The notes under the pieces are model-generated. The model saw nothing but the letters and a program-made list of their open reading frames with translations, did not search any database and was not told the DNA's origin. Both the position numbers and the translations under genes were made by a program. Shown here piece by piece: positions 1 to 64,000 of a DNA stretch of 64,000 bases (positions are counted from its first letter, which is position 1; every line of letters begins with the position of its first letter). Where the stretch lies: contig CM106586.1 of NCBI GenBank assembly GCA_048013815.1, positions 20,956,001 through 21,020,000 of the forward strand, written 5' to 3'. The DNA comes from Setoptus koraiensis. Taxonomy: Eukaryota; Animalia; Arthropoda.

Positions 1-784
1 TCCCAAATGTAGCAACCAACAATGGGCGCATCACTGTTTGCAGCGTAGTCAATTTCCGGTTGACTTGGGAGCCCCCCGCGAGCTTTGCGCTGCACGAACA
101 GGTATTATTATTGCGCGTTGCGGCAAGTGTGCCGCTCGCATTGTTGTTGTTGCGAGGCGCACAGATTGGCTGAGCGGGCCCACAGCGGCGACCTTTAGCC
201 GCGTGTTGATACAGTTCACAGCCGGAGTTATTGTTGCCACTGAATGGAATAAAGTATCGCATCCAATCGGATCAGGTGAGACGCAGTCAGTATATCAATA
301 TATCGAGACGGAGCGCTATCTCGCCGCCATCTCGCCGCCATCCAGCCGCCATCCAGCGGCCACAGATACAGCCGATTCCGAGCCGATTTCGGGCCGATTT
401 CAGCTGCATCGACCGTCCAAATATGAACGGTTAGTGGGGCGATCGGCCGAAAAAAACGATAAGATCAGCGGCAGTTTGCTGCTGCGGCCGGCCGACGTGT
501 GCGCAGAGCCCGGCCCAGCGTCGTTGGCACGTCGGGCGATTCTGGCGAGCTAGCCAGCGAGAGGCAGCCTCGGCCTGGCGATGAGCAGCGTCGACGAGTG
601 GGCGGCCGGCGCACGGCGCCACCAGAAAAGAATGCCCTCGGTAGTGCGAGGCCGGGCGAGTCGCATTGCGACTCGCCCGACTGCGAAATGCGCACTCGGA
701 CAAAATGCGACTGGCGCTCCCTCGCGAGTCGCGAGGACACCAGCCGAGCTGTCGGGGCGAGCGTGATTTTGATTTTTGAGCGCA

Positions 785-850
785 ACTCTGGCGATCGAGC
801 GAGACTCCGGCGATTGAGCGAGACTCTGGCGATCGAGCGAAACTCTGGCG
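785..850. repeat. Imperfect 19-bp tandem repeat, ~3.5 copies
   Basis: Unit ACTCTGGCGATCGAGCGAG read directly. Confidence 0.8.
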
Positions 851-3800
851 CAAAACTGTGTTCGAACGTCAGCCGCTCCGGCGCATCAAAGGCTCATCGT
901 TGGCCGCACACCGCAACGAGGGTGTCGCTGAGCACACAAACAACAATGAGCCGTGTCAATTATTGTGCAAATTGCATATTGTTCGGGCATGTGAGGGGCG
1001 GCCCGGGCCGCGATCGGGCTCATTAGCGTGTCGGCCGAACAGCAAGCTCGAAGCCCCAAAGAGATTGCAAATTGCAACAATTGCTCCATTCTTCTGGCGA
1101 GCGAGCTCTCTCTTTCTCTGGCTGGCACTGGCATGTTGAATGGGAATCGCGAATTTGCGCGTCGTGTGTGTCGCTGTGTCGGTCGGCGCACCGCCGAGAC
1201 GGCGTCTTGTCCATCACATGGCCGACATGTTATATATGTTATATTATACATCACGGCGCGCTAGCAAGCGTGTTGCCATATATCACCATTGTCGCTATGG
1301 CGACGTCGTAAGGTTGCGTCGTGTGGTGGCGTCGTACGGTTGCGTCGTTGCGGAGCTGGATTGCGGGGGCGTCCGTCGGTGCGACTTGTGAGTGGCGCGG
1401 CCAGCTGCCGGATATCGCTGGCCGGCCCGAGCGGCACAAAGAGTGGCGGGCACAAAGAGCGCGGCGAGGTGTCGGGCACAACAATAAACATTGGCCGCAA
1501 TGGGCACCGTCGGACAGCCGAGGGAGTGTAGAGAGTGGCAACGTTTGAAATGGTATAGACAATTGATTGCATTGTCTGTCTGATTCGCTGTGCTGTCGTG
1601 GTTGCTGTTGTTGTTGTTTGCGCTGGCGTGTCAGCTCCATAAAGCACGCAACTCGACTGGCGCTAATCGATAATCAGTGTATCGCCGTCGGTGTCGGTCA
1701 GCAAACCATCACTCACGGCCCTCGCCGTGAGTGTGTGTGTGTGCGTGTGTGTGTTGCCAGTGAGCGAGATCGCTCAATCGCAGCATCACTAATGATTGCG
1801 CAACGTCCGTCCATTTGCGAGCCGCTTGTTTGGAGCGCGTGCCGCTGACTCACCGTGAGCGGCTCGGCCGGGCCGACACAGCACCGTGTTATGACACAGC
1901 GGGCCCGACTGGCCGGCTTGTGGATGCGCCCGTATTTGGGCCCGATTCGTTGGCGCGGGCCAGCGCATCGTCGGCATCGTCAGCATCGTCGGCAGCGTCG
2001 GAGGGGCGGCGGCAACTCCGGCGAACGCAACAATTCAGCGCGGCCCGGCCCGGCCCGGCCGACAACTGACAAAATGAATGGCAGCCGGCGCACAAGACGA
2101 CGGCCGATCAAAGGTCTCGGCGAGCGCGTCGGCGTCAGCGCCGCTTTAACGACCCGAAGCGGCTTAATTAGTGCGCGCCGACCTAATGGCCTGTAATGGA
2201 CAGCGCTCGTTGTTGTTGTTGTCGTTGTTGATGTTGTCGTTGTTGCGCATTTAGTGGCCGGCTAATTAACAGGTTGAACAAGCCGAGAAGTGTCACTTGA
2301 TTTGTCATTATGAGTTATGGCCTCGTCAGCGGCGTCGCTCGCCGAGTCGCTCGCATCAGTCGCGTCGCGCCGATTCGGGCCCCGCCAAGCGGGCCAAACT
2401 GAGCGCAAAGTCAATGAAACGAAGGCCGCCAGTTGCGCAACACGACAATGATACAGTTGTTAGGAACTTGTAGTTGTGTGCAGCTTCGTTTGTCGTTTGT
2501 GCGCCGCTCGTAAAATCGACTCCGCAGCGACTCCATTTGCTGATTCATGCAAAATAACAGCCAGCCAAGCCAATCTGATTCATGGATCCGTCATTAATCC
2601 GTCTGCGCAGACCCTATTCACTGGCTTTCGCATGGTCGTCTACTGCACGGTTTGCAGCATCGTACGCCGGCTATAGGGAAGCCATTAAATTTTTGAGTGT
2701 GTACGCTCGTTTATATGGCCGGTCGGTTGTTGCGCTGTCGGCGTGCTCGACGCAACAACGGCGACAGCAAAACAGCCAGTTTGTCGGTTAAAAGTGAAAT
2801 ATTGAATATTTCAAACATGCCAGCCACCAGCTCGCAACGACGACAGCCAGCCAGCCGGCAGCTTAACTGCGGCCCTAATGGCGCTCCCTATCTAATCTAA
2901 TTCAAATTAATGATAGATACACTTGCATGTATTTATTTTATTCTTTACCCAGCCACGGCACCGGCAACAACGGCAACAACGACAACGACAGCAACGGCAA
3001 CAACAACAACGTTTTCTTGCCGCCGAAGCGCCGATTTTGCGCTCGCATTTGCCAGCCGATGCAGCTATTATTACCTCTGTGCTCTATTTTATGGTCCCGC
3101 CTCATGTGTTCATCATTGCATCATTATTTCGCTTAGGCCGCTTAAAATGCGCATAAAATGATGTCTGCTTTTTATGTTTATGGCCTCTGTTGTTGCTGCC
3201 GTCCTTTTGCCTGCCGTTGCCGTTGTTGTTGTTGCTGTTGTTGTTGTTGTTGCTGGCCCGGCTCGATTTATCCTCTGCGCAGCGCCAGAGGCACCATGGG
3301 CACAGCTTTGGCCGCCTCATGTGCGCCCGTAACCTTGGCCACTATCGCATGGCATCACATACGGCGTCATCATCATACTGCCGTCACAGCGCGCCGCCAC
3401 TGACGCAACTAATGCAAATTCGTTCGCCAGTTACCTGTTCACCTGTCTATAAAACGCGAGTTGGCCGCTCTTTTAGGCGGCTCTTAGGCGGCTTTTAGGC
3501 GGCTTTTACTTGTAGGTGGCTGTGCAACTGTCACAACCGACGCAACTGACACAGCTGATTGCGCCAAGTGGGTCCGATCGGCCGATCAGCTGATTTTATT
3601 GGGCGCTGTCACTTAAACTCTTTCGTCGGCTGCCATCTGGGCCATTAATGGCCGGAAATGGCCATGTGTGTGTGTGTGTGTGTGTGTCGAGTGACAATCG
3701 GCCCAAAGTGGCTCTGCTGTGCCGGAATGTTTCAGCCCGACACAAACAAACAAACAACAAAGTTAGTTAGCAGTGACATCACCATGCTGAGTGGTGAGCT

Positions 3801-3987
3801 GCTGCTGCCAGACGCTAATGAGAGTAATAAGACAACAGTAGATATTTAAATATTCAGAGCACAACCAGCTAAATTGAAGCTAATAAGATATTAATCATTT
3901 GCATCATTTCGCTTCCTGTTCCCCATCTGCAGCCCGTCGCCTCCCGCGCATCGCTTAGCGCCGCCGACACACAGCCCCGCGCAGCTC

Positions 3988-4042
3988 GATATCGGATAAC
4001 TGGAGAACTGGATATCGGATAACTGGAGAACTGGATATCGGA
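3988..4042. repeat. 23-bp tandem repeat, ~2.4 copies
   Basis: Unit GATATCGGATAACTGGAGAACTG. Confidence 0.85.
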
Positions 4043-4631
4043 GCACAAAACTAGACACAACTGGCTAACTGGATATAGACGTCGCCTCGACGATATCTGT
4101 CATACGTAACTGGGTCGCTATAGGTGTGACGACAACAAGGAGCTGTCACTTTGTCAGCCCGTTTGTCGTTTCGTCGTTTGTCGTTTCGTCGTTTGTCGTT
4201 CTGGCGTCTTGTCGCTGTGACGCAAGCCAACGACGACACGACTCTCCGTTTCGTGAGCCACAAATCATCGTTTGGCCGTCATTAATTCATCTCATTAATT
4301 GGGCCCATCGCACTGTTTGCCAGATAAGAGACTCGCTGACGGCGAACAGCTAGACGCTTGGCGAGATTTGGCCGAGTATCGTCGTTTTGCACACACGACG
4401 ACACGACACGACACACAAACAAACACACACATTTGTTATTTATTGCATTTGCGTCGTTGTTGGCGCGAGCCACAAGTCACACCAACACACACACTCATTA
4501 CATATTCAGGGATCACATATTCACATCGGCAGTTGAGGCAGTTGCGAAAATATTCATATATATGCGAAGATTGGTGTATGGATATTACGACGACGAACAG
4601 CAAAATATACGCAACAACAACAACAACAACA

Positions 4632-6794
4632 ATGGCGACACAAGCGCTACCAGCAACAACAAATCATTATCTCAATAGGAGCGGTGATCAATTACAATGT
4701 CAACAGCAACGACAACAGCGGCGACACTGCCAGCCCGCAAAGCAACAATTGCAAGTCAATTGCAATTATGCCCGCTCACACAGCAGCAGCAGCAGTAATG
4801 AGGATAATTTGCATAAATTACGCACACGACGAAAGAGAGAGCGAAGAAAAGTGGAGCAAAACTGTTACGACGACCACAAAAATGATGACGATTTTCGCAC
4901 AAGCGGCGGCACCGCGCAAGCCCGGCCCGATTGCGCTGCAACCGGGCCGGTTCGGGTCCCGCACAACAACTGTGATCTCAGCCCCGCTGGCCGCCTGGCC
5001 AGTGCGGCAACTACCACCACTCCTATCACTCACACCACTCATACTACTGTCGACGTGATTGCAGCAACGTCGGTCAGACAGCAACCACAAGACAAACATA
5101 GTGAGCACACACAAAATTATAATTGTCACCTGTTCAGCAAGACGCCGTTGCTGTTGACGGTGATATGCCAATGTTTGTTGTTGTTTGTTGGCGCAACAAC
5201 AACAACAACGCACAGCCAACAGCACGCGCCCTCGTTGAAGCAAGTTGCGTCACAGTTGCGACACTTGTCACACTCGCCCACGCAAACGTTTGTGTCGACA
5301 GGAAACAGCCGGCAGCTGCTACCTGTTGTCAGCGGGACGGTGGTGAGCTCGTGGTCGGCCAACAAGCGCCAGCCAATGGCCATTGGTGCCAACAACAAAG
5401 GTGCCAGTGTCAACATAACGCACGTGACAGTGGACGAGCTAAACAGTGTCGTCTATGTGGGCGCCATCAATTGGATCATGCAATTCAATTTGGACAATTT
5501 GCAATTGGAGCGAGTGCTCAAAACGGGGCCCGTGATGGACAACGCTCGCGACTGCTCGCCGACCGACTGTGCGGCCACCATTCAGCTTGTGGACTCGTCC
5601 CTGCTCACTTCCGGCGCCGGCGCCGATCTCTCGCCACAAAACAACAACAACAACAACAACAACAATAATGTGATCAATCAAACGCGCAGCGCAATCAATG
5701 TCACAATCGACGCGAACAAACAAGCGACGCAAACCAGGCAAATGATGAGCAACAATTATAACAAGATACTAGTGATTGACTACGAGCAACAAAAACTAAT
5801 TGTGTGCGGCTCCGTGAATCAGGGCGCCTGTCGTCGCCACCAACTGGGTGATATTGGCAACTTTAGTGAGCTTATACCGCTGCCCGTGGCCGCCAACGAC
5901 GAGCACTCGTCCACAGTGGCCCTGGTCACCAGCAGCCAATCGCGAGTTGCGCCGCCAGCGGCCGGCTTGTTTGTGCAGCCCACTTCCGGTCAACAAGCGA
6001 AACTGTCGCATCACCTACAGCAGCAACAGCAGCAGCAGCTCCCGCAGCAACCGCAACAGCCGCCCGTCATGTATGTGGCCGCCACAAACACCCGCTTGGG
6101 TCCGTACCGCGACCTGGTGCCGGCCATCAGTTCGCGCTATCTCGACTCGCAGCGAGCCATGCAAATAGTGGACAAGTCGTTCACTGACACGGCGCGCGTG
6201 GACATTTCGCGCCACTTGCGTGATTATTTTCTAGTTAATTACATTTATTCCTTCCAAACTCAAGATTATGTTTATTTTGCCACCGTGCAACGCAAGTCCC
6301 ATTTGCGCTCGCTAGAGGAATGGGGCTACATAACGCGCCTAGTGAGAATTTGTCTCAACGACCCCAATCTGCAAACGTACACCGAAATGAGTTTGCAGTG
6401 CGTCGCCACCAACAGCAACCAGCCGCAACAGCAACAGCAACAACCGCAACAGCAGCAGCAGCAAGCGCGATTCTCAAGCTCACTCAAACAACAACAACAA
6501 GCAACGTCAGAGACCAACTACAATCTGCTGCAAGACGCTCACCTGGTGAACGCAAGCTCGCACTTGGCCCATCAGCTGGGCATCAGGCCCCAATCGGCCG
6601 TGCTGGTGGGCGCCTTTTCGCAGAGCAAGGATCACACGACCAAAAGTCAACACAAGAGCGCCATTTGTTTGTTTCCGCTGGACAAGATAGAGCAGAAATT
6701 CAACGAAAATATCCATCTATGTTACAATGGCAGCGTGTTGTCGCGCAACATCGACTACATCGCCGGAAGCGTCGACGAATGTCCCAAGCCCGGG
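4632..6794 (+). CDS. PlexB: Plexin-B-like receptor, coding exon 1 (N-terminal extension, signal-like segment, most of Sema domain)
   Basis: Plexin-B Sema motifs in ORF 4299-6812: PLPVAANDEHSST, RDLVPAISSR, RDYFLVNYIYSF, VQRKSH..GYITRLVRIC.NDP..TYTE, NENIHLCYNG. ATG in strong context (acaATGG) at 4632; another in-frame ATG at 4578. Phase-0 donor GTAAGT at 6795. Upstream exons cannot be excluded. Confidence 0.9.
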
Positions 6795-7145
6795 GTAAGT
6801 AAAACTGTCTGACTTTTGCGACACTTTTGCGACACTGCGCCGCTCGCGAGAGGCCGAACTGACCGGCACACACACTTGCCAATCTGACGCTGTTACATTA
6901 CGTAACATGCACTAGATATTGTTGCACAACATGCACTAGATATTGTTACATAACAGGCTCTAGATAACGCGTGACACGGCGCAGTTGGCCGGTCGTATCA
7001 AACGGCGCGTATATCGCGTATGATGATGATATACAGAGTGTATAATGGAGTATTTATTTAGCAGCGAGCCGCACTGCATTGTTTGTAATTGCTGTTGTCT
7101 CAGTTGAGCCGTGATTAAGCAACGACGTCATCCAGCCCGGTCTGT

Positions 7146-7178
<33 letters not shown>

Positions 7179-9495
7179 CTCGAGCGAGCCGAGCGCATTT
7201 AGCGAAATCCAGTGAGACCCGGCGATAGCCAGTGAGGCGCGGATAAATGGAAATAGATAAATAGTGTTATCGCGGGCCAGCGAACTTGGGGGCCCCAATG
7301 AACCGGTTGCCAATCGGTTTGGTTGGCGGCGCGCGAATTAATTCCCAATATATCAGCTGTCCGCCGGCTGCGATGTGCACTGATTAAAATGAGGCCATAA
7401 GACTGTTTCAAAGTTTCGGCTGCGTTTGGCGCCCACTTGGCCGATATTTGCGGCCCCGCCCGAGAGGGCAAAGATCGCACGAGCGGGCGAACGAGCGAGA
7501 GAGAGAGGGAGCGAGCGAGAGAGGGCGAGAGGTGCTCATCGCCGGAGCGAACGACCACCAAATTGGATCACTTCAATGATGAGATTAATCCCGCACTCGT
7601 CGGGCGTGTGGGCACCGCGCCAGTGTTTGCGCGCACGAGCCGCCAGACAAGACGCGCCCGGCGGCTCCCGTCCGAGAGCGACGAGCCCCTCGGACGGAGC
7701 GGCTCATTTGCTCTAATTTAGTGTTCGGTCGGCTCGTCGTTGTGTAACAACAATCTGTAACATCTTGAGACAATGTACATTATAATAGATAAACACAATA
7801 TATTGAGACAGATATTGCGCTGCTCCGCTATGGCTTCGTGGGGCGCTGAACGGGCCGGCACGACGACGCGCTCGCAATCGATCACACCAAACAGATATAT
7901 TCCGATATATATTCCGTCGTGGCGGCACTACTCACTACTGGATCGTAACAGCGCGCCCGTCGGCCAAACAGTGAATGATAAACAGCGCCGGCGAGCGATT
8001 ATTCTGATTATTCGAGCGCCGGGCGCGCATCTCATTTGAGGCGCGCGCCGACAATCGCCAATAGCGGCCCGACATCCGATGGCCGCCAGCCGATATCTGA
8101 TATCCGAGAGCCGATTTACGAGAGCCCATCTACGAGGGCCCGTCTACGAGGGCCCATCTACGAGGGCCGATATCCGAGCGCAAGCCAATGAGCGAGAGAA
8201 GAAATTAATCAATTGGCACTCGTCGCGAACTGATTGCACATGCGGCAGTCGGGCCGCCGCGATTGGCATGTCAGCGCCCGGCAAAGTGATTGCACACTCC
8301 GCCAAAGCCACTCTTCTGGCTGGCTGAGCCGCGGGCCCACCGAAGCACCAAACAATCGCTGGCCGGAGCCCCTTTCTCGGGGCCCCCCGTCTCCCCTTTA
8401 TATTGCTTGCAGGCCATTTGTTGTTGGCTATTTGTTGTTGGCTGCATTCTTCGTGTTGAGTCTTTGTATTAGTTGATTGGCCCGATGACGCGCGCTCACC
8501 TGTCCATCATGCCGCCTTATCCGTTATCTGCTTGTGTGCCATGATATTGTCCATTTGCGCCCCGAGAGCTTAACTGGGGCCCGCAGCCAGCGTCTTCTTG
8601 TGTCTCAAGCACAAAGGTGCGCCAAGTGGGGCCCCAAAAAAGTCGCCCCACAACGAGTCATTGAGTCGATGGGCCGTTGTTGACACACTGGCGCACACAG
8701 TGATAGCTTGAATGATTGCATCCATTATGCTCTTACTTATCTATTGAAGTGGCTCGCCTGACAATTTGCCGATTTGGCCCATTTGTGTGGGTGTGGGTGT
8801 GCGATGAAATGGTCGCCGGAATCGGTAACTTGGTCGCTGGCCCAAACAACGGAGCTCGCGATGATGTAACCAGCAGTGTTATTTTGCGCGCTCTCATTTT
8901 CTCGGCTCGCGGCTCGTCTTCGTTGTCGCGGCTCTCGGGCTCTCGGGCGCTCGGGCTCTCGCAGACAGGATAGACTGGCGAACGAGACCGAGAAACTACT
9001 TAATTGCCTAATAGCTACTCCATTACGTCACACAACAAGCCAGACACTGACTGGCTACTGTCAATCGGTTGTAGGAGTCTATACGACGGACAGCCTATTA
9101 TTACAGCGTGTATTATTATTATTATTATTTAGAGACTCGCGGCCGAGAGATCAGCGGCGGCGCCCACCAGCGTCACGATAATCGGCCGTGCGCGCCCCAT
9201 TTGATTTGTTGTGTAATCACACTTTGCATACACCCACTCGTGCGTTTGGGCAGATTATTTAGTGCGTGTTTAGGCGATGAACAAGACGACAGAAACACGA
9301 CGACACCGACAGCGCGCTTATGGGGCCCAATTTAGAGGGGCCCGGCGGAAGAGCGGGCCAGCTTGCCGCAGACAACGAGCAGATCGTGCCCCAGTCAAAT
9401 CGTCTCTCGGCAGCGTTCGTCGTCGCTTGCAACAAGATTGCGTCTCCTGGGTGCCCGCCAAAATGGAAAGAAGCCAAATGGGCCCCCAAAACTCC

Positions 9496-9540
<45 letters not shown>

Positions 9541-11604
9541 CACAGCCCCAGCCCGTAGCAGGTGATATACGCTGCGAATGTGTTACGTAATGCGCGCTGG
9601 CTGGCCGCTCATTTTGGCCCTTGTATCCGTTGTTGTGTTTTGTTTCGCTGGCGCCAGCGCCAGCGACAAATAACGCCGATAGCGCCCAGTGCGGCCAGCG
9701 ATGTGACCGTAATGACCGCTGGTCATGTTACCGCCAGAGCTCAATCTGTTTCGCGAACGTGTTTATCTGCGCCGTCATCAATACTTACAGCACCACTGTA
9801 ACAGTAGTGACCGTTGGCCGGAGCCGAGCCGAGCCGGGCCAGCTCACACTACCCAATCACCACAGTTTGTGACTGACCAACTGGCAATTTTCTCTGGGCG
9901 CCGTCATCTTGGGCCCCATTGCGGGCCTCATTGCGGGCCCCAGATCTGGCCAGAAGTTATTGAGCGCAAGCCGATCGAACGGCTGATCGTGACAGTGGCA
10001 GGCGCGCGCGCGCTTGTCGCAATTGTAACTGGTGGCTGGCCGATCAGATCCGCTCGTGGCGTGGCCACAAACGGGCCCAGTCGGGCCGCCGTTAACTCGA
10101 GCCGGACTCGAATCGGACACTGTGCTTGATTGGGGCCCCGTTCGATGCGAGCCCCCGAATCGGGAGCCGCGACGCACCGCGAACGTGTATCTCTCGCTAC
10201 ATCTCGCCGATAGCAATTGGGTTTTCGCGAGCTCCAATAACCGCCCGCCGGTTTGTGCGCTCGGCCCAAACCAGCGCCCAAACCAGCACACAAGCCAGCG
10301 TGTAAGCCACCAGACCGGGCGCCCACGAAGGGCCGGCCCACAGAAGTAGTTGCAGGCTGGCCAGTGATGATTAATTCGTTATTGTTGCCAGAGACAGTCT
10401 GTGAGAGACTGGATCGGGGCCCTTTCGAGAGCCACTTCGCGCGTCGGCACGCGGAGACGGCGCAAATGCAATCAAGTTGCGCGCTGTCTTCATGTTGCTG
10501 GATATTAACTGGTCACATAAGCGAGTGGGCCGATGATGGCCGCCATCTATCTGCAGGTGACAGCTAAATTGGTTTCTTTTGGAGCTGCTGGGGGCTCGAG
10601 TTACCCGAGTTGCTCGAGTGCTCGAGCAGCGCCAGACTGTAACAATTTTCGGCTGGCTGGCTGGCGGGCAGGCGACAACAACAACAATGCAGCACCAGCA
10701 TAATATATCAGCAAGACAGGGGCCCGTCACGCGGCCCTGGCAAAACAAACGAACGCAGCCAAAAAGAAACAAACAACGCAGCACTGGATTATGCAAGCGC
10801 CCACTGCTCTTATCGTCGTCGTGGATTATGATGACGTAATTGAGCGCTTTTATCCGCGTGTGCATTGTATATACACACACACTGCATATACAGCGTGTAT
10901 ATACGCAATATTTTATATAATGTGATATAATATGATATATATATATATACGTTGTATTTTATGTGATACGCAATATATACGGCGCAATATATGCGGCGCG
11001 ATATATATGTAGGCAACACGCCAGTGACAGATAATGTGTTTACAACTATCCATTGTGCGTGTCGCGCCGCGCCGCTGATCCTTGGGCGCGTCCCGTTAAT
11101 GCGCCAATCAAATCGCCATTCAATCTAGGCCGGGGCCTCGCAAGTCGCAACAGCTCGAGTGGCTCCACGTAAATAGAGAGAAAGCCGGCGCTCAAGTGGC
11201 CCCCGACAGCCATATATCATCGTCGGATCGGGCCGCATTGGACGGGGGCTCTTTGCGGACGCGCAACGACAAGTCTGGCGATAGTGCTTTAAAAAAATAA
11301 ACACTCGTTGGCTCGGCGCCACAGCCATCCGCTCATCAATCATAATTTTCAATTTTGTGTGGGGGCCGCGGGTGCGCGCCATGCCCAACGACAGATCGAT
11401 TGGGTCGCGGATATTGTTTCAGTGTGGCGCCTCAGTGTCGTTTCTTGGCCGGTGTCGGCTTTCGGCCGCGCTCCACTGTGCCCGTGTTCCGCTCGGTCGC
11501 TGCGCCCGCCGCTCTGGGCGCACCGCTCTGGGCAGAGCTGACCGGTGAAGCGAAATTTATTCCTGTCTGGCCAATCGTAAATGGGTCAGATCTTGCGGGC
11601 CCCT

Positions 11605-11635
<31 letters not shown>

Positions 11636-14600
11636 GTGCCCGACAAGTATGCATATTATATCGCATATTAAATGTGTGTGTGTGTTTATGGAGATTTCGC
11701 CCGTGGCCGTCGTCGTCATCGCGGTCGTTGCGCTCGATTTATCTGACACAACAACAACGGACACACGGCGCGCCGAAGGGATATTATTAGGATTTGAGCG
11801 GCTGCGTCGACTAGTCGTCGTTGCATACATTAATTCAGCGTACGCACAGCGCGGGCCCCATATACCCGGTCGGCACAATATATTTCTAGTTGGCCGGTTG
11901 CAGCCGGCGGCCGGCGGCCGAGGGGCGGAAATGGCCTGGCTGCAAATTCATGACCATGGCGCAAGGGCCGGCTAAATTACCTGCCGGCAAAAAAGGGGCC
12001 GCTCAGCGGGATTGTTGGCGCGCGGAATAATCGCGATTCGCCATTCGCGATGATAATAGCACGAATGATACGAGCGACGGCACGCGAAAACAAGCCAACT
12101 GTCTGGCCGCCACTGTATCACTGGCCGTGTGGCGCGCCGGGCCCCCCTGGCTGTTACCGGCGCTGTAACAATTGCACCGCGAGCGCGTTACCTAATGGCC
12201 GGCCAAGTGTGTAATATGAGCACTGATTGTATCACGTGATATCACGTCGCAACATGGCTCTTGTCAGCGTCTGGATAGAGCACGGTTAGAGGGGCCCCGC
12301 ATTGCCGAGCAGGGGGCGCCCCCGCCCAGGCGAAATGCGCTGTCCAATCAGGCATGTGATGATACAACTCGCTCGTCATACAGGCCCGACAGGTAGATAA
12401 TAGATAATTTATGCATTACTGTGTGTAATGTTGCGTAGCTTGTTGTTTTTATTTGCTGTTGCGCCGTCACTGGCCGGCCCGTGCCGGCCGGCCCGGCAAA
12501 CAATCGCTGTCTTGGCGTTCGCTCGTGGCGCCCTTTGATGGGCGCCTGTTCGCTCATGCAAATTTCTGTAATTTGTTGCTCATCTTGCCATGTAAACACA
12601 CACAAACACGCGCAACGTGCACCCCAGAAACAACAAGCGAGCCAGCGTCACCGAAGCGGGCCCCATACGAGCCACCGAAGCGAGCCCGGTCGCAGTTCGG
12701 GCCGCTTCGGGCCGCAACTGCGACTAGGCAGCGGCGCTGGAACGAATTCAATTATTGTTTGCGCGCCGGCCCGCCGGGCCGGCCAGTGATATGGCGCCGG
12801 GCCAACATTGTTGCCGCGCCATATCAGCCCACAGTTATGTAATGGGGCCCATTATTGCACGTACGGCACGGGCAATTTTGCACAAAGGGCCCTCGCCGGC
12901 GATTGTTGCAGCTCACCGCGCGCTCATTACGCGCGCCATCCTTAATTTAAAAGTGGGCCCACATTAACGTGATCCAGTTGGCGGCCGCGCGGCATACAAA
13001 TGTGTCCAATTTAATTTGTGTCACACACAAACACTGTCCATTGGGCGCCCGTGCGGGCCCCAGCCGTCAATATCTACGCGCCGCTGGCTTGCGACTGCCA
13101 AGTCGCGGGCCGAGCGGGCGGCTTACGCCGGCCAGTCCAAAGCCGAGCGCTCAAATCAAAAGTCTAATGTGGCCAAAGTGCGGCCCAAAGTCGGCGCCCA
13201 ACGGTCCGACGGGCACCTATCACTTTGTGCAAAGTGTGGGCGCGACGCAAGCCGCAGTTTGCCTGCGAGAGAGAGAGAGAGCCCCAAACCGACAGATTTG
13301 TAGTTGTTTGTCGCCGGCCAGTGTGCCAACAACAAACAGCCACGGCCCGGGCCCCAAACGCCCGCCAGCACTGGACAAGATCAAGCGGATTAAGTTGAGT
13401 TTTGGCGGCGCCAGTGCGCTGTTTGTCACCTCATCTCGTGACCGGCGGCCCCTCGGCCGGCTTTTTGTCCACTTTGCCAGTGTCAATCGGGTCACTCATA
13501 TTGTGAGCCGCTGGCTGGCTTTGGGCCGGCTGGCTTTGGGCCGGCAACCGAACGCGGTGCCGGCGAGTGTCGCTTTTTTACAAATTACGACCCGCCGGAC
13601 TTTGCCAGATTTTGTCGGTTTGGCCCCATCTAAGTTCGTTTGTCAACTTTAATGGCTCACATCACCAGTGACTGGCCGGTCAGTCAATGTGCGATTGTAC
13701 AATTTGCTGCTGGCGCGGTTTAATGCGCTCCGCTAGCGACACATAAAGCGCCCACCGGCGCCGAGACACCATTGCAGCAAACTGACAGAAATTAAATCCG
13801 ACACGTGATTTAATGCCGTGCTGCGGTGTCTTAGGGGGCGCTTTAGTCAGTGGCCTGATTGGGGCGCCGTCGCGCCGGGCCGTATTATGTCTGGCAAGTG
13901 TCGCTGGTCATGAGCGTCTGATCATCCTCTGACGACTCTGACGAGTTGCAAGTTGCGACTCGCGGCGACTTGCGGCACGCGCATTCGAAATTAACATTTA
14001 GCGCGCAATTTGCACCCTCCAGCAATGCGATTGCTGCAGCGAGCAGCGAGAAGCGAGCAGCCAGAGAGCTCATTAACGACCAGAGGGGCCCGCGTTCTTT
14101 TGTGTGCCTGTCGGCCGGCCGAGTGTTTGCCGGCCCCACTGTGACATTATCTCCGCCTTGATGTGTGCGCCACTAGCGCAGCGCTAGTTATTGTTTGGCT
14201 GCGCCGGCTGTGTCGACTGTGCCGCTCATCGGGGCCCCTCTGTCGGGCGGACTCTGGCAAACTCGGGCGGACTCTGGCAGAACTGTGGCAACTTTAATTA
14301 TTGCCGCTTCTCGAGATTTCTTTCTCGTGCGCCGTTTGGGCCGTGCGGGCTCAGTGGCTCGTTTGTTTGTCGCCGCGGTGCTGTTGTCACTGTCATCGCG
14401 ATTCGCGACAGCGCGCCCAGGTGCTCGCCCCAATGCACTGTTCACCGGGGGCACAATGCTCGCCGAGCTCGCCACACAGTGAACCGCCGAGCTGGCGTAA
14501 ATTGTTTAATTCCGACCGCCAGCTCGGGCTTTCATTTGTTTGCAGCCACTTAGTTGGATGGTTTTTGTCGCAATTGTGCCCCCAACGAAACAGTATCGGG

Positions 14601-16935
14601 CCCCAAATCTTGGCCGTGCTGCTCGAGTTATCTGTGGGCCCCTTCTTTTGCCTCTGTGTGCGCGTTTTTTGTCGCTCACTTTGGATCACTTTGGATGAGG
14701 GGCCCTGCGCAGCCAGCACAACTGCTGGCAGAACAAAGTTTAGTTAGTGTGCAAAAACTAACCGTCTAACGGGGCCAACAGTGAATTTGCGAGCGCAAAA
14801 ACGGCGCTCTCAGGGGGCGCTCGGCGGCCGCTCGCATCTGGGGCCCGGGGCGACTCTTCTTTTCTCTATATGTTTTTGTTTCGCTGCTGCCGGCCATCGC
14901 CCGGCTGGCTGACTCGCTGGATGGCTGGCTCACGGGCCGGCTGGCTCACGAGCTGGCTGACTTACGGGCTGGCTGACTCACTCACTGGCTGGCTGGCGCG
15001 GCGACTCGCCGCGCGGGCTCGGCCAGCCAGCCAGCCAGCCCAATGACAATCCAGAACGGCATTCAAACAGAGAAAGCGTTTGGGGCCAATTCATGTCGTG
15101 TGCGTGTGTCGACCGAGTTTACCTAAAGTCATTAATCATTTGCATATAATACTCTGTTCACTTTTAGAAACAACTAGCCGGCGCGCGCTGGCGTCGCCCG
15201 ATTGGCGAGCCGATTCGCAGAGCGGCATCGACTCAAATCGGCTGGCTGTGGCTGTTGTTGGTCGGGGGCCCGCAATTGAGAGAAATTAAATGCCTGCCAC
15301 AGGCTGGCGCCAGCCAGCCACCAACGACAACATTAAGATAAAAGCAATAACGGCGACAGGCGGGCCAACCTGCCTCATGGGCACTCTGCCGGGCCCCAAT
15401 CGAGGCCGGCGCCGATTCGAATTCGCTGCCGAATCGAAGCCGCGGCCAAATCGAAGCCGCTGCTGGCTTCGTTTGAAAGTGGGGCGCGCAAAGCGGCTGG
15501 CGCACCAGTTTGGCGATTTGTGTGACGCTCGCAAAACTTGTGACTGATCGCTGCCGCTGCCAACCATCGTGGGGCGCGTCACATTGCGCCCTCCGATAGT
15601 TGTCACGCGTTTGAGGCTCAAACTTTGAGCCGTCGAAGGGCCCACGTTGCGCATTGTGATGATGCCGGCGGTTTTGTTCCGTTTGCACTTGTCGCACAGT
15701 TGTCGCTAGTTAAAGGTGAGCCGCACGCGCAGCCGGCCCGGCCCCACGAGCGCCCACGGCGCGAGATTAATGATGGCTGAACGCGGGCGCCCAAGACGCC
15801 TGCGAGCGCCCTAACGAGGGCCCCGCGCTGGCTCGACAAATCAATCTCGGCGGCGCCCGTGTCGCCTGTGCGGCTGTGCGACTGTGCGGCTGTGTGGCCC
15901 ACGGGCGTGTGCTCAGCGCTCGATTCCGGGGGCCCCTGCGCGGAGGCCGCTCATTGTGCACTTTGGCTGTGCGCGACGCACGCTGTATGCGTTAGTAACT
16001 TTAAGTGTGGCCGTTCGAAGGCGCTCGAGCCGAGCTCAATTCGATTTTTTACAATTGGGGCCAGCCCAACAGTGGGCAAGACGCGCAGTCGGCGGCGCAA
16101 AATGTCGCCAGTCACGGCTGTTGCAATTTATGACGCCCCCGCTCGACGGTGGGTCAGCACACCGGGCCGACAGCGCACAGCGTTAGTTGACGCACCGGGC
16201 CTGACACGTCGGGCCCGACAATGTCGAGGGGCGCCAGACAATGATTGAATAGGCGTGAAAATTGGGGCGTCTCTCGCCTTGTTGCGTCACGACACACGGG
16301 GGCGTCTCAGTGGGGGCTTGATTAGTTCAGTGAACTGCGTTGACGTGCCGGCAGTGAGGCGCGTCATTGTGCTCGGGCCAGCGCGAATCGGACTGAAACA
16401 AAATAAAACAAAATCAAATCAAACGCGACCGAATAAAATAAATTTATCCCCTTCGGCCGCTCGCTGTTGCCGGCTGGCCGTCGCCGCTGTCGGCGTTGCT
16501 GTTGTCGCCGTCGTCGGCGTTGTTGTTGTCGCTGTTGTTGTTGTCGCTGTCGTGACTGGGGCCGAGTATGTTAATCTGTGCGCGTTACGTTGGCGCCGAC
16601 AGACGCCAAAAGAGCAGCGAAAATCGACGAAACGACAACAACGCGCTCGTTCAATCTGATGCAAATCAATCATGTGCGTTCCGTCACGATGTCTGCCAGA
16701 CCGTGATGGGCGCCCCGTCAAACCTTTCGCGCGTCGCCCTTTAATCGCCAGCTCGATAGCCGGCTGGTCTGGTCGCCGGCTAGACCTTGCGCTGCGTGTA
16801 TCTTAACGTATATGCGTTATATACAGTTATGTAATAGGCGGCTGTAAATTTGACAGCGTGGCTGGCTGGCTTTTTGAGCAAACTTTTACGCCAAATTTGA
16901 GCCAATGCTGGCTGCGCGATGCGCCGATGCGCTGC

Positions 16936-16988
16936 TGACGTAACGTCAAGTAACGTTACGTAATGTTACGTAACGTTACTTGACGTAA
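16936..16988. promoter_or_regulatory. 21-bp perfect inverted repeat packed with bZIP-type sites, in plexin intron 1
   Basis: ACGTCAAGTAACGTTACGTAA-TG-TTACGTAACGTTACTTGACGT at 16943-16986. TTACGTAA at 16956 and 16966; TGACGTAA at 16936 and 16981. Confidence 0.5.
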
Positions 16989-18682
16989 CAGTGTTGGCAC
17001 GTTAATCGCTGTGCGCGCCGCACTTATTAATTTGCAATATCTGCCGCTCTATATCCACACACGATATACACACGATATACACACAATATCCGCACAATAT
17101 ACACACAATATACACAATGCATTGCGCAACAATGGTCGCCAGCGTAACCGTATCCAATTTGTGGCCAATGTGTTGCCTTACGCGGCCTTATTCGGCCTTA
17201 TGCTGTGCCAATGGGGCCGCTTAAATGGCAATTGCACTTTGCAATTGGACTCGCTCGCCACCATTACGCAATGCGTGCGTAATACGCATGGCATAGTGTT
17301 TAATATATAACAATATCAAGCGCTTGCCATGAGCCATATTGATCAGATTCATATCCTATGGCTGCGGCAATAAAACAACGACTGTTTGTTTGTTCTGACA
17401 ACAATTTTGTGATTTGTGTGTGGCAAGCGAACAGTTTGGCAAACACTGGACCGGAAGTTGTCAGGCGCGCCGCTTGCACTGTGCAAGTTGCGCAAGTTGT
17501 GATTCGGGCCAGCTCGACGACAAGCTTTGCTCATTTGAGGCCGCCAGTCGGCCGACTGAAGCGGCAGCGCGACTGAAGCGACAACGCGACTGAAACGACA
17601 ACGCGACTGAAACGACAACAAGTGCGCAGTAATTACGTAAGTGCAATTAGTCTCGCTCGCTCTCTATTAGCCGCGAGTTTGAATGACAATAATAATTGAT
17701 GTTGGCCTATTTTTGGTTCGACAGTCGACGCACACACACACGGCCGACATGAACATGTTACGCAACCATTAACCGGCGCCATAATATCACCCGCAACATA
17801 TAATACAAGATTCATTGTCTCGCTGATAGAGGCGCCACAGTGACAGTGTGGCACAACAACTGTGGCACAGTCGCCGAGGCACAAACTGCGCCGCAGTCAC
17901 TTGCGCAATGAGCACGAGGGGCCCGGCTTACATGACGGCGAGCGGATTGACGCTGTCGACAAACAAACAACGTAAGCCGTCGCTTGTAACAGCAAGCCGC
18001 CCGACATAACTGTAAATCAGGTTGCTCACACTCGACGAGTGCCCGCCGAAACAAACAAACAAACAGACTGACATGTCAGCGGGCGCAGTTGATCACTTCC
18101 TTTTCTATGGATCGTTCAATTAATGTGCGCCACTCAACGCTGCATGCAACGCTCGCCATTATCCGACAACACGATCATGTCACCATGTTCTGGTCTCGCC
18201 CGACCCGACCCGACGCCCGACCCGAAGCCCGACCCGACGCTCGCCCGGGACCGGGCCCCAAGGCAACCCTTCTGCGTGCTCGCACGTAAGCGCAAGTCGG
18301 CGCAAGTCGTCGCAAACCGGCCCATATCGGCGTACATTGGCGGGCCCCCATGCCCGCCATACACGAGCCATGCACGAGCTGTGCACGGGCTGTGCACGGG
18401 CTGTGCACGGGCTGTGCTCGAACTGTGCACGGGCCATATATGCAGTATAATCTTTTTAGACTGGCCAGCGACTGACAATTGGCCCGCGTGCGTGTGTGCG
18501 TCGCCGCCGGCAACTCCGACGGGATTATGCCCTATGCAGATATGCGTGTCAATCACTGTCTGGCGCACAGGCTCGTGGCACGTCAACTGGGCCGATGAAG
18601 AGATAATCTCCAGTTGATTAGTGCCCGGCGCTCGGGCGGCCGCCCTCAGCCGTTGCGCCGGTCGGCCGGCCCGCGGGCCCGC

Positions 18683-18749
18683 CAGCGACCGATTCAGCGA
18701 CCAATGCAGCGACCAGTGCAGCGACCAATGCAGCGACCAGTGCAGCGAC
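18683..18749. repeat. 12-bp tandem repeat, ~5.5 copies
   Basis: Unit CAGCGACCARTG. Confidence 0.85.
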
Positions 18750-19270
18750 GGGCCCATTCGGCGAGGCACGAGCGGAGGGCCAGCCAGCAATCGCGCAAGT
18801 CGGGCCGGCCGGCCGGGCGCGAACGGGCAGAAATAAACGGCGCAAAGGGCAGAAATAAACGACGCCAGCGCAAGATTTTATCTCGCTCGCCGGCCAAGAT
18901 ACAATCTGACGTTGCGTGCGTGTGTGCCGAACGACAGATACAACCGGCCCGGCAGACGCGACCAATACGACAGATATAACAGATACAACAAGAGCCAAAA
19001 GGCTATTATCTAATCTAATGAGCTCACTCGCCATCGACGCCGCTCTCGCTAACCAAATATCCCCTCTCTGCTCTATTTATGCGCCGATATCTAACTGCGA
19101 TATATCCAACTGTGCACACAATGGCACTGATGGCCACCATCAATGATGAATAATGGCGCCGTTGACCGACCGCTGGCAACATTGTGGCCAAACAAACAAA
19201 CAAACCAACGGCGACCAATGGCAACCAACGGCGACCAATGGCAACCAACGGCGACCAATGGCGACAACAG

Positions 19271-21221
19271 AAAGCGGGAAATATAGCCAATTTTTGTAAT
19301 GAGCCCATCAAGCTAAATGGTTCCGTTCCACTAATTACGTCGCCAGTGATTGTTTACGACAATGACCTAATAACGGCCATAACCTCAACTACGGCCACCA
19401 CCGCGCCCGTGGCCGCACCCACCAGCAACCCCGCCCATCAGCAGCAGCAGCACGCCGGCGGGCCGGCCCGAGCGGCTCAGCCGGACCGGACGCACCAGAT
19501 TCTGGTGGCGGGCACCCACGACGGACACATCAGGAAGATCGTGCTGACATCGGGCGAGCACAAGATGCGCCTACGCGGTCACGAGTTCGACTCTGTCCAA
19601 TTGGATCAGGAGCCCATTTTGGCCGATTTGGTTGTGGTGGCAAGCGGGGGCGCCGCCGCCAAGCAGCAAGCGGCTCCATCTGGCGCCGGCGGCGAGCAGT
19701 ACATTATCGCGGCCAGCGTTAACAAGTTGGCCAAGGTGCGACTCAATTCGTGCAAGCACTCGCCCCTGCAGCAGCAACCCGCAAGCGCCGCCAATCTGAC
19801 CGCCGCCGCCGGCAGCTCGCCGCCCCTCACCTGTGATCAGTGCGCCCAATTGCAGGACCCGTACTGCGGTTGGTGCTCACAATTAGCCGCGTGCACCGGC
19901 CGCCAGGAGTGCGCGCAACACCAGGAGCACCAGCAACAGCAGCAGCACCAGCCGCACCAACAGCAACGCACCGCCTGGCTGCCCTTCGACCAGATCCGGT
20001 GCGCCGACTACCGGCTGGTGAGCCAAAACTACGTGGCCCTGCAGCAGGACCAGCAGCTGACGCTGGACGTCAACATCAACAACCAAACGGGCGACGCGCA
20101 ACACTTTCCGCTGCCGCCGCTGTCGCTGCTGACCGCCACCCAGTTCACCTGTCACTACGATTACCCGCAGCAATTCCCGCAACCGCCGCAGCACCCGCAA
20201 CACCCGCAGCAGCAACAGCATCAACACCAGCAACAGCAGCAGGCCAGCTACACGGTGCGGGCGCACGCGGCGCGCCTCAACGCGCTCACCTCCACCGTCA
20301 CCATCGGGTGTCCGCTGCCGCCCGTCAGTCACCGGCCCGTGGGCAGGCCGCCAAGCGGTGCCGCGCACAACTATGACAGCGCCGACAGCGCAGTGGCGGA
20401 CAGTGTCAAGGTGAAACTGACGCTGCGCCACGTAGCGCCATACAACGGCAGCCTGGTGCGAGAGTTCAGATTTTACGACTGCTCGCAGCACTCCACCTGT
20501 CGGTCGTGCCTGCAGTCGGGCGCGCAAGTGTCGGGTTCCGGCGGCGGCGGCGGCGGCTGGACGTGCTGGTGGTGCCCGACGACGGGCCGCTGCACCCACA
20601 ATGTCACCAGCGCGCAATACGGCTGCCCGGCCGCGTTGCCCGCCGCTCAGCAGTGGCCCCTGAACCGGGCCCAGTCATTGAGCCAATGTCCGGCCGGCCA
20701 GCTGGACGGGCCGGCCGATTCGAGGCAGTCCGTGGCGCCGCTGGCGGCGCAGCAGCCGGCGCACGCGACCGCCAACCAGCGGCAAGCGGACCCGGCGAGC
20801 GCCTTGAGCAACCGCAACCAGAGTCACCAGCATCGCCAGCATCAGTTGCAGCAACAGATACAAGGGGCAAACAATCACAGTGTTGCGCAACAATTCAACA
20901 ACTACAACTACTACAACCAGTTGGCGGCCAACGCCGACCTGGCGCTCATTGCGCACATGATGCGCCGCACCCTGGTGATCAATCTCAAAAATAATCCGCT
21001 GCTGTTGCCCGCAACAGCCGGCAAACAGGCGCCCAACAACAACAAATTTGAATGTCTCGTGGAAATAGAGGGCGCCAAGGCGCGAATTGGGGCCAAATTG
21101 CTGGACAACCAACAGATCGTTTGCCAGGAGAACAGCTACACGTACGAGGACGAGGTGGCCACCATGCCGGCCAGCGTGTCGGTCATAATGAACGAGCACG
21201 CCACCATCGAGCGCACCGAGG
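19271..21221 (+). CDS. PlexB: Plexin-B-like exon 2 (end of Sema, PSI1, IPT1, PSI2, IPT2)
   Basis: Acceptor caacAG at 19269-70 joins CPKPG|KAGNIANFC in frame. PSI motifs CDQCAQLQDPYCGWCS and FYDCSQHSTCRSCL..CWWC. Phase-1 donor GTGAGT at 21222. Confidence 0.92.
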
Positions 21222-21344
21222 GTGAGTTTGACGCGGATAATTGCGCTAAATCTAATTCAAACGGCTAAATCTGATCTCATCCAATCTAACCGATATCCGT
21301 GCCCCATTTACCCATTTACCCAATTCTGTGCCAATTTTCGCCAG

Positions 21345-21520
21345 TGCTCCTGTACAAGTGTCAACTGTTTGGGGCCCAGCAGCGCAACAGGGCCGACTGC
21401 TCGCTGTGCGCCACCCTGGACAGGCGCTTCCAGTGCCAATGGTGCAACAATCAGTGCGCCCACGCCGACCAGTGCACCGAGCTGCCCTCGGTCAACTGTC
21501 CGCCGCCGCGGATCGACTCG
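21345..21520 (+). CDS. PlexB: Plexin-B-like exon 3 (PSI3)
   Basis: (V)LLYKCQLFG..DCSLCATLDRRFQCQWCNNQC..CPPPRIDS. Phase-1 acceptor cgccAG at 21343-44; phase-0 donor GTAAGT at 21521. Confidence 0.92.
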
Positions 21521-21829
21521 GTAAGTATCGCCCCAAACTTTACTGCTGCCCGAACAATCCAATTGTTCGGGTCGGCCCGGCCAGCCCGAACGATCGGTCG
21601 GCCCGAACAATTGGTCGGCCCGAACGGCGAATCCATCGGTCGGGTGCCGCTCGCCAGATATTAAATTGGCTCGGCGGGCGCTTTTTTAGCCGCTTCGGGC
21701 CGGCCGATCGTAAATGTCCAACGGGCAGCATCACTGCGGATATAAACATCATGTGACAGCAATACATTAGACAGAGGATCCATTTACAATTTGTTGCTGC
21801 CGCATAGGCCAGTCGCGGTGCTTCCTGTC

Positions 21830-21907
21830 CGCCGCCGCCGCCGTTGTCGTTGTCGTTGTTGCCGTTGTTGTTGTTGCCGTTGTTGTCGCTGTTGCTGTTG
21901 TTGTCGT

Positions 21908-21956
<49 letters not shown>

Positions 21957-21970
21957 GCTGCTGTCGCTGT
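21830..21970. repeat. Compound GTT/GCT/GTC trinucleotide microsatellite in plexin intron 3
   Basis: Direct reading. It produces spurious poly-Q/T/N/C ORFs in the track. Confidence 0.9.
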
Positions 21971-23656
21971 CCGGCACCGTGGGCATGATAAAATAATAAT
22001 AATAACAATAATGCAGCAACAATGCACATGTCACAGGCAGCGATAACGCGCCACGATGACGCAATGGCGGCCAATGCGCCCAAATAAACGCAGCAACGAG
22101 CTGATAAAGCCGGCAAAATGGCCAAATGCCGAAATGATAAAATGATCATAAAATCATGCAATCGATCCAATGGCAATGGAGCGGGCGGCCCGACAGTGAA
22201 AAGAGATATGAGCGGCCCTCATTGGATACTTATTGAGTTATCGTTACTCGCCCGGTTGGCGCGCCATGTTTGTCTTGGGAGGCACGGGCGCCAGTGGCTA
22301 CAAACGCCCATAATATCGTTGTTTATTATCATTGCGCCACATACCGAATGGGCCAAGTGCGCCTCATCGGCCCACACTATGGGCCCCATAGATGGCCCGG
22401 CCAGCGCACACTCTCATCGGGCGGGGGAGCCAGTTGGGGCGCGGGCGCCACTTGGGCCAGTCGCCGGGGGACGGCGGACGGCGCGCCAACAATCGCCAAT
22501 GGCAGCCAAAGTCAGAGCCAAACGGGGGCTGGCCCGCCGACAAAGATGCTATCATTGCTTGGGGCGCTGTGATGGGCCCCAAGCAGCCGGTGGCTGGGCA
22601 GCGAGAAGCGCGTGCCGGCCCGCAACTGGCGGCCCGAGTGACAGCGAAATCGGAGCGGTACGGGCTCTATGAGGGCGCAGTGGCGCAAGATGCGGCGGCC
22701 GGGCATAAAATAAACAACTATTATCGGCGCTGTGCGATAAATAGATTTTGAGGCGCCAACGTTAATGCGAGCGAATGTTAGCGCCAGAGCGTGCCAACAA
22801 GCGCCCATCGCGAGCACCAATCTGATGTGAACGCTCGCCGGCCGCCGACTGGTTTGCGGCGGATATAAACATTGGCTTATTATCGGTTGTCGGTTATCGG
22901 TTGTCGGGCGCGTTTGGCGTCGCGACCGACGACAGTCGTTGTCGTCGGCGGGCGCAAATTTGAAACATCCGCCGGCCCGTCTTGCGCCCGTCCGCTCCAA
23001 TCTGCAATTTACAATTTTGTCCGGCGTCGGCCGGCCGGCCCGACCGGCGGCCCGCGCCTATACACGGGCGGCCATTTATGTGTGCGGCCATTCCCGTGAG
23101 CGGCCATTTATGTATGTGCGTGGCCAGCAATACATAACTAGCCTAATGGTATCAGCGCATTAGGTATTAGTGCGGCCGTCGGGCTGACCTAACAAGACAT
23201 GACAATGATGATGTCGATTATGATGAAAAAGACAATTTATCACTTTGTTATTATTATTATTATTATTATATATACAAGCCAGCACTGGCAATATACAGCC
23301 ACAGCGACCAATATAGCACCGCCAACATATAATGGCGCCAGTGGTCAGCTGTGCGGCGTATTATAATGCGCACTGTTGGGGCCAGTGGGGCCCGTGGGCT
23401 GCTTGAGCGAGTGGCGCAGTTATAACGTGTGTTATGCAATGATAAATTGCGCAACCACGCCAAGTGGCCCAGTGGCACATTATGCACAATTCAAGTTTGG
23501 TGCCACTGCACGGTGGCGACCAGCGATGGCGCAGCATGTAATGTATGTGGTTGTTGTTGCGTATTTGTTGTCGCGCGTTTGTCGGGGGCGTCCGGCGCTG
23601 ATGCGGCCACGCCAGCCATGACGCGATGACCAGTGCAGTGGTCATCATGAATCATC

Positions 23657-23712
23657 CATGGACTCTATGGCATGGACTCTATGGCATAGACTCTATGCCA
23701 TAAACTCTATGG
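23657..23712. repeat. 14-bp tandem repeat, 4 copies
   Basis: Unit CATRRACTCTATGS. Confidence 0.85.
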
Positions 23713-25096
23713 CGTAGAGTGCACGAATGGGTGCCCGCGCCGCATCTATTTGTGCCGCATTTGTTTGTAAAGGCAAATTTGAAAGGAGGAGGCACAAAGA
23801 AGAGGCCAAATTGCGGCTATCAATTGATACGAACGGGCCAAATATGAGCGCGACTAACAAGCAAACAAACACGATTTGTTGTGCTTGCTCTTTTGTGTGT
23901 CCACAATGCCTTGCGACGGTCGGCCGGGGCCTCCGAGGCTCTGCGCGGGCTGCGAGCGCCTCCGAGGCTCTCCGAACGCCTCCGAGGGCCTCCGATGGTC
24001 TCGCCCCCTTTGACGTCCGACGTGCACGAGAGTCGCAATTGCACAATGGCGCCACTGCCGTTACGCAACCGCTCGCGTTGTGGCTGCTCGTGCACAAGCG
24101 GTTGCGTAACAGTGTGCAAACAGTACCTGGCCAAACTGGCGCCCACGCAAACAAGAGCCCGTCTCATTATTTGCTCTTGGCCCGGCCGCACACAGCACAC
24201 AGAGCGGGCCAGAGCAGGGCCCGCGGAGGCGAGCTCAAGACGGGCCCCCGATCCACTATATAAACGCCGTTGTAGTGCGTGCCAGTGCAGCTTCAGGTGA
24301 ATTTCGGCAAATCAGCGGTGCACTTTACGAGCCAGAACGAGCCAGAACGTGCCAGAACGTGCCAGTACGTGCCAGTACGCGCTGCACTTGTCGCTCGGCA
24401 CAATGGCCTAATGTTATTATATAACCACACCATTGTGCGATATTCAAATCATTATACAATGGCCAGCGAGTCAGTGGCACTTGTCTGCTCAATGGCGCCG
24501 TATAATGAGCAAGATTGGGGCCCCGATGGCCGCCAACGGGCGCCACTGGCCAGCGTGGCTGTCGCCTGATTGCTAATGAGCCTGCGAACATTAGCGCTGT
24601 CGAATGCAAATTACTCATCATGCATACTCAATAAAATTAGCGGCTCACAAACGAAATGAAGTGTCGGCGCCAATTGATTAAATTGATAGCCCGGCTCGCC
24701 GATAACAGGTGCGCATGCTAATGTGATTACCGTGTTGAGGCGCGGCCTCATCTGATTCCGCCCGCGCGCGCCGGCAACAATGCCCGCCCGGCAGCAATAC
24801 CCGCCCGGCAACAATGCCCGCGCCGCACTATGTCCACTGTATATCCGCACCATATCCACTGAATATCCATTGAATATCCACTGAATATCCGCACTTTATC
24901 CGCAACACGCAGCACGTACTAGCGATAAATACATGCGGCAGCTAGTACAAATTTGAGCCGAGCGGTGCGCCCATATCCGCGCCCATACACTCATACCCAC
25001 CATCCATACTTATATCCGCCAATATCCACGATGCACTAATATTTTCTAATACCAACAATGTCTCGCGCAACAAACTACAAACAATCCCCTCTTTAG

Positions 25097-25242
25097 ATTT
25101 ATCCCTTGTCTGGGCCCGTGGAAGGAGGAACCATTGTGATAATAGAGGGCTCCAATTTGGGCTCCAACGAGCGCGAGATACACGATAAGGTGGCCATCGG
25201 CGGCATCCCGTGCACGCTCGTCGATTACAGCGTCTCTGTCAG
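25097..25242 (+). CDS. PlexB: Plexin-B-like exon 4 (IPT3, N-part); absent from the ORF track
   Basis: IYPLSGPVEGGTIVIIEGSNLG..IGGIPC is a canonical plexin IPT start. Acceptor ctttAG at 25095-96; phase-2 donor GTAAGA at 25243. Confidence 0.92.
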
Positions 25243-25577
25243 GTAAGAGAGAGAGAGAGTCACCCTTTATCTAGATTGATGTCGGCCCGCGCTGACCGGC
25301 GCTACCCGCGTACCGGGCCGCTCAGCGTCGGGGCTAGTCATTCGGAATAAATGGCTCACAGTTAATCTGGCGCAGTTAATCTAATATTTCGCCCTCTGTC
25401 TCTCTCCCTCTCTCTATGTCCCGCTCGACAACGCCGACACTCTTGTCTGGCCCCGCGAACAACAACCCGCAACCACGACCCGCAAACAACAATCCGCAAC
25501 GACGACCCGCGAACGGTGACCCGCGGCGACGACCCGCGACGACGACCCGCAAACAACACGATTGTCCGGCCCGCCAG

Positions 25578-25683
25578 AATTGTGTGCCGCACCGGAGCCA
25601 GCCTGGTGGGGCCCCAGTCGGCGCTCGTGGTGGTCGGAAACCGGGCCGGCGTGGCCCGAGCGCAGGACAAGTTCCAGTACAAG
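25578..25683 (+). CDS. PlexB: Plexin-B-like exon 5 (IPT3, C-part)
   Basis: (R)IVCRTGASLVGPQSALVVVGNRAGVARAQDKFQYK. Phase-2 acceptor at 25576-77; phase-0 donor GTGAGC at 25684. Confidence 0.9.
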
Positions 25684-26277
25684 GTGAGCGATATTTGCAT
25701 GTTTACGAGCGGTCGTTACGGGCGCCCTGTGGGCGGCCGACGATCGTTCAAACGGACGCATCAACTGAAACATCATCCACTGCAACTGGCGAGGCGCCAC
25801 GCACACACTTGCAGAGACGATTGGAGTGGCTCCATTGTTTGCATGCGTGCGTCTATGCGAGCTGTCGTCGGTATTTATCGTGGGGCCCACGACAGCGGAT
25901 AAGCTCGAGCGAGGCGAGCTCATATCGCATTCGCGCATCATATTTGCATACAGTGCGTGTGTCAATTTCGGCCACTCGCAACATCGAGTTTGTTGTGTGC
26001 GACTGGCAAGTTCGCGGGCACTTACGATGCGATTTATGTAGATTTAATGCGGCTGGCAAGTCGCCGTCCGTGGCCAACTTAATTTGAATATTTATGGCCA
26101 CTGGAATCCAGTGCGGTCTGGCAGAATCGAGTGACTCGCTGCCGCTCCGGCCGCCGCAGTCCAGCGATTGCCGCTCTGGCCACCGCAACCCGGCGACTGC
26201 ATTCTGGTGACGGCGCTCGTTTGGCCACTGCCCGAGCTTTACTGACCGTCGGTGACCGCGCCGCACTGCGAGCCATA

Positions 26278-26334
26278 GAGCGCCACTGCGGGCCTTAGAG
26301 CGCCACTGCGGGCCTCAGAGCGCCACTGCGGGCC
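26278..26334. repeat. 20-bp tandem repeat, ~3 copies
   Basis: Unit GAGCGCCACTGCGGGCCTYA. Confidence 0.85.
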
Positions 26335-29300
26335 GTGCAATAGACGGTCGCCACCATTGTGACTTCTTGATTGCGAGGGCAAACAAGTGCGGCCGCGGCC
26401 CGCTTGCCGGCCAGCGAAACAAGCGCCGGTCCGCAAACTGCATCCCGCCGCAAACTGTCGACCGGCGGCCGCCAGTTATCGTTTCGGGCCATCTCAACTG
26501 GCCCGAAATGACATGCACGGGCCACAAGCGGGCCAACGAGCGGGCCGCCTGTGGCCGCTGACGATGCCCATGACGGCCATAATCAATCTAGCGATGCCCA
26601 TCGGACCGTTATCGGACCGTCGGCGGACCATTGGCGGGCTGTTGGCGCACTGCCGGCGCGCTGGCCGTCGGTCGGGCGCCCGTCGGCCGTCGCGAGCCAG
26701 CCGTGGGCGACATCGGGTGTCAAGTCAGCGGACAATGCGCGGCCAGCATCACTTTTAATCTATTCGGTGGCCGCTCGTTTGTTTGCATGTTTGCCCGTCG
26801 CGGCCGCCGTCGGCCCGCTTGCGGTCTGCTTGTGGCCCGCTTGCGGTTCGGCTGCGGGCCGGACGCGACGACAGCGGCGACTCTTGCGGGCAGCGACTTT
26901 TGCGGGCGCAAGCGAACGCGAGAGCCCGAATGTTGATAAATTGCGGCATCATTTATTAGCATCGGTGCACTTGTTATGCTGTTGAGCAGATAGCGCGCGT
27001 AGCGGACACAAACGACAACAGCGACGGCAAACATTGCACGCGGACAAAATGAGATTTTACAGCCATTGGCAACAGTAATTATGGACCGTTTAATAGATGA
27101 TTTTGTCGCCGCTTGGCGCTGGTAATTGTGTCAGGCGCAGCAGTCGCTAATATTGGCCAAGACGCAACCGTTTGTTTGCATGCCACTCGCATCGGGCAGC
27201 GGGTAGCGGGCGTCAGCACCGCACTGCATCATTGGGACCGCATCATTGGAGCCGCATCATCGGCCGCAAAACCATTAGCGGCCCGCTAATGATCGCGCCA
27301 ATTAATCGCGGGCCGTCGCGACAGAGCGCGCAGCCGGGTCCCGAACGGCAACTCGACACGATTGGCAATGTTTGCGCGCTTGTCACTCGCTTGTTGGCCC
27401 CATACAAACAAGGTGCATCAGATAATTAATATTCCGCAACTCGCCCGCATCTTTCCATTCTCGGCCGGTCGGCGCGCGTCCTCCGTTTGCCCGTCCCCGG
27501 CGGCCGCTGTCGAGCGGCGCCCAAAGTCTGGCTGGCGACCGCTGTCGAGCGGTGCCCAGAGTCTGGCTGGCGGACCGCCGACACCGGGCCGCAAGCGGCC
27601 GGCCCGCTCTGGCGACAATCGGTGCCCGTTTGCGCACAGTGGACACATCGCAAAGTCATTTGATTTTGATTGGCGCCGCCCGGCCCCCAAAGTGTCAATT
27701 GTCGGCTGGCGCAGTCACCCCGGCGAGCGATTGTTATGCACGTCACGACGGCCGCCTGTTTGGCGCCCCGGGGCCCCGCTCTCGGCTGGGGCCCGCTCCG
27801 GCCGACACGCGCCCAGCCCACGCAGGCCGCGGCCCACGCAAGCTCCGGTCGACGCGAGCTGGCCCGTGAGTCAGCTGACAGCGATACGGCTGATGGATGG
27901 CGGGTTGCGGCCGCCGCCGGACGCAAGCTCCGGCCGGCACAAGCCCCGGCCGAGCTGTCAACGGGCTGTGGCGTCAAGCAAGGCAACGCGCGCCTCATAT
28001 ATATTGTAATTATAATAATAACTTAAAGTGCTCGCCAGCGACACACTTTAACTTTAATATTAACTGGGCCCTTTATGGCGCCGTTATGTAGTCGCTGGCC
28101 GGCCACCGACTTGTCAATGGACTGGCCGCTGGCTCGACTGGCGCTATTAAACCGGTTAGCTGTCCATTGAGCGTTGATGGACGCAAAATGAGAATTTTAT
28201 TTTTATTTCTGTTTTATTTGCGCGCGTAGCACGTGCTACGTGCAAATAAGCGAGCGGCCACTTGTCACAGTGGAGTCTCGTGCCCACCACTTTGACTTAC
28301 ACTTTGAATGGGCGCTCTATAATTCAATGTGTGTGTGGCGCCCATTAGAATCTCGTCCGAACCATCTGATAAGAGCACTTCTTCGTCGTGTATATTTCGA
28401 CAATTTTTCAGACATAAAAATATCTGTCGCGGTGGCTTGCGTTATCTGGCTCACTTTTGGCCATATCTGATGATACTGGCGCCAACACAACAGGCCAGAC
28501 ACCGGACACTGGTCAAACAGAGGCGCCCCAGTTGGCCCCATAACATCACAATAACATCACAATAACATGACGATAACAGCGCGCCCGGCGGCATCGAGTA
28601 ACATCATCATAACGACTGTATGACTGGTGGTCGTAACGTCAAAGAGGCGCTAAAAGTTAAAACCAAGCCAGACCACTTTTTACCACTGGGCCCGGCCCGG
28701 CAATCTTCGTTCGGCCCGCGCAACACACGCACACACACACAAGTGGCCAGAGTGGCCGGAGTGGCCGGAGCGGCCGGAGCGGCCGGAGCGGCCACTTGAG
28801 CCTCGCCGGCTGGTCAAGAGATGATGAGCTCGCCAATATTAGATTAGGGCATGTGTGCCGCTGCCAACGAGTGCGGGCCCCCGCAAACACATCGCCAGCG
28901 GTGGCCACAACACTCGGCTACACATATTATATACTCCAGCAACGACAGTGCAGCGGCGGCAGCGCAACGACGAAAGCGCAAGGTTTGAATGAATCACTTT
29001 GAATTCTCGAACGGGCCCCATTTGAGGCCCGGTCTCGCCCACTCTCGTCTGGGCCGTTGTCTGGCGGGCCGAGCAGCTCGGCTCGCTCGGCTCACTCGGC
29101 TCACTCGCATCGCTACAGTCAATAGTGTCAAGACTGTCGCACGCAGTCACTGTTGCGTCGCGTCGTCTTACCGAGCGGTTACGTCACCGCGTCTGTCTGT
29201 ACGGTTACGTCAGCGCGTTTGGCCAACCAAGCAACGCACGGTTGCCACAAACATACCGTGTAGTGATACGTGGTTACGTAACAGATCGCCGGACAGTGTC

Positions 29301-31114
29301 GCCGTGGCAGTGCGTGCCGATTTGTTGATTGTCCCACACAATGCGACACAATATGGCACGCTGCTGTCGTGTCCATGGGACAATGTCAACATCGACGGCT
29401 GCTGCAGCCACTAATTGAAATTGTGACAGTAGCTTGTGGCCAGACGGACAGTGTCATAATGCATGGCATCATCATTAACTGGCCGAGATTGTCGTTTGTG
29501 CGCGCTCTCACTGTCGTAATGACTGTCGTTGCGGCGTTGCGCGTCGTCATTTGGCCGACACGATTTTATCTCGGCGACAAATGCGACAAATGCCCGACCG
29601 GCTACCGCTTGCCCGCATACAAACGCCGCGCAAGATTCATCATCGGTCAAGAGTTGCCAGTCTCACTCAAGTGTGCCACGCTCAATAAACGACCGAATTC
29701 CAGATTGCCCAATTCGAGTTCTTCAGTCGCTGGAGTTTGGTGGCCGCGAATTGGCCGGCCGCAGTTGGCCGCCATTGGCCGCAGTTGGCCGCATCCGAAG
29801 CGCCGACTAGCAGCCAGTTGTAATTTGGCGAGTGACAATTAATTTATGTGACCCGCTGAATAATGTTGCCCGCTGCACTGGCCAATGGCGGCCTTATCTG
29901 GCGGGCATCTACTCGCTACTAGCAGGCTCATAATGATAAAGCAAACAAGCCACAAATCATTCCCTCGGCTACCATCGCTTCGGCCGCCGCTGCTCGTCGT
30001 CTGCGTCTCGGCTGACCTCTGGCCGTTCTCACGTATGCCTCGGGAATTCTCGCCATTCCCGACTCTCGACTCTCAATTCTCGACTCTCCATTTCTGCTCG
30101 CATCCCATGCCATGAATGTCGGGCCTTCTCGGCGCTCTCGACTCGCCGTGCTCAGCCGCTCCGCGCGGCCCGATCGCGAGTGGACGCGGATTCCCGGCCG
30201 CGCCGCAGAGTCCGCAGAGTCCGCAGAGTCCACTGAGTCCGCAGAGTCGGCCGGCCGGCGGCGCTCGCGTCGCTTGTGCCGCTGGTGACCAACGAGCGGC
30301 GCAAATTCTTGGCGCACTACAATAACCTGCAGCGGCGCGGTGTTGGCTCCATTAGTATGCGACCTCTGACAAGATTTATTGAGTCTGGATTAGATAATAA
30401 ATGGACTACTTGTTGTTGTTTGTCGCCCATTGCGAGGCTCGGTCGCCGGCGCAGCGATATGATCAGCGCTTCGGCGGCTCGGCGCTGCGGCGCTTGGCGC
30501 TTCGGCGGCTCGGCGATCGCCACTGTTGGCGCTGTTGCCAGCGGCTGCTTGGAGCGTCTTATTAGCGATAAATCTTGATTATCAGATTATAATGTGTTTG
30601 GCAGTTTTATTTCGCTCAATACCTGACAACTGCGCCGTGAGTGCGGCTACCTGAGCTGACGGCCTGACGAGCGGCCGACCAACACTCAATATGCGCCCTC
30701 CCGACGGCCGTTATTTGCCCTGATGACACATTACTCATTATTATCATTTTATTTTAATTTTGAATCCAATTCAAGCGCACTCACACAAATTGCACAACGC
30801 TGACATGACGCTGATATAGCGCTGATATTACGCTGATATAACGATATAGCGAAAAGTCAAATGCTCGAGAGGCTCGAGAGAGAAGCAACAATTTGTGTCC
30901 GATACACGGCATGCTTTAATGGCCCCGTCCAGTGACAGCTGCTGGACAATCGCTGTCAGCGGTGGCCGTGTGCCGGCCGACACAAAATCGGCGACGCATT
31001 TGATAAAATAAACACTGTACATATGATAAATGCTCGCAATAAATCATTGATGAATAACCAACTCTCCCACCGTTATTATTTTTCATCTTTACACACTCAC
31101 ACTCGCACTCACAG

Positions 31115-31251
31115 TCCATCCATTTGACCGATGTCAATCCAAAATTCGGACCCATGTCAGGTGGAACCCGGCTCTTTCTGACAGGCTCCAACTTGAACAT
31201 TGGCTCAAAGATCTCTATCTTCTTGGACGATGCGCCGTGCACGCTGGACAG
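31115..31251 (+). CDS. PlexB: Plexin-B-like exon 6 (IPT4, N-part); absent from the ORF track
   Basis: SIHLTDVNPKFGPMSGGTRLFLTGSNLNIGS..FLDDAPC. Acceptor cacAG at 31113-14; phase-2 donor GTAATA at 31252. Confidence 0.9.
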
Positions 31252-31385
31252 GTAATATATATAATATATCTGCGACATCTCGCTTCGCTCGCTTGCAGAA
31301 TTGGCGCTAACCTTTCTCCTTTCCATTGTCCTTTCCTTTGTCGTTGTACCCGCTAACGAACATATCAACGTATGTGTATATACAG

Positions 31386-33159
31386 GCTCGAGGCCAGCAG
31401 CAGGCAGATAAGCTGCATGACGCCCCAAAATACGGATATATCAACAAGTCGCGTTACGCGACTCACCTTGAACGTTGACAACTCCACTCACATCATACCG
31501 CACCCGTTTGTTTATCATTTGGATCCCGTTATAACCTCAATCAGTCCCATAGAGAGCTTTGTGTCGGGCGGCCGGCCGCTCATAATCACCGGGCATCATT
31601 TAAATGTGCCACAAACCGTTAAATTGTTGGTATATCACGAACACTATACAAACATATTCAATGGTAGCTATTGTATGGCAGAAAATGACACTTGGATTAT
31701 GTGTCTGACGCCGGCCATAAATAAGGAGATGCTCATGAGTGTCGGTGATACAACAACAACAACAACAAGTCAAACACGATCATTGATGCCAGTGGGCCAA
31801 GATCAGACAGCCAGCGCTCAAGATCAGCCCGCAGTGTCCGTTAACAATGTTAATCTTTTGAACGATATTCAATACGATAATGGCGGCCTGAGATTAAAAA
31901 TGTCAATTGTTATGGACGACGTGAGATCTGTTAGGCAATTAGATGAATATTATCCTCATTTGCCCCATTATATAACCTATTATGATGATCCGATAGTGTA
32001 CAAATTTCCCACAGAAATAGTCGTCTACAGTCCTGATGGGCTTGTGATAGAGGCCGATAATCTCAAGATGGCCTATCTCAAAGAGGACATAATAGTGACC
32101 ATTGGCATAAAACTTTGCACAATAACATCAATACGAGCCAATCAGATAGTGTGTACGCCGCCCCAGGAGCCCGTTCAACCGACCGACGACAAAGGTTATC
32201 CAACGGAGCGTCAATTGCCCCAAATTGTGGTCACCATTGGCTCAAACATTCGCCAAGAATTGGGATACATGCAATACGAGCCAAGTTTCTACAGTTCTAG
32301 CAGTCGCTCCGGCTCAGACATGACAAACGATTCGTTTTGGGCCGGGCCCCAAAAAGCTCTAATGGCCATTGTGGGTTTGTTTACATTTGGATTGGCCGTT
32401 GCAATGTTGTTTGTGGTGGCATTTTCGCGTTATCGCAACTCTAAGGCAGAAAAAGAATACAAACGTATCCAATTGCAAATGGGCTCATTGGACGTAAATG
32501 GCAACAATGGCGTGGGTGGCGGTGCCAATGGAGGACTTGTCCGTGGCGCAAATTGTGATCTAGACTATAGCAGCAGTGGTGGTCATCATAGCGGAGTGCC
32601 TAGCCTGTCGTCGCCAAGCAACAAAAAACTTCTCGCTTCTTATCCGTCGAGTCCGCTAACCAATTTCTCCACCATGTCCAGTGGCCCAGTTGCCAATGGC
32701 AATAGTGTCGCCAATCATACAATTCATCCTCATATTACTAAAATTAACGGATTGACCACCAAATATACAACAACCGTTCAGACGCCCTTAATAGGTAACT
32801 CGGGCTCTGAGCAGATTGTCTCAGGCCCAAATAGCTGGACATTTGACAATCTGTCCTCATCCAAGTCGTCGTCGGGCGGATCGCCCATGCAAAAGTCAAT
32901 AGAACGTCCACTAATATCCAACATGAACCATCATCATCAAATAGTCAATCACCACAATAATCTGGCTTCGGCCAACGACCATCAGCAGCACAACTATCAG
33001 ACAATTGAAAGGGATTCAATTTACAATTCAAGCCTCAATCGTCGTTACAATTGGCATTCCGATGCACCATCAACTATTGTGCCTTATGCCGTCATTGAGG
33101 CTTGCAATGTCGGCGATCGTCATAGCGAAGATAATAAGACAATGAGAAACTATGTATGA
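31386..33159 (+). CDS. PlexB: Plexin-B-like exon 7 (IPT4-6, TM helix, non-canonical cytoplasmic tail, stop)
   Basis: Phase-2 acceptor tacAG at 31384-85. ESFVSGGRPL IPT motif; TM ALMAIVGLFTFGLAVAMLFVVAF at ~32356-32424; juxtamembrane NSKAEKEYKRIQLQMGSLD. Then a low-complexity tail to TGA at 33157-59. Confidence 0.9.
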
Positions 33160-33271
33160 AAACATTCAACATTTAAACTTAAATTATTGTTATTTATATT
33201 TACTTATTGCTGTAGATATAACATTCTCAAACTGCCAACAGAGGATTTTCTCTAAAAAGTTAATTTTTCCA

Positions 33272-33277
33272 AATAAA
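33272..33277 (+). terminator. Candidate polyadenylation signal of the plexin transcript
   Basis: AATAAA ~113 nt after the stop, in an AT-rich stretch. Confidence 0.5.
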
Positions 33278-33501
33278 AAAGAAACGTTTCCGCTTCAGTT
33301 TGAAGCTGAAAAAATACACTTCCAGCAGTACGATGATGGCATCTATTCAATAGTAACAATCATTTAACTATTTATTTTACTTTGCTTTATCTCTGTTATC
33401 CAAGGCAGTGAAACTATTGAAGCAGGCAAATGTCTCTTCGATTAGGCGGAAATAGTAGAACAATTATAGAAATAATTTCAATCATGATTAATATGGCCAA
33501 G

Positions 33502-35130
33502 TCATAGTCCGCTGTAATTTCCAGACGACTCTTGCTGCTTTTCTTGGTGTCCCCTTGTCCTTCCTTGCAACCTGTTGCACCTTGGACAGCATTCTGGCCC
33601 TGTCAATGTAGCAAAACATTCAAGATGAAAGACTGTCTGACACTTGTGACATCGATACACTGAATCCGTATCGAATGGGTATATTATTTGTGGTGATTTG
33701 CATATTTCACATATGAAACCCTTTTGGCAACAAAGCATGCAATTGTGGACGTGACGCCGTCCAAAGGAAACTACACTCTTGAGTAGTTGTGCCAGGGCTC
33801 CCGATTTCACTTGTTCTAGATCCTCGAGTGAATACAGGTGTATGTGCTCAATTAGATGCTCACGGGGCCAGACTAATTTTGTCAACTCGAACGATATAGA
33901 GTCCTGAGTGCAAGTGAAACAATACGACCTTAAAAAGAAGGCCTGACTACGTAAATTCAATATTTCTCTCATTTCTACACAAACGGTGTATAGCAAAGGC
34001 GACATCATCTTGAGGTCGAAGATTGCCTCAGTGCTAATTAAATCCAGGAAATGTTGATTCCTTTTTGACACAGGATACTTTTTGAAGTCCCAGTTGCACA
34101 AAATTCTGGCCGGTATAATAGATTTTTCATCAAGATGACATTCTGTACAGTAGAGATGTCCATCGTACATGCAAAGTCGCGATTGACCAAACACCATACC
34201 TATTGGTCTACGACAGGAATAGCATTTGTATTCTTGTTCGTTATAGCCGTGTTCATTACCAATCTTTGGTAACTGTTGAAGGAATCGTTCTACCTCGGGA
34301 TCATTACTGTAAACATCCAAAATTGCACTCTTAGGAATAATCTCGTAGTCTGTTGGCCTTCGATTGACACGATTCACATACGGATGCAACCTTGTTGCAG
34401 CATGAATGTTGCTATCCAACGCATTAACATGTTTAAAACTATCAGCCGGATGTGTTTGTTGATTGGACGATGTGGTAGCATGATGCCGACAGTCAGTGTG
34501 GCGGTCGGCCGAGCTAAATGAAAGTTTTTCCTTTTGTCGATGACTTTGGCCAGAGTTTGGGGCAGCACAAACAGCCATTGTACCTCTCATTTCGGGAGTA
34601 CTTGAGAGTGCGGTGCCGGCGGTGGCGCTAGAATAATTCCAAAGGACCTTATCGTAGCTCTCCTCCTCGAGATGATCTTCTTTCAATAATAGTGACGATG
34701 ACAATGATGATTGAGGGTTTCGTGGGAAAGTTGCCTGGTCACTAGCGATTGAGGCGCTGGAAGATCGAGCGTTATTGTGAAGCAGCAATTCACTAAGTTC
34801 GTCCAACTTAGACGTGTCCGAGTTTGATGAGGAACGTTCCAGTTGAATCGATGCTGTTGCTGTTTTATCTACATTTATTTTTTGGTCTTGACTATTTGGT
34901 TTTATCACGTTGTAATTGGATGAACCACTAGTGGATGCGCTGCCCGATGCCGCAATACTGTGACTATCCGATGTTTTGTTATCACTTGGATGTTGTTGGT
35001 GCGTCTTGTTTCGACCAGATTCTTTAATTGACTTTTGTTGCAATCTAGACTCCTCTTCTATCAACTGCTGCACAACATCAATGGCCGGCATAACAGGGGC
35101 CAAGTTGAGTAAGTGATCATCGAAATGCAT
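33502..35130 (-). CDS. plekhm1: PLEKHM1/Rubicon/DEF8-family protein with C-terminal Rubicon-homology (RH, Rab7-binding zinc) domain, 542 aa, single exon
   Basis: RH signatures C..C.RPIG, LC.YDG.LYC..CH, IIPARIL.NWDF, WPREHL.EHIHLYSL.DL, HVHNC.LC.QKGFICEIC, CHKC..VFH..C, CPRC.R. The WPRE and IG-x-F segments look closer to PLEKHM1-type than to Rubicon (from memory). No RUN or PH domain in the ORF. Confidence 0.8.
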   Translation of the reverse strand: MHFDDHLLNLAPVMPAIDVVQQLIEEESRLQQKSIKESGRNKTHQQHPSDNKTSDSHSIAASGSASTSGSSNYNVIKPNSQDQKINVDKTATASIQLERSSSNSDTSKLDELSELLLHNNARSSSASIASDQATFPRNPQSSLSSSLLLKEDHLEEESYDKVLWNYSSATAGTALSSTPEMRGTMAVCAAPNSGQSHRQKEKLSFSSADRHTDCRHHATTSSNQQTHPADSFKHVNALDSNIHAATRLHPYVNRVNRRPTDYEIIPKSAILDVYSNDPEVERFLQQLPKIGNEHGYNEQEYKCYSCRRPIGMVFGQSRLCMYDGHLYCTECHLDEKSIIPARILCNWDFKKYPVSKRNQHFLDLISTEAIFDLKMMSPLLYTVCVEMREILNLRSQAFFLRSYCFTCTQDSISFELTKLVWPREHLIEHIHLYSLEDLEQVKSGALAQLLKSVVSFGRRHVHNCMLCCQKGFICEICKSPQIIYPFDTDSVYRCHKCQTVFHLECFATLTGPECCPRCNRLQGRTRGHQEKQQESSGNYSGL

Positions 35131-38100
35131 GATAATTATTCGCTTAAATTAGGCCCATTAGTTAATTATTAAATGGATTAATTGATCGATGTAAACAATT
35201 GACAAACAAGTGAAATAATTTCGTTGTTTTGTAGGATTGGATGCTGACACAAGAAAGATTTCAGGTGATCGAAGTTCATCACGACACAGGCGCGCACTTT
35301 GAATTTTTTTTTTCTTGTTTTTTTTTTCTTCTCATGTACTGAAAATCATAATGAATGATACATGTTTACAGTGTTTGGAATTGCTAGAGAGTGATAACTC
35401 GATGATGGCCGGAAGTCGTAGCTCTATTTATTATTCAACTTTACGATTATATTATTTACTAGAATATAATGAGTGATAGTATGGTATAAATGTGTTGTCG
35501 CTCAATAGTCTCTAAGTTGATAATAGTCAAGCTGCTGTTCAGCTGTGATGAAAACGAATCTTTGAATGCTTCGATTGTGGAATCCAGTCAAGGATTAACT
35601 CAGCCCCAAGCCATTTTGTTAGACCATCTTAAAATGTGATCTAAGGCCAATGTAATGAAATCATTGAGAGTGATCGTGGCTATGCAAATGAGCATTGTCA
35701 GTTGCACCAACAACACCAGCAGCAGCTCTGGCAAAGTCAATATCATTCCATCATAGTAGTGTAAGACACAAATCACCATGCACATCATATCAAAAATCAA
35801 CCATCAATTACCGATCAATTAGTCATCTGTCTGACAAGCAGCAAGCGAACAGTGCATCATCAAGATAATAATTGTGCAAAAGAAAAAGCCAAAATAATGC
35901 TTATCGCAATAATAATCGACACTGTAGCCATCTCACCATCTCTATCTTAATCAGTCTGCTGGGGTTTGTGTTATCTAATAACATGTTACATAACAGTAAC
36001 AAATTATAACATCCATGAAACTGATATAATGTTGACCATTCCTCAACAGTTTCGCTATTTTAAACCATTCGTTGTTTTGGTCTCCCACTCGCCAAGAGCT
36101 TCGTGAAAAAATCTCATCTGATGTATCGTGATGGTCCAGACGAAGGTCTCTGGCGCTTTTTAGGCAATTTTTTCACCTCCCTAGCAACTTCTTAAATTAT
36201 ACGCGTTATCTTTACGGACGTGTTTTCCTCCATGAGATGTTCTTCATTCTTATCAATAAGTTGGACACACACAATATCCTTTATACTTTCTATTATGTTC
36301 TCATCAAGTTCAAACTCATTCAATTAGGCAATTAAGCAGAATTGGCTTCACTCACAAGCAACTGATAGTTTATATCAGCGTTCAGATGCCATAGCGAAGA
36401 GTTTATGCATGGGTAAACCATACTAAGTAGATTATTGAGACTTTCTTTATCTTCTTAGTTCACTTGGGCATGCATCACGAAGGCGAAGATTGGCCAGTTG
36501 GTATCGTTGCCAGCACCAACTGACCTACAATTGGCTCTGTGATTTAATAAACAGGCCACAATTAATTTCATTCGCATGGTTGTGCGAGCAGGTGAAGAGT
36601 ATCAGAGCTCATAGTCTCCAAAAACAAATGTTGGGTATGTCAGAGAAGGTTTCTTTCACTGATATAGTTGTGTTGGTAGTAGAGCTTGGAGCCAGTTATG
36701 AGTCTCATGTTTATGCAGCCTATCTCGGTCTGGCGAGATAAAAAGTTTCGTTTTTTTTTTTGAACTTGAAACTTACTTTTGGAATTAGAGAAATTGTTGT
36801 TTGCATCAGATCTGTATTGGAATCAATCCTAGATGAATTGTTAATTGCACCGGCTACAGCTCAGTGTTGTCGCGTATGCTAGCCATGGTGTGTTTAATGA
36901 TCGTGGACCTTCATTACAATGATACTTGTTTTCGGTGGCAGCAAGTCAACTCTGCGCTAGTTGCAACATCAAAACTAATTAGCCATTGCACCAACCGGCA
37001 AGCCTTTGACTAGTCTAATCCGAACGCAAACAAGTATTGTGTGTAGAGTCAAGTTTGCCTCTCTCTCTCTTTCTCTCTCTGAATGCCTGTCTGCCAACTG
37101 ATCAAACGACTGCCATATTTTTGTCTAGACGCAAATCCAATAAATATATTGTACAACAGTGCAAACGAGACAAATACTTCATTGCTTCAGTCTGTGATCG
37201 AAGAGTTTAACGTGTGATGAATTTTGCATCAAGATTTTGCAATTTTTGTTTCTTTTCAACACCAGCCACTGGTACAGCCCGCTCACATCCCGCTTGGTAT
37301 TATATCACACCTTTAGAGATCACCATGATATGAGCAAAATTTATATTTGGCCGTGATGTAAGAGAATGTCTCATTATCTCATTATATCTCATTTATACAC
37401 ATTCACATCATTAAGCCATAATCATGACTCTTTACTCAATATTTGTTCCTCATAACACAGAAATGATTTTTGTCTCATTTAACTATCTCCACTGTTTGAC
37501 AAAGTAGAAACCAGCTTCCGCAAAGAGAACCTGTTGTCGCTGTTGTTGTTGTTGCTGTCGCTGTTATTGCTGTCGCTGTTGTTTTCGTTGTTGTTGTTAT
37601 TGCCATGGATGTTATTTACTTCGAAGAGAAATTAATGGAAGTTTCAGCTGGATTACGTGATACCTGTAATTGTGTGAACAGTGCTTGCTCGTATGATGCA
37701 ACGACAATCTAAGCTTCTTACGACTTCTCCGATGCATTTGCTAGTATCTCTTACATTATCTTCATCTTGATTTTTGTATTTAGATATGGAGAATTACAGA
37801 AGGAAAGAAAAGAATCTGAATGAATCGGCAACAGGTTGCAAAGTGTAAACAACAACATTTGTTCTGAGAATATTTGCTGAGAGAATTCGCTTGTCAAGGG
37901 CTGAACTTGAAACTCAGAATTGTGTGACGATCCTCAATGATCAGATGCAACCAGCTACTGAACGAAAACAAATCTTCAAGCGACACATTTGCAGAATTGA
38001 TTTATTGCGTGATGATCTACTAGAGTTAGATTACAATTGCGTCGAGTAAGTCACCGTTCAATTAACGTCGATCAAGCATATACATACATATTTTCTTTTT

Positions 38101-38225
38101 GTCATTTTGATGTCATCAACAGTTTCACAAACAGCTCATCTCATCTCAGCTCACCTCAATTCAATTAGTTGCAAGATCAGTAAGACAGCTCAGTGAAGCG
38201 TCGCTATCAGTTATCAACACTCACA

Positions 38226-38955
38226 ATGTTTGAAGTGTCAAGGTGTAAAGTGGCTTATTTGTTGACTGTCGTCACTGTAGCCACTATATTGGTACTTAAT
38301 AATGGTTCATGGGCTTCGGCATCGCCAGCATCAAGAGGCGACGCTGGACTCACAGCGGATAATAATAAGAATCTAGCTTCGTTTGCAAAAAGAAACGACA
38401 ACTCTGATCTGTTGGCTGTTGCGTCCACTGGATCTCTGGCGTCGGCGTCAGCGTCGGCCGCGGCATTGGCATCGTCGTCATCTCAACTGGATGACAAAGA
38501 TTTAGACGACTTACAAGACAAACGAGACATAGTGTCAAGTCAAAAGAGGCCACCAATTGTCGATGATGATCGTGCAAGTTCGTCGAGGCGCGACAGAGAG
38601 CGTGCCAGCGCCATAGATCGAGCGGCTGACATTGGCAGCAAAAAAGATGAGGCGCGCGACGAGGCGGATTATGACGACGAACAGCGAGATCAACGACACC
38701 CGATCAGGGCCCACAGGGGCAGAGATCGAAGCAGACATAGAGGCAGAAACAGTGGAAATAATCGACGATACGACGAAGAAGACAACGAGGAGCCGGCGAC
38801 GAGCCTCGATAGATATTGTCGGCGTCATCCGAACAGTCGACGTTGCAGCGACGACGACGACGACGACGATAGCGAACGTCATAGATTGAGCACGTTCGGT
38901 TCACTGTTCGAGCCCATGTTTGACATGATGAGGAGAATGCCCATCGATCCGTCAG
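38226..38955 (+). CDS. Secreted highly charged orphan protein, exon 1
   Basis: ATG at 38226. Hydrophobic signal peptide VAYLLTVVTVATILVL..ASA. D/E/R/H-rich body with KR/RR sites. Phase-1 donor GTGAGA at 38956. Confidence 0.75.
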
Positions 38956-39057
38956 GTGAGAAACTGACCAACAAGCTAACAACTAACTTGTAAGTGGCGC
39001 ACTTGTTGCTGTTTGTTTAACTTGTATTAATATTGTTTGTTCTGGTCTATATATTAG

Positions 39058-39218
39058 GTGTCTCGGCCTCATCGAGCGTATCATCGTCGGACAGCGACGG
39101 CCTGAGTCGATCAAGTGGCACATTCATACACAATGGCCGATTGAGGGGATTCTTTTCGGAAACAGGCCGAGATGGCAGGACCAGAACCAAGTACATAGGC
39201 GACGACGAGGACAATTGA
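39058..39218 (+). CDS. Secreted highly charged orphan protein, exon 2 (total 296 aa)
   Basis: Pyrimidine-rich acceptor tattAG at 39056-57, phase-compatible (PSG|VSASSS). Stop TGA at 39216-18; AATAAA at 39422. Confidence 0.7.
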
Positions 39219-40470
39219 CGCGGCCCGGTCGCACTGTTTGACCACTCTATTTATGGTTGATGGTCTTGCCGGCAGAGGGCCACAGCTTTGTGGCACAACA
39301 ACAGAATTAAAGTTACATAATAACAAACAAATCATTGTCAATGCATCAGTCATTGCATGTGTTGTCTGACACAGAGTGAGTTGGTGGACAATGTGTCAGC
39401 TGTAATCCGGGCAGAGAAAAGAATAAAAGTATGACTCACGCCGGACTCAAGCCAACAAATGCGTTGGCAGGTAAGCTGTCAGCGGCGAGCAAGTTTTATC
39501 TGGTGGCAACCGCAATCAGTGTTCTCATGCGACAAGTTTGTTTATACAAGTCTCTCCGAGTGTCTGTGTCGCCCGCAACCTGTGACTCACAAGTGTGTCG
39601 TTTGTCCAATGTTATGACTGCCAGAATAACTGGCTAGACCAGCCAGCTATAGTTAGCTGTAACTGGCTGGCAAGCAAGGATATTTTCACAAGTATTCAAG
39701 GGGTATTTTCGAGGTTAAACAGTGTTGCTGTTGCAAATTCGTAACGATTTGACAAATCGGATTTGTGGCACAATCGCCAACATGAGCGTTGGTGCAGAGG
39801 TGCGCCCCCCTGCGCAGAGCAAAGCGCGAATTTGAAACGGCTCAACATCCGCCGTTCGGCCTCAGAATTTCGGTCACAAATGGCGACTGTGCGCAGCGAC
39901 GCGGCCCCCGCCATCAGCCTGCCTGTACCAATACTCATGTCGGCACCACTTGAGCTGGCTAGATGTAGGGGTTGCGGTGGGAATTTGACGCCATTGTAAT
40001 AACAATTTTACGCCTAAATGCGAAACGCCGTCTGTTGATATTGGCATTGAATCGAATCTCGGATAACACGACAACAGCAACAACAACAACAACTAGACAG
40101 ATTGTGCGCCAACCTATTGCATTGATGCGTACAATTGCACCGGACAAGCGCGCTAAATTGATGCAATAGTGGCACAAGATTGCATCGGCTGGCTGCTCGG
40201 CGTTGCCTTACACAAACTGTACAATTGCAACTACAGTAAACAGTTTACAATACAAATTGCGTGTGCGTGAGTGTGCCAAATGACAAATTGAACACTGCGC
40301 CGTTCGTGCGTCAATCAATCATTAACAGTTACACTTGTGTGTGTGTGTCATTGTGCTCACTGTTAGGCACAAACGACCGCAAACGACTGTGTGTGCGCTG
40401 CGCAAGCCGTCTCAAGACTATTTGTGCTCTTGAGATGATGACAATCACATCGTCATCACATTGATAAATG

Positions 40471-40486
40471 TTGTTATCGATAACAA
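40471..40486. promoter_or_regulatory. 16-bp perfect palindrome with DRE core (TATCGATA), upstream of the C2-protein gene
   Basis: TTGTTATCGATAACAA is its own reverse complement. TCAGT (Inr-like) at 40556 and TATAAA at 40576 precede ATG 40633. Confidence 0.45.
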
Positions 40487-40632
40487 GCCAACGAGATAAA
40501 TAACATCCACTCCACTTAAATCATCTTATATCATCGCTACGTTATACTCCAGTTATCAGTATTTTCTAACATTATTATAAATATTATCGCCGACACGCCA
40601 ACATCTAAAAATATTACTATTATTAAATTATA

Positions 40633-40829
40633 ATGAGTGCAAAACTGTCTTCAAAAATGGCCCGCGTCGCACTTACGCTCATGCTGGCGGCCACCATATT
40701 TGTCCAGCAACTCCAAGGGGCCCCCCTCAACGACACACTGGACCTCAAAATTGACGGCAAGGCCGAGTGCGTCCGACACACCGGCTGGTCGCCCGACCAA
40801 ATTGAACTGTCCACCGTTTACAACGACGG
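40633..40829 (+). CDS. Secreted Cys-module + C2-domain protein, exon 1 (signal peptide)
   Basis: MSAKLSSKMARVALTLMLAATIFVQQLQGA is a signal peptide. Phase-2 donor GTAAGT at 40830. Confidence 0.8.
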
Positions 40830-41009
40830 GTAAGTCTCATATCGTATCATGACCTATCTGGCTACTAACAATCACAATCTCACCATAATTACCGATAATC
40901 ACAATATCCGACTCCGCTCTCTGTTTTTCCCTCGTTTCACCATCATAACTAATCGCAACCATCTACTCACTATCATAATCATCTAATCACAATCGTCTGA
41001 TCGACACAG

Positions 41010-41577
41010 TTGCGCCGTTGTGTGTATTGTGAAGGGAAAATCAGACGTGGACACCTCGTTTAACATCCGACACAACCTGCCTTGTTACGATCTCGAGCAC
41101 ATCTGCTACGACGGCAGCTGCTACGAGAAGGGACACCAACCCAAAACTAGTGCACACGACAAAAAGGTCTATGCCACCATCAAAATCTATGGTGCCTCCG
41201 TCAGAGATGCCGATCCTTGGCCACTGCAGGGACTCTCCGATCCGTTTGCCGTTGTAGAGGAGCTCACCAGTACCGGCAGCAATCTGTTTTGTCACACTAA
41301 AACTATTCAAGACACCAACACACCCAAATGGAGCCACACTTGCAAAAGTAACCCGCTGCACATGAAATCGAGGCTTCGATTCTCTGTTTATGACTCGGAC
41401 AAACCCGCCGAGAAACCAGACAAATTGGGCTCGGCCAATGTAACCCTAGAGGATATCGCCGATGGCGAACCGCACGCTCTGTCGTTGAGCGGATCTCATG
41501 GAGCCGGAACAACGGGGGCCTTCATAAAGGTATCTATAAACATTACAAGTGATTACAAAATCGGCACCGAGCTTTAA
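41010..41577 (+). CDS. Secreted Cys-module + C2-domain protein, exon 2 (total 254 aa)
   Basis: Phase-2 acceptor cacAG at 41008-09 (NDG|CAVVC). C2 motifs DADP..SDPFAVV, TKTIQDTNTPKW, LRFSVYDSD..DKLG. Stop TAA; AATAAA at 41643. Confidence 0.85.
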
Positions 41578-41922
41578 GTCATTACAAGCCACACACATTA
41601 TTACATTGCTCCGCGGCTGAATATGAGTATTAGTTGATGTATAATAAAGATTACGTCGTTTATAATGTTGGCCCCGATGAGGCCCACCGCTTTATTGCCG
41701 TTGTTCAAATTTCGAGATCACATGCTAAAGACATTTTGTTGTGAGTTCGATTCTTATTATTTCGATTGTTGTCAAGACGACCGCCAATTGGCCTGGACCA
41801 TCTGTAGTTGACGCCGGAGATCGGCTGCCATCCGAATTGGGCCTCGCTAGCTATTGTTGGCCGCGGCTGACTTATATATTGGTATGTATACTGGTGGTGC
41901 TCAACGGAATGTGTTGTTGCTA

Positions 41923-42697
41923 TCAATATCTTTGACAAGTTTGTTTCATTACAAGCGGATCAAATGGGACCGACGAACTGCCAGGTGAAGAGAAATTGGA
42001 ATTCGATGATATTGGCGATGTTTGTTGATGATACTGTTGCTGCTGATGATGATTACAATTACCAGGCATACCAGTTGTTGGCCTGAATTGCGTTATTGTT
42101 ACGTCCATTCGTTGAATTTGTTGTTCTGATCCACCGTTCGTCAAATTTTGTTGTTGATGTTGTTGTGGTTGTATGGGCATATATTGATTGATTGAATGTT
42201 GTTGATGTTGTTGTTGGCGAATATGATGAGACTGATGATGATTATGATGGTGATGATGGTGGTGATGATTTTGATAATGCTGGTGCCCATGCGATAATGT
42301 ATTATTAGCAGCTGCATTAATTGTACAGCAACTATCTAGACCGTCTGCGACCATTTGTTGTGACCCATTCAACAAGGACGAATTATCATTCATTGATAGT
42401 TTCAATTTGGGTTGTAATTGGGCCCCTCTACCTGTGTGATGATCACAATTATTGTGGATATCCATAATTACAGAATGGCGGCCACTATCGAGACTATCGT
42501 TGTTGTCGTTTATATGCATTAATTTAGAGTTACTATTGCGATTACATGCTTGATTAATAGCGGCGCCATTGTTAGTAGTGGCCATGAGATGGGTCATCGA
42601 TTTGTCGTCCATTATACTGTTACTATTATTATTATTGTTATTATCAATATCTAAGGCTGCTTTCGATAAAATGTCACCCTTGTGGGATCGATGGTGC

Positions 42698-42728
<31 letters not shown>

Positions 42729-42887
42729 CAGCAGTTTTGTTTACATGAGTCAGACGATGCAGGGCGCCGTGCTGATGATGCTGGTGGTGATGGTTGTTGC
42801 TCTTTTGGTGCACCTTCATATGCCTAGTTATCATATCCTTTCGGCAAGCGGTATAAATGCAGAGCTTGCACTTGTATGGCTTCTCGC
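41923..42887 (-). CDS. klu: klumpfuss, last exon (third finger + H/Q/N-rich tail)
   Basis: (G)EKPYKCKLCIYTACRKDMITRHMKVH matches the diagnostic last Klu finger (PYAACRRDMITRHMRTH type). Phase-1 acceptor at 42888-89 on the minus strand. Confidence 0.9.
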
Positions 42888-43073
42888 CTGATTGTGGATC
42901 GGGCAAACGAATCAAACGAGAGGGAATAAAGAGAATAAAAAATGAGTTATTTTGCCATTCAATTCACTTGTCGACAATTTTTGGGGCCCTTGACCCGCGA
43001 CGGAGCTTTGGGGCCATTGTGCGGCAACAAAACGGAGCAACAGAACGGAATATCAACGACAAATTCAGCTTAC

Positions 43074-46000
43074 CTGTATGGGTTCTCATGTGGGTGGCCA
43101 GATGATCGGAGCGGCTAAATTCTTGTTTGCACTCTAGACATTGGAAGGGCCTATCGCCCGAATGAAGCCGCCTATGTCTAGTGAGCATATCCGATCGAGT
43201 AAATGATTTTGAGCATTGAGTACAATGATACCGTTTACTAGCCTGATGGTTGGTATCGTTGTTTCTGTTATGGCCGTGGCCTGGTTGTGGCTGCTGTTTG
43301 CTTTCGTTGGTGGCAAGCGCTGCAAGTTGCGAGTTGCTATTGTCGTTGGCATTGGCATTGGTGTGGTAGTTATGCAAATCACTGGCCGGATTGATGGCCG
43401 AACAATTGCTCACCAAGCTCGTTTGGTGTAGCTTGGCGCCGCTGCCGCTATTGTTGTTTAATGACGTTTGGCTGTTAGTCGGTGGTGGTTTTAGATTGGC
43501 TGAATCAATCATTAGTTTGTTGTCGCTATTGTTGTAGCTGTTGTTGGCGGTGTCGACAACAGGCTGCTGCTGCTGCTGTTGTGGTTGTTGTTTGTGTTTA
43601 TGTTGTTGTTGGTGGTATAGATGTTGATACAGTTGACTAGTGGCAGCGTCCTCTAGTGGGCTCGCTTGAGAATAATTGGTGCATCTAGTATATATGCCAA
43701 TCGACGAGTTTGGTCTAGTGACAATTCGCGCTCTCTGCAACTGCTGGCTATTATTGTTGTTATTGTTGTTCATGCGATTGCCACTAGTTGTTTGTATGTT
43801 AGGCGGCGCCGACCTGTTGTAGTTGCGCTCCAGGTGATAACCTCTCAAACAAATAGACAACGAGCCAGGCGACAATGCCCTCTTTGATGTGGTATTCCTC
43901 GAGCACCTCTTGCCCGTCACCTCCTTTATAATGCTGCCTTGCTGCTGTTGTTGTTGTTGCTGCTGCTGCCGATGGAGCTCGCCTACACTTCCGGTTGTCG
44001 TGCCGTTATTTCCGGTTGTCGGTGCGTATAAATCGCACGGGTTGCTCGAGTATTGCTGCTGCTGCTGCTGATTGAGTATGGTATTGGTAGAAAGCGATTG
44101 CCAGGAGTCCTGTTGATTGAGTACTTGTTGATTGTTGTTGTTCATGGGTGCGCTCGCTTGCGGCGCAAAAGATGCCTGATTGGTATCGATGGCATTGTTG
44201 GCACTGGCTTGATTACTGTAATAATTGTTGTTGCTGTTGTTGTTGGCGTCGTTTCCGGTTGTTGTTGTTGTTGGCGCATAGTTGCCGCAACTGGCCACAA
44301 ATGGCGCCGGCTCTGCGCCGGTCACCAGCGATGAGCCAACCATTTGCAAGCCGTTAATTCCATTTGATTGCTGGTGCGCAAACTGTTGTTGTTGTTGCTG
44401 TTGTTGCTGCTGTTGTTGTTGTTGCATGTAATGCTGCTGGTCGTTGCTGTTGGCGTTGTTATGATGGTCGGCACTAATTAGCGCGTGCGAGCCATCAAAT
44501 GAGGAGCCACTGTGAGCGGCGGCCGTAATTAGCTGAGACTCGGACATAAATTGTGGCTGCTGTTGGCTAGACTGGGCGCCCGTCTGGCTGATCGAGTTGA
44601 AACTGTGACTCAGCGGATGATGATTAATTAAATCAAATTGATGATTGGCCGAAAATCTGGCCAACGCGCTGGCGTTGTTATGCGATAACGATCGATTGAT
44701 GTCGTGGCAACTGAGCGTGCCGTCCGGCGCTGTATTGTGATCTGATCTGAAGTGACCAATTGCGGTCGCCGATCTAACCACCGGCGCTTGCTGCTGTTGT
44801 TGCTGTTGGTGGTGGCGCTGATGCTGCTGCTGCTGTTGTAATTGATTGGGTGCCAATCGGTCATCTGAGTTAACCATTATCTGCGGTATGGCTGTCGAGG
44901 GCCTATCATTGATTACATCACAATATTTGGCGTTGTTGTGCAGATTGTTGCCCATGTGATGCTGATGATGATGCGGCTGTTGATTGTTGTTGTTGGCCGC
45001 GATCTCTTGGTGGCAGCTAGCGGTCGTTTTTGCCGGTGTTGGCGTCGACGATGACAGCCAATTAGCGCCAATTTGATCCAGCTGACCACAGCTATTGCTG
45101 CCCAGACCGGGTCGCCCAATGATGTCGACGAGCGAGGCCGAGTATTGTTGTTTGTTTATATGTTGTTGTTGTTGTTGTTGTTGCTGCTGTTGTTGTTGTA
45201 TGTTGTGCTGGCAGCCTGGTGCGCTGTTTACAGTTTCGGCACGAGAGGCGCAATTGTCCGCCGAGCTGGTTACAAACGGCGATTGGCCGCCGTTGACGCT
45301 GTCGGATGGGGCCATTCTGCTCAATGGAGTTGTCATTGTCGACGCCAGGGATTCCTCATTATCATTGTTGCTTTGGATACTAGTGTTGTGGACGGCGCCG
45401 CTTGGCTCGGTGGACATAAAGTGAATTATGTCTACCTCGTCGTCGTCGTCGTCGCCGCCGCCGTTAATGTTGCTATCACTTTTGCTATCACTCTTATTCT
45501 GTTGTTCGCAAACTGTCCGCATGGCGTCCGTTTGGCGCTTGTTGCCGTTTTCGCCATACCCGCCAACATTTGTCTTGCTGTCCACTGTCGACTGTTGCAG
45601 CACCTCAGACGATGTGATTAATCTCTCGAATGGGTCAACTTGTTTTTCTTTGTTGCGATTGTCGGCCAATAGGAAGCTGCTCGGGGCACCGCCAGGCGGT
45701 GACTTTGCAGCGGCACCGGCACCAGCAAGGGGCCCGTTGCAAGACGACGCTGAGTTTCCGCTGTCCGCGGTGGCCTCTATAGACATGAGACGATCGCGCA
45801 ATTGTTGTTGTTGTTGCTTCTGATTGGCCTCGTTGTCGGCAGCGGTGAACGATTTGGGTTGTTGTGCGCTTGTTGTTGCCGTTGTGGCGGTACTTGTTGT
45901 AGTTGGCATGGGCCCCAGCGAGGGCAAATCAAACACGGGCGACAGTGGCGTTATGGGCGACACCGGCAAGAAGCTCATGGACATGGTCTTGGAGCCGTGC

Positions 46001-47512
46001 GGACTTATGAAGGTTGGCGTATTCAAAGTGTTCAAATTGGTTGAATTGTTTGTCGAGCTGCTGGCCACAGAGACGCTGGAGGACAGTGATTCGTTCAGTG
46101 ATTTTATCCGTATCTTGGGCGTATCCAGCGACCCGTTGGCGTTGGTGAACGGGCCGCCGCCGTTGCCCGATGCGGCGCTTGTGGCGGCGGGCGCGCTTGT
46201 TGCGGTGGCGGCCGACGAGGCGGTTGTCGATGTTTGTTGTTGCTGTTGTTGGTGCATGAGCTGGTGATGCGACTGCATCACCTCAGCTGACGAGTGATTG
46301 TAATTATCCGTTGCGGGGCTGTGATACAACTTTGTCATGGCTGCCGCCGTTGCCGACACGCTGGGCAGTTGTTGTTGCGTCGACGAGGCAACCTCAATGG
46401 CGACATCTAGCGAATTCAGCGAACTCAACGAGTGGGTGTGCAATCGTATGGGCGACGACAGCGACGAGATGCGACTGTGTTGCTGTTGCTGCTGAATTTG
46501 ATAATTATTGTTGTTGTTGCCGCTGTTACAGGTGAAGTACAATTGATTTGCTGTGGCGCCGTTGTTGGCCTGTTGCGACACCGACAACACATCGCCAGGT
46601 GAGGAGCCCGTTATCGAGGAGGAAGACGACAGAGACCGGTGGTTGTTTTTGTTGATCTGTTGTTGCTGCTGCTGTTGCTGATGGAGAGCCGTCGACAACT
46701 GGTGGCGCTTGTGCAAATTAGAGGGCGACACCAGGGCCAACAGTGACCTGGGGGTCATGCTGGCCACATGCGAGGGCGACAAATTGTGGCGCGGACTGGT
46801 GTCCGACGATCTAGATGGATGCAAATTGTCGCGATGATGCGACTCGCCGATTCGCAGATAATTGCTGCTCGAGCTGGCGCTGTTGCTGGTGGCGCTGTTG
46901 GCGTTCAAGCTCTGCTGGGGGCTTATTTTAAATCTGAAACGCGTCGGATGATGATGAGCAGACGACGAGTGATGGAAGGCGCAATCAGAGGCGCTGTTTC
47001 GGGCCGTTTTATTGCCGCTGTGACCGGTCAAGTGGCCGTTATAATGAGATGAGTTGAATTGATGATGGTGCTGCGACAATTGCTGCTGCAGCTGACTCGT
47101 TTGAGCCGCTTGCGATCTTGCCTGGTCCTCGGACGACGATAGCGCAAATTGAAAGGTGGCCTCGCACGAGTTTAAATCGCCACTGCTTATGCTCCTGAAC
47201 GGCTGACCACTTCGGCCACTTCCGGCCGATTCGCCCAGCGATGGCTTGTTGCCGGCGTTCGGCTGCTGCTGCTGCTGTCTGGCCGCATTGTTTGTATGCG
47301 ATGGACTGGACAACAGCGACAACATCCCCAGGTAGGGCGTCATTGGCGTTATGGGAGGCGAATCTCCCACCGAGGACAGGCGCAATTTCTGGTTGAACGA
47401 TCGCGAGGTCTTGTTCAATGAATATTCATTCTCCTGCCACAGTATTCTGGGCGTCTCGAGGGTGTTGCTCTGGACAAAGCCAGCCCCGGTGGCGGACGTC
47501 AAGAAGCCGGCG
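43074..47512 (-). CDS. klu: klumpfuss, 4.4-kb middle exon (low-complexity region + two EGR/WT1-type fingers)
   Basis: Fingers with recognition helices RSDMLTRH and RSDHLATH. Donor GTAAGC at 43073 (phase 1). Acceptor cgcAG at 47513-14 (phase 2) matches the upstream exon. Confidence 0.9.
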
Positions 47513-47811
47513 CTGCGCGGGTTCATTCGCGGCGACACAATTCAGTTCGCGGCGACACATTCGGTTCGGGGCGACAAATTTCGGTTCGGGGAGGCGCAAT
47601 TCCGTTTGGGGGAGATACAATTCAGTTAGGGGAGAGACGGTTCGGAAGAGTGAAAGAATCGCATCGGGTTAGATATCTGGCTGGCAATACGAGCAATCGG
47701 ATCATGCGAGCGAGCGATGTCGAGTCGACATGTCGAGCCGATGTGTCGAGCCGATACGTCGACTCGATATGTCGAGCATGCGAATGAGAGTGACATGCTG
47801 GCGCTAGTTAC

Positions 47812-48017
47812 CTCTTGACGGACAAATCCAGGGGTATCTCCTGATTGGTGTGCAACTTCAGCGGCTCGGGCCTCTTGTCCTTGAAGCGGCCAGCGCTGGT
47901 GGTGCTGGTGGTGCTAGTGGTCGAGCTGGAGGTTGTTGCCGACGACGCGGCCACAGGGTCCGTGCTGGTCGTTTTGCTGGTGTCGTTGCTTGCCGCTGGC
48001 GAGCTTGCTGTGGCCAT
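47812..48017 (-). CDS. klu: klumpfuss, first coding exon with PLDLS CtBP-binding motif (total ~1869 aa)
   Basis: ATG in gccaaaATGG context with an in-frame stop just upstream. EIPLDLSVK at 47820-34. Phase-2 donor GTAACT at 47811 completes AG|C (Ser). Confidence 0.8.
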
Positions 48018-50734
48018 TTTGGCGCTTTCGGTTTATTCTGGTTTCTTGGTTCGTTTCGCTGACAATGCTGCCAGCCGACAATGCGGTGAAATGACAATGC
48101 TGACCAGTGTCACTATGTGCGCCAATGGAAACAGTTGCACGACATTGGTAGCGATTGTTGCGAATTTCGGTTTTGTGATTTCAGGTGAGCTGTTGTAGAC
48201 TAAGAGTTAACGGAGATAACGGTGCTGGCCAGTTGAAAACAGTGGCTGCAATGATAACAAATGTAACAATAACGCGCAATATAATAACGGTGGCCACGCT
48301 GAACTAGCTAGCTCAATATTGGCGGTAGCAATCATTTAATTTGTATTCGTATTTGTGTTTGTTTCAATAATTGGTACAATTACTCGATAATCGTACTCGT
48401 GATTATATTTAGAATTGTATTTATATTTGTAATAGTAACATGTGATGTATAATGTATAACGAGCCGGCGGAATATAACGGGCGATAGTAATAATAATCAT
48501 TTGCCACCAATAATAATAATCATTTGTTGTGGATACTAATAGCAATAATAATAGTAATAGCAATAATAATAATTATAATAACAGATAACGAATAGTATCA
48601 CAAATCTCATACAAATCTCACGGAGAAAACGAGAATTCGATAGCTGGCCGCGCTGGGCGCTGCTCGTGTCGGGGCCCCAAAACGCTAACGTGGCGAATCA
48701 CCTGGTATTTGGGTCATTGGGGCCTGTAATATTGTCCTGTCGCTGACGATTTCGAGGGCACAAACAAACAAAAGCATGTTGTTGTTGCCGTTGTTGTTGG
48801 TGTTGTCGTTGTTGGAGCTGCACACATTATCTATATATTTGGTGGCGTGAATTGGCGATGGATTCACGAAAATAACTGGTGGCATGAATTGACGAAATTG
48901 GTAATTACTAATTCTTTGTGTGCACTAACTGGCTAACTGGACTTGACACACACACACACACACAACCTTTGCTCGTCTGTGTGACTATGTGAAATAATTA
49001 CCGTTGCTTCAGTGGTCACTGGCGGAGAGCAAAGGCATACTGGCGCTGCTGCTTGTGCTGCTGGCGCCCCCAACGATGATGCTAGCTGCAGATAGTGGTG
49101 ACTTTAGTCAGATGTGAGGCCCGACTGGCGTCATCACATGCACAATGTTGTCAGATAAGACCAACTGAAATTGCGAGAGTGAGGCGCCCACTTCTGGCTG
49201 GAAAGCCCAGACTGTTTATGTACGCAACGGCAACTCTGGCACGCTTTTTCTGGCACTGGCAGCCGCTATAGGCACGTTACTAGCGTAACTAGCGCACTAG
49301 CGTAGCATGTTTGTTGACTGAACGCACCCAATACACGCCGAGCCGCCACTTTGGGGCGCCCACTGAGGCCCCGTCCAGCTCGCGGGGCGCCAACGGGGCC
49401 CCTGTGCACCATACACGCGCTTACAATGCGTTACACACTCATGATAAAAGCACGCGCGCGCTTGTGCTAGCTCGCGCTGGCTTGCGTCGGCTCGTGCTGG
49501 CCCGTGCGCCGCAACTAACGCCTAGCGGCGTTCGCGACCCACACAGGCCATCACAGCGGCGAGCCTCACACGGCAAGAGTGGGCCTCACACGGTACGAGA
49601 GAGAGCGCGAACGCCACTATGCGCGCCGCTATACGCGCCGCACACAATTTCGCGTTCGGCGGCGCTCGCTTCGAGCGCCGCCAGCTTAGCTGGGTGCCGT
49701 CAGCGGATGCAGCGGGCCGCCCGGCAGCGAGCTAACAAGCGAGCCGACGAGCGCCCCAACGAGCGCCCCAACGAGCGCGCCGACGAGCGGGCCAACGAGT
49801 TTCAGCATGACAGCGATAAGCTCGCTGTCTGGCCGCCGATAACGGCATTACTGGCGCGGCCGGGGCCCCTTTGGCCCCCGAGCCGAGCGTGTGTGTGTGT
49901 GTGCAGTGTACAGTCGGCTCGGGTTGTACGGGCGGAGATTGCGCAGACGGGCGGCCCTGGCCTCCAAAGTGCTGGCATAATTCGCCGAATCGCCGTCTGG
50001 GCGCCCCAGCAGAGACAGCGAGAGACAGCGCGAGCGATGCCAGCAGAGACAGCGACGCACGGGCCCCGTGCAATTGGCTCGCCGAAGGCCGCGCGACTGG
50101 CGGAATTTCGCTTTTGCCTCCGTCGGCTCGGCGCGCTTTGTTCGGGCGCAGCGCCAGCGACAACCGCTGACGGGAGCCCGAAAGGTGCCCAGACAGCGTT
50201 GCGGCAAGCGCGGCGGCGCCGGTTCGCCAGCCCATTGTTGACGGGCCGCGTCGTGATTGGGCGCCCCTCGCAAACGCAATTGTCTGGAGTTGAAAAATTT
50301 CGCGCCCGGTCGCCGCGAATCGGCCGCCAACCGGCTGCGAGTCGGCTGCGAACGAGCCGCCACGGGCCCGAACAGGCACGACTGGCCCATTGTGAGGTGC
50401 TCATTGAGAGCGCGGCCCGCTGTCGCTGTCGCTGTTGTTGTTTTTGGGGGGTTTTGCGGATTTTTGTTGCTGGCGCGGATTGTTGTTGCTGGCGCGGATG
50501 GTTGTTGCTGGTGCGGATTTTAGGTGCGGATTTGTGCACGGGGGCACAACACGGTGAAATTTTTACAATGGCTCGCGTCGGCGGCTGATAATAATCAAAG
50601 CGGCTCGCCGGCGGCCGTGTATTTGTTGCGATTGTGTCGACATTATCGCGCTCGACGGCCCGTGCCGATAAACACACGCACACAACATACAGATCAACTA
50701 TCTCTCCGGCGTGCTGTCGATCACGTAGTACGTG

Positions 50735-50767
<33 letters not shown>

Positions 50768-52100
50768 TAGTTTCGTCGGGTACACGTACTGGCGCACGGC
50801 GCGGGCTGCGGGCTGCACGTAGACACTGACAATGTTGCGGGGCCCAACGTCTGGCGTATATAACTCATAAGTATGCTCGCAGGCTGGCTGGCATCGTTTC
50901 CGCAACTGGATATTTGGCTGTGCGACGGCACGGCCACCGAATCGATAGAGCAGATAAATTGGGTGCATGGGGCCCGCTGCAATCAAGCTGCACGCCGATC
51001 AAGCGGCGCCCTTCACCTAGATCGGCCGGCAAGGACGAGCACACGGGCACACAGGCGAACACAAACACAATCGCGCCGCCAACAGTGTCAACAAATAGCG
51101 GCATGTGGGGCCCGAAGAGTGGGCCGGCCTCAGCGCCGGCGAGCAGTCAATCACGCTGCCGCCGCCGCGTCGCAGCCTGACGGTGCGCTGCCGCTGCCGC
51201 TTGGCGCCCCGCGATGCGTCACCGTGCGCCCTATTGGCCGCGTTCGATCGGCCTTTTCAAATGGCGTGTGCCCGTCAGCCGGGCGGCATTTTTCAGTTTT
51301 TTCCCTCGTCCGCTGCGCCCCGTGCCCGTGCCGCAGTCGGCTGTCGGCAAAAAATGGTTCTGCCGCTCAGCGGGCACCGCGGGCTCGTCGGCCCGTCGGC
51401 ACGGGCGCACTGTCATGGTCATGGTGGCACTGTGGCGGCCTTGCCGGCCAGTAATTGAGCCCAATTTGTTTTGCAAGATGGGCGACTTTTCATCGGAACG
51501 CAATTATGCCGTCGCTGGCAGTCTGAAAAGCGTTGCGTCGCCAGCAGCCGGCAGCCGAGCTGAAGGTCGGCGGGCCCGCTGACGGCGCCGCGCCGCGTGA
51601 AACCCGTTCCCAATAAGTGGCCCCATTTTGTGATTCGGTGCCATTGATCAAACAGCGTCGGCGGCGCCAGTGTCGCCCAAATGTCGAACTGCCGGAACGG
51701 GCCCCAATGAGCCGATATGGGCCCATGCGAGCCCCAATGAGCCGATATGAGCCCATAGGAGCCAGTGCGAGCCGAAATGAGCCAATGTGAGCCCAAATGA
51801 GCGCCCATCTGCGGCCTATTAGCCCGCTGGCTCGGCGTGATGGCAGCAGCAGCGCCAGCTTGCCATCATTCATCATTTTAAATGTTATGCTTCACATCTT
51901 TATGATCAATTTTGCATGCCAGCCCGATGACGAATAAACACAAAATATCGCGCCAGCCAGCCAGTCGCAAAAAATCAGCCAGCCAGATCAAATTCTGGCT
52001 GCTCCCAATGACAGCTCGAGCCATCAAATGGGCCCGCCAAACGCACATCCATGCAAATTGCCCAAAAGCGCTCCAAAAGCGCTCGCCAGTGTCGGTGGCA

Positions 52101-52104
<4 letters not shown>

Positions 52105-52170
<66 letters not shown>
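52105..52170. repeat. (GT)33 microsatellite upstream of klu
   Basis: Direct reading. Confidence 0.95.
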
Positions 52171-52175
<5 letters not shown>

Positions 52176-53912
52176 CGTGTGCGTGTAACAATGGCGGCGA
52201 TAAGCCCGCAGCGCTCAGATTGATCCGGCGCCACTGTTGTTGTTGTTGTTGTTGTCGTCATCTTTATCCACCTGGGGCGAAAAGGGGCCAGTATGTGGTG
52301 CGCGTGCCACTGGCCGTGTGCGTTTGTGTATCATGGCTGGCACGTCGGCCTTTCAAGGTCTTCTTTGGGGGGCCCCCGCGCACTCACGCTGGGCCACTTT
52401 GCATTGACTAAATTAGGCCTCATCTCTCGCCTGATTGGCTGGCTGGCCGTTTGGGGGCGCCAACAAGACGGGCGCCCATTTGGCGCCCATTTGAGGTCCG
52501 TGTTCGCGGACCCCAAACGATCCATAAATAGCAACTGCGCGCCGGCCCGCTAGTGCCACTAATGATTTATAGCTCGCTTTAGCGGCACTATATCTGGCGG
52601 CGCCACTATATTGGACCGGACCCGACTGGACCCGACCGGCTCAGCCGAGAGAACCGGCACCATTCACGCCAGGATAATCATATTGATTCGATAGTTATTG
52701 TTCTGGCCCGTTGGCGGCCGTTGTAACATTAAAGTTTACGCTGTTGGGGCCGCGATGGGCATTCGGATCCGATCAATCCGATTGGAGTGGCCACTCCGCC
52801 AGTGTACGGCTAGTTTTATTGGCTGTGCAACTGTGTGCAATCAACACATTAATGCCAACATGAATAGACCGGCCAGATTGCCCGATGAATGGACACATGA
52901 TGGCAAAGATTATAAACGGGCCAGCGGAGGTAATTATTTGTTGGGGCCCGCAGCCCAATCGACAGTTATATCTAGATACATACGTGCACATTAATGGAAT
53001 GATTAACTGGGTTAATAGCGGAACGATGATATATGCTGATGATATGCGAGATTAAGGAGGGCGCTACCTTGCGAGACCCGGCGAAACAGTCGGCGAGACT
53101 GTCTCTTTGTGGGCCTGTGTGTCTTTCGCGGCCAGAAAGAGGGAGACTCGCGTCGCAGCCATAAATAGGAATACTTGCGCGTCGCGGCCACTGCAACGGC
53201 TCGCCCCATATAGGGGCCCCTTTTGGCTCGCTGAACATGGCCGCCGGTGCCCCTCGCCGCCAGGGGACTGGCGGCTATAGGAATTTCGCCGGCCGGCCAG
53301 CCAGCCAGCAACGGTCATGGCTAGCCGATGGCGATGCATGCAAGCCAATAAAGGCCGCTCCACCTGCTCGGGCTACGTGATATTGATATTGAATGGTGTG
53401 TGTGTGTGTGTGTCTGGTTATTTTCAACTGAATGCGCTCTCTCTCTCTCATATATCCTCTAGCTCATATATCCCCTCGCTCATATATCCCCTCGCTCCCA
53501 TATCCTGTCGCTCCCATATACAAATGCTCATGTATCTCTGCATGTGCGAGCTTGCCCATGTCGCTGGCACATTATCGATGATGCAATGACGTTGACACTA
53601 ATGAGGAGGATGTCGCGCCTGTGTCAGTCCGCTAATTTGACATTATTCGTTTAGCGCCGGCAACGTGCAGGCCGGTGCACAATTGAATTTATGTGTCAAT
53701 ACCCATCACCGTGGCACACCTATAGCGACACTACACACTATAGTGACTATAGTCACGAGTGACCCGTTTCTCTTGAACTCTCTTCGAATGACGCGCTGCC
53801 CCTGATGATAATTAACAGGGCGCCAGCGAACGCAGTTACGCAACACTGACTTGATTTTAGCGGCGTTCGCTCGTTTAGCTATTGTGTTCACGAATGCCCA
53901 ATGGTGCTCGCC

Positions 53913-53929
53913 GACGACGACGACGACGA

Positions 53930-53978
<49 letters not shown>
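53913..53978. repeat. (GAC)~22 microsatellite
   Basis: Direct reading; one GAT interruption. Confidence 0.95.
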
Positions 53979-55527
53979 AGAGCCGCTAACAAGTGCCCGC
54001 CCAAAATAAATAAATATACCTATGATTTATACTCAATCTTACACAGTGTCTCGCACTAGTAACTACTGAGTAGTTGCGTCAATGTATCGCCCGGCAAGGT
54101 TGCCCAAGATTCGCCGAATCGGGCTCCGGCCAAGTCACAATTTATGCTTCGCAATGGGCGCAACGAGCTAACGTTGCTCTATGAGACGTCATGCGACAAG
54201 ATGACGTCAAAAATAAACCGGTAAGGGCGCCGTTTGCACGCACCCTCGGGTAGCCTTCTTGAAGTGCCCCCTGGCCGAACGAACCAACGAAACACTCACT
54301 TGAGCTGGCGACTGGGCCCGAATAAGATGGTAATTGGTGTAATGTACTAGCTCACTACACGATTTTCATGTAAAATAGAGCATACGTAAATAAATTATAA
54401 TAATACATGTACATGTACACTTATTTTCAACATGTACGCACTGCCAGCCGACGAGCACCACGAAAAGAATTACAAGCGAGGGGCCCCTGTCCGGCGAGAC
54501 CCGTGCGCGGCTCCTCGGCGATTCGCGCAACTCGCATCGCTGTCTCAATGTTGTTGTTGTAAGATATACATGTCACACTAGACACTGTCTGGCGTCGATT
54601 TCCATAAGCTGATCCCGTCAACAATATACATATAAATATATATATATATATAAACAAACAAACTTTGCCGTTGAAATTGCTAATTGGGGCCCCGAACGTC
54701 AGCAAAACGCCACACACCAACTGTCATCAGAATTGCCGTTTGGGCGTGTGCGCGGTCGCGGTCAGTGCCTCCGGGCGAAGGCGAGGGCGTGCCAGCGCCC
54801 GTCGGGTAACATGTGAGTTGCTGCATTGTCACACACATCGAGACACACACACAGACGCACATACAAACAGCAAATTTGTTTTGTTTGTTTGTTTGTCTGT
54901 TCGCTCGTTCGTTCAGTGCACAAACAATTACCTGGTGGTGCAAAGAAAAGAATAAAATACTAGCCGCCCGTTTCTGCCGCAACGACGTATGCATCATTTC
55001 GCTCGACAAGGCCTAACTAAACAGCTGCCGACGCATTGCCAACAGTTCGTCCCTAGAGTGCGGCGCGTTCAATTGTGCAAACACCATATCACTATGGCAG
55101 TATACTGAAATACACCGAGCGCCGCCTCGCGGTCAAAACAACGACCCGCAGAGAATCTTTTTCTGGCTTTTGTGCGAGCCACCGCCGATTCATGAATCAT
55201 GATAGTCCATGCGCAATGCGCACCGCTGATGAATATTACAACCAATCGGTACAGTATGGATACATTAAAATCAAAATTAAAAACAATCCCAAAATAACAT
55301 ATGAATGATTTATCATTGATACAATTATTATACAAATAGCACTTACTAAACACCATCTCGCCGGATCGAACGGACGTTGGCTATAACAAGCTCCATTGTA
55401 TTAGATGAGTCCATCTTGTATCAACTGAGAGCATTTTAGCGCGAGCTAGAGCTGGCATAACAGAGAGACAGCGAACTCATGAGATAGCTTCATCTATCAC
55501 AATATTGTTACAATTGTAGTGTCTAAT

Positions 55528-56766
55528 ATGTCGTCGTCGTCGTCGTCCACGGTCACAACATCAAATAACAGTCCAAATCAGAATGGGAACGTCAACGGAT
55601 TTCTAATAAAATTATGGAAATTACTTGAAAATAGCTGTGATAATACTATTGTCTGGTCCGATGATGGGCGCAGCTTCATTATATCGGATCCGCACGCCTT
55701 CTCCAACTCATTGTCGAAATATTTCAAGCATAGCAAATTGTCTAGCTTCATTCGACAACTAAATATGTATGGCTTCCGCAAGGTCACCTCAAATATTAAT
55801 TGGACAGCTGGTAGCGATATTAAAGTGGAGGATGATCTTCATTTTTATCATCCAAATTTCAGACGCGGAGAACAAAATCAATTGGCTCTCATAAGACGCA
55901 AGATGCCCAGTAAATTCTGCAACGGAGGAGCAAATAACAGCAACGGCTGTAATGGCACCAACGGCAATTGTAACGGCAACAACGCTTGCACCTCAAACAA
56001 TAATTATAGCAATTCCTTTAGTGGAACCTCATTTGGATTGGGGCCGGCGCATCATCATACGTGCCACGATCATTCAACGGCTACCAATGGCGTGCTGGAG
56101 AATGTCATGAATAGCATCAATAGTGATAATAATATTGGCGGAGCACAAACGTTCGATTTGAACGAGCTCAGAAACGCCCTAAATGAGGTGCGCATTTTGG
56201 ATGTCAGACAAACAGAGACCTCTAATTCTTTAGTCGAGCTTAAGCACGAAAACGAGACTCTTTGGACGGAGTTGTTAGATCTAAGAAGCAAATACAATGA
56301 ACAGAGAGATATTATAACTACATTGATAAAATTCATTGTCGACTCTATTCAATCGCGCTTTCCAGTTTCGAAAAATCGCAAAATATCTAATCTTATGATA
56401 GGTAATCAAGAAATTTGTGATCAGTTGCAGGCATCGATCGATATTAAAAACAAAAGCAACGGCAGCATCAACAACGGCACCAACAATAACATCAACAACA
56501 ACTATAGCGAAAACAGTGCAACAAGCAACCTCAACTCTAATGATACCACTAACCAGTCAGACACCAACAACATCCCAACCGCTTTGATAGTGCCCTTATC
56601 TACGGCCTCAACCAGCTCCTCAACAAGCAGTGAATCTACTAAAGATTTATCTAACTGGCTCACTGACCAATTAGACAGCGATGGCAAGACCTGCGGAGGA
56701 CTTGATTTCATGGAACTGTTCGCCGGAGACATACCCATAGAAGTTGATGAAGAGTTGGAACAATAA
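55528..56766 (+). CDS. Hsf: Heat shock transcription factor, intronless, 412 aa
   Basis: HSF DNA-binding domain FLIKLWKLL..IVWS.DG.SF..YFKH..SSFIRQLNMYGFRKV..FYHPNF.RG..LI.RK. HR-A/B heptads LKHENETLWTELLDLR.KY.EQ..II. ATG at 55528. Confidence 0.93.
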   Translation: MSSSSSSTVTTSNNSPNQNGNVNGFLIKLWKLLENSCDNTIVWSDDGRSFIISDPHAFSNSLSKYFKHSKLSSFIRQLNMYGFRKVTSNINWTAGSDIKVEDDLHFYHPNFRRGEQNQLALIRRKMPSKFCNGGANNSNGCNGTNGNCNGNNACTSNNNYSNSFSGTSFGLGPAHHHTCHDHSTATNGVLENVMNSINSDNNIGGAQTFDLNELRNALNEVRILDVRQTETSNSLVELKHENETLWTELLDLRSKYNEQRDIITTLIKFIVDSIQSRFPVSKNRKISNLMIGNQEICDQLQASIDIKNKSNGSINNGTNNNINNNYSENSATSNLNSNDTTNQSDTNNIPTALIVPLSTASTSSSTSSESTKDLSNWLTDQLDSDGKTCGGLDFMELFAGDIPIEVDEELEQ

Positions 56767-56903
56767 CAAAAAAAAAAACAGATTTCACACATGGATTTTC
56801 TCTTCTATGCTTTTCTTGTTCATATGTTTGTTTCAAGGCACCAATTAGTGATTCAGGAGATTCACTCATAATTTAATTATCATTGAGTCTAATTATTTTA
56901 TTT

Positions 56904-56978
56904 AATTGTAATTGATGTAGATGATTGCAATATACAGAATTGTAATTGATGTAGATGATTGCAATATACAGAATTGTA
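56904..56978. repeat. Perfect 34-bp tandem duplication (2.2 copies) in the Hsf 3' region
   Basis: AATTGTAATTGATGTAGATGATTGCAATATACAG twice, plus AATTGTA. Confidence 0.9.
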
Positions 56979-59315
56979 GTTGATCAGTTGTGCCAACTTG
57001 GTGATTTTTGTAAAATCAATCTGCACAGTTCGTACTAGACACAATCTGTACTCGATATGACTTCGAATATATATATCTATATACCTGTTCTACTACATCA
57101 ACGAACGAACGAACAAAAAATGGCCGCCTATCTGTGTCACGTATCTTAGCTATGTAATTATTAACATATTATCTTTTTGTGTAACCATCATTACAATAAT
57201 ACACTGTGTGACTGCTCCCCAACTGTGAAAATACATGACTTGTCAAGATGAGAGTGTTATCAACATTCTCTTCCATACAAAAAAGAATTTGATACTATCC
57301 CAAAGAGGCCTTCAGAGATGTTTGAGTGATTACGAGGGATCGGATTGTTATGACTTGTCAAGCGTTGTACATAAGATTAACAATGGACGCAACACTTTTG
57401 CCAACATAAACCTAAGCCTACTGCAAGGAGATGGGGGAATTTATTGAACTACTGTAATTACGGTCAGTTGCCTCAACTCCTTGGAGTAGTTTCACTGTTT
57501 ACACAATGATAGTGGCCAAGAATTGGTCAAGATTTCTGTCGATATTCCATTGTCATCACTGCTGTTGTAATTACTGTACTCTTTGCTGTCTACCCCCAAG
57601 AATGGTCAATCCCCGGTAAGACCTGCGACCAACAACAGAAGACAGTACATAAGGCATGTTTGTATGGGTCATGTAATGTGACTGTTGTTGTTTTTTGCCC
57701 AGATCTGATCAAGAGCAATCGGTCGTAGTGTTCAATAGTGCTGACAATTGTAAGTGTTTCAACAGGACTAGAAAGATATTTACTTGTCACTGGTGTTTGA
57801 GTTGTCTGTTGTTTACGATTAGCGATTCTCGATCTGGTGTGCAATTGTGCATTGGTGTGAGACCAGGGTAGTATAATAAAGAAACTATCTTGAAACTAGT
57901 CAACATAGGTTAGGCTGACAGAAGAGAAGTGAACAAGAAGTTCAGTATTGTAGTACTTGTCGACAGAGCTGGTTGTATTGACGGCAATGGCACAGGTAGA
58001 TGGGAGTGTACGCGTCTAAAGAACAGGGAAAATGGTTTTGTGTGTCTCAATACAAATGCTTCTAATACTAGTTTAGCTGAAAGAGAAAGTGGTGTCAAGT
58101 GTGTTCGTTGGCAAGACAACTTTCATGGGCTGTTTCTAATGGGCTGACTCACAGGCAACAATTGTTAGTATGTTTATGTGTGTGTGAGTATTATCGTGAT
58201 CGTACAATACGATATGATTTCTAGAAGTAACAGCCCAAACTGAAATAGTGAGGCAAGTAATAAAGTGTCCCAATCGCACATAAACTTGCCAATGTTGTAA
58301 TTAGGTTCCACAAGTGCAGCTACAAGTTGTTGCTGTTGATATTTGCACCACCAACAACTAGACTAGATATCACAAGTGCTGGCAAGATATAGCAAGGGGT
58401 GGGTGCTGAAACGTTTGCTTGCTGCGGCAAGCAAGATAGTGACAAATGAACGAATGATTATAGCATCGACATTAGTTGTTGAGAGAAGCTGATAAATGAT
58501 TACCGTGATACTGGCAAGTATTTGTAGTTGTTGTAATATTGAATTGCTGAATAATGAATATTCAATGTGTATTCGTTGTTGTGTACATGTAATATCGATC
58601 AGCAACTTGTTGTTGCTCGTGCCCGTCATATGTTGATGGTGGTTACAATTCAGGTGCACACATACCATTGACATACCAGTGAACTGTCGACTTGTTTAAA
58701 AACAGGAAAACGCTCACCAGAGAGCACGTATAATCGCGCACCCAACAAGACTGTAGTATCATCGTTATTATAAACATTATTATTATTATTATCGTTATTA
58801 TCATTATCACAATCACTCTATCAAGTTGATAGTATCAACAACAACAAAGACGAGCGGAGAAATACACACCAAACAACTTGTGATCACAGCCCACTAAAAG
58901 TGCCACCTGATGAATTGAATGCGTGCATGCGACAACAATTCCAGCCAGGATCGTATCGTCGAAACGGCAAGCTAACGTTAGTGTTTTTTATTTTATTTTA
59001 TCTCATCCGTCCGATTTGATATTTGGTTCATGTTAGACGGTGTTTCGTTCAGCCTAATTCCATAGCCGCCAAACAAACAAAAGGCCAGCGTCCCTTCGTC
59101 GTGTCGTCGTCGTGTCCGAGAAGACAGATGTTTTGCCTTCGTCGTACATTGCAAGCAAAATTATTAGCTCTTCGTCCGTGTAAAAAAAACCAATTACATC
59201 ATCACATATAGTGACTACTGTTTATACCTAGACCCACAAGACACCAGCATACCCGTCCACCCAAACAACAGTGAACTAACAATTGTGTGAGAAGCCAGCA
59301 TCACCATTAGCCGAC

Positions 59316-60851
59316 ATGGAGGCTCGCGATTCGCTTTATCTGACCGACGACGCCGGCGAGACGACCTTCAAATACGACGAAAAACTACCCTCGTTGCCCG
59401 TACCAAAATTAGAGCAAACCGTACTGAAGCTACTGGACACCATCAAACCTATCGGATGTGACAATCAATTTGAGCTGACCAAAAAGAGGGCTCAAGAGTT
59501 TCTTGAGGACGCCAATGTGTTGGAACTGCAACGATTGCTCGAGGACAAAGCCAAAACAAGCCGCAACTGGCTCGAGGAATGGTGGCTCGAATTTGCCTAT
59601 TTGCGCTCTAGGAAGCCATTGATACCCTACTCAAATATGGCGGCCCCGTTGCCAATATTGCAGCCATTCTGGCCGGTGCTCAATAGTACGTCCGATCAAT
59701 ATGAAACATGCCGAGCTGAGCGCTCGGCCCTGTCCATTTATTTTATTTTGTCATTTTGGCTCATGTTGCGCCAAGAGAAGATGCGCCCCATGATACACAA
59801 GGGCGTGCCCTGGTCAATGTCACAATTTCGTTACCTATTCAACACATGCCGATTGCCCTACGAATCAAAGGACGCCATCAAGAGCCACTTCAGGGTATCG
59901 TCCGAGGGTCGGCCCGTATCCGTGGAAATGATCGTATTGCACAAGGGTTACGTATTTGCGCTTAATCCGACGCTCACCGGCACCAGTGACCCAAAAACTA
60001 GTCAAGGCCACAGCGAGCCCGAACCGAAGCTGTTGACGCCGCCTATTCTGCAACTGCAATTGAGATACATAGAGGACTGGGCCAAATACAGGCCATACGG
60101 ACCGGGCGTCGGGGCACTCACCACACAGGACAGAGACGATTGGGCCGAGGCCTACAAATACCTGAGTGAACTGAGCGATAAAAACAGGCAAATATTGGAG
60201 CGAATCGAGAAAGCTCTGGCGGTGTTTGTATTGGACGACGAGGAGCCGGAAAATTCAAATCAAATAGCGAGATCTAGCATGTGCGGCAATCCGCTGAATC
60301 GTTGGGCCGACAAATCCCTATCTAGTATAGCTTTCAAGAATGGCACTTTCGGAGCTAATGCCGATCATACGCCCTACGATGGATTTTGTACAGGCATTAT
60401 GACACACTATTTGTTGACCTCCATAAAAGAATGCAACGGCACATGGACGGACGATATGCAGAGGCAGGCCGGCGCCAACGAAGACCAAATTCGGCTCGCC
60501 ACCATAGCCAGTAACATGCCTGAACTGCTAGACTTTAAACTAGATGACAAATTGAGCAAGATGATTCTGAGGGCCAAAAGCAGTTTTGAGGAGACATGCG
60601 GCACCATAGATTCGCTCCATTGCATATTCGATCATTACGGCAAAGATCTAGTGAAGCAACACAGATTCCATCCGGAGGCATTCGTTCAGTGCGCCATCCA
60701 TTTGACATATTACAGACTGCATAAAAAAGCAGCGCCGGCCTATGTGACGGCCAGCACCAGAAGATTTTATCGGGGCCGAACCGAAACTTGTCGCTCTTGC
60801 TATCCCGAAATGATTGAATTCGCGCAATCAATGCTCAATGATAAGATAGAC
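59316..60851 (+). CDS. CROT: Carnitine O-octanoyltransferase (choline/carnitine acyltransferase family), exon 1
   Basis: LPSLPVPKLE.T, NWLEEWW..AYL, NRWADKS, catalytic DHTPYDG, HPEAFVQCAIHL.YY, YVTASTR.FY.GRTET.R. Phase-0 donor GTGAGT at 60852. Confidence 0.92.
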
Positions 60852-60972
60852 GTGAGTAGACCTGGCATAGGTTTCTCTTTGCCAACAAATTGATTGACAG
60901 TTTGTATTGATGGCACAAATACTGATATCTGTTTTTTACCACTTTCGCCCATCTCTAATCACACCAATGTAG

Positions 60973-61150
60973 GCCAGAAAATCTTACGAAATGCTCAAGG
61001 TGTCGGTGTTGAAATTTCAAAAGTTAATGTCGGACGCCACAAACGGACAAGGTAGCGACAGGCATCTCATGGGTCTATATCTCACTGCAATGCTCGAGGG
61101 CAGAGAAATTCCGGCATTGTTTGACGATGAACTTGTGCGCCAGATCAACA
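60973..61150 (+). CDS. CROT: CROT exon 2
   Basis: ARKSYEMLK..NGQGSDRHLMGL carries the family G.DRHL.GL motif. Acceptor tgtAG at 60971-72; phase-1 donor GTAAGT at 61151. Confidence 0.9.
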
Positions 61151-61271
61151 GTAAGTTGTTTTAGCCTTTACACCTCGGAGCTATTTTGATGGACGGTTTG
61201 CAACTGATCTCATTATCAACACCACTAACATTATATCGTATCGTAATCACCTTTCCATCCATTTTCATCAG

Positions 61272-61498
61272 ATTACATACTATCAACGAGCTGTGGTGGA
61301 TACTGGGAAGTTTGCGGCGGAGTGCCACCTCTAGCCGACGATGGATATGGATGCTTCTACAGCATTGAGGACCATCGGATGACGTTCACGTGCACTGCCT
61401 ACAAGACGTGTCCAACTACCGATGTGCACCAGTTTTATTCGTCTCTAACTAGATCACTATTGGACATGCAGAAAATTCTCATTTCGAACAAATTATAA
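61272..61498 (+). CDS. CROT: CROT exon 3 (STS motif; C-terminal NKL; total 646 aa)
   Basis: YILSTSCGGY..DGYGCFYSIEDHR..C.A.K.CPTTD resembles the CROT C-terminus. Ends ISNKL*; AATAAA at 61572. Confidence 0.9.
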
Positions 61499-62581
61499 TC
61501 TCACACAACCACTCGAAGCAACTAACAATTCCTACATTCCCCTATCACAAACAACTCGATAATGAGCCTGCAATAAAACGATAACTCAATAGCTCATTAT
61601 ATAGATAGTCACTCATAGTATAATTATGATGTTATAATCGTTTTGACAAATGTCGCTGATTTAATGATCTACGACTATGACGCGTGACAGCAACACTGAC
61701 TGAGGCGAGAAAAAGCGTTTCCGTTTCAGATAATAGTTGTCTCAGCTATCGCTCGTTAATTCAGTTTGTTGTTCGTTAGTTGCGCCTATATAAATTCCAC
61801 ATCCATTTTTCATTTCTTTTCAAGAACCCTAATGATCATTCGTATGTTTCGTAGGGACAACGAGACATTCAGCTCTCTACTATACGCCTATAAAGGCACG
61901 GGGCAATATCACCATCATTAATCTGTCACTGTTGACGTCTAACGTCCGATTTACAACGACACCGAACCATGCGGTCTGACCATGCGCGTATAACGGCCAA
62001 CCAGGGGCTGCCTAGACTGATGACATAACAGCAAATAGTGTGAGCTCGCAATTTAAGCGAGGAACATGAATTCGTTATTGGGGCGCTCGATTGATTTGAG
62101 CGCATCTTAAAATTTGCTTTCACAAGCAATCCAGTCCATGTTTGTTTACCATCACTCAGAGCTTTATTTTTATTCCTTTCCCATCGAACAAACCCAAACA
62201 ATCCCACAGTTTACTCTGAGATAATGCCACAGATAAGCCACCCGAGGTCGGTCGGATAACTCGTGCCAATTCGAAGCCAGCTGCCGTGTTCTTACCTAGT
62301 GCCACTCGATGAATTCATATTTTTTCGCGCATTACACTTGAAAAGAAGAAAAATATCCATTAAAATTTTTTTATATTGCCCAGTTTAAGGGATGGGTGGG
62401 CGAAAGTGAGGAGCTCGTGCAAAGAGGGGCGCGTCTCTAAGTTGATTGAATGATAAGTGTTGACATAAGGCACGTTGTCGTTGTGGGCAACACCAGATTG
62501 CGCAAATAAGAGAGCGTCGTAACGGCTGCAGGGTGACGAGTGCAGTTCAATTATTCAAATGAGCTCATATGAAAAGAGAGG

Positions 62582-62584
<3 letters not shown>

Positions 62585-62658
<74 letters not shown>
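62585..62658. repeat. (AG)37 microsatellite upstream of the RFamide gene
   Basis: Direct reading. GAGA-factor-type tract (inference). Confidence 0.95.
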
Positions 62659-62662
<4 letters not shown>

Positions 62663-63257
62663 CACCAGTTTTAGCTGCTCTTGAACAAGCAGATGAAGGA
62701 AGAGTAAATTACGTAATGGCTGCTAAGACGAGCGAGCTTCTTAGATGGGGCCTTTTCGTCGTTTGAGATGGGCCAAATTGTAATTTGACAATTTCAAAGG
62801 CAGCTTCTGATGCATTAGCTTATCTTTAATGAGGCGCCGGTCAACTCTCCCCTGATTCGAGCCGCTCAATTTGAGCAGCCCGAATCAAACTGACCCAAGC
62901 CGGGTAGCAGTAGTTGCGCATTAAGGCTTCTCATCGAAACAAAATCGGGCAAAATCTCGTGCCATTGGCCTTTATATATCTGGCCATTCATTTGAAGGAT
63001 ATCTAGGCACTCATGTGAAGGATATGAACTCTTCATTTGAGGGCCCCTTTTAACTATCAAAAGAGCAACTGCCTCGAGCCGCACACGACTCATATAAACG
63101 AATTAAAAGGGACTATCGTTAATCGATTGGTTCATTCGACGCTAGCCTCCGAAGGAATCGAAAAGAACTAAAAAGAACTAAATCTCTTTCAATAAATCAT
63201 CACAATTTCGTTTTAATTCTACGTGAAGAACATACAGCTAAATAAAAAACAATCACT

Positions 63258-63339
63258 ATGGTTTCTGGCAAGCTTTACCTCGTGGTATTTCTGGTTGTGG
63301 TTTCCGTTATATCACAAGGTGAATGCGCCGAGGAATTGG
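63258..63339 (+). CDS. RFamide neuropeptide precursor, exon 1 (signal peptide)
   Basis: MVSGKLYLVVFLVVVSVISQGECAEEL lies in a different frame from listed ORF 63223. Phase-1 donor GTAAGT at 63340. Confidence 0.85.
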
Positions 63340-63430
63340 GTAAGTAACACACAGATTTGTCTAATCAGTAGCGAGATTGAAAAGAATCCTCCACTAACAT
63401 TGTTGCGCGTAATGCATCGCACCATCCAAG

Positions 63431-63606
63431 AAGATTTCTATGGCGACATTCAGCGAATCGATCCGAAGACTATGATCGACAAGGAAGACAAGACTGGACA
63501 GTATGGTTATGGGGACCCACTGTTATCTTCTCGATACTCAAGGGTACCCGTGTTCTTTCGGATAGCAAAGCCTGACAATACGTTATTTTATCGGTTTGGA
63601 CGATAA
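63431..63606 (+). CDS. RFamide neuropeptide precursor, exon 2 (total 85 aa; predicted IAKPDNTLFYRF-amide)
   Basis: CACTAAC branch candidate at ~63392-98. NAGNAG acceptor caAG/aAG at 63429-33, both phase-compatible. Ends ..FFR-IAKPDNTLFYRF-G-R*. Confidence 0.85.
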
Positions 63607-64000
63607 ATTTGGACCCGTGCTGTCGGGCTAACAGAGTACTTTCTCGAAATGAATGCAGTGGCATAATTATCTGATACAATTCGATATACTATTAGAATTG
63701 AAATATACTAAAGTCATGTCATCAAGTCTCGAGCTTATCATTATCATAGCTTAGTATTATTATATAATAAGATGCGGAGCATCATACATACATTACATAG
63801 TAACGTTGAATACATACAACGAATATGCATGACAAAATACTATTAGTATTATTATCTGTCGCCTCCATTATACATAGTTGTCTATCTGTCTGTCTGTCTC
63901 TCGCTATCTCTTATGAATAATATTAATATAATACTTGTGTGACACTAACAAATAATCATGAATAAACGAATCTAGCATGCAATCAAAATAAGCAAATAGA

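What the first reader, a model, noticed from the sequence alone, without database searches (positions are those of the whole stretch)
32356..33277. Plexin-B with an intact ectodomain but no RasGAP/RBD: a candidate decoy or rewired semaphorin receptor
Seen: Sema, three PSI and the IPT repeats, the TM helix and the juxtamembrane start NSKAEKEYKRIQLQMGSLD (plexin-B: KSTQAEREYKRIQIQM.LE) are all present. Homology then stops, and ~221 aa of S/N/G/H-rich sequence run to ..EDNKTMRNYV*. AATAAA follows at 33272, and a convergent gene stops only ~340 nt away. No GAP-like ORF appears anywhere in the window. Established: plexins signal through a ~600-aa split RasGAP with an inserted Rho-binding domain, and this is the family's defining module. 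Inference: this receptor could still bind Sema-2-type ligands yet act as a dominant-negative, ligand sink or co-receptor, or signal through a new Tyr/Ser-rich tail with a hydrophobic C-terminus (possible PDZ ligand).
Basis: partly seen in the sequence, partly recalled or inferred. Interest (0 to 1): 0.85.

Follow-up and report, generated by a model that had tools for sequence, protein, structure and literature searches.

The report
GAP-less plexin-B paralogue in mites
This is a real, expressed and strongly conserved extra copy of the axon-guidance receptor plexin-B, apparently from a gall or rust mite, that keeps the whole outer part but has swapped the family's enzymatic inner part for a short disordered tail with its own invariant end motif, which makes it a natural test of what a plexin can do without its GAP domain.

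Summary
A seven-exon gene (about 5.1-33.2 kb, + strand) encodes Sema, PSI and IPT domains, a TM helix and the plexin juxtamembrane helix. Homology to plexins ends at 32493, and 221 further codons run to a stop at 33157.

No RasGAP or RBD coding sequence lies in the window, nor beside the orthologous exon in four other assemblies.

The tail is coding sequence, not a read-through intron:
- Its dN/dS against a 90%-identical relative is 0.07, with dS about 1.
- 31 of 31 orthologous tails keep PY[AS][VL]IEAC, and 30 of 31 end in [YF][VLI].
- RNA contigs cross two upstream splice junctions and the stop codon.

The organism looks like an eriophyoid mite (inference). The gene is a separate paralogue. 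Canonical GAP+RBD plexin-B sits on other contigs of the same assemblies in two related species, and 13 such sequences turned up in the clade.

The tail is predicted disordered and matches no known domain. It has no profile similarity to the GAP domain.

I read it as a non-catalytic semaphorin-binding receptor whose tail carries docking or sorting motifs. That makes it more than a passive decoy, but the function is untested.

The precedents are sponge short-tail plexins and truncated plexin-B1 isoforms, so this is a new variant of a known kind.

I had not seen the scan note this gene elsewhere.

The parts
5148..6794 (+). Exon 1 (3' part): a hydrophobic signal-like segment, then the first two thirds of the Sema domain. 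The start codon is not resolved. In-frame ATGs lie at 4578 and 4632, or an upstream exon may exist.
   Evidence: tblastn to plexin-B proteins covers 5304-6839. Pfam Sema hit. Donor GGG|GTAAGT lies after 6794. The spliced model stays open from 4299.
19271..21221 (+). Exon 2: end of the Sema domain, PSI1, IPT1, PSI2 and IPT2 (TIG_2), with Q-rich inserts.
   Evidence: A 700-aa open frame. tblastn hits. Pfam PSI and TIG_2. Acceptor CAG| and donor G|GTGAGT keep the frame.
21345..21520 (+). Exon 3: PSI3 (plexin-B type).
   Evidence: Pfam PSI_Plexin-B, E 1e-4, below Pfam's gathering score (22.4 against 27 bits). Splice sites read. The model is in frame.
25097..25242 (+). Exon 4: start of IPT3.
   Evidence: 67% identity to Leptotrombidium plexin-B-like. 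Pfam TIG. Splice sites read.
25578..25683 (+). Exon 5: rest of IPT3, ending ...ARAQDKFQYK.
   Evidence: tblastn hit. The loose 5' end of an RNA contig from run X5 matches 25652-25681 exactly and joins to 31113/31115.
31115..31251 (+). Exon 6: start of IPT4.
   Evidence: A run X5 contig is spliced on both sides. The joint 31247>31382 is GT..AG with the cut 4 nt to the right, so the intron is 31252-31385. Pfam TIG.
31386..33159 (+). Exon 7 (last coding exon): IPT4-6, TM helix, juxtamembrane helix, new tail and stop codon.
   Evidence: ORF. Pfam TIG. Orthologous exon ORFs are found in 30 other sequences. RNA contigs cover 31574-31814, 32055-32271 and 32973-33236 in run X5, and 33027-33270 in run X1.
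32356..32424 (+). Transmembrane helix ALMAIVGLFTFGLAVAMLFVVAF.
   Evidence: Read directly from the sequence. It sits at the position of the TM helix of aligned plexins.
32443..32493 (+). Juxtamembrane helix KAEKEYKRIQLQMGSLD. This is the last stretch homologous to plexins.
   Evidence: tblastn homology ends at 32493. It is the only confident helix in the AlphaFold model (residues 4-15). YK[RI]IQLQ occurs in 31/31 orthologues.
32494..33156 (+). New 221-aa cytoplasmic tail. It is predicted disordered and carries conserved short motifs: CDLDY at 32554-32568, SSPLTNFS at 32647-32670 and ITKINGL at 32734-32754.
   Evidence: dN/dS is 0.07 at dS 1.0 against L001. Alignment A1. Mean pLDDT 46. No Pfam hit, no credible PDB hit, no GAP-profile hit.
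33049..33108 (+). Invariant C-terminal block NWHSDAPSTIVPYAVIEACN (family consensus NWTQEAPSTIVPYAVIEACN).
   Evidence: PY[AS][VL]IEAC occurs in 31/31 orthologues and W..[ED]AP[ST]T in 30/31.
33142..33159 (+). C-terminus MRNYV plus the stop codon. The family ends in [KR]-x-[YF]-[VLI]-COOH.
   Evidence: 30/31 orthologues end in [YF][VLI]. A run X5 RNA contig reads through the stop into the 3' UTR.
33272..33277 (+). AATAAA poly(A) signal of the plexin gene.
   Evidence: Read from the sequence. RNA contigs end at 33236 and 33270, and RNA coverage is absent until 33520.
33502..35130 (-). Convergent neighbouring gene with a Rubicon-homology domain (DEF8-like). It is not part of the plexin gene but bounds it.
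   Evidence: Pfam RH_dom, E 7e-64. The same neighbour lies 117 nt after the stop in the close relative L001.

Best explanation
Shown:
- This is a dedicated, intact, transcribed gene for a membrane plexin of the B type.
- It has the full Sema-PSI-IPT ectodomain, one TM helix and the plexin juxtamembrane helix.
- It has no RasGAP or Rho-binding domain. In their place is a 205-467-aa tail (221 aa here), predicted disordered, under strong purifying selection.
- The tail ends in an invariant block W-x-x-[ED]-A-P-[ST]-T-[IV]-[VL]-[PS]-Y-[AS]-[VL]-I-E-A-C and a [YF]-[VLI] C-terminus.
- It is a paralogue that coexists with a canonical GAP+RBD plexin-B in the same clade.

Inferred:
- The clade is Eriophyoidea.
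- The ectodomain still binds the clade's plexin-B ligands (Sema-2-type) or pairs with canonical plexin-B.
- The protein cannot switch off Rap. Its output must therefore come from the tail's linear motifs.
- The central Tyr motif fits both YxxPhi (AP-2 sorting) and the ITIM pattern [ILV]xYxx[ILV]. There is also a conserved S-P-x-T site and a C-terminal aromatic-aliphatic pair.
- I therefore read it as a non-catalytic semaphorin receptor. It would either internalise and clear ligand or recruit adaptors, and so tune or diversify canonical plexin-B signalling. I do not read it as an inert decoy.
For: Architecture and loss of GAP:
- Pfam and tblastn results.
- A single uninterrupted seven-exon ORF.

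The tail is coding and constrained:
- dN/dS is 0.07 for the tail and 0.098 for the IPT part, at dS 0.7-1.0.
- 24 tail homologues were found.
- Motif counts reach 31/31 and 30/31, and the motifs are laid out in alignment A1.

The tail is disordered and new:
- Mean pLDDT is 46, with only the juxtamembrane helix confident.
- There is no Pfam hit, no credible PDB hit and no profile match to the GAP domain.

The gene ends here in several species:
- In L001 an RH_dom gene follows on the opposite strand.
- In L002, L003 and L004 and on the P0010 contig, a TAF1-like gene follows on the same strand about 0.8 kb downstream.
- No GAP hit appears in any of these loci at E<=1.

Expression and splicing: run X5 holds spliced contigs and a contig across the stop codon.

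It is a paralogue, not the only PlexB:
- Canonical P0029 and tail-type P0010 both come from SRR29131048.
- Canonical P0341 (NODE_179, coverage 610) and tail-type P0272 (NODE_271, coverage 605) both come from ERZ761561.
- 13 canonical GAP+RBD sequences were found in the clade (P0029 and 12 relatives).
- In the tree the tail-type clade has 100/100 support and is separate from P0029.

Function without a cytoplasmic domain has precedent: Drosophila PlexA lacking its cytoplasmic domain still supports medulla layering, acting as a ligand (bioRxiv 10.1101/2023.08.07.552282).
Against: - No binding, localisation or phosphorylation data exist. The motif assignments (YxxPhi, ITIM-like, S-P site, C-terminal signal) are pattern matches to definitions I recalled from memory, not tests.
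- RNA evidence is thin. Depth is 2-10x in Logan contigs, and the middle of the tail (32410-32847) has no RNA coverage.
- The canonical PlexB of this very genome was not seen by me. It rests on unchecked scan notes.
- The start codon and signal peptide are unresolved.
- Conservation of the Sema-domain ligand surface was not examined.
- The taxon call rests on one gene (CROT-like ORF, 55% to Aceria tosichella).
Confidence: 0.6

Rival explanations
1. Passive decoy or dominant-negative. The ectodomain soaks up semaphorin or forms dead heterodimers with canonical plexin-B, and the tail has no specific role beyond anchoring.
For: - The GAP and RBD are completely absent.
- Canonical PlexB coexists with it, so there is something to antagonise.
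- Truncated human plexin-B1 forms have been proposed as decoys (PMC1838422 abstract).
Against: - A tail with no role should drift. Instead its dN/dS is 0.07.
- An 18-residue block is invariant in 31/31 sequences, across lineages whose ectodomains are only about 40% identical.
Confidence: 0.2
2. Dedicated ligand for reverse signalling. The ectodomain is presented to transmembrane semaphorins on neighbouring cells, as PlexA is to Sema-1a. The tail then only controls where and how long it is displayed.
For: - PlexA without its cytoplasmic domain still carries out its ligand function in Drosophila (bioRxiv 10.1101/2023.08.07.552282).
- The ectodomain here is intact, and its IPT part is constrained (dN/dS 0.098).
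Against: - The gene groups with B-type plexins. From my own knowledge, the known insect ligands of B-type plexins are secreted Sema-2 proteins, and reverse signalling is documented for PlexA/Sema-1a.
- No data on mite semaphorins were collected here.
Confidence: 0.15
3. Artefact of gene structure. The real transcript splices from near 32494 to GAP exons that are far away, unassembled or on another scaffold, and the tail is a retained intron or a minor isoform.
For: - A GT follows GSLD at 32494.
- RNA coverage of the mid-tail is nil in the runs available.
Against: - The GT is a Val codon, absent in most orthologues, which have Ile or Ala there.
- The tail is under purifying selection, and the stop position is conserved in 30/31 sequences.
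- No GAP sequence lies 31 kb downstream here or about 10 kb downstream in three other assemblies, where unrelated genes follow directly.
- Canonical PlexB sits on different contigs.
- Contigs span the region without a break.
Confidence: 0.03
4. Decaying duplicate: a pseudogene left over from a plexin-B duplication.
For: Loss of the family's catalytic module is what a dying copy might show.
Against: - The seven-exon ORF of about 2,000 codons is uninterrupted.
- dN/dS is 0.07-0.10.
- Orthologues exist in about 30 sequences, with a deep split inside the clade.
- Spliced RNA is present.
Confidence: 0.01

Closest known systems
Canonical arthropod plexin-B (e.g. Limulus XP_022239400, Anopheles nili XP_053671423; Drosophila PlexB)
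   Same: - Sema-PSI-IPT ectodomain, TM helix and juxtamembrane EREYKRIQ(L/I)QM helix.
- 30-42% identity over the ectodomain.
- Groups with chelicerate B-type plexins in the tree.
   Different: - No Plexin_cytopl RasGAP and no Plexin_RBD.
- A new disordered tail with its own invariant C-terminal block.
- It is a separate paralogue next to a canonical PlexB in the same genomes.
Sponge short-tail plexins (Amphimedon queenslandica Plexin-A1 to -A4; Junqueira Alves et al. 2019, PMC6374515)
   Same: [quoted passage not shown]
   Different: - Independent origin. The mite clade is nested among chelicerate B-type plexins.
- Here the tail itself is conserved across about 30 sequences and carries an invariant motif.
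- I found no such case reported in Bilateria. A search for plexin plus eriophy* found no paper.
Truncated or short isoforms of human plexin-B1, proposed as decoys (PMC1838422)
   Same: Plexin-B ectodomain without the cytoplasmic signalling domain.
   Different: - Those are products of a gene that also makes the full receptor, and are partly secreted.
- This is a stand-alone gene that always keeps its TM helix and has a selected cytoplasmic tail.
Drosophila PlexA acting as a ligand independently of its cytoplasmic domain (bioRxiv 10.1101/2023.08.07.552282)
   Same: Shows that a plexin ectodomain on a membrane anchor is functional without GAP activity.
   Different: That is an engineered truncation of an A-type plexin, not a natural GAP-less gene, and it has no conserved replacement tail.
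Met / RON and Met-like RTKs with a plexin ectodomain (PMC6374515)
   Same: The plexin-type ectodomain is recombined with a different cytoplasmic part.
   Different: Those carry a tyrosine kinase domain. Here no domain of any kind is detected.

Membership tests
Plexin family (class B) | N-terminal Sema domain | tested here: met
   Pfam Sema on exon 1, E 2e-6. tblastn gives 32-42% identity to plexin-B Sema domains, E down to 1e-105.
Plexin family (class B) | Array of PSI and IPT/TIG domains between the Sema domain and the membrane | tested here: met
   Pfam PSI, TIG_2, PSI_Plexin-B (E 1e-4, below its gathering score) and TIG on five exon pieces. Colinear tblastn with full-length plexins.
Plexin family (class B) | Single TM helix followed by the conserved juxtamembrane helix (EREYKRIQ.QM) | tested here: met
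   A 23-residue hydrophobic stretch lies at 32356-32424 and KAEKEYKRIQLQM at 32443-32481. A helix is predicted at pLDDT of about 76.
Plexin family (class B) | Cytoplasmic split RasGAP domain (Pfam Plexin_cytopl, PF08337) | tested here: not met
   No Pfam hit on the tail. tblastn of two GAP domains against the window gives only noise, and against L001-L005 nothing at E<=1. hhalign of tail profile against GAP profile gives probability 0.1%.
Plexin family (class B) | Rho-GTPase-binding domain inserted in the GAP (Pfam Plexin_RBD, PF20170) | tested here: not met
   Absent from the tail and from the window. It is present in the clade's canonical PlexB.
Plexin family (class B) | Phylogenetic position among B-type rather than A-type plexins | tested here: met
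   In the tree of the IPT4-TM region, the clade sits in a 20-row group with Limulus and Leptotrombidium plexin-B (96/94). Insect PlexA is in the other half. Branches are long, so support is moderate.
Met / Met-like receptor tyrosine kinases | Cytoplasmic tyrosine kinase domain | tested here: not met
   No Pfam domain in the tail. No credible PDB match. Predicted disordered.
Splice-truncated plexin isoforms | The short form is made from a locus that also encodes the GAP-bearing form | tested here: not met
   No GAP exons lie downstream in any of the five assemblies examined (this window and L001-L004). Canonical PlexB is on separate contigs.
Semaphorin receptor (functional class) | Binds a semaphorin through the Sema domain | not testable with these tools

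The most novel reading that the evidence does not exclude
The invariant tail block (…APSTIVPYAVIEAC…, then [YF][VLI]-COOH) is a new signalling or sorting module. It would give a plexin ectodomain a GAP-independent output. One route is Tyr-phosphorylation-dependent recruitment of an SH2 phosphatase or adaptor. Another is AP-2-driven scavenging of semaphorin. Either way, this mite clade would run two parallel plexin-B pathways from one ligand family.
Probability: 0.3. Interest if true: 0.7.

Novelty: new variant of a known kind. Interest (0 to 1): 0.58.

Why it matters
Plexins are defined by their Rap-GAP domain. Whether their ectodomains have GAP-independent roles is mostly studied with engineered truncations.

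Here evolution has done the experiment. A whole mite clade has kept, under strong constraint, a plexin-B copy that lost the GAP and RBD and gained a different conserved tail, beside an ordinary plexin-B.

If the tail is a docking or sorting signal, it points to a second way of reading semaphorin cues. If the protein is a modulator, it is a natural, membrane-anchored regulator of plexin-B signalling.

It also shows that the loss seen in sponges has recurred inside Bilateria. In addition, it flags a gene family that is missing from annotated protein sets.

Tried and rejected
- Intron read-through after GSLD|GT. Rejected: the GT is a Val codon not shared by orthologues, and the tail is selected.
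- Tail as a degenerate GAP domain. Rejected: the profile-profile comparison is null.
- Tail as a known domain. Pfam gave nothing. A PDB profile search gave only two chance-level hits to a deacetylase (E 0.05). AlphaFold predicts disorder.
- P0013, a 467-aa ORF with a Tyr-rich tail, as an older member of the family. Rejected: it groups with Leptotrombidium plexin-B and keeps the first GAP-side residues (NAMVNMECRQ) before a GT, so it is probably an ordinary exon read into its intron.
- P0016, P0151 and P0021 ('plexin-B-like', 1142-1676 aa) as GAP-less relatives. Rejected: the first two carry Plexin_cytopl, and the third is a poor model ending in repeat junk.
- JGI metagenome scan for GAP domains, meant to find the canonical gene in the metagenome that holds L002. 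Inconclusive: only the best 80 of 434 hits were returned, and none came from that sample.
- Findings look-up by GAP sequence: blank.
- Sample matching for P0014, P0017, P0052 and P0342: no overlap with samples holding the tail type, so uninformative.
- Literature search for plexin plus eriophy*: no paper.
Full report
**What is there**

The stretch 32356-33277 is the 3' end of a large + strand gene. Reading the DNA and the ORF list shows one open frame from 31372 to the stop at 33157-33159. It contains:
- IPT repeats;
- a 23-residue hydrophobic helix (ALMAIVGLFTFGLAVAMLFVVAF, 32356-32424);
- the plexin juxtamembrane sequence KAEKEYKRIQLQMGSLD (32443-32493);
- 221 further residues rich in S, N, G and H, ending ...EDNKTMRNYV.

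AATAAA is at 33272-33277. A convergent ORF stops at 33502-33504 and carries a Rubicon-homology domain (Pfam RH_dom, E 7e-64).

**Gene model**

tblastn with full-length plexins (Limulus, Anopheles, Penaeus, Leptotrombidium, Trichinella, Gordionus) maps colinear exons at about 5.3-6.8, 19.3-21.2, 21.3-21.5, 25.1-25.2, 25.6-25.7, 31.1-31.25 and 31.4-32.5 kb. In every case homology stops at 32493.

Reading the splice sites gives seven exons:
- E1: ..-6794
- E2: 19271-21221
- E3: 21345-21520
- E4: 25097-25242
- E5: 25578-25683
- E6: 31115-31251
- E7: 31386-33159

Joined, they form one frame with no internal stop, about 1,980 codons from a signal-like hydrophobic segment at about 5148. Pfam finds Sema, PSI, TIG_2, PSI_Plexin-B (E 1e-4, below its gathering score) and TIG on the exon pieces. 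The start codon is not resolved.

**No GAP domain**

- Pfam finds nothing on the 221-aa tail.
- tblastn of the Limulus and Anopheles GAP+RBD regions against the whole window gives only noise at E<=10, with a best E of 0.7 inside GC-rich introns.
- A profile of the tail does not match a profile of 12 plexin GAP domains (hhalign probability 0.1%).
- A PDB profile search gives only chance-level hits.
- AlphaFold with the family alignment predicts disorder. Mean pLDDT is 46, and only the juxtamembrane helix is confident.

**Is the tail real coding sequence?**

A full-library phmmer search with the last-exon ORF found one 90%-identical protein (P0001) that covers the entire tail. It also found about a dozen 38-49%-identical ORFs of 455-903 aa that end the same way. 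A word-indexed search scored on the tail alone found 24 proteins, all unnamed, from Logan, ENA and JGI assemblies.

Against L001, the contig encoding P0001, Nei-Gojobori estimates are:

| Region | dN | dS | dN/dS |
|---|---|---|---|
| Tail (218 codons) | 0.071 | 1.01 | 0.07 |
| IPT part | 0.071 | 0.72 | 0.098 |
| TM and juxtamembrane part | 0.009 | 0.67 | 0.014 |

So the tail is as constrained as the ectodomain.

The alignment (A1) shows islands of conservation in otherwise free-drifting, length-variable sequence (205-467 aa):
- EREYKRIQLQMGSLD(I/V)NGQP
- RALDY
- SFPPSPLTDISSL (SYPSSPLTNFS here)
- VKLxxNG
- an SSQSSPGSS stretch
- a C-terminal block

Across 31 sequences, PY[AS][VL]IEAC occurs in 31, W..[ED]AP[ST]T in 30, and a terminal [YF][VLI] in 30.

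The GT after GSLD in this window is simply the Val codon. Most orthologues have Ile there, so there is no conserved donor.

**Does the gene end here?**

- In the close relative (L001), the same RH_dom gene lies 117 nt after the stop on the other strand.
- In three other assemblies (L002 and L003, L004, and the P0010 contig), a TAF1-like gene (DUF3591 plus bromodomain) follows on the same strand about 0.8 kb downstream.
- None of these loci has GAP-like sequence at E<=1.
- Different neighbours, the same stop and the same C-terminus mean the tail is the true end of the protein.

**Assembly and expression**

- One 5.1-kb contig of run X2 covers 30950-35300 without a difference. It may be this genome's own source.
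- Run X3 is DNA, since its contigs run unspliced through the introns. Its contigs tile the region, and one spans 32929-33748.
- Run X5 is RNA. One contig joins 25681|31113 and 31247|31382 (GT..AG with the cut shifted by 4). Its loose 5' end matches 25652-25681 exactly.
- Other X5 contigs cover 31574-31814, 32055-32271 and 32973-33236, which runs through the stop into the 3' UTR.
- Run X1 (labelled RNA?) covers 33027-33270.
- RNA coverage is absent from 33271 to 33519, as expected for two convergent 3' ends.
- Depth is low, and 32410-32847 has no RNA contig. Expression is therefore shown, but the full-length mRNA is not.

**Whose genome, and is this the only plexin-B?**

A carnitine octanoyltransferase-like ORF in the window (59280-60890) has about 35 unnamed relatives at 55-61% identity. 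Its best named relative is Aceria tosichella at 55%, followed by trombidiform and oribatid mites at 41-45%. No annotated protein in the 1.8-billion-protein library contains this exon. The genome has two chromosome-scale pieces of about 50 Mb in total. Together these suggest an eriophyoid mite. That is an inference.

The GAP-bearing ORF P0029 (1674 aa, with TIG, Plexin_cytopl and Plexin_RBD) comes from the same run, SRR29131048, as the tail-type P0010. Searching with its cytoplasmic part finds 12 further unnamed orthologues at 41-48% identity and 88-100% coverage. After those come named arthropod plexin-B proteins.

One of these orthologues, P0341, lies on NODE_179 (coverage 610) of ENA assembly ERZ761561. 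The tail-type P0272 lies on NODE_271 (coverage 605) of the same assembly.

So in at least two species both genes sit in one genome.

A maximum-likelihood tree of the IPT4-TM region shows:
- the 12 tail-type sequences form one clade (100/100) on a long stem;
- that clade lies inside a group with Limulus and Leptotrombidium plexin-B;
- it is separate from P0029;
- this window plus P0001 is sister to all the other tail-type sequences, so the type is ancestral to the sampled clade.

For this genome itself I could not search outside the window. Three scan notes report Plexin-B exons on the other chromosome, which I did not check.

**How it probably works**

Shown:
- an intact, selected ectodomain on a membrane anchor;
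- no Rap-GAP and no RBD;
- a selected disordered tail with invariant short motifs;
- a canonical plexin-B present alongside it.

Inferred:
- The protein still engages plexin-B ligands or plexin-B itself, and it acts without GAP chemistry.
- The central motif (I/V)(V/L)P-Y-A-V-I fits two established patterns that I recall from memory. One is YxxPhi, for AP-2-mediated endocytosis. The other is the ITIM pattern [ILV]xYxx[ILV], for SH2 phosphatases.
- A conserved S-P-x-T looks like a proline-directed kinase site.
- The terminal [KR]-x-[YF]-[VLI] could be a PDZ ligand or an ER-export signal.

The tail's constraint argues against an inert decoy. I favour a non-catalytic receptor that clears ligand or recruits adaptors and so tunes plexin-B signalling. 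A pure decoy and a ligand for reverse signalling are the live rivals. The Drosophila PlexA cytoplasmic-deletion allele shows that a GAP-less plexin can be functional.

**Comparison with what is known**

- It fails two defining plexin features, the RasGAP and the RBD, so it is plexin-derived rather than a full plexin.
- It is not a Met-type kinase.
- The nearest architectural precedents are four Amphimedon plexins with short intracellular parts and no conserved domains (PMC6374515), and truncated human plexin-B1 forms proposed as decoys (PMC1838422).
- It differs from these in three ways: an independent origin inside chelicerate B-type plexins, a stand-alone gene, and a tail that is itself conserved.
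- A search for plexin plus eriophy* found no paper.
- I rate it a new variant of a known kind. It is of moderate to good interest to people working on semaphorin signalling and of limited surprise otherwise.

Noticed in passing
window 1-31000 versus 32000-44000: The plexin gene's long introns (6.8-19.3, 21.5-25.1 and 25.7-31.1 kb) and its upstream region are 52-63% GC and full of simple repeats (GT/CA runs, poly-Q-like frames). The last exon and the downstream genes are 39-48% GC. Introns richer in GC than exons are unusual, and large introns are unexpected in what looks like a small mite genome.
   Followed up: partly
window 33502-35130 (-); L001 1971-3527; L002 12404-16069; L004 3454-7164: The gene after the plexin stop differs between lineages. 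Here and in the 90%-identical relative it is a convergent Rubicon-homology (DEF8-like) gene. In three other assemblies it is a same-strand TAF1-like gene. There is therefore a synteny break right at the 3' end of the gene.
   Followed up: partly
window 31111-31167 and 33068-33105 (run X2 records 3 and 4): Two short low-depth contigs (about 3x, against 136x for the main contig) match only 57 and 38 bases of plexin exons, each with 4 mismatches, and are flanked by unrelated sequence. The second lies in the invariant C-terminal block. They could come from a second related species in the sample, or from dispersed copies of plexin exon pieces like those mentioned in scan notes s1-367040 and s1-367077.
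   Followed up: no
P0029 (contig of SRR29131048), P0052 (L088 670-4998): The clade's canonical plexin-B ORFs carry inserts of 100-200 aa or more, Q/S/N-rich and of low complexity, inside the RasGAP domain. In P0029 the Limulus-aligned blocks are 226-823, 959-1200 and 1408-1667. It is an open question whether the GAP still folds and works.
   Followed up: no
L087 56-1459 (P0013): An exon ORF that groups with Leptotrombidium plexin-B-like stays open for about 130 Tyr-rich codons after ...NAMVNMECRQ|GT. This is probably intron read-through, but the length of the open frame is odd.
   Followed up: partly
window 41926-47541 (-), 55483-56763 (+), 59280-60890 (+): Other genes seen in the six-frame listing: a C2H2 zinc-finger ORF directly followed by a 1525-aa ORF on the minus strand, an HSF-like DNA-binding ORF, and a carnitine octanoyltransferase-like ORF. 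The last was used here for the taxon call.
   Followed up: partly

What the first reader, a model, noticed from the sequence alone, without database searches (positions are those of the whole stretch)
63258..63606. Unrecognised RFamide neuropeptide gene (predicted IAKPDNTLFYRF-NH2)
Seen: a clean signal-peptide exon in a frame the ORF track misses, a 91-bp GT-AG intron with CACTAAC, and a single peptide at the extreme C-terminus ending F-Y-R-F-G-R-stop, preceded by a monobasic Arg. Established: G-R/K signals amidation, and a single C-terminal copy with [VL]FxRFamide in a ~90-aa precursor is the myosuppressin layout (xDxxHVFLRFa). However, His and Leu are replaced (T, Y) and the usual KR is missing. 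Inference: a strongly divergent myosuppressin or a new RFamide family, and a possible selective pest-control target.
Basis: partly seen in the sequence, partly recalled or inferred. Interest (0 to 1): 0.75.

Follow-up and report, generated by a model that had tools for sequence, protein, structure and literature searches.

The report
Orphan RFamide-type peptide gene, gall mite
A small, apparently unannotated two-exon gene in a gall-mite-type genome looks like the precursor of a secreted hormone-like peptide ending in ...LFYRF-amide, but it fits no known peptide family, and no relative or RNA evidence could be found.

Summary
At 63258-63606 (+) an ATG exon encodes a signal peptide. It is followed by a 91-bp GTAAGT...CACTAAC...AG intron and an in-frame second exon that ends ...RYSRVPVFFRIAKPDNTLFYRF-G-R-stop, giving an 85-aa precursor.

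In random DNA modelled on this region, such a composite is expected about 0.02 times per genome, or about 0.0005 with the strict splice signals. The gene model is therefore probably real, although codon usage is inconclusive.

The host genome (eriophyoid mite, 48.8 Mb, 2 chromosomes) encodes a PHM-like amidating enzyme, five convertase P-domain loci, 7B2 and FMRFamide/myosuppressin-class (Srw-type) receptors. It also has an sNPF-like precursor that uses the same monobasic RF-G-R signal.

No canonical myosuppressin (HxFxRFG) and no tandem RFG[KR] precursor was found in the genome.

The peptide fails the defining C-terminal motif of every arthropod RFamide family: -FLRFa, -F[MIL]RFa, -RLRFa, -RPRFa and -HMRFa. 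No homologue was found by word search, exhaustive HMMER, Pfam, the Atlas, synteny in three other eriophyoid contigs, or metagenome pattern scans.

Verdict: a plausible orphan RFamide-type neuropeptide precursor. Membership of the myosuppressin family is unsupported. There is no evidence of expression or conservation.

The parts
63093..63098 (+). TATAAA motif about 160 nt upstream of the ATG; possible core promoter (inference only)
   Evidence: Read directly; not tested.
63258..63339 (+). Exon 1 coding part: ATG, signal peptide and first residues of the propeptide (27 codons plus 1 base, phase-1 end)
   Evidence: A at -3 and G at +4; in-frame TAA at 63243-63245.
63258..63320 (+). Predicted signal peptide MVSGKLYLVVFLVVVSVISQG (n-region with Lys, uncharged hydrophobic core, small residues at -3/-1: S-Q-G|E)
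   Evidence: hydrophobic-core heuristic; the cleavage site is inferred from the -3/-1 rule.
63340..63430 (+). 91-bp intron: GTAAGT donor (63340-63345), CACTAAC branch site (63392-63398), AG acceptor (63429-63430); alternative in-frame AG at 63432-63433
   Evidence: The same GTAAGT and CCACTAACATT occur in the neighbouring gene's intron at 61151-61271.
63431..63606 (+). Exon 2 coding part: acidic spacer, then C-terminal peptide, Gly-Arg, TAA stop (63604-63606)
63532..63543 (+). R-Y-S-R: RxxR-type convertase site, the most rule-conforming cleavage site in the precursor
   Evidence: monobasic/furin-type site rules from established knowledge (inference).
63544..63597 (+).
   Evidence: processing is inferred, not shown.
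63598..63603 (+). Gly-Arg: amide donor plus basic residue removed by carboxypeptidase
   Evidence: The same RF-G-R signal occurs in the sNPF-like precursor of this genome, L131:372-560.

Best explanation
This is a real, small two-exon gene of an eriophyoid (gall/rust) mite that encodes an 85-aa secreted prepropeptide.

Proposed mechanism:
1. The signal peptide is removed on entry into the ER.
2. In the regulated secretory pathway, a proprotein convertase cuts after R-Y-S-R, and possibly also after F-F-R.
3. A carboxypeptidase removes the terminal Arg.
4. PHM/PAL use the exposed Gly to amidate the new C-terminus.
5. The result is one peptide ending ...NTLFYRF-NH2, most likely the 18-mer VPVFFRIAKPDNTLFYRFa.
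6. The peptide would act on a peptide GPCR of the FMRFamide/myosuppressin (Srw-type) class.

By sequence it belongs to none of the five arthropod RFamide families. It is best described as an orphan RFamide-type neuropeptide precursor. It may be a strongly derived descendant of the myosuppressin or FMRFamide-like gene of this streamlined lineage.

Shown: the sequence anatomy, its improbability by chance, and the presence of the processing machinery in the genome. Inferred: splicing, secretion, cleavage sites, amidation, neuronal expression and the receptor.
For: - The anatomy is read directly from the sequence.
- The composite model is expected about 0.02 times per genome by chance, or about 0.0005 with strict splice signals.
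- The intron signals are identical in style to a bona fide intron of the neighbouring CROT gene.
- The animal and mite context is firm. The window holds plexin, Sema, HSF, Rubicon-homology and CROT genes. The CROT orthologues are eriophyoid and acariform, for example Aceria tosichella at 55%.
- The genome encodes a PHM-like ORF with Cu2_monooxygen and Cu2_monoox_C domains and no DOMON, five convertase P-domain loci and 7B2.
- It encodes at least four Srw-type GPCR loci whose nearest named Atlas clusters include 'putative FMRFamide receptor'.
- An sNPF-like exon in the same genome...APLRMRFGR|SDP, uses the same monobasic G-R signal.
- The genome has no H-x-F-x-R-F-G myosuppressin core apart from one chance site, and no tandem RFG[KR] precursor. 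An RFamide 'slot' is therefore open.
- The precursor has an acidic spacer, a single Cys and one C-terminal peptide, a layout typical of neuropeptide precursors (established knowledge).
Against: - No homologue was found anywhere. Pfam gave none, and the word search gave none.
- HMMER against 1.8 billion representatives returned only a repeat-inflated 22-residue match to bacterial MBG_2 domains.
- The Atlas gave nothing, and two metagenome scans gave nothing.
- Nothing was found next to CROT in three other eriophyoid contigs.
- There is no paralogue in the genome.
- The codon-usage score is intermediate.
- There is no dibasic site, and both candidate monobasic sites have an aliphatic P1' residue.
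- No RNA or peptide data are available.
- A structural-looking Gly/Ala-rich secreted protein of this genome also ends ...LTYRFGRR. A YRF-G-R end is therefore not proof of a neuropeptide here.
Confidence: 0.55

Rival explanations
1. It is the true orthologue of arthropod myosuppressin, strongly diverged in eriophyoid mites (xDxxHVFLRFa changed to KPDNTLFYRFa), and acts on a myosuppressin receptor.
For: It has the same layout: a single peptide at the extreme C-terminus of a precursor of roughly 85-100 aa (layout from established knowledge). F, R, F and the amide signal align, V/L and D/N are conservative changes. No canonical HxFxRFG site exists in the genome. Srw-type receptors, the class that contains myosuppressin receptors, are present.
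Against: The family-defining -FLRFa end (PMC12035899) and the His are not met. There is no dibasic site and only one Cys. No sequence similarity to any precursor was detected. The receptors could not be resolved to myosuppressin versus FMRFamide type. The same three identical residues are shared with FMRFamide-like peptides.
Confidence: 0.15
2. It is the remnant of the FMRFamide-like peptide (FaLP) gene, reduced to one copy in a streamlined genome (..PDN..F.RFamide type).
For: 'PDN' followed by an aromatic-x-RFamide end recalls N-terminally extended FMRFamides. FaLP copy number drops to two in small crustaceans, and chelicerate FaLP C-termini are highly variable (PMC12035899). No tandem RFG[KR] precursor was found in the genome. 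-FYRFamide exists among mollusc FaRPs, for example pQFYRFa and conorfamide (PMC4208409).
Against: There is a single copy instead of several. Two extra residues lie between DN and F. Tyr sits where M/I/L is expected. No precursor homology was detected.
Confidence: 0.1
3. It is a real gene whose product is a lineage-specific secreted peptide or small protein that is not a neuropeptide (salivary effector, antimicrobial or cuticle-associated). The RF-G-R end is either incidental or an amidation signal used outside the nervous system.
For: It is an orphan with no relatives, as is typical of fast-evolving secreted proteins of plant parasites. This genome has other secreted, non-hormone-like proteins ending in G-R-R, one of them ...GGLTYRFGRR. 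Codon usage is atypical.
Against: By amino-acid frequencies, an RFG[KR]-stop end is expected in about 1 in 100,000 random C-termini. The precursor is Cys-poor and has an acidic spacer, which is the classic neuropeptide layout. The 64-residue mature part has no predicted domain.
Confidence: 0.12
4. It is not a gene: a chance open frame in an AT-rich intergenic stretch between CROT and a 5S rDNA cluster that happens to imitate a precursor.
For: There is no conservation, no transcript evidence, intermediate codon usage and a weak polypyrimidine tract. The first-stage reader scanned many windows for many motif types. A permissive GT..ACTAAC..AG pattern is not enriched in the window (8 found against 7 expected).
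Against: The full composite is expected about 0.02 times per genome, or about 0.0005 with strict splice signals. That composite is a first-in-frame ATG with a good context, a signal peptide, a GTAAGT donor at the right phase, a CACTAAC 33 nt before the acceptor, and 58 open codons ending RFGR-stop. The exon-2 frame scores best of the six frames.
Confidence: 0.08

Closest known systems
Myosuppressin precursor (arthropods; xDxxHVFLRFamide)
   Same: Precursor of about 85-100 aa with a signal peptide, a spacer and a single peptide at the extreme C-terminus, followed by Gly plus basic residue(s). F, R and F occupy the same positions, and the end is amidation-ready.
   Different: Tyr replaces Leu in -FLRFa and Thr replaces His. 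There is no dibasic site before the peptide and only one Cys in the spacer. No detectable precursor similarity. The receptor is unknown.
FMRFamide-like peptides (FaLPs, N-terminally extended F[MIL]RFamides)
   Same: An Asp-Asn motif upstream of an aromatic-x-Arg-Phe-amide end. FaLP C-termini are variable in chelicerates, and copy number is reduced in small-bodied crustaceans (PMC12035899).
   Different: One copy instead of several. Two extra residues (T-L) lie between DN and F. Tyr sits at the M/I/L position.
Mollusc FaRPs ending in -FYRFamide (Helix pQFYRFa; Conus spurius conorfamide GPMGWVPVFYRFa)
   Same: Identical C-terminal tetrapeptide FYRF-amide. Conorfamide also contains VPVF, as does this precursor (PMC4208409).
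   Different: A different phylum, different precursor types and no sequence continuity: here VPVF and FYRF are 10 residues apart. This is resemblance only.
sNPF / mollusc LFRFamide peptides (e.g. Lymnaea NTLFRF-type)
   Same: An N-T-L-F stretch followed by RF-amide. Monobasic G-R processing, as in this genome's own sNPF-like precursor (L131).
   Different: An extra Tyr breaks the -LFRFa / -RLRFa motif. The genome already has an sNPF-like gene...APLRMRFGR.

Membership tests
Myosuppressin | C-terminal -FLRFamide | tested here: not met
   The peptide ends -FYRF-G-R. The family motif is taken from PMC12035899.
Myosuppressin | His five residues before the C-terminal Phe (xDxxHxFLRFa core) | tested here: not met
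   Thr sits at that position. The consensus is from established knowledge.
Myosuppressin | Single copy at the extreme C-terminus of a short precursor | tested here: met
   An 85-aa precursor with one RF-G-R site immediately before the stop codon.
Myosuppressin | Dibasic cleavage site preceding the peptide | tested here: not met
   There is no KR/RR/KK/RK anywhere in the precursor. Only the monobasic sites RYSR and FFR are present.
Myosuppressin | Detectable homology of the precursor to known myosuppressin precursors | tested here: inconclusive
   No animal hit was found in the word search or in the exhaustive HMMER search with exon 2. Short precursors often escape such searches, and the joined protein was not searched.
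Myosuppressin | Activates a myosuppressin receptor | not testable with these tools
   Srw-type GPCR loci exist (L006, L007/L008, L009, L010) but could not be assigned to receptor subfamilies.
FMRFamide-like peptides (FaLP) | Several copies of N-terminally extended F[MIL]RFamide in one precursor | tested here: not met
   There is a single copy and the end is -FYRFa. No tandem RFG[KR] gene exists elsewhere in the genome.
sNPF | xPxLRLRF/Wamide | tested here: not met
   -LFYRFa. A separate sNPF-like exon...APLRMRFGR, lies at L131:372-560.
NPF | Peptide of about 36 residues directly after the signal peptide, ending -RP/VRFamide | tested here: not met
   Y-R-F end, no Pro or Val, and the peptide is at the far C-terminus.
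Sulfakinin | DY...GH[ML]RFamide | tested here: not met
   No -HMRF end. The D-F-Y-G-D stretch near the N-terminus is not followed by RF-Gly.
Amidated neuropeptide precursor (generic) | N-terminal signal peptide | tested here: met
   MVSGKLYLVVFLVVVSVISQG has an uncharged hydrophobic core and small residues at -3/-1. This is a heuristic; SignalP was not run.
Amidated neuropeptide precursor (generic) | Gly plus basic residue after the peptide, with the amidation and processing machinery in the genome | tested here: met
   G-R-stop; PHM-like ORF L013:982-1968; five convertase P-domain loci; 7B2.
Amidated neuropeptide precursor (generic) | Conservation of the mature peptide in related species | tested here: inconclusive
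   No orthologue was found. Only tiny parts of other eriophyoid genomes could be reached, and synteny is not kept.
Amidated neuropeptide precursor (generic) | Transcription, splicing and neuronal expression | not testable with these tools
   No RNA data were available. An exact-product look-up of the unspliced ORF found nothing.

The most novel reading that the evidence does not exclude
An eriophyoid-specific RFamide signalling peptide (L-x-Y-R-F-amide type) that defines a new arthropod neuropeptide family with its own receptor. A second gene in the same genome may echo it: a Gly/Ala-rich secreted protein ending ...GGLTYRF-G-R-R. In the smallest known arthropod genomes, this would be a newly evolved or unrecognisably remodelled hormone system.
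Probability: 0.2. Interest if true: 0.65.

Novelty: new variant of a known kind. Interest (0 to 1): 0.4.

Why it matters
Eriophyoid mites are major crop pests. They have the smallest known arthropod genomes, and I found no paper describing their neuropeptides.

If this gene is expressed and processed as predicted, it adds an RFamide peptide that fits none of the five arthropod families. It would show how far a conserved hormone system, myosuppressin or FMRFamide-like, can drift during genome streamlining. Alternatively, it would show that a new peptide arose.

It also gives a concrete ligand to test on the handful of FMRFamide/myosuppressin-class receptors in this genome. At present it is an in-silico candidate from a single genome, so its value lies mainly in being a precise, testable prediction.

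Tried and rejected
**Fungal small secreted protein.** The GTAAGT/CACTAAC short intron suggested this. I rejected it because the window holds plexin, Sema, HSF and Rubicon-homology genes, and the CROT orthologues are mite proteins.

**Bacterial MBG_2 (YGX) domain relationship.** The HMMER hits (E down to 2.5e-13) all come from repeated matches of one 22-residue stretch (exon-2 residues 15-36) to the first third of a 72-residue repeat. A single stretch scores only about 28 bits. I rejected this as repeat-inflated chance.

**Synteny route to orthologues.**
- The contig of the 85%-identical species ends before the locus.
- Three contigs of the 55-58% species have a different gene order and no RFG[KR] frame.
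- This route led nowhere.

**Metagenome scans.** I ran one with eight-residue words of exon 2 and one with the pattern NTLFYRFG[KR]. The pattern gave 115 hits, and none is precursor-like.

**Exact-product look-up of the unspliced 127-aa ORF.** It is not on record.

**Receptor assignment.**
- The best Srw-type GPCR (L006) finds only unnamed spider and mite homologues.
- The Atlas names are generic or 'putative FMRFamide receptor'.
- There is no PDB relative.
- Assignment remains unresolved.

**FARP Pfam model on the genome.** The tool cannot use an 11-position model, so this was uninformative.

**Homology between the candidate intron and CROT intron 2 (introner idea).** Only the splice signals and CCATCCA are shared. 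I rejected the idea.

**Codon usage.** Inconclusive.

**Joined two-exon protein.** It was not searched or looked up.

Full report
**Where the window comes from.** The 64-kb window is animal DNA. Its long open frames carry Sema, PSI and TIG (plexin) domains, an HSF DNA-binding domain, a Rubicon-homology domain, C2H2 zinc fingers and a carnitine acyltransferase domain.
- The assembly has 48.76 Mb in two contigs.
- The carnitine octanoyltransferase (CROT) exon just upstream of the finding has its best matches in unnamed Logan-assembly proteins at 55-85% identity. It also matches Aceria tosichella at 55% and other acariform mites at 41-48%.
- An earlier follow-up in this scan also took the genome for a gall or rust mite.
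- Published eriophyoid genomes have two chromosomes and 32-47 Mb.
- I did not try to name the species.

**The observation.**
- Exon 1 starts at the ATG at 63258. It has A at -3 and G at +4, and an in-frame TAA lies five codons upstream. It reads MVSGKLYLVVFLVVVSVISQGECAEEL and ends in phase 1 at 63339.
- The next bases are GTAAGT.
- CACTAAC lies at 63392-63398, with the branch adenosine 33 nt before the AG at 63429-63430.
- A second AG three bases later makes a NAGNAG acceptor, and either choice keeps the frame.
- Exon 2 (63431-63606) reads (E)DFYGDIQRIDPKTMIDKEDKTGQYGYGDPLLSSRYSRVPVFFRIAKPDNTLFYRFGR, then TAA.
- The precursor is 85 residues. It has an acidic spacer, one Cys and no dibasic site.
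- With the intron retained, exon 1 would stop after 29 residues.
- The exon-2 frame has no ATG upstream except one that would give a product without a signal peptide.

**Is it more than chance?**
- I generated 12 Mb of random DNA with a third-order Markov model trained on the AT-richer parts of the window. RFG[KR]-stop occurred 26 times on the two strands. Four of these had at least 40 open codons upstream, and none had an upstream signal-peptide exon.
- Among 32,226 random open frames of at least 45 codons, 48 allowed an ATG-initiated signal-peptide exon joined in frame through GTRAGT...AG. Only one did so with GTAAGT plus CTAAC near the acceptor.
- Scaled to the genome, this gives about 16 x 0.0015 = 0.02 chance models, or about 0.0005 with strict signals.
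- The intron style fits the genome. The second intron of the neighbouring CROT gene (61151-61271) also has GTAAGT and the same 11-mer CCACTAACATT. Otherwise the two introns are only about 55% alike.
- A permissive GT..ACTAAC..AG pattern alone is not enriched in the window (8 found, 7 expected). The weight therefore lies on the exact phase and positions.
- Codon usage does not settle the matter. Exon 2 scores -1.6 bits in frame, the best of the six frames. Non-coding controls score -11.5 +/- 9 and coding controls +9.2 +/- 3.8.

**Can the genome make amidated peptides?** Yes.
- It has a 328-residue ORF with both copper monooxygenase domains and no DOMON domain, which is the PHM architecture.
- It has five loci with the convertase P domain.
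- It has a 7B2/secretogranin V gene.
- It has at least four GPCR loci that match the Srw model. In arthropods that model picks up the FMRFamide and myosuppressin receptors.
- For the best of these loci (L006), the nearest named Atlas clusters include 'putative FMRFamide receptor'.
- Its sequence homologues are unnamed and no solved structure is related. I therefore could not say which receptor subfamilies are present.

**Other RFamide genes in the same genome.**
- Following first-stage notes of this scan, I read an sNPF-like exon...KKARSDYVAPLRMRFGR|SDP... (L131:372-560). It shows that the sNPF slot is filled elsewhere, and that this genome uses a single Arg after the amide-donor Gly, as in the candidate.
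- A pattern for the myosuppressin core H-V-F-L-R-F-G has no match.
- The relaxed pattern H-x-F-x-R-F-G has three matches. Two have Ser in place of Arg. The third reads HLFLRFGGV inside a frame full of stops.
- Patterns for tandem RFG[KR] or FG[KR] units return simple repeats, a dehydrogenase, and one unrelated multi-copy secreted ORF.
- No canonical myosuppressin gene and no canonical multi-copy FMRFamide-like gene was found. This holds within the limits of exact pattern searches, which would miss a motif split by an intron.

**Family membership.** The review PMC12035899 gives these C-terminal motifs:
- myosuppressins end -FLRFa;
- sulfakinins end -HM/LRFa;
- NPF ends -RP/VRFa;
- sNPF ends -RLRFa;
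- FaLPs are extended F[MIL]RFamides.

The candidate ends -FYRFa and meets none of these. With myosuppressin it shares the layout (one peptide at the very C-terminus of a short precursor) and three identical positions (F, R, F). It lacks Leu, His and the dibasic site. With FaLPs it shares a D-N motif and the aromatic-x-RF end, but it is single-copy and has two extra residues. -FYRFamide itself is known only from molluscs in the literature I could search: pQFYRFa in Helix and a Conus conorfamide. I therefore do not file it under myosuppressin. 'Works like an RFamide neuropeptide' is the supported statement.

**Which peptide?** This part is inference from the established rules for monobasic and furin-type sites.
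- R-Y-S-R|V has Arg at P4, although its P1' is also aliphatic.
- I consider the 18-mer VPVFFRIAKPDNTLFYRF-amide more likely than the 12-mer. Only mass spectrometry can decide.

**Search for relatives.**
- Exon 2 has no Pfam match, no word-search hit, no paralogue in the genome and no Atlas neighbour.
- The exhaustive HMMER search found only bacterial proteins made of MBG_2 repeats. Their first 22 residues resemble exon-2 residues 15-36. The E-values are inflated by repeated matches, and I regard the match as chance.
- Two metagenome scans found nothing convincing.
- The contig of the closest relative (85% CROT identity) ends about 700 nt before the locus, at the position of a (GA)n repeat.
- Contigs of three more distant eriophyoids have a different gene order and no candidate.
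- These negatives are weak. Only scraps of other eriophyoid genomes were reachable, and short precursors are rarely called as genes.
- The joined two-exon protein was never built, searched or looked up. Each exon was used by reference only. A search with the full spliced product therefore remains undone.

**Verdict.** The best reading is an orphan RFamide-type neuropeptide precursor in an eriophyoid mite (confidence about 0.55). Divergent myosuppressin (0.15) and reduced FaLP (0.10) are unprovable special cases. A non-neural secreted peptide (0.12) and a chance frame (0.08) are the sceptical alternatives. It is a new variant of a known kind and is worth a cheap RNA-seq and comparative check. 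It is not yet a discovery.

Noticed in passing
L155:2493-3044 (+) and L155:1161-784 (-) = G000:C2:15211500-15217500: A head-to-head pair of secreted Gly/Ala/Ser-rich low-complexity ORFs. One ends ...GSRGGLTYRFGRR-stop and its paralogue ends ...GAASGRR-stop. Of the 27 L-x-Y-R-F-G-[KR] sites in the genome, only this one and the candidate close an open, signal-peptide-bearing frame.
   Followed up: partly
L193:1363-2007 (+) = G000:C1:17832013-17832657: A 214-aa secreted ORF with six tandem 18-residue units..NV[RK]PPFTDGRNFGK... It looks like a multi-copy precursor of amidated ...GRNF peptides of unknown family.
   Followed up: no
L131:372-560 (+) = G000:C2:14976171-14976359: An sNPF-like exon...KKARSDYVAPLRMRFGRSDPW..., with a monobasic G-R signal. 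Its signal-peptide exon was not located.
   Followed up: partly
L130:985-1304 (+) = G000:C2:22096784-22097103: A small secreted-peptide gene model. The signal-peptide ORF continues ..AQMFPGPPFFRGK.., and a second ORF reads ..DYDGFFEPVPNHPRFGRFFESF... There are two possible amidated products, and the family is unknown.
   Followed up: no
L157, L161, L162, L164, L171, L172, L173, L175 (both chromosomes): A dispersed repeat containing CTTATTTATAGGTTTGGAAG. It reads LIYRFGR|PEVDEFQLRCTR in a frame with stops upstream, so it imitates an RFamide site without being coding. At least 9 copies are present.
   Followed up: no
window 62575-62650: A (GA)n microsatellite of about 75 bp between CROT and the candidate gene. 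The related species' Logan contig (L002) appears to end at the equivalent point.
   Followed up: no
window 61151-61271 and 63340-63430: The CROT intron 2 and the candidate intron both carry GTAAGT, the 11-mer CCACTAACATT and CCATCCA near the acceptor. This hints at a strong yeast-like branch-site consensus in this intron-poor genome.
   Followed up: partly
L006:334-3795 (+) = G000:C2:17827338-17830799: An Srw/FMRFamide-receptor-like GPCR lies inside a 1153-codon open frame. The 7TM domain occupies residues about 390-707, so the frame has very long N- and C-terminal extensions.
   Followed up: no
window 63475-63540 (exon-2 residues 15-36): The stretch IDKEDKTGQYGYGDPLLSSRYS is 55% identical to the start of bacterial MBG_2 (YGX-type) repeats. 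This produced misleadingly small HMMER E-values against repeat-rich bacterial proteins.
   Followed up: yes
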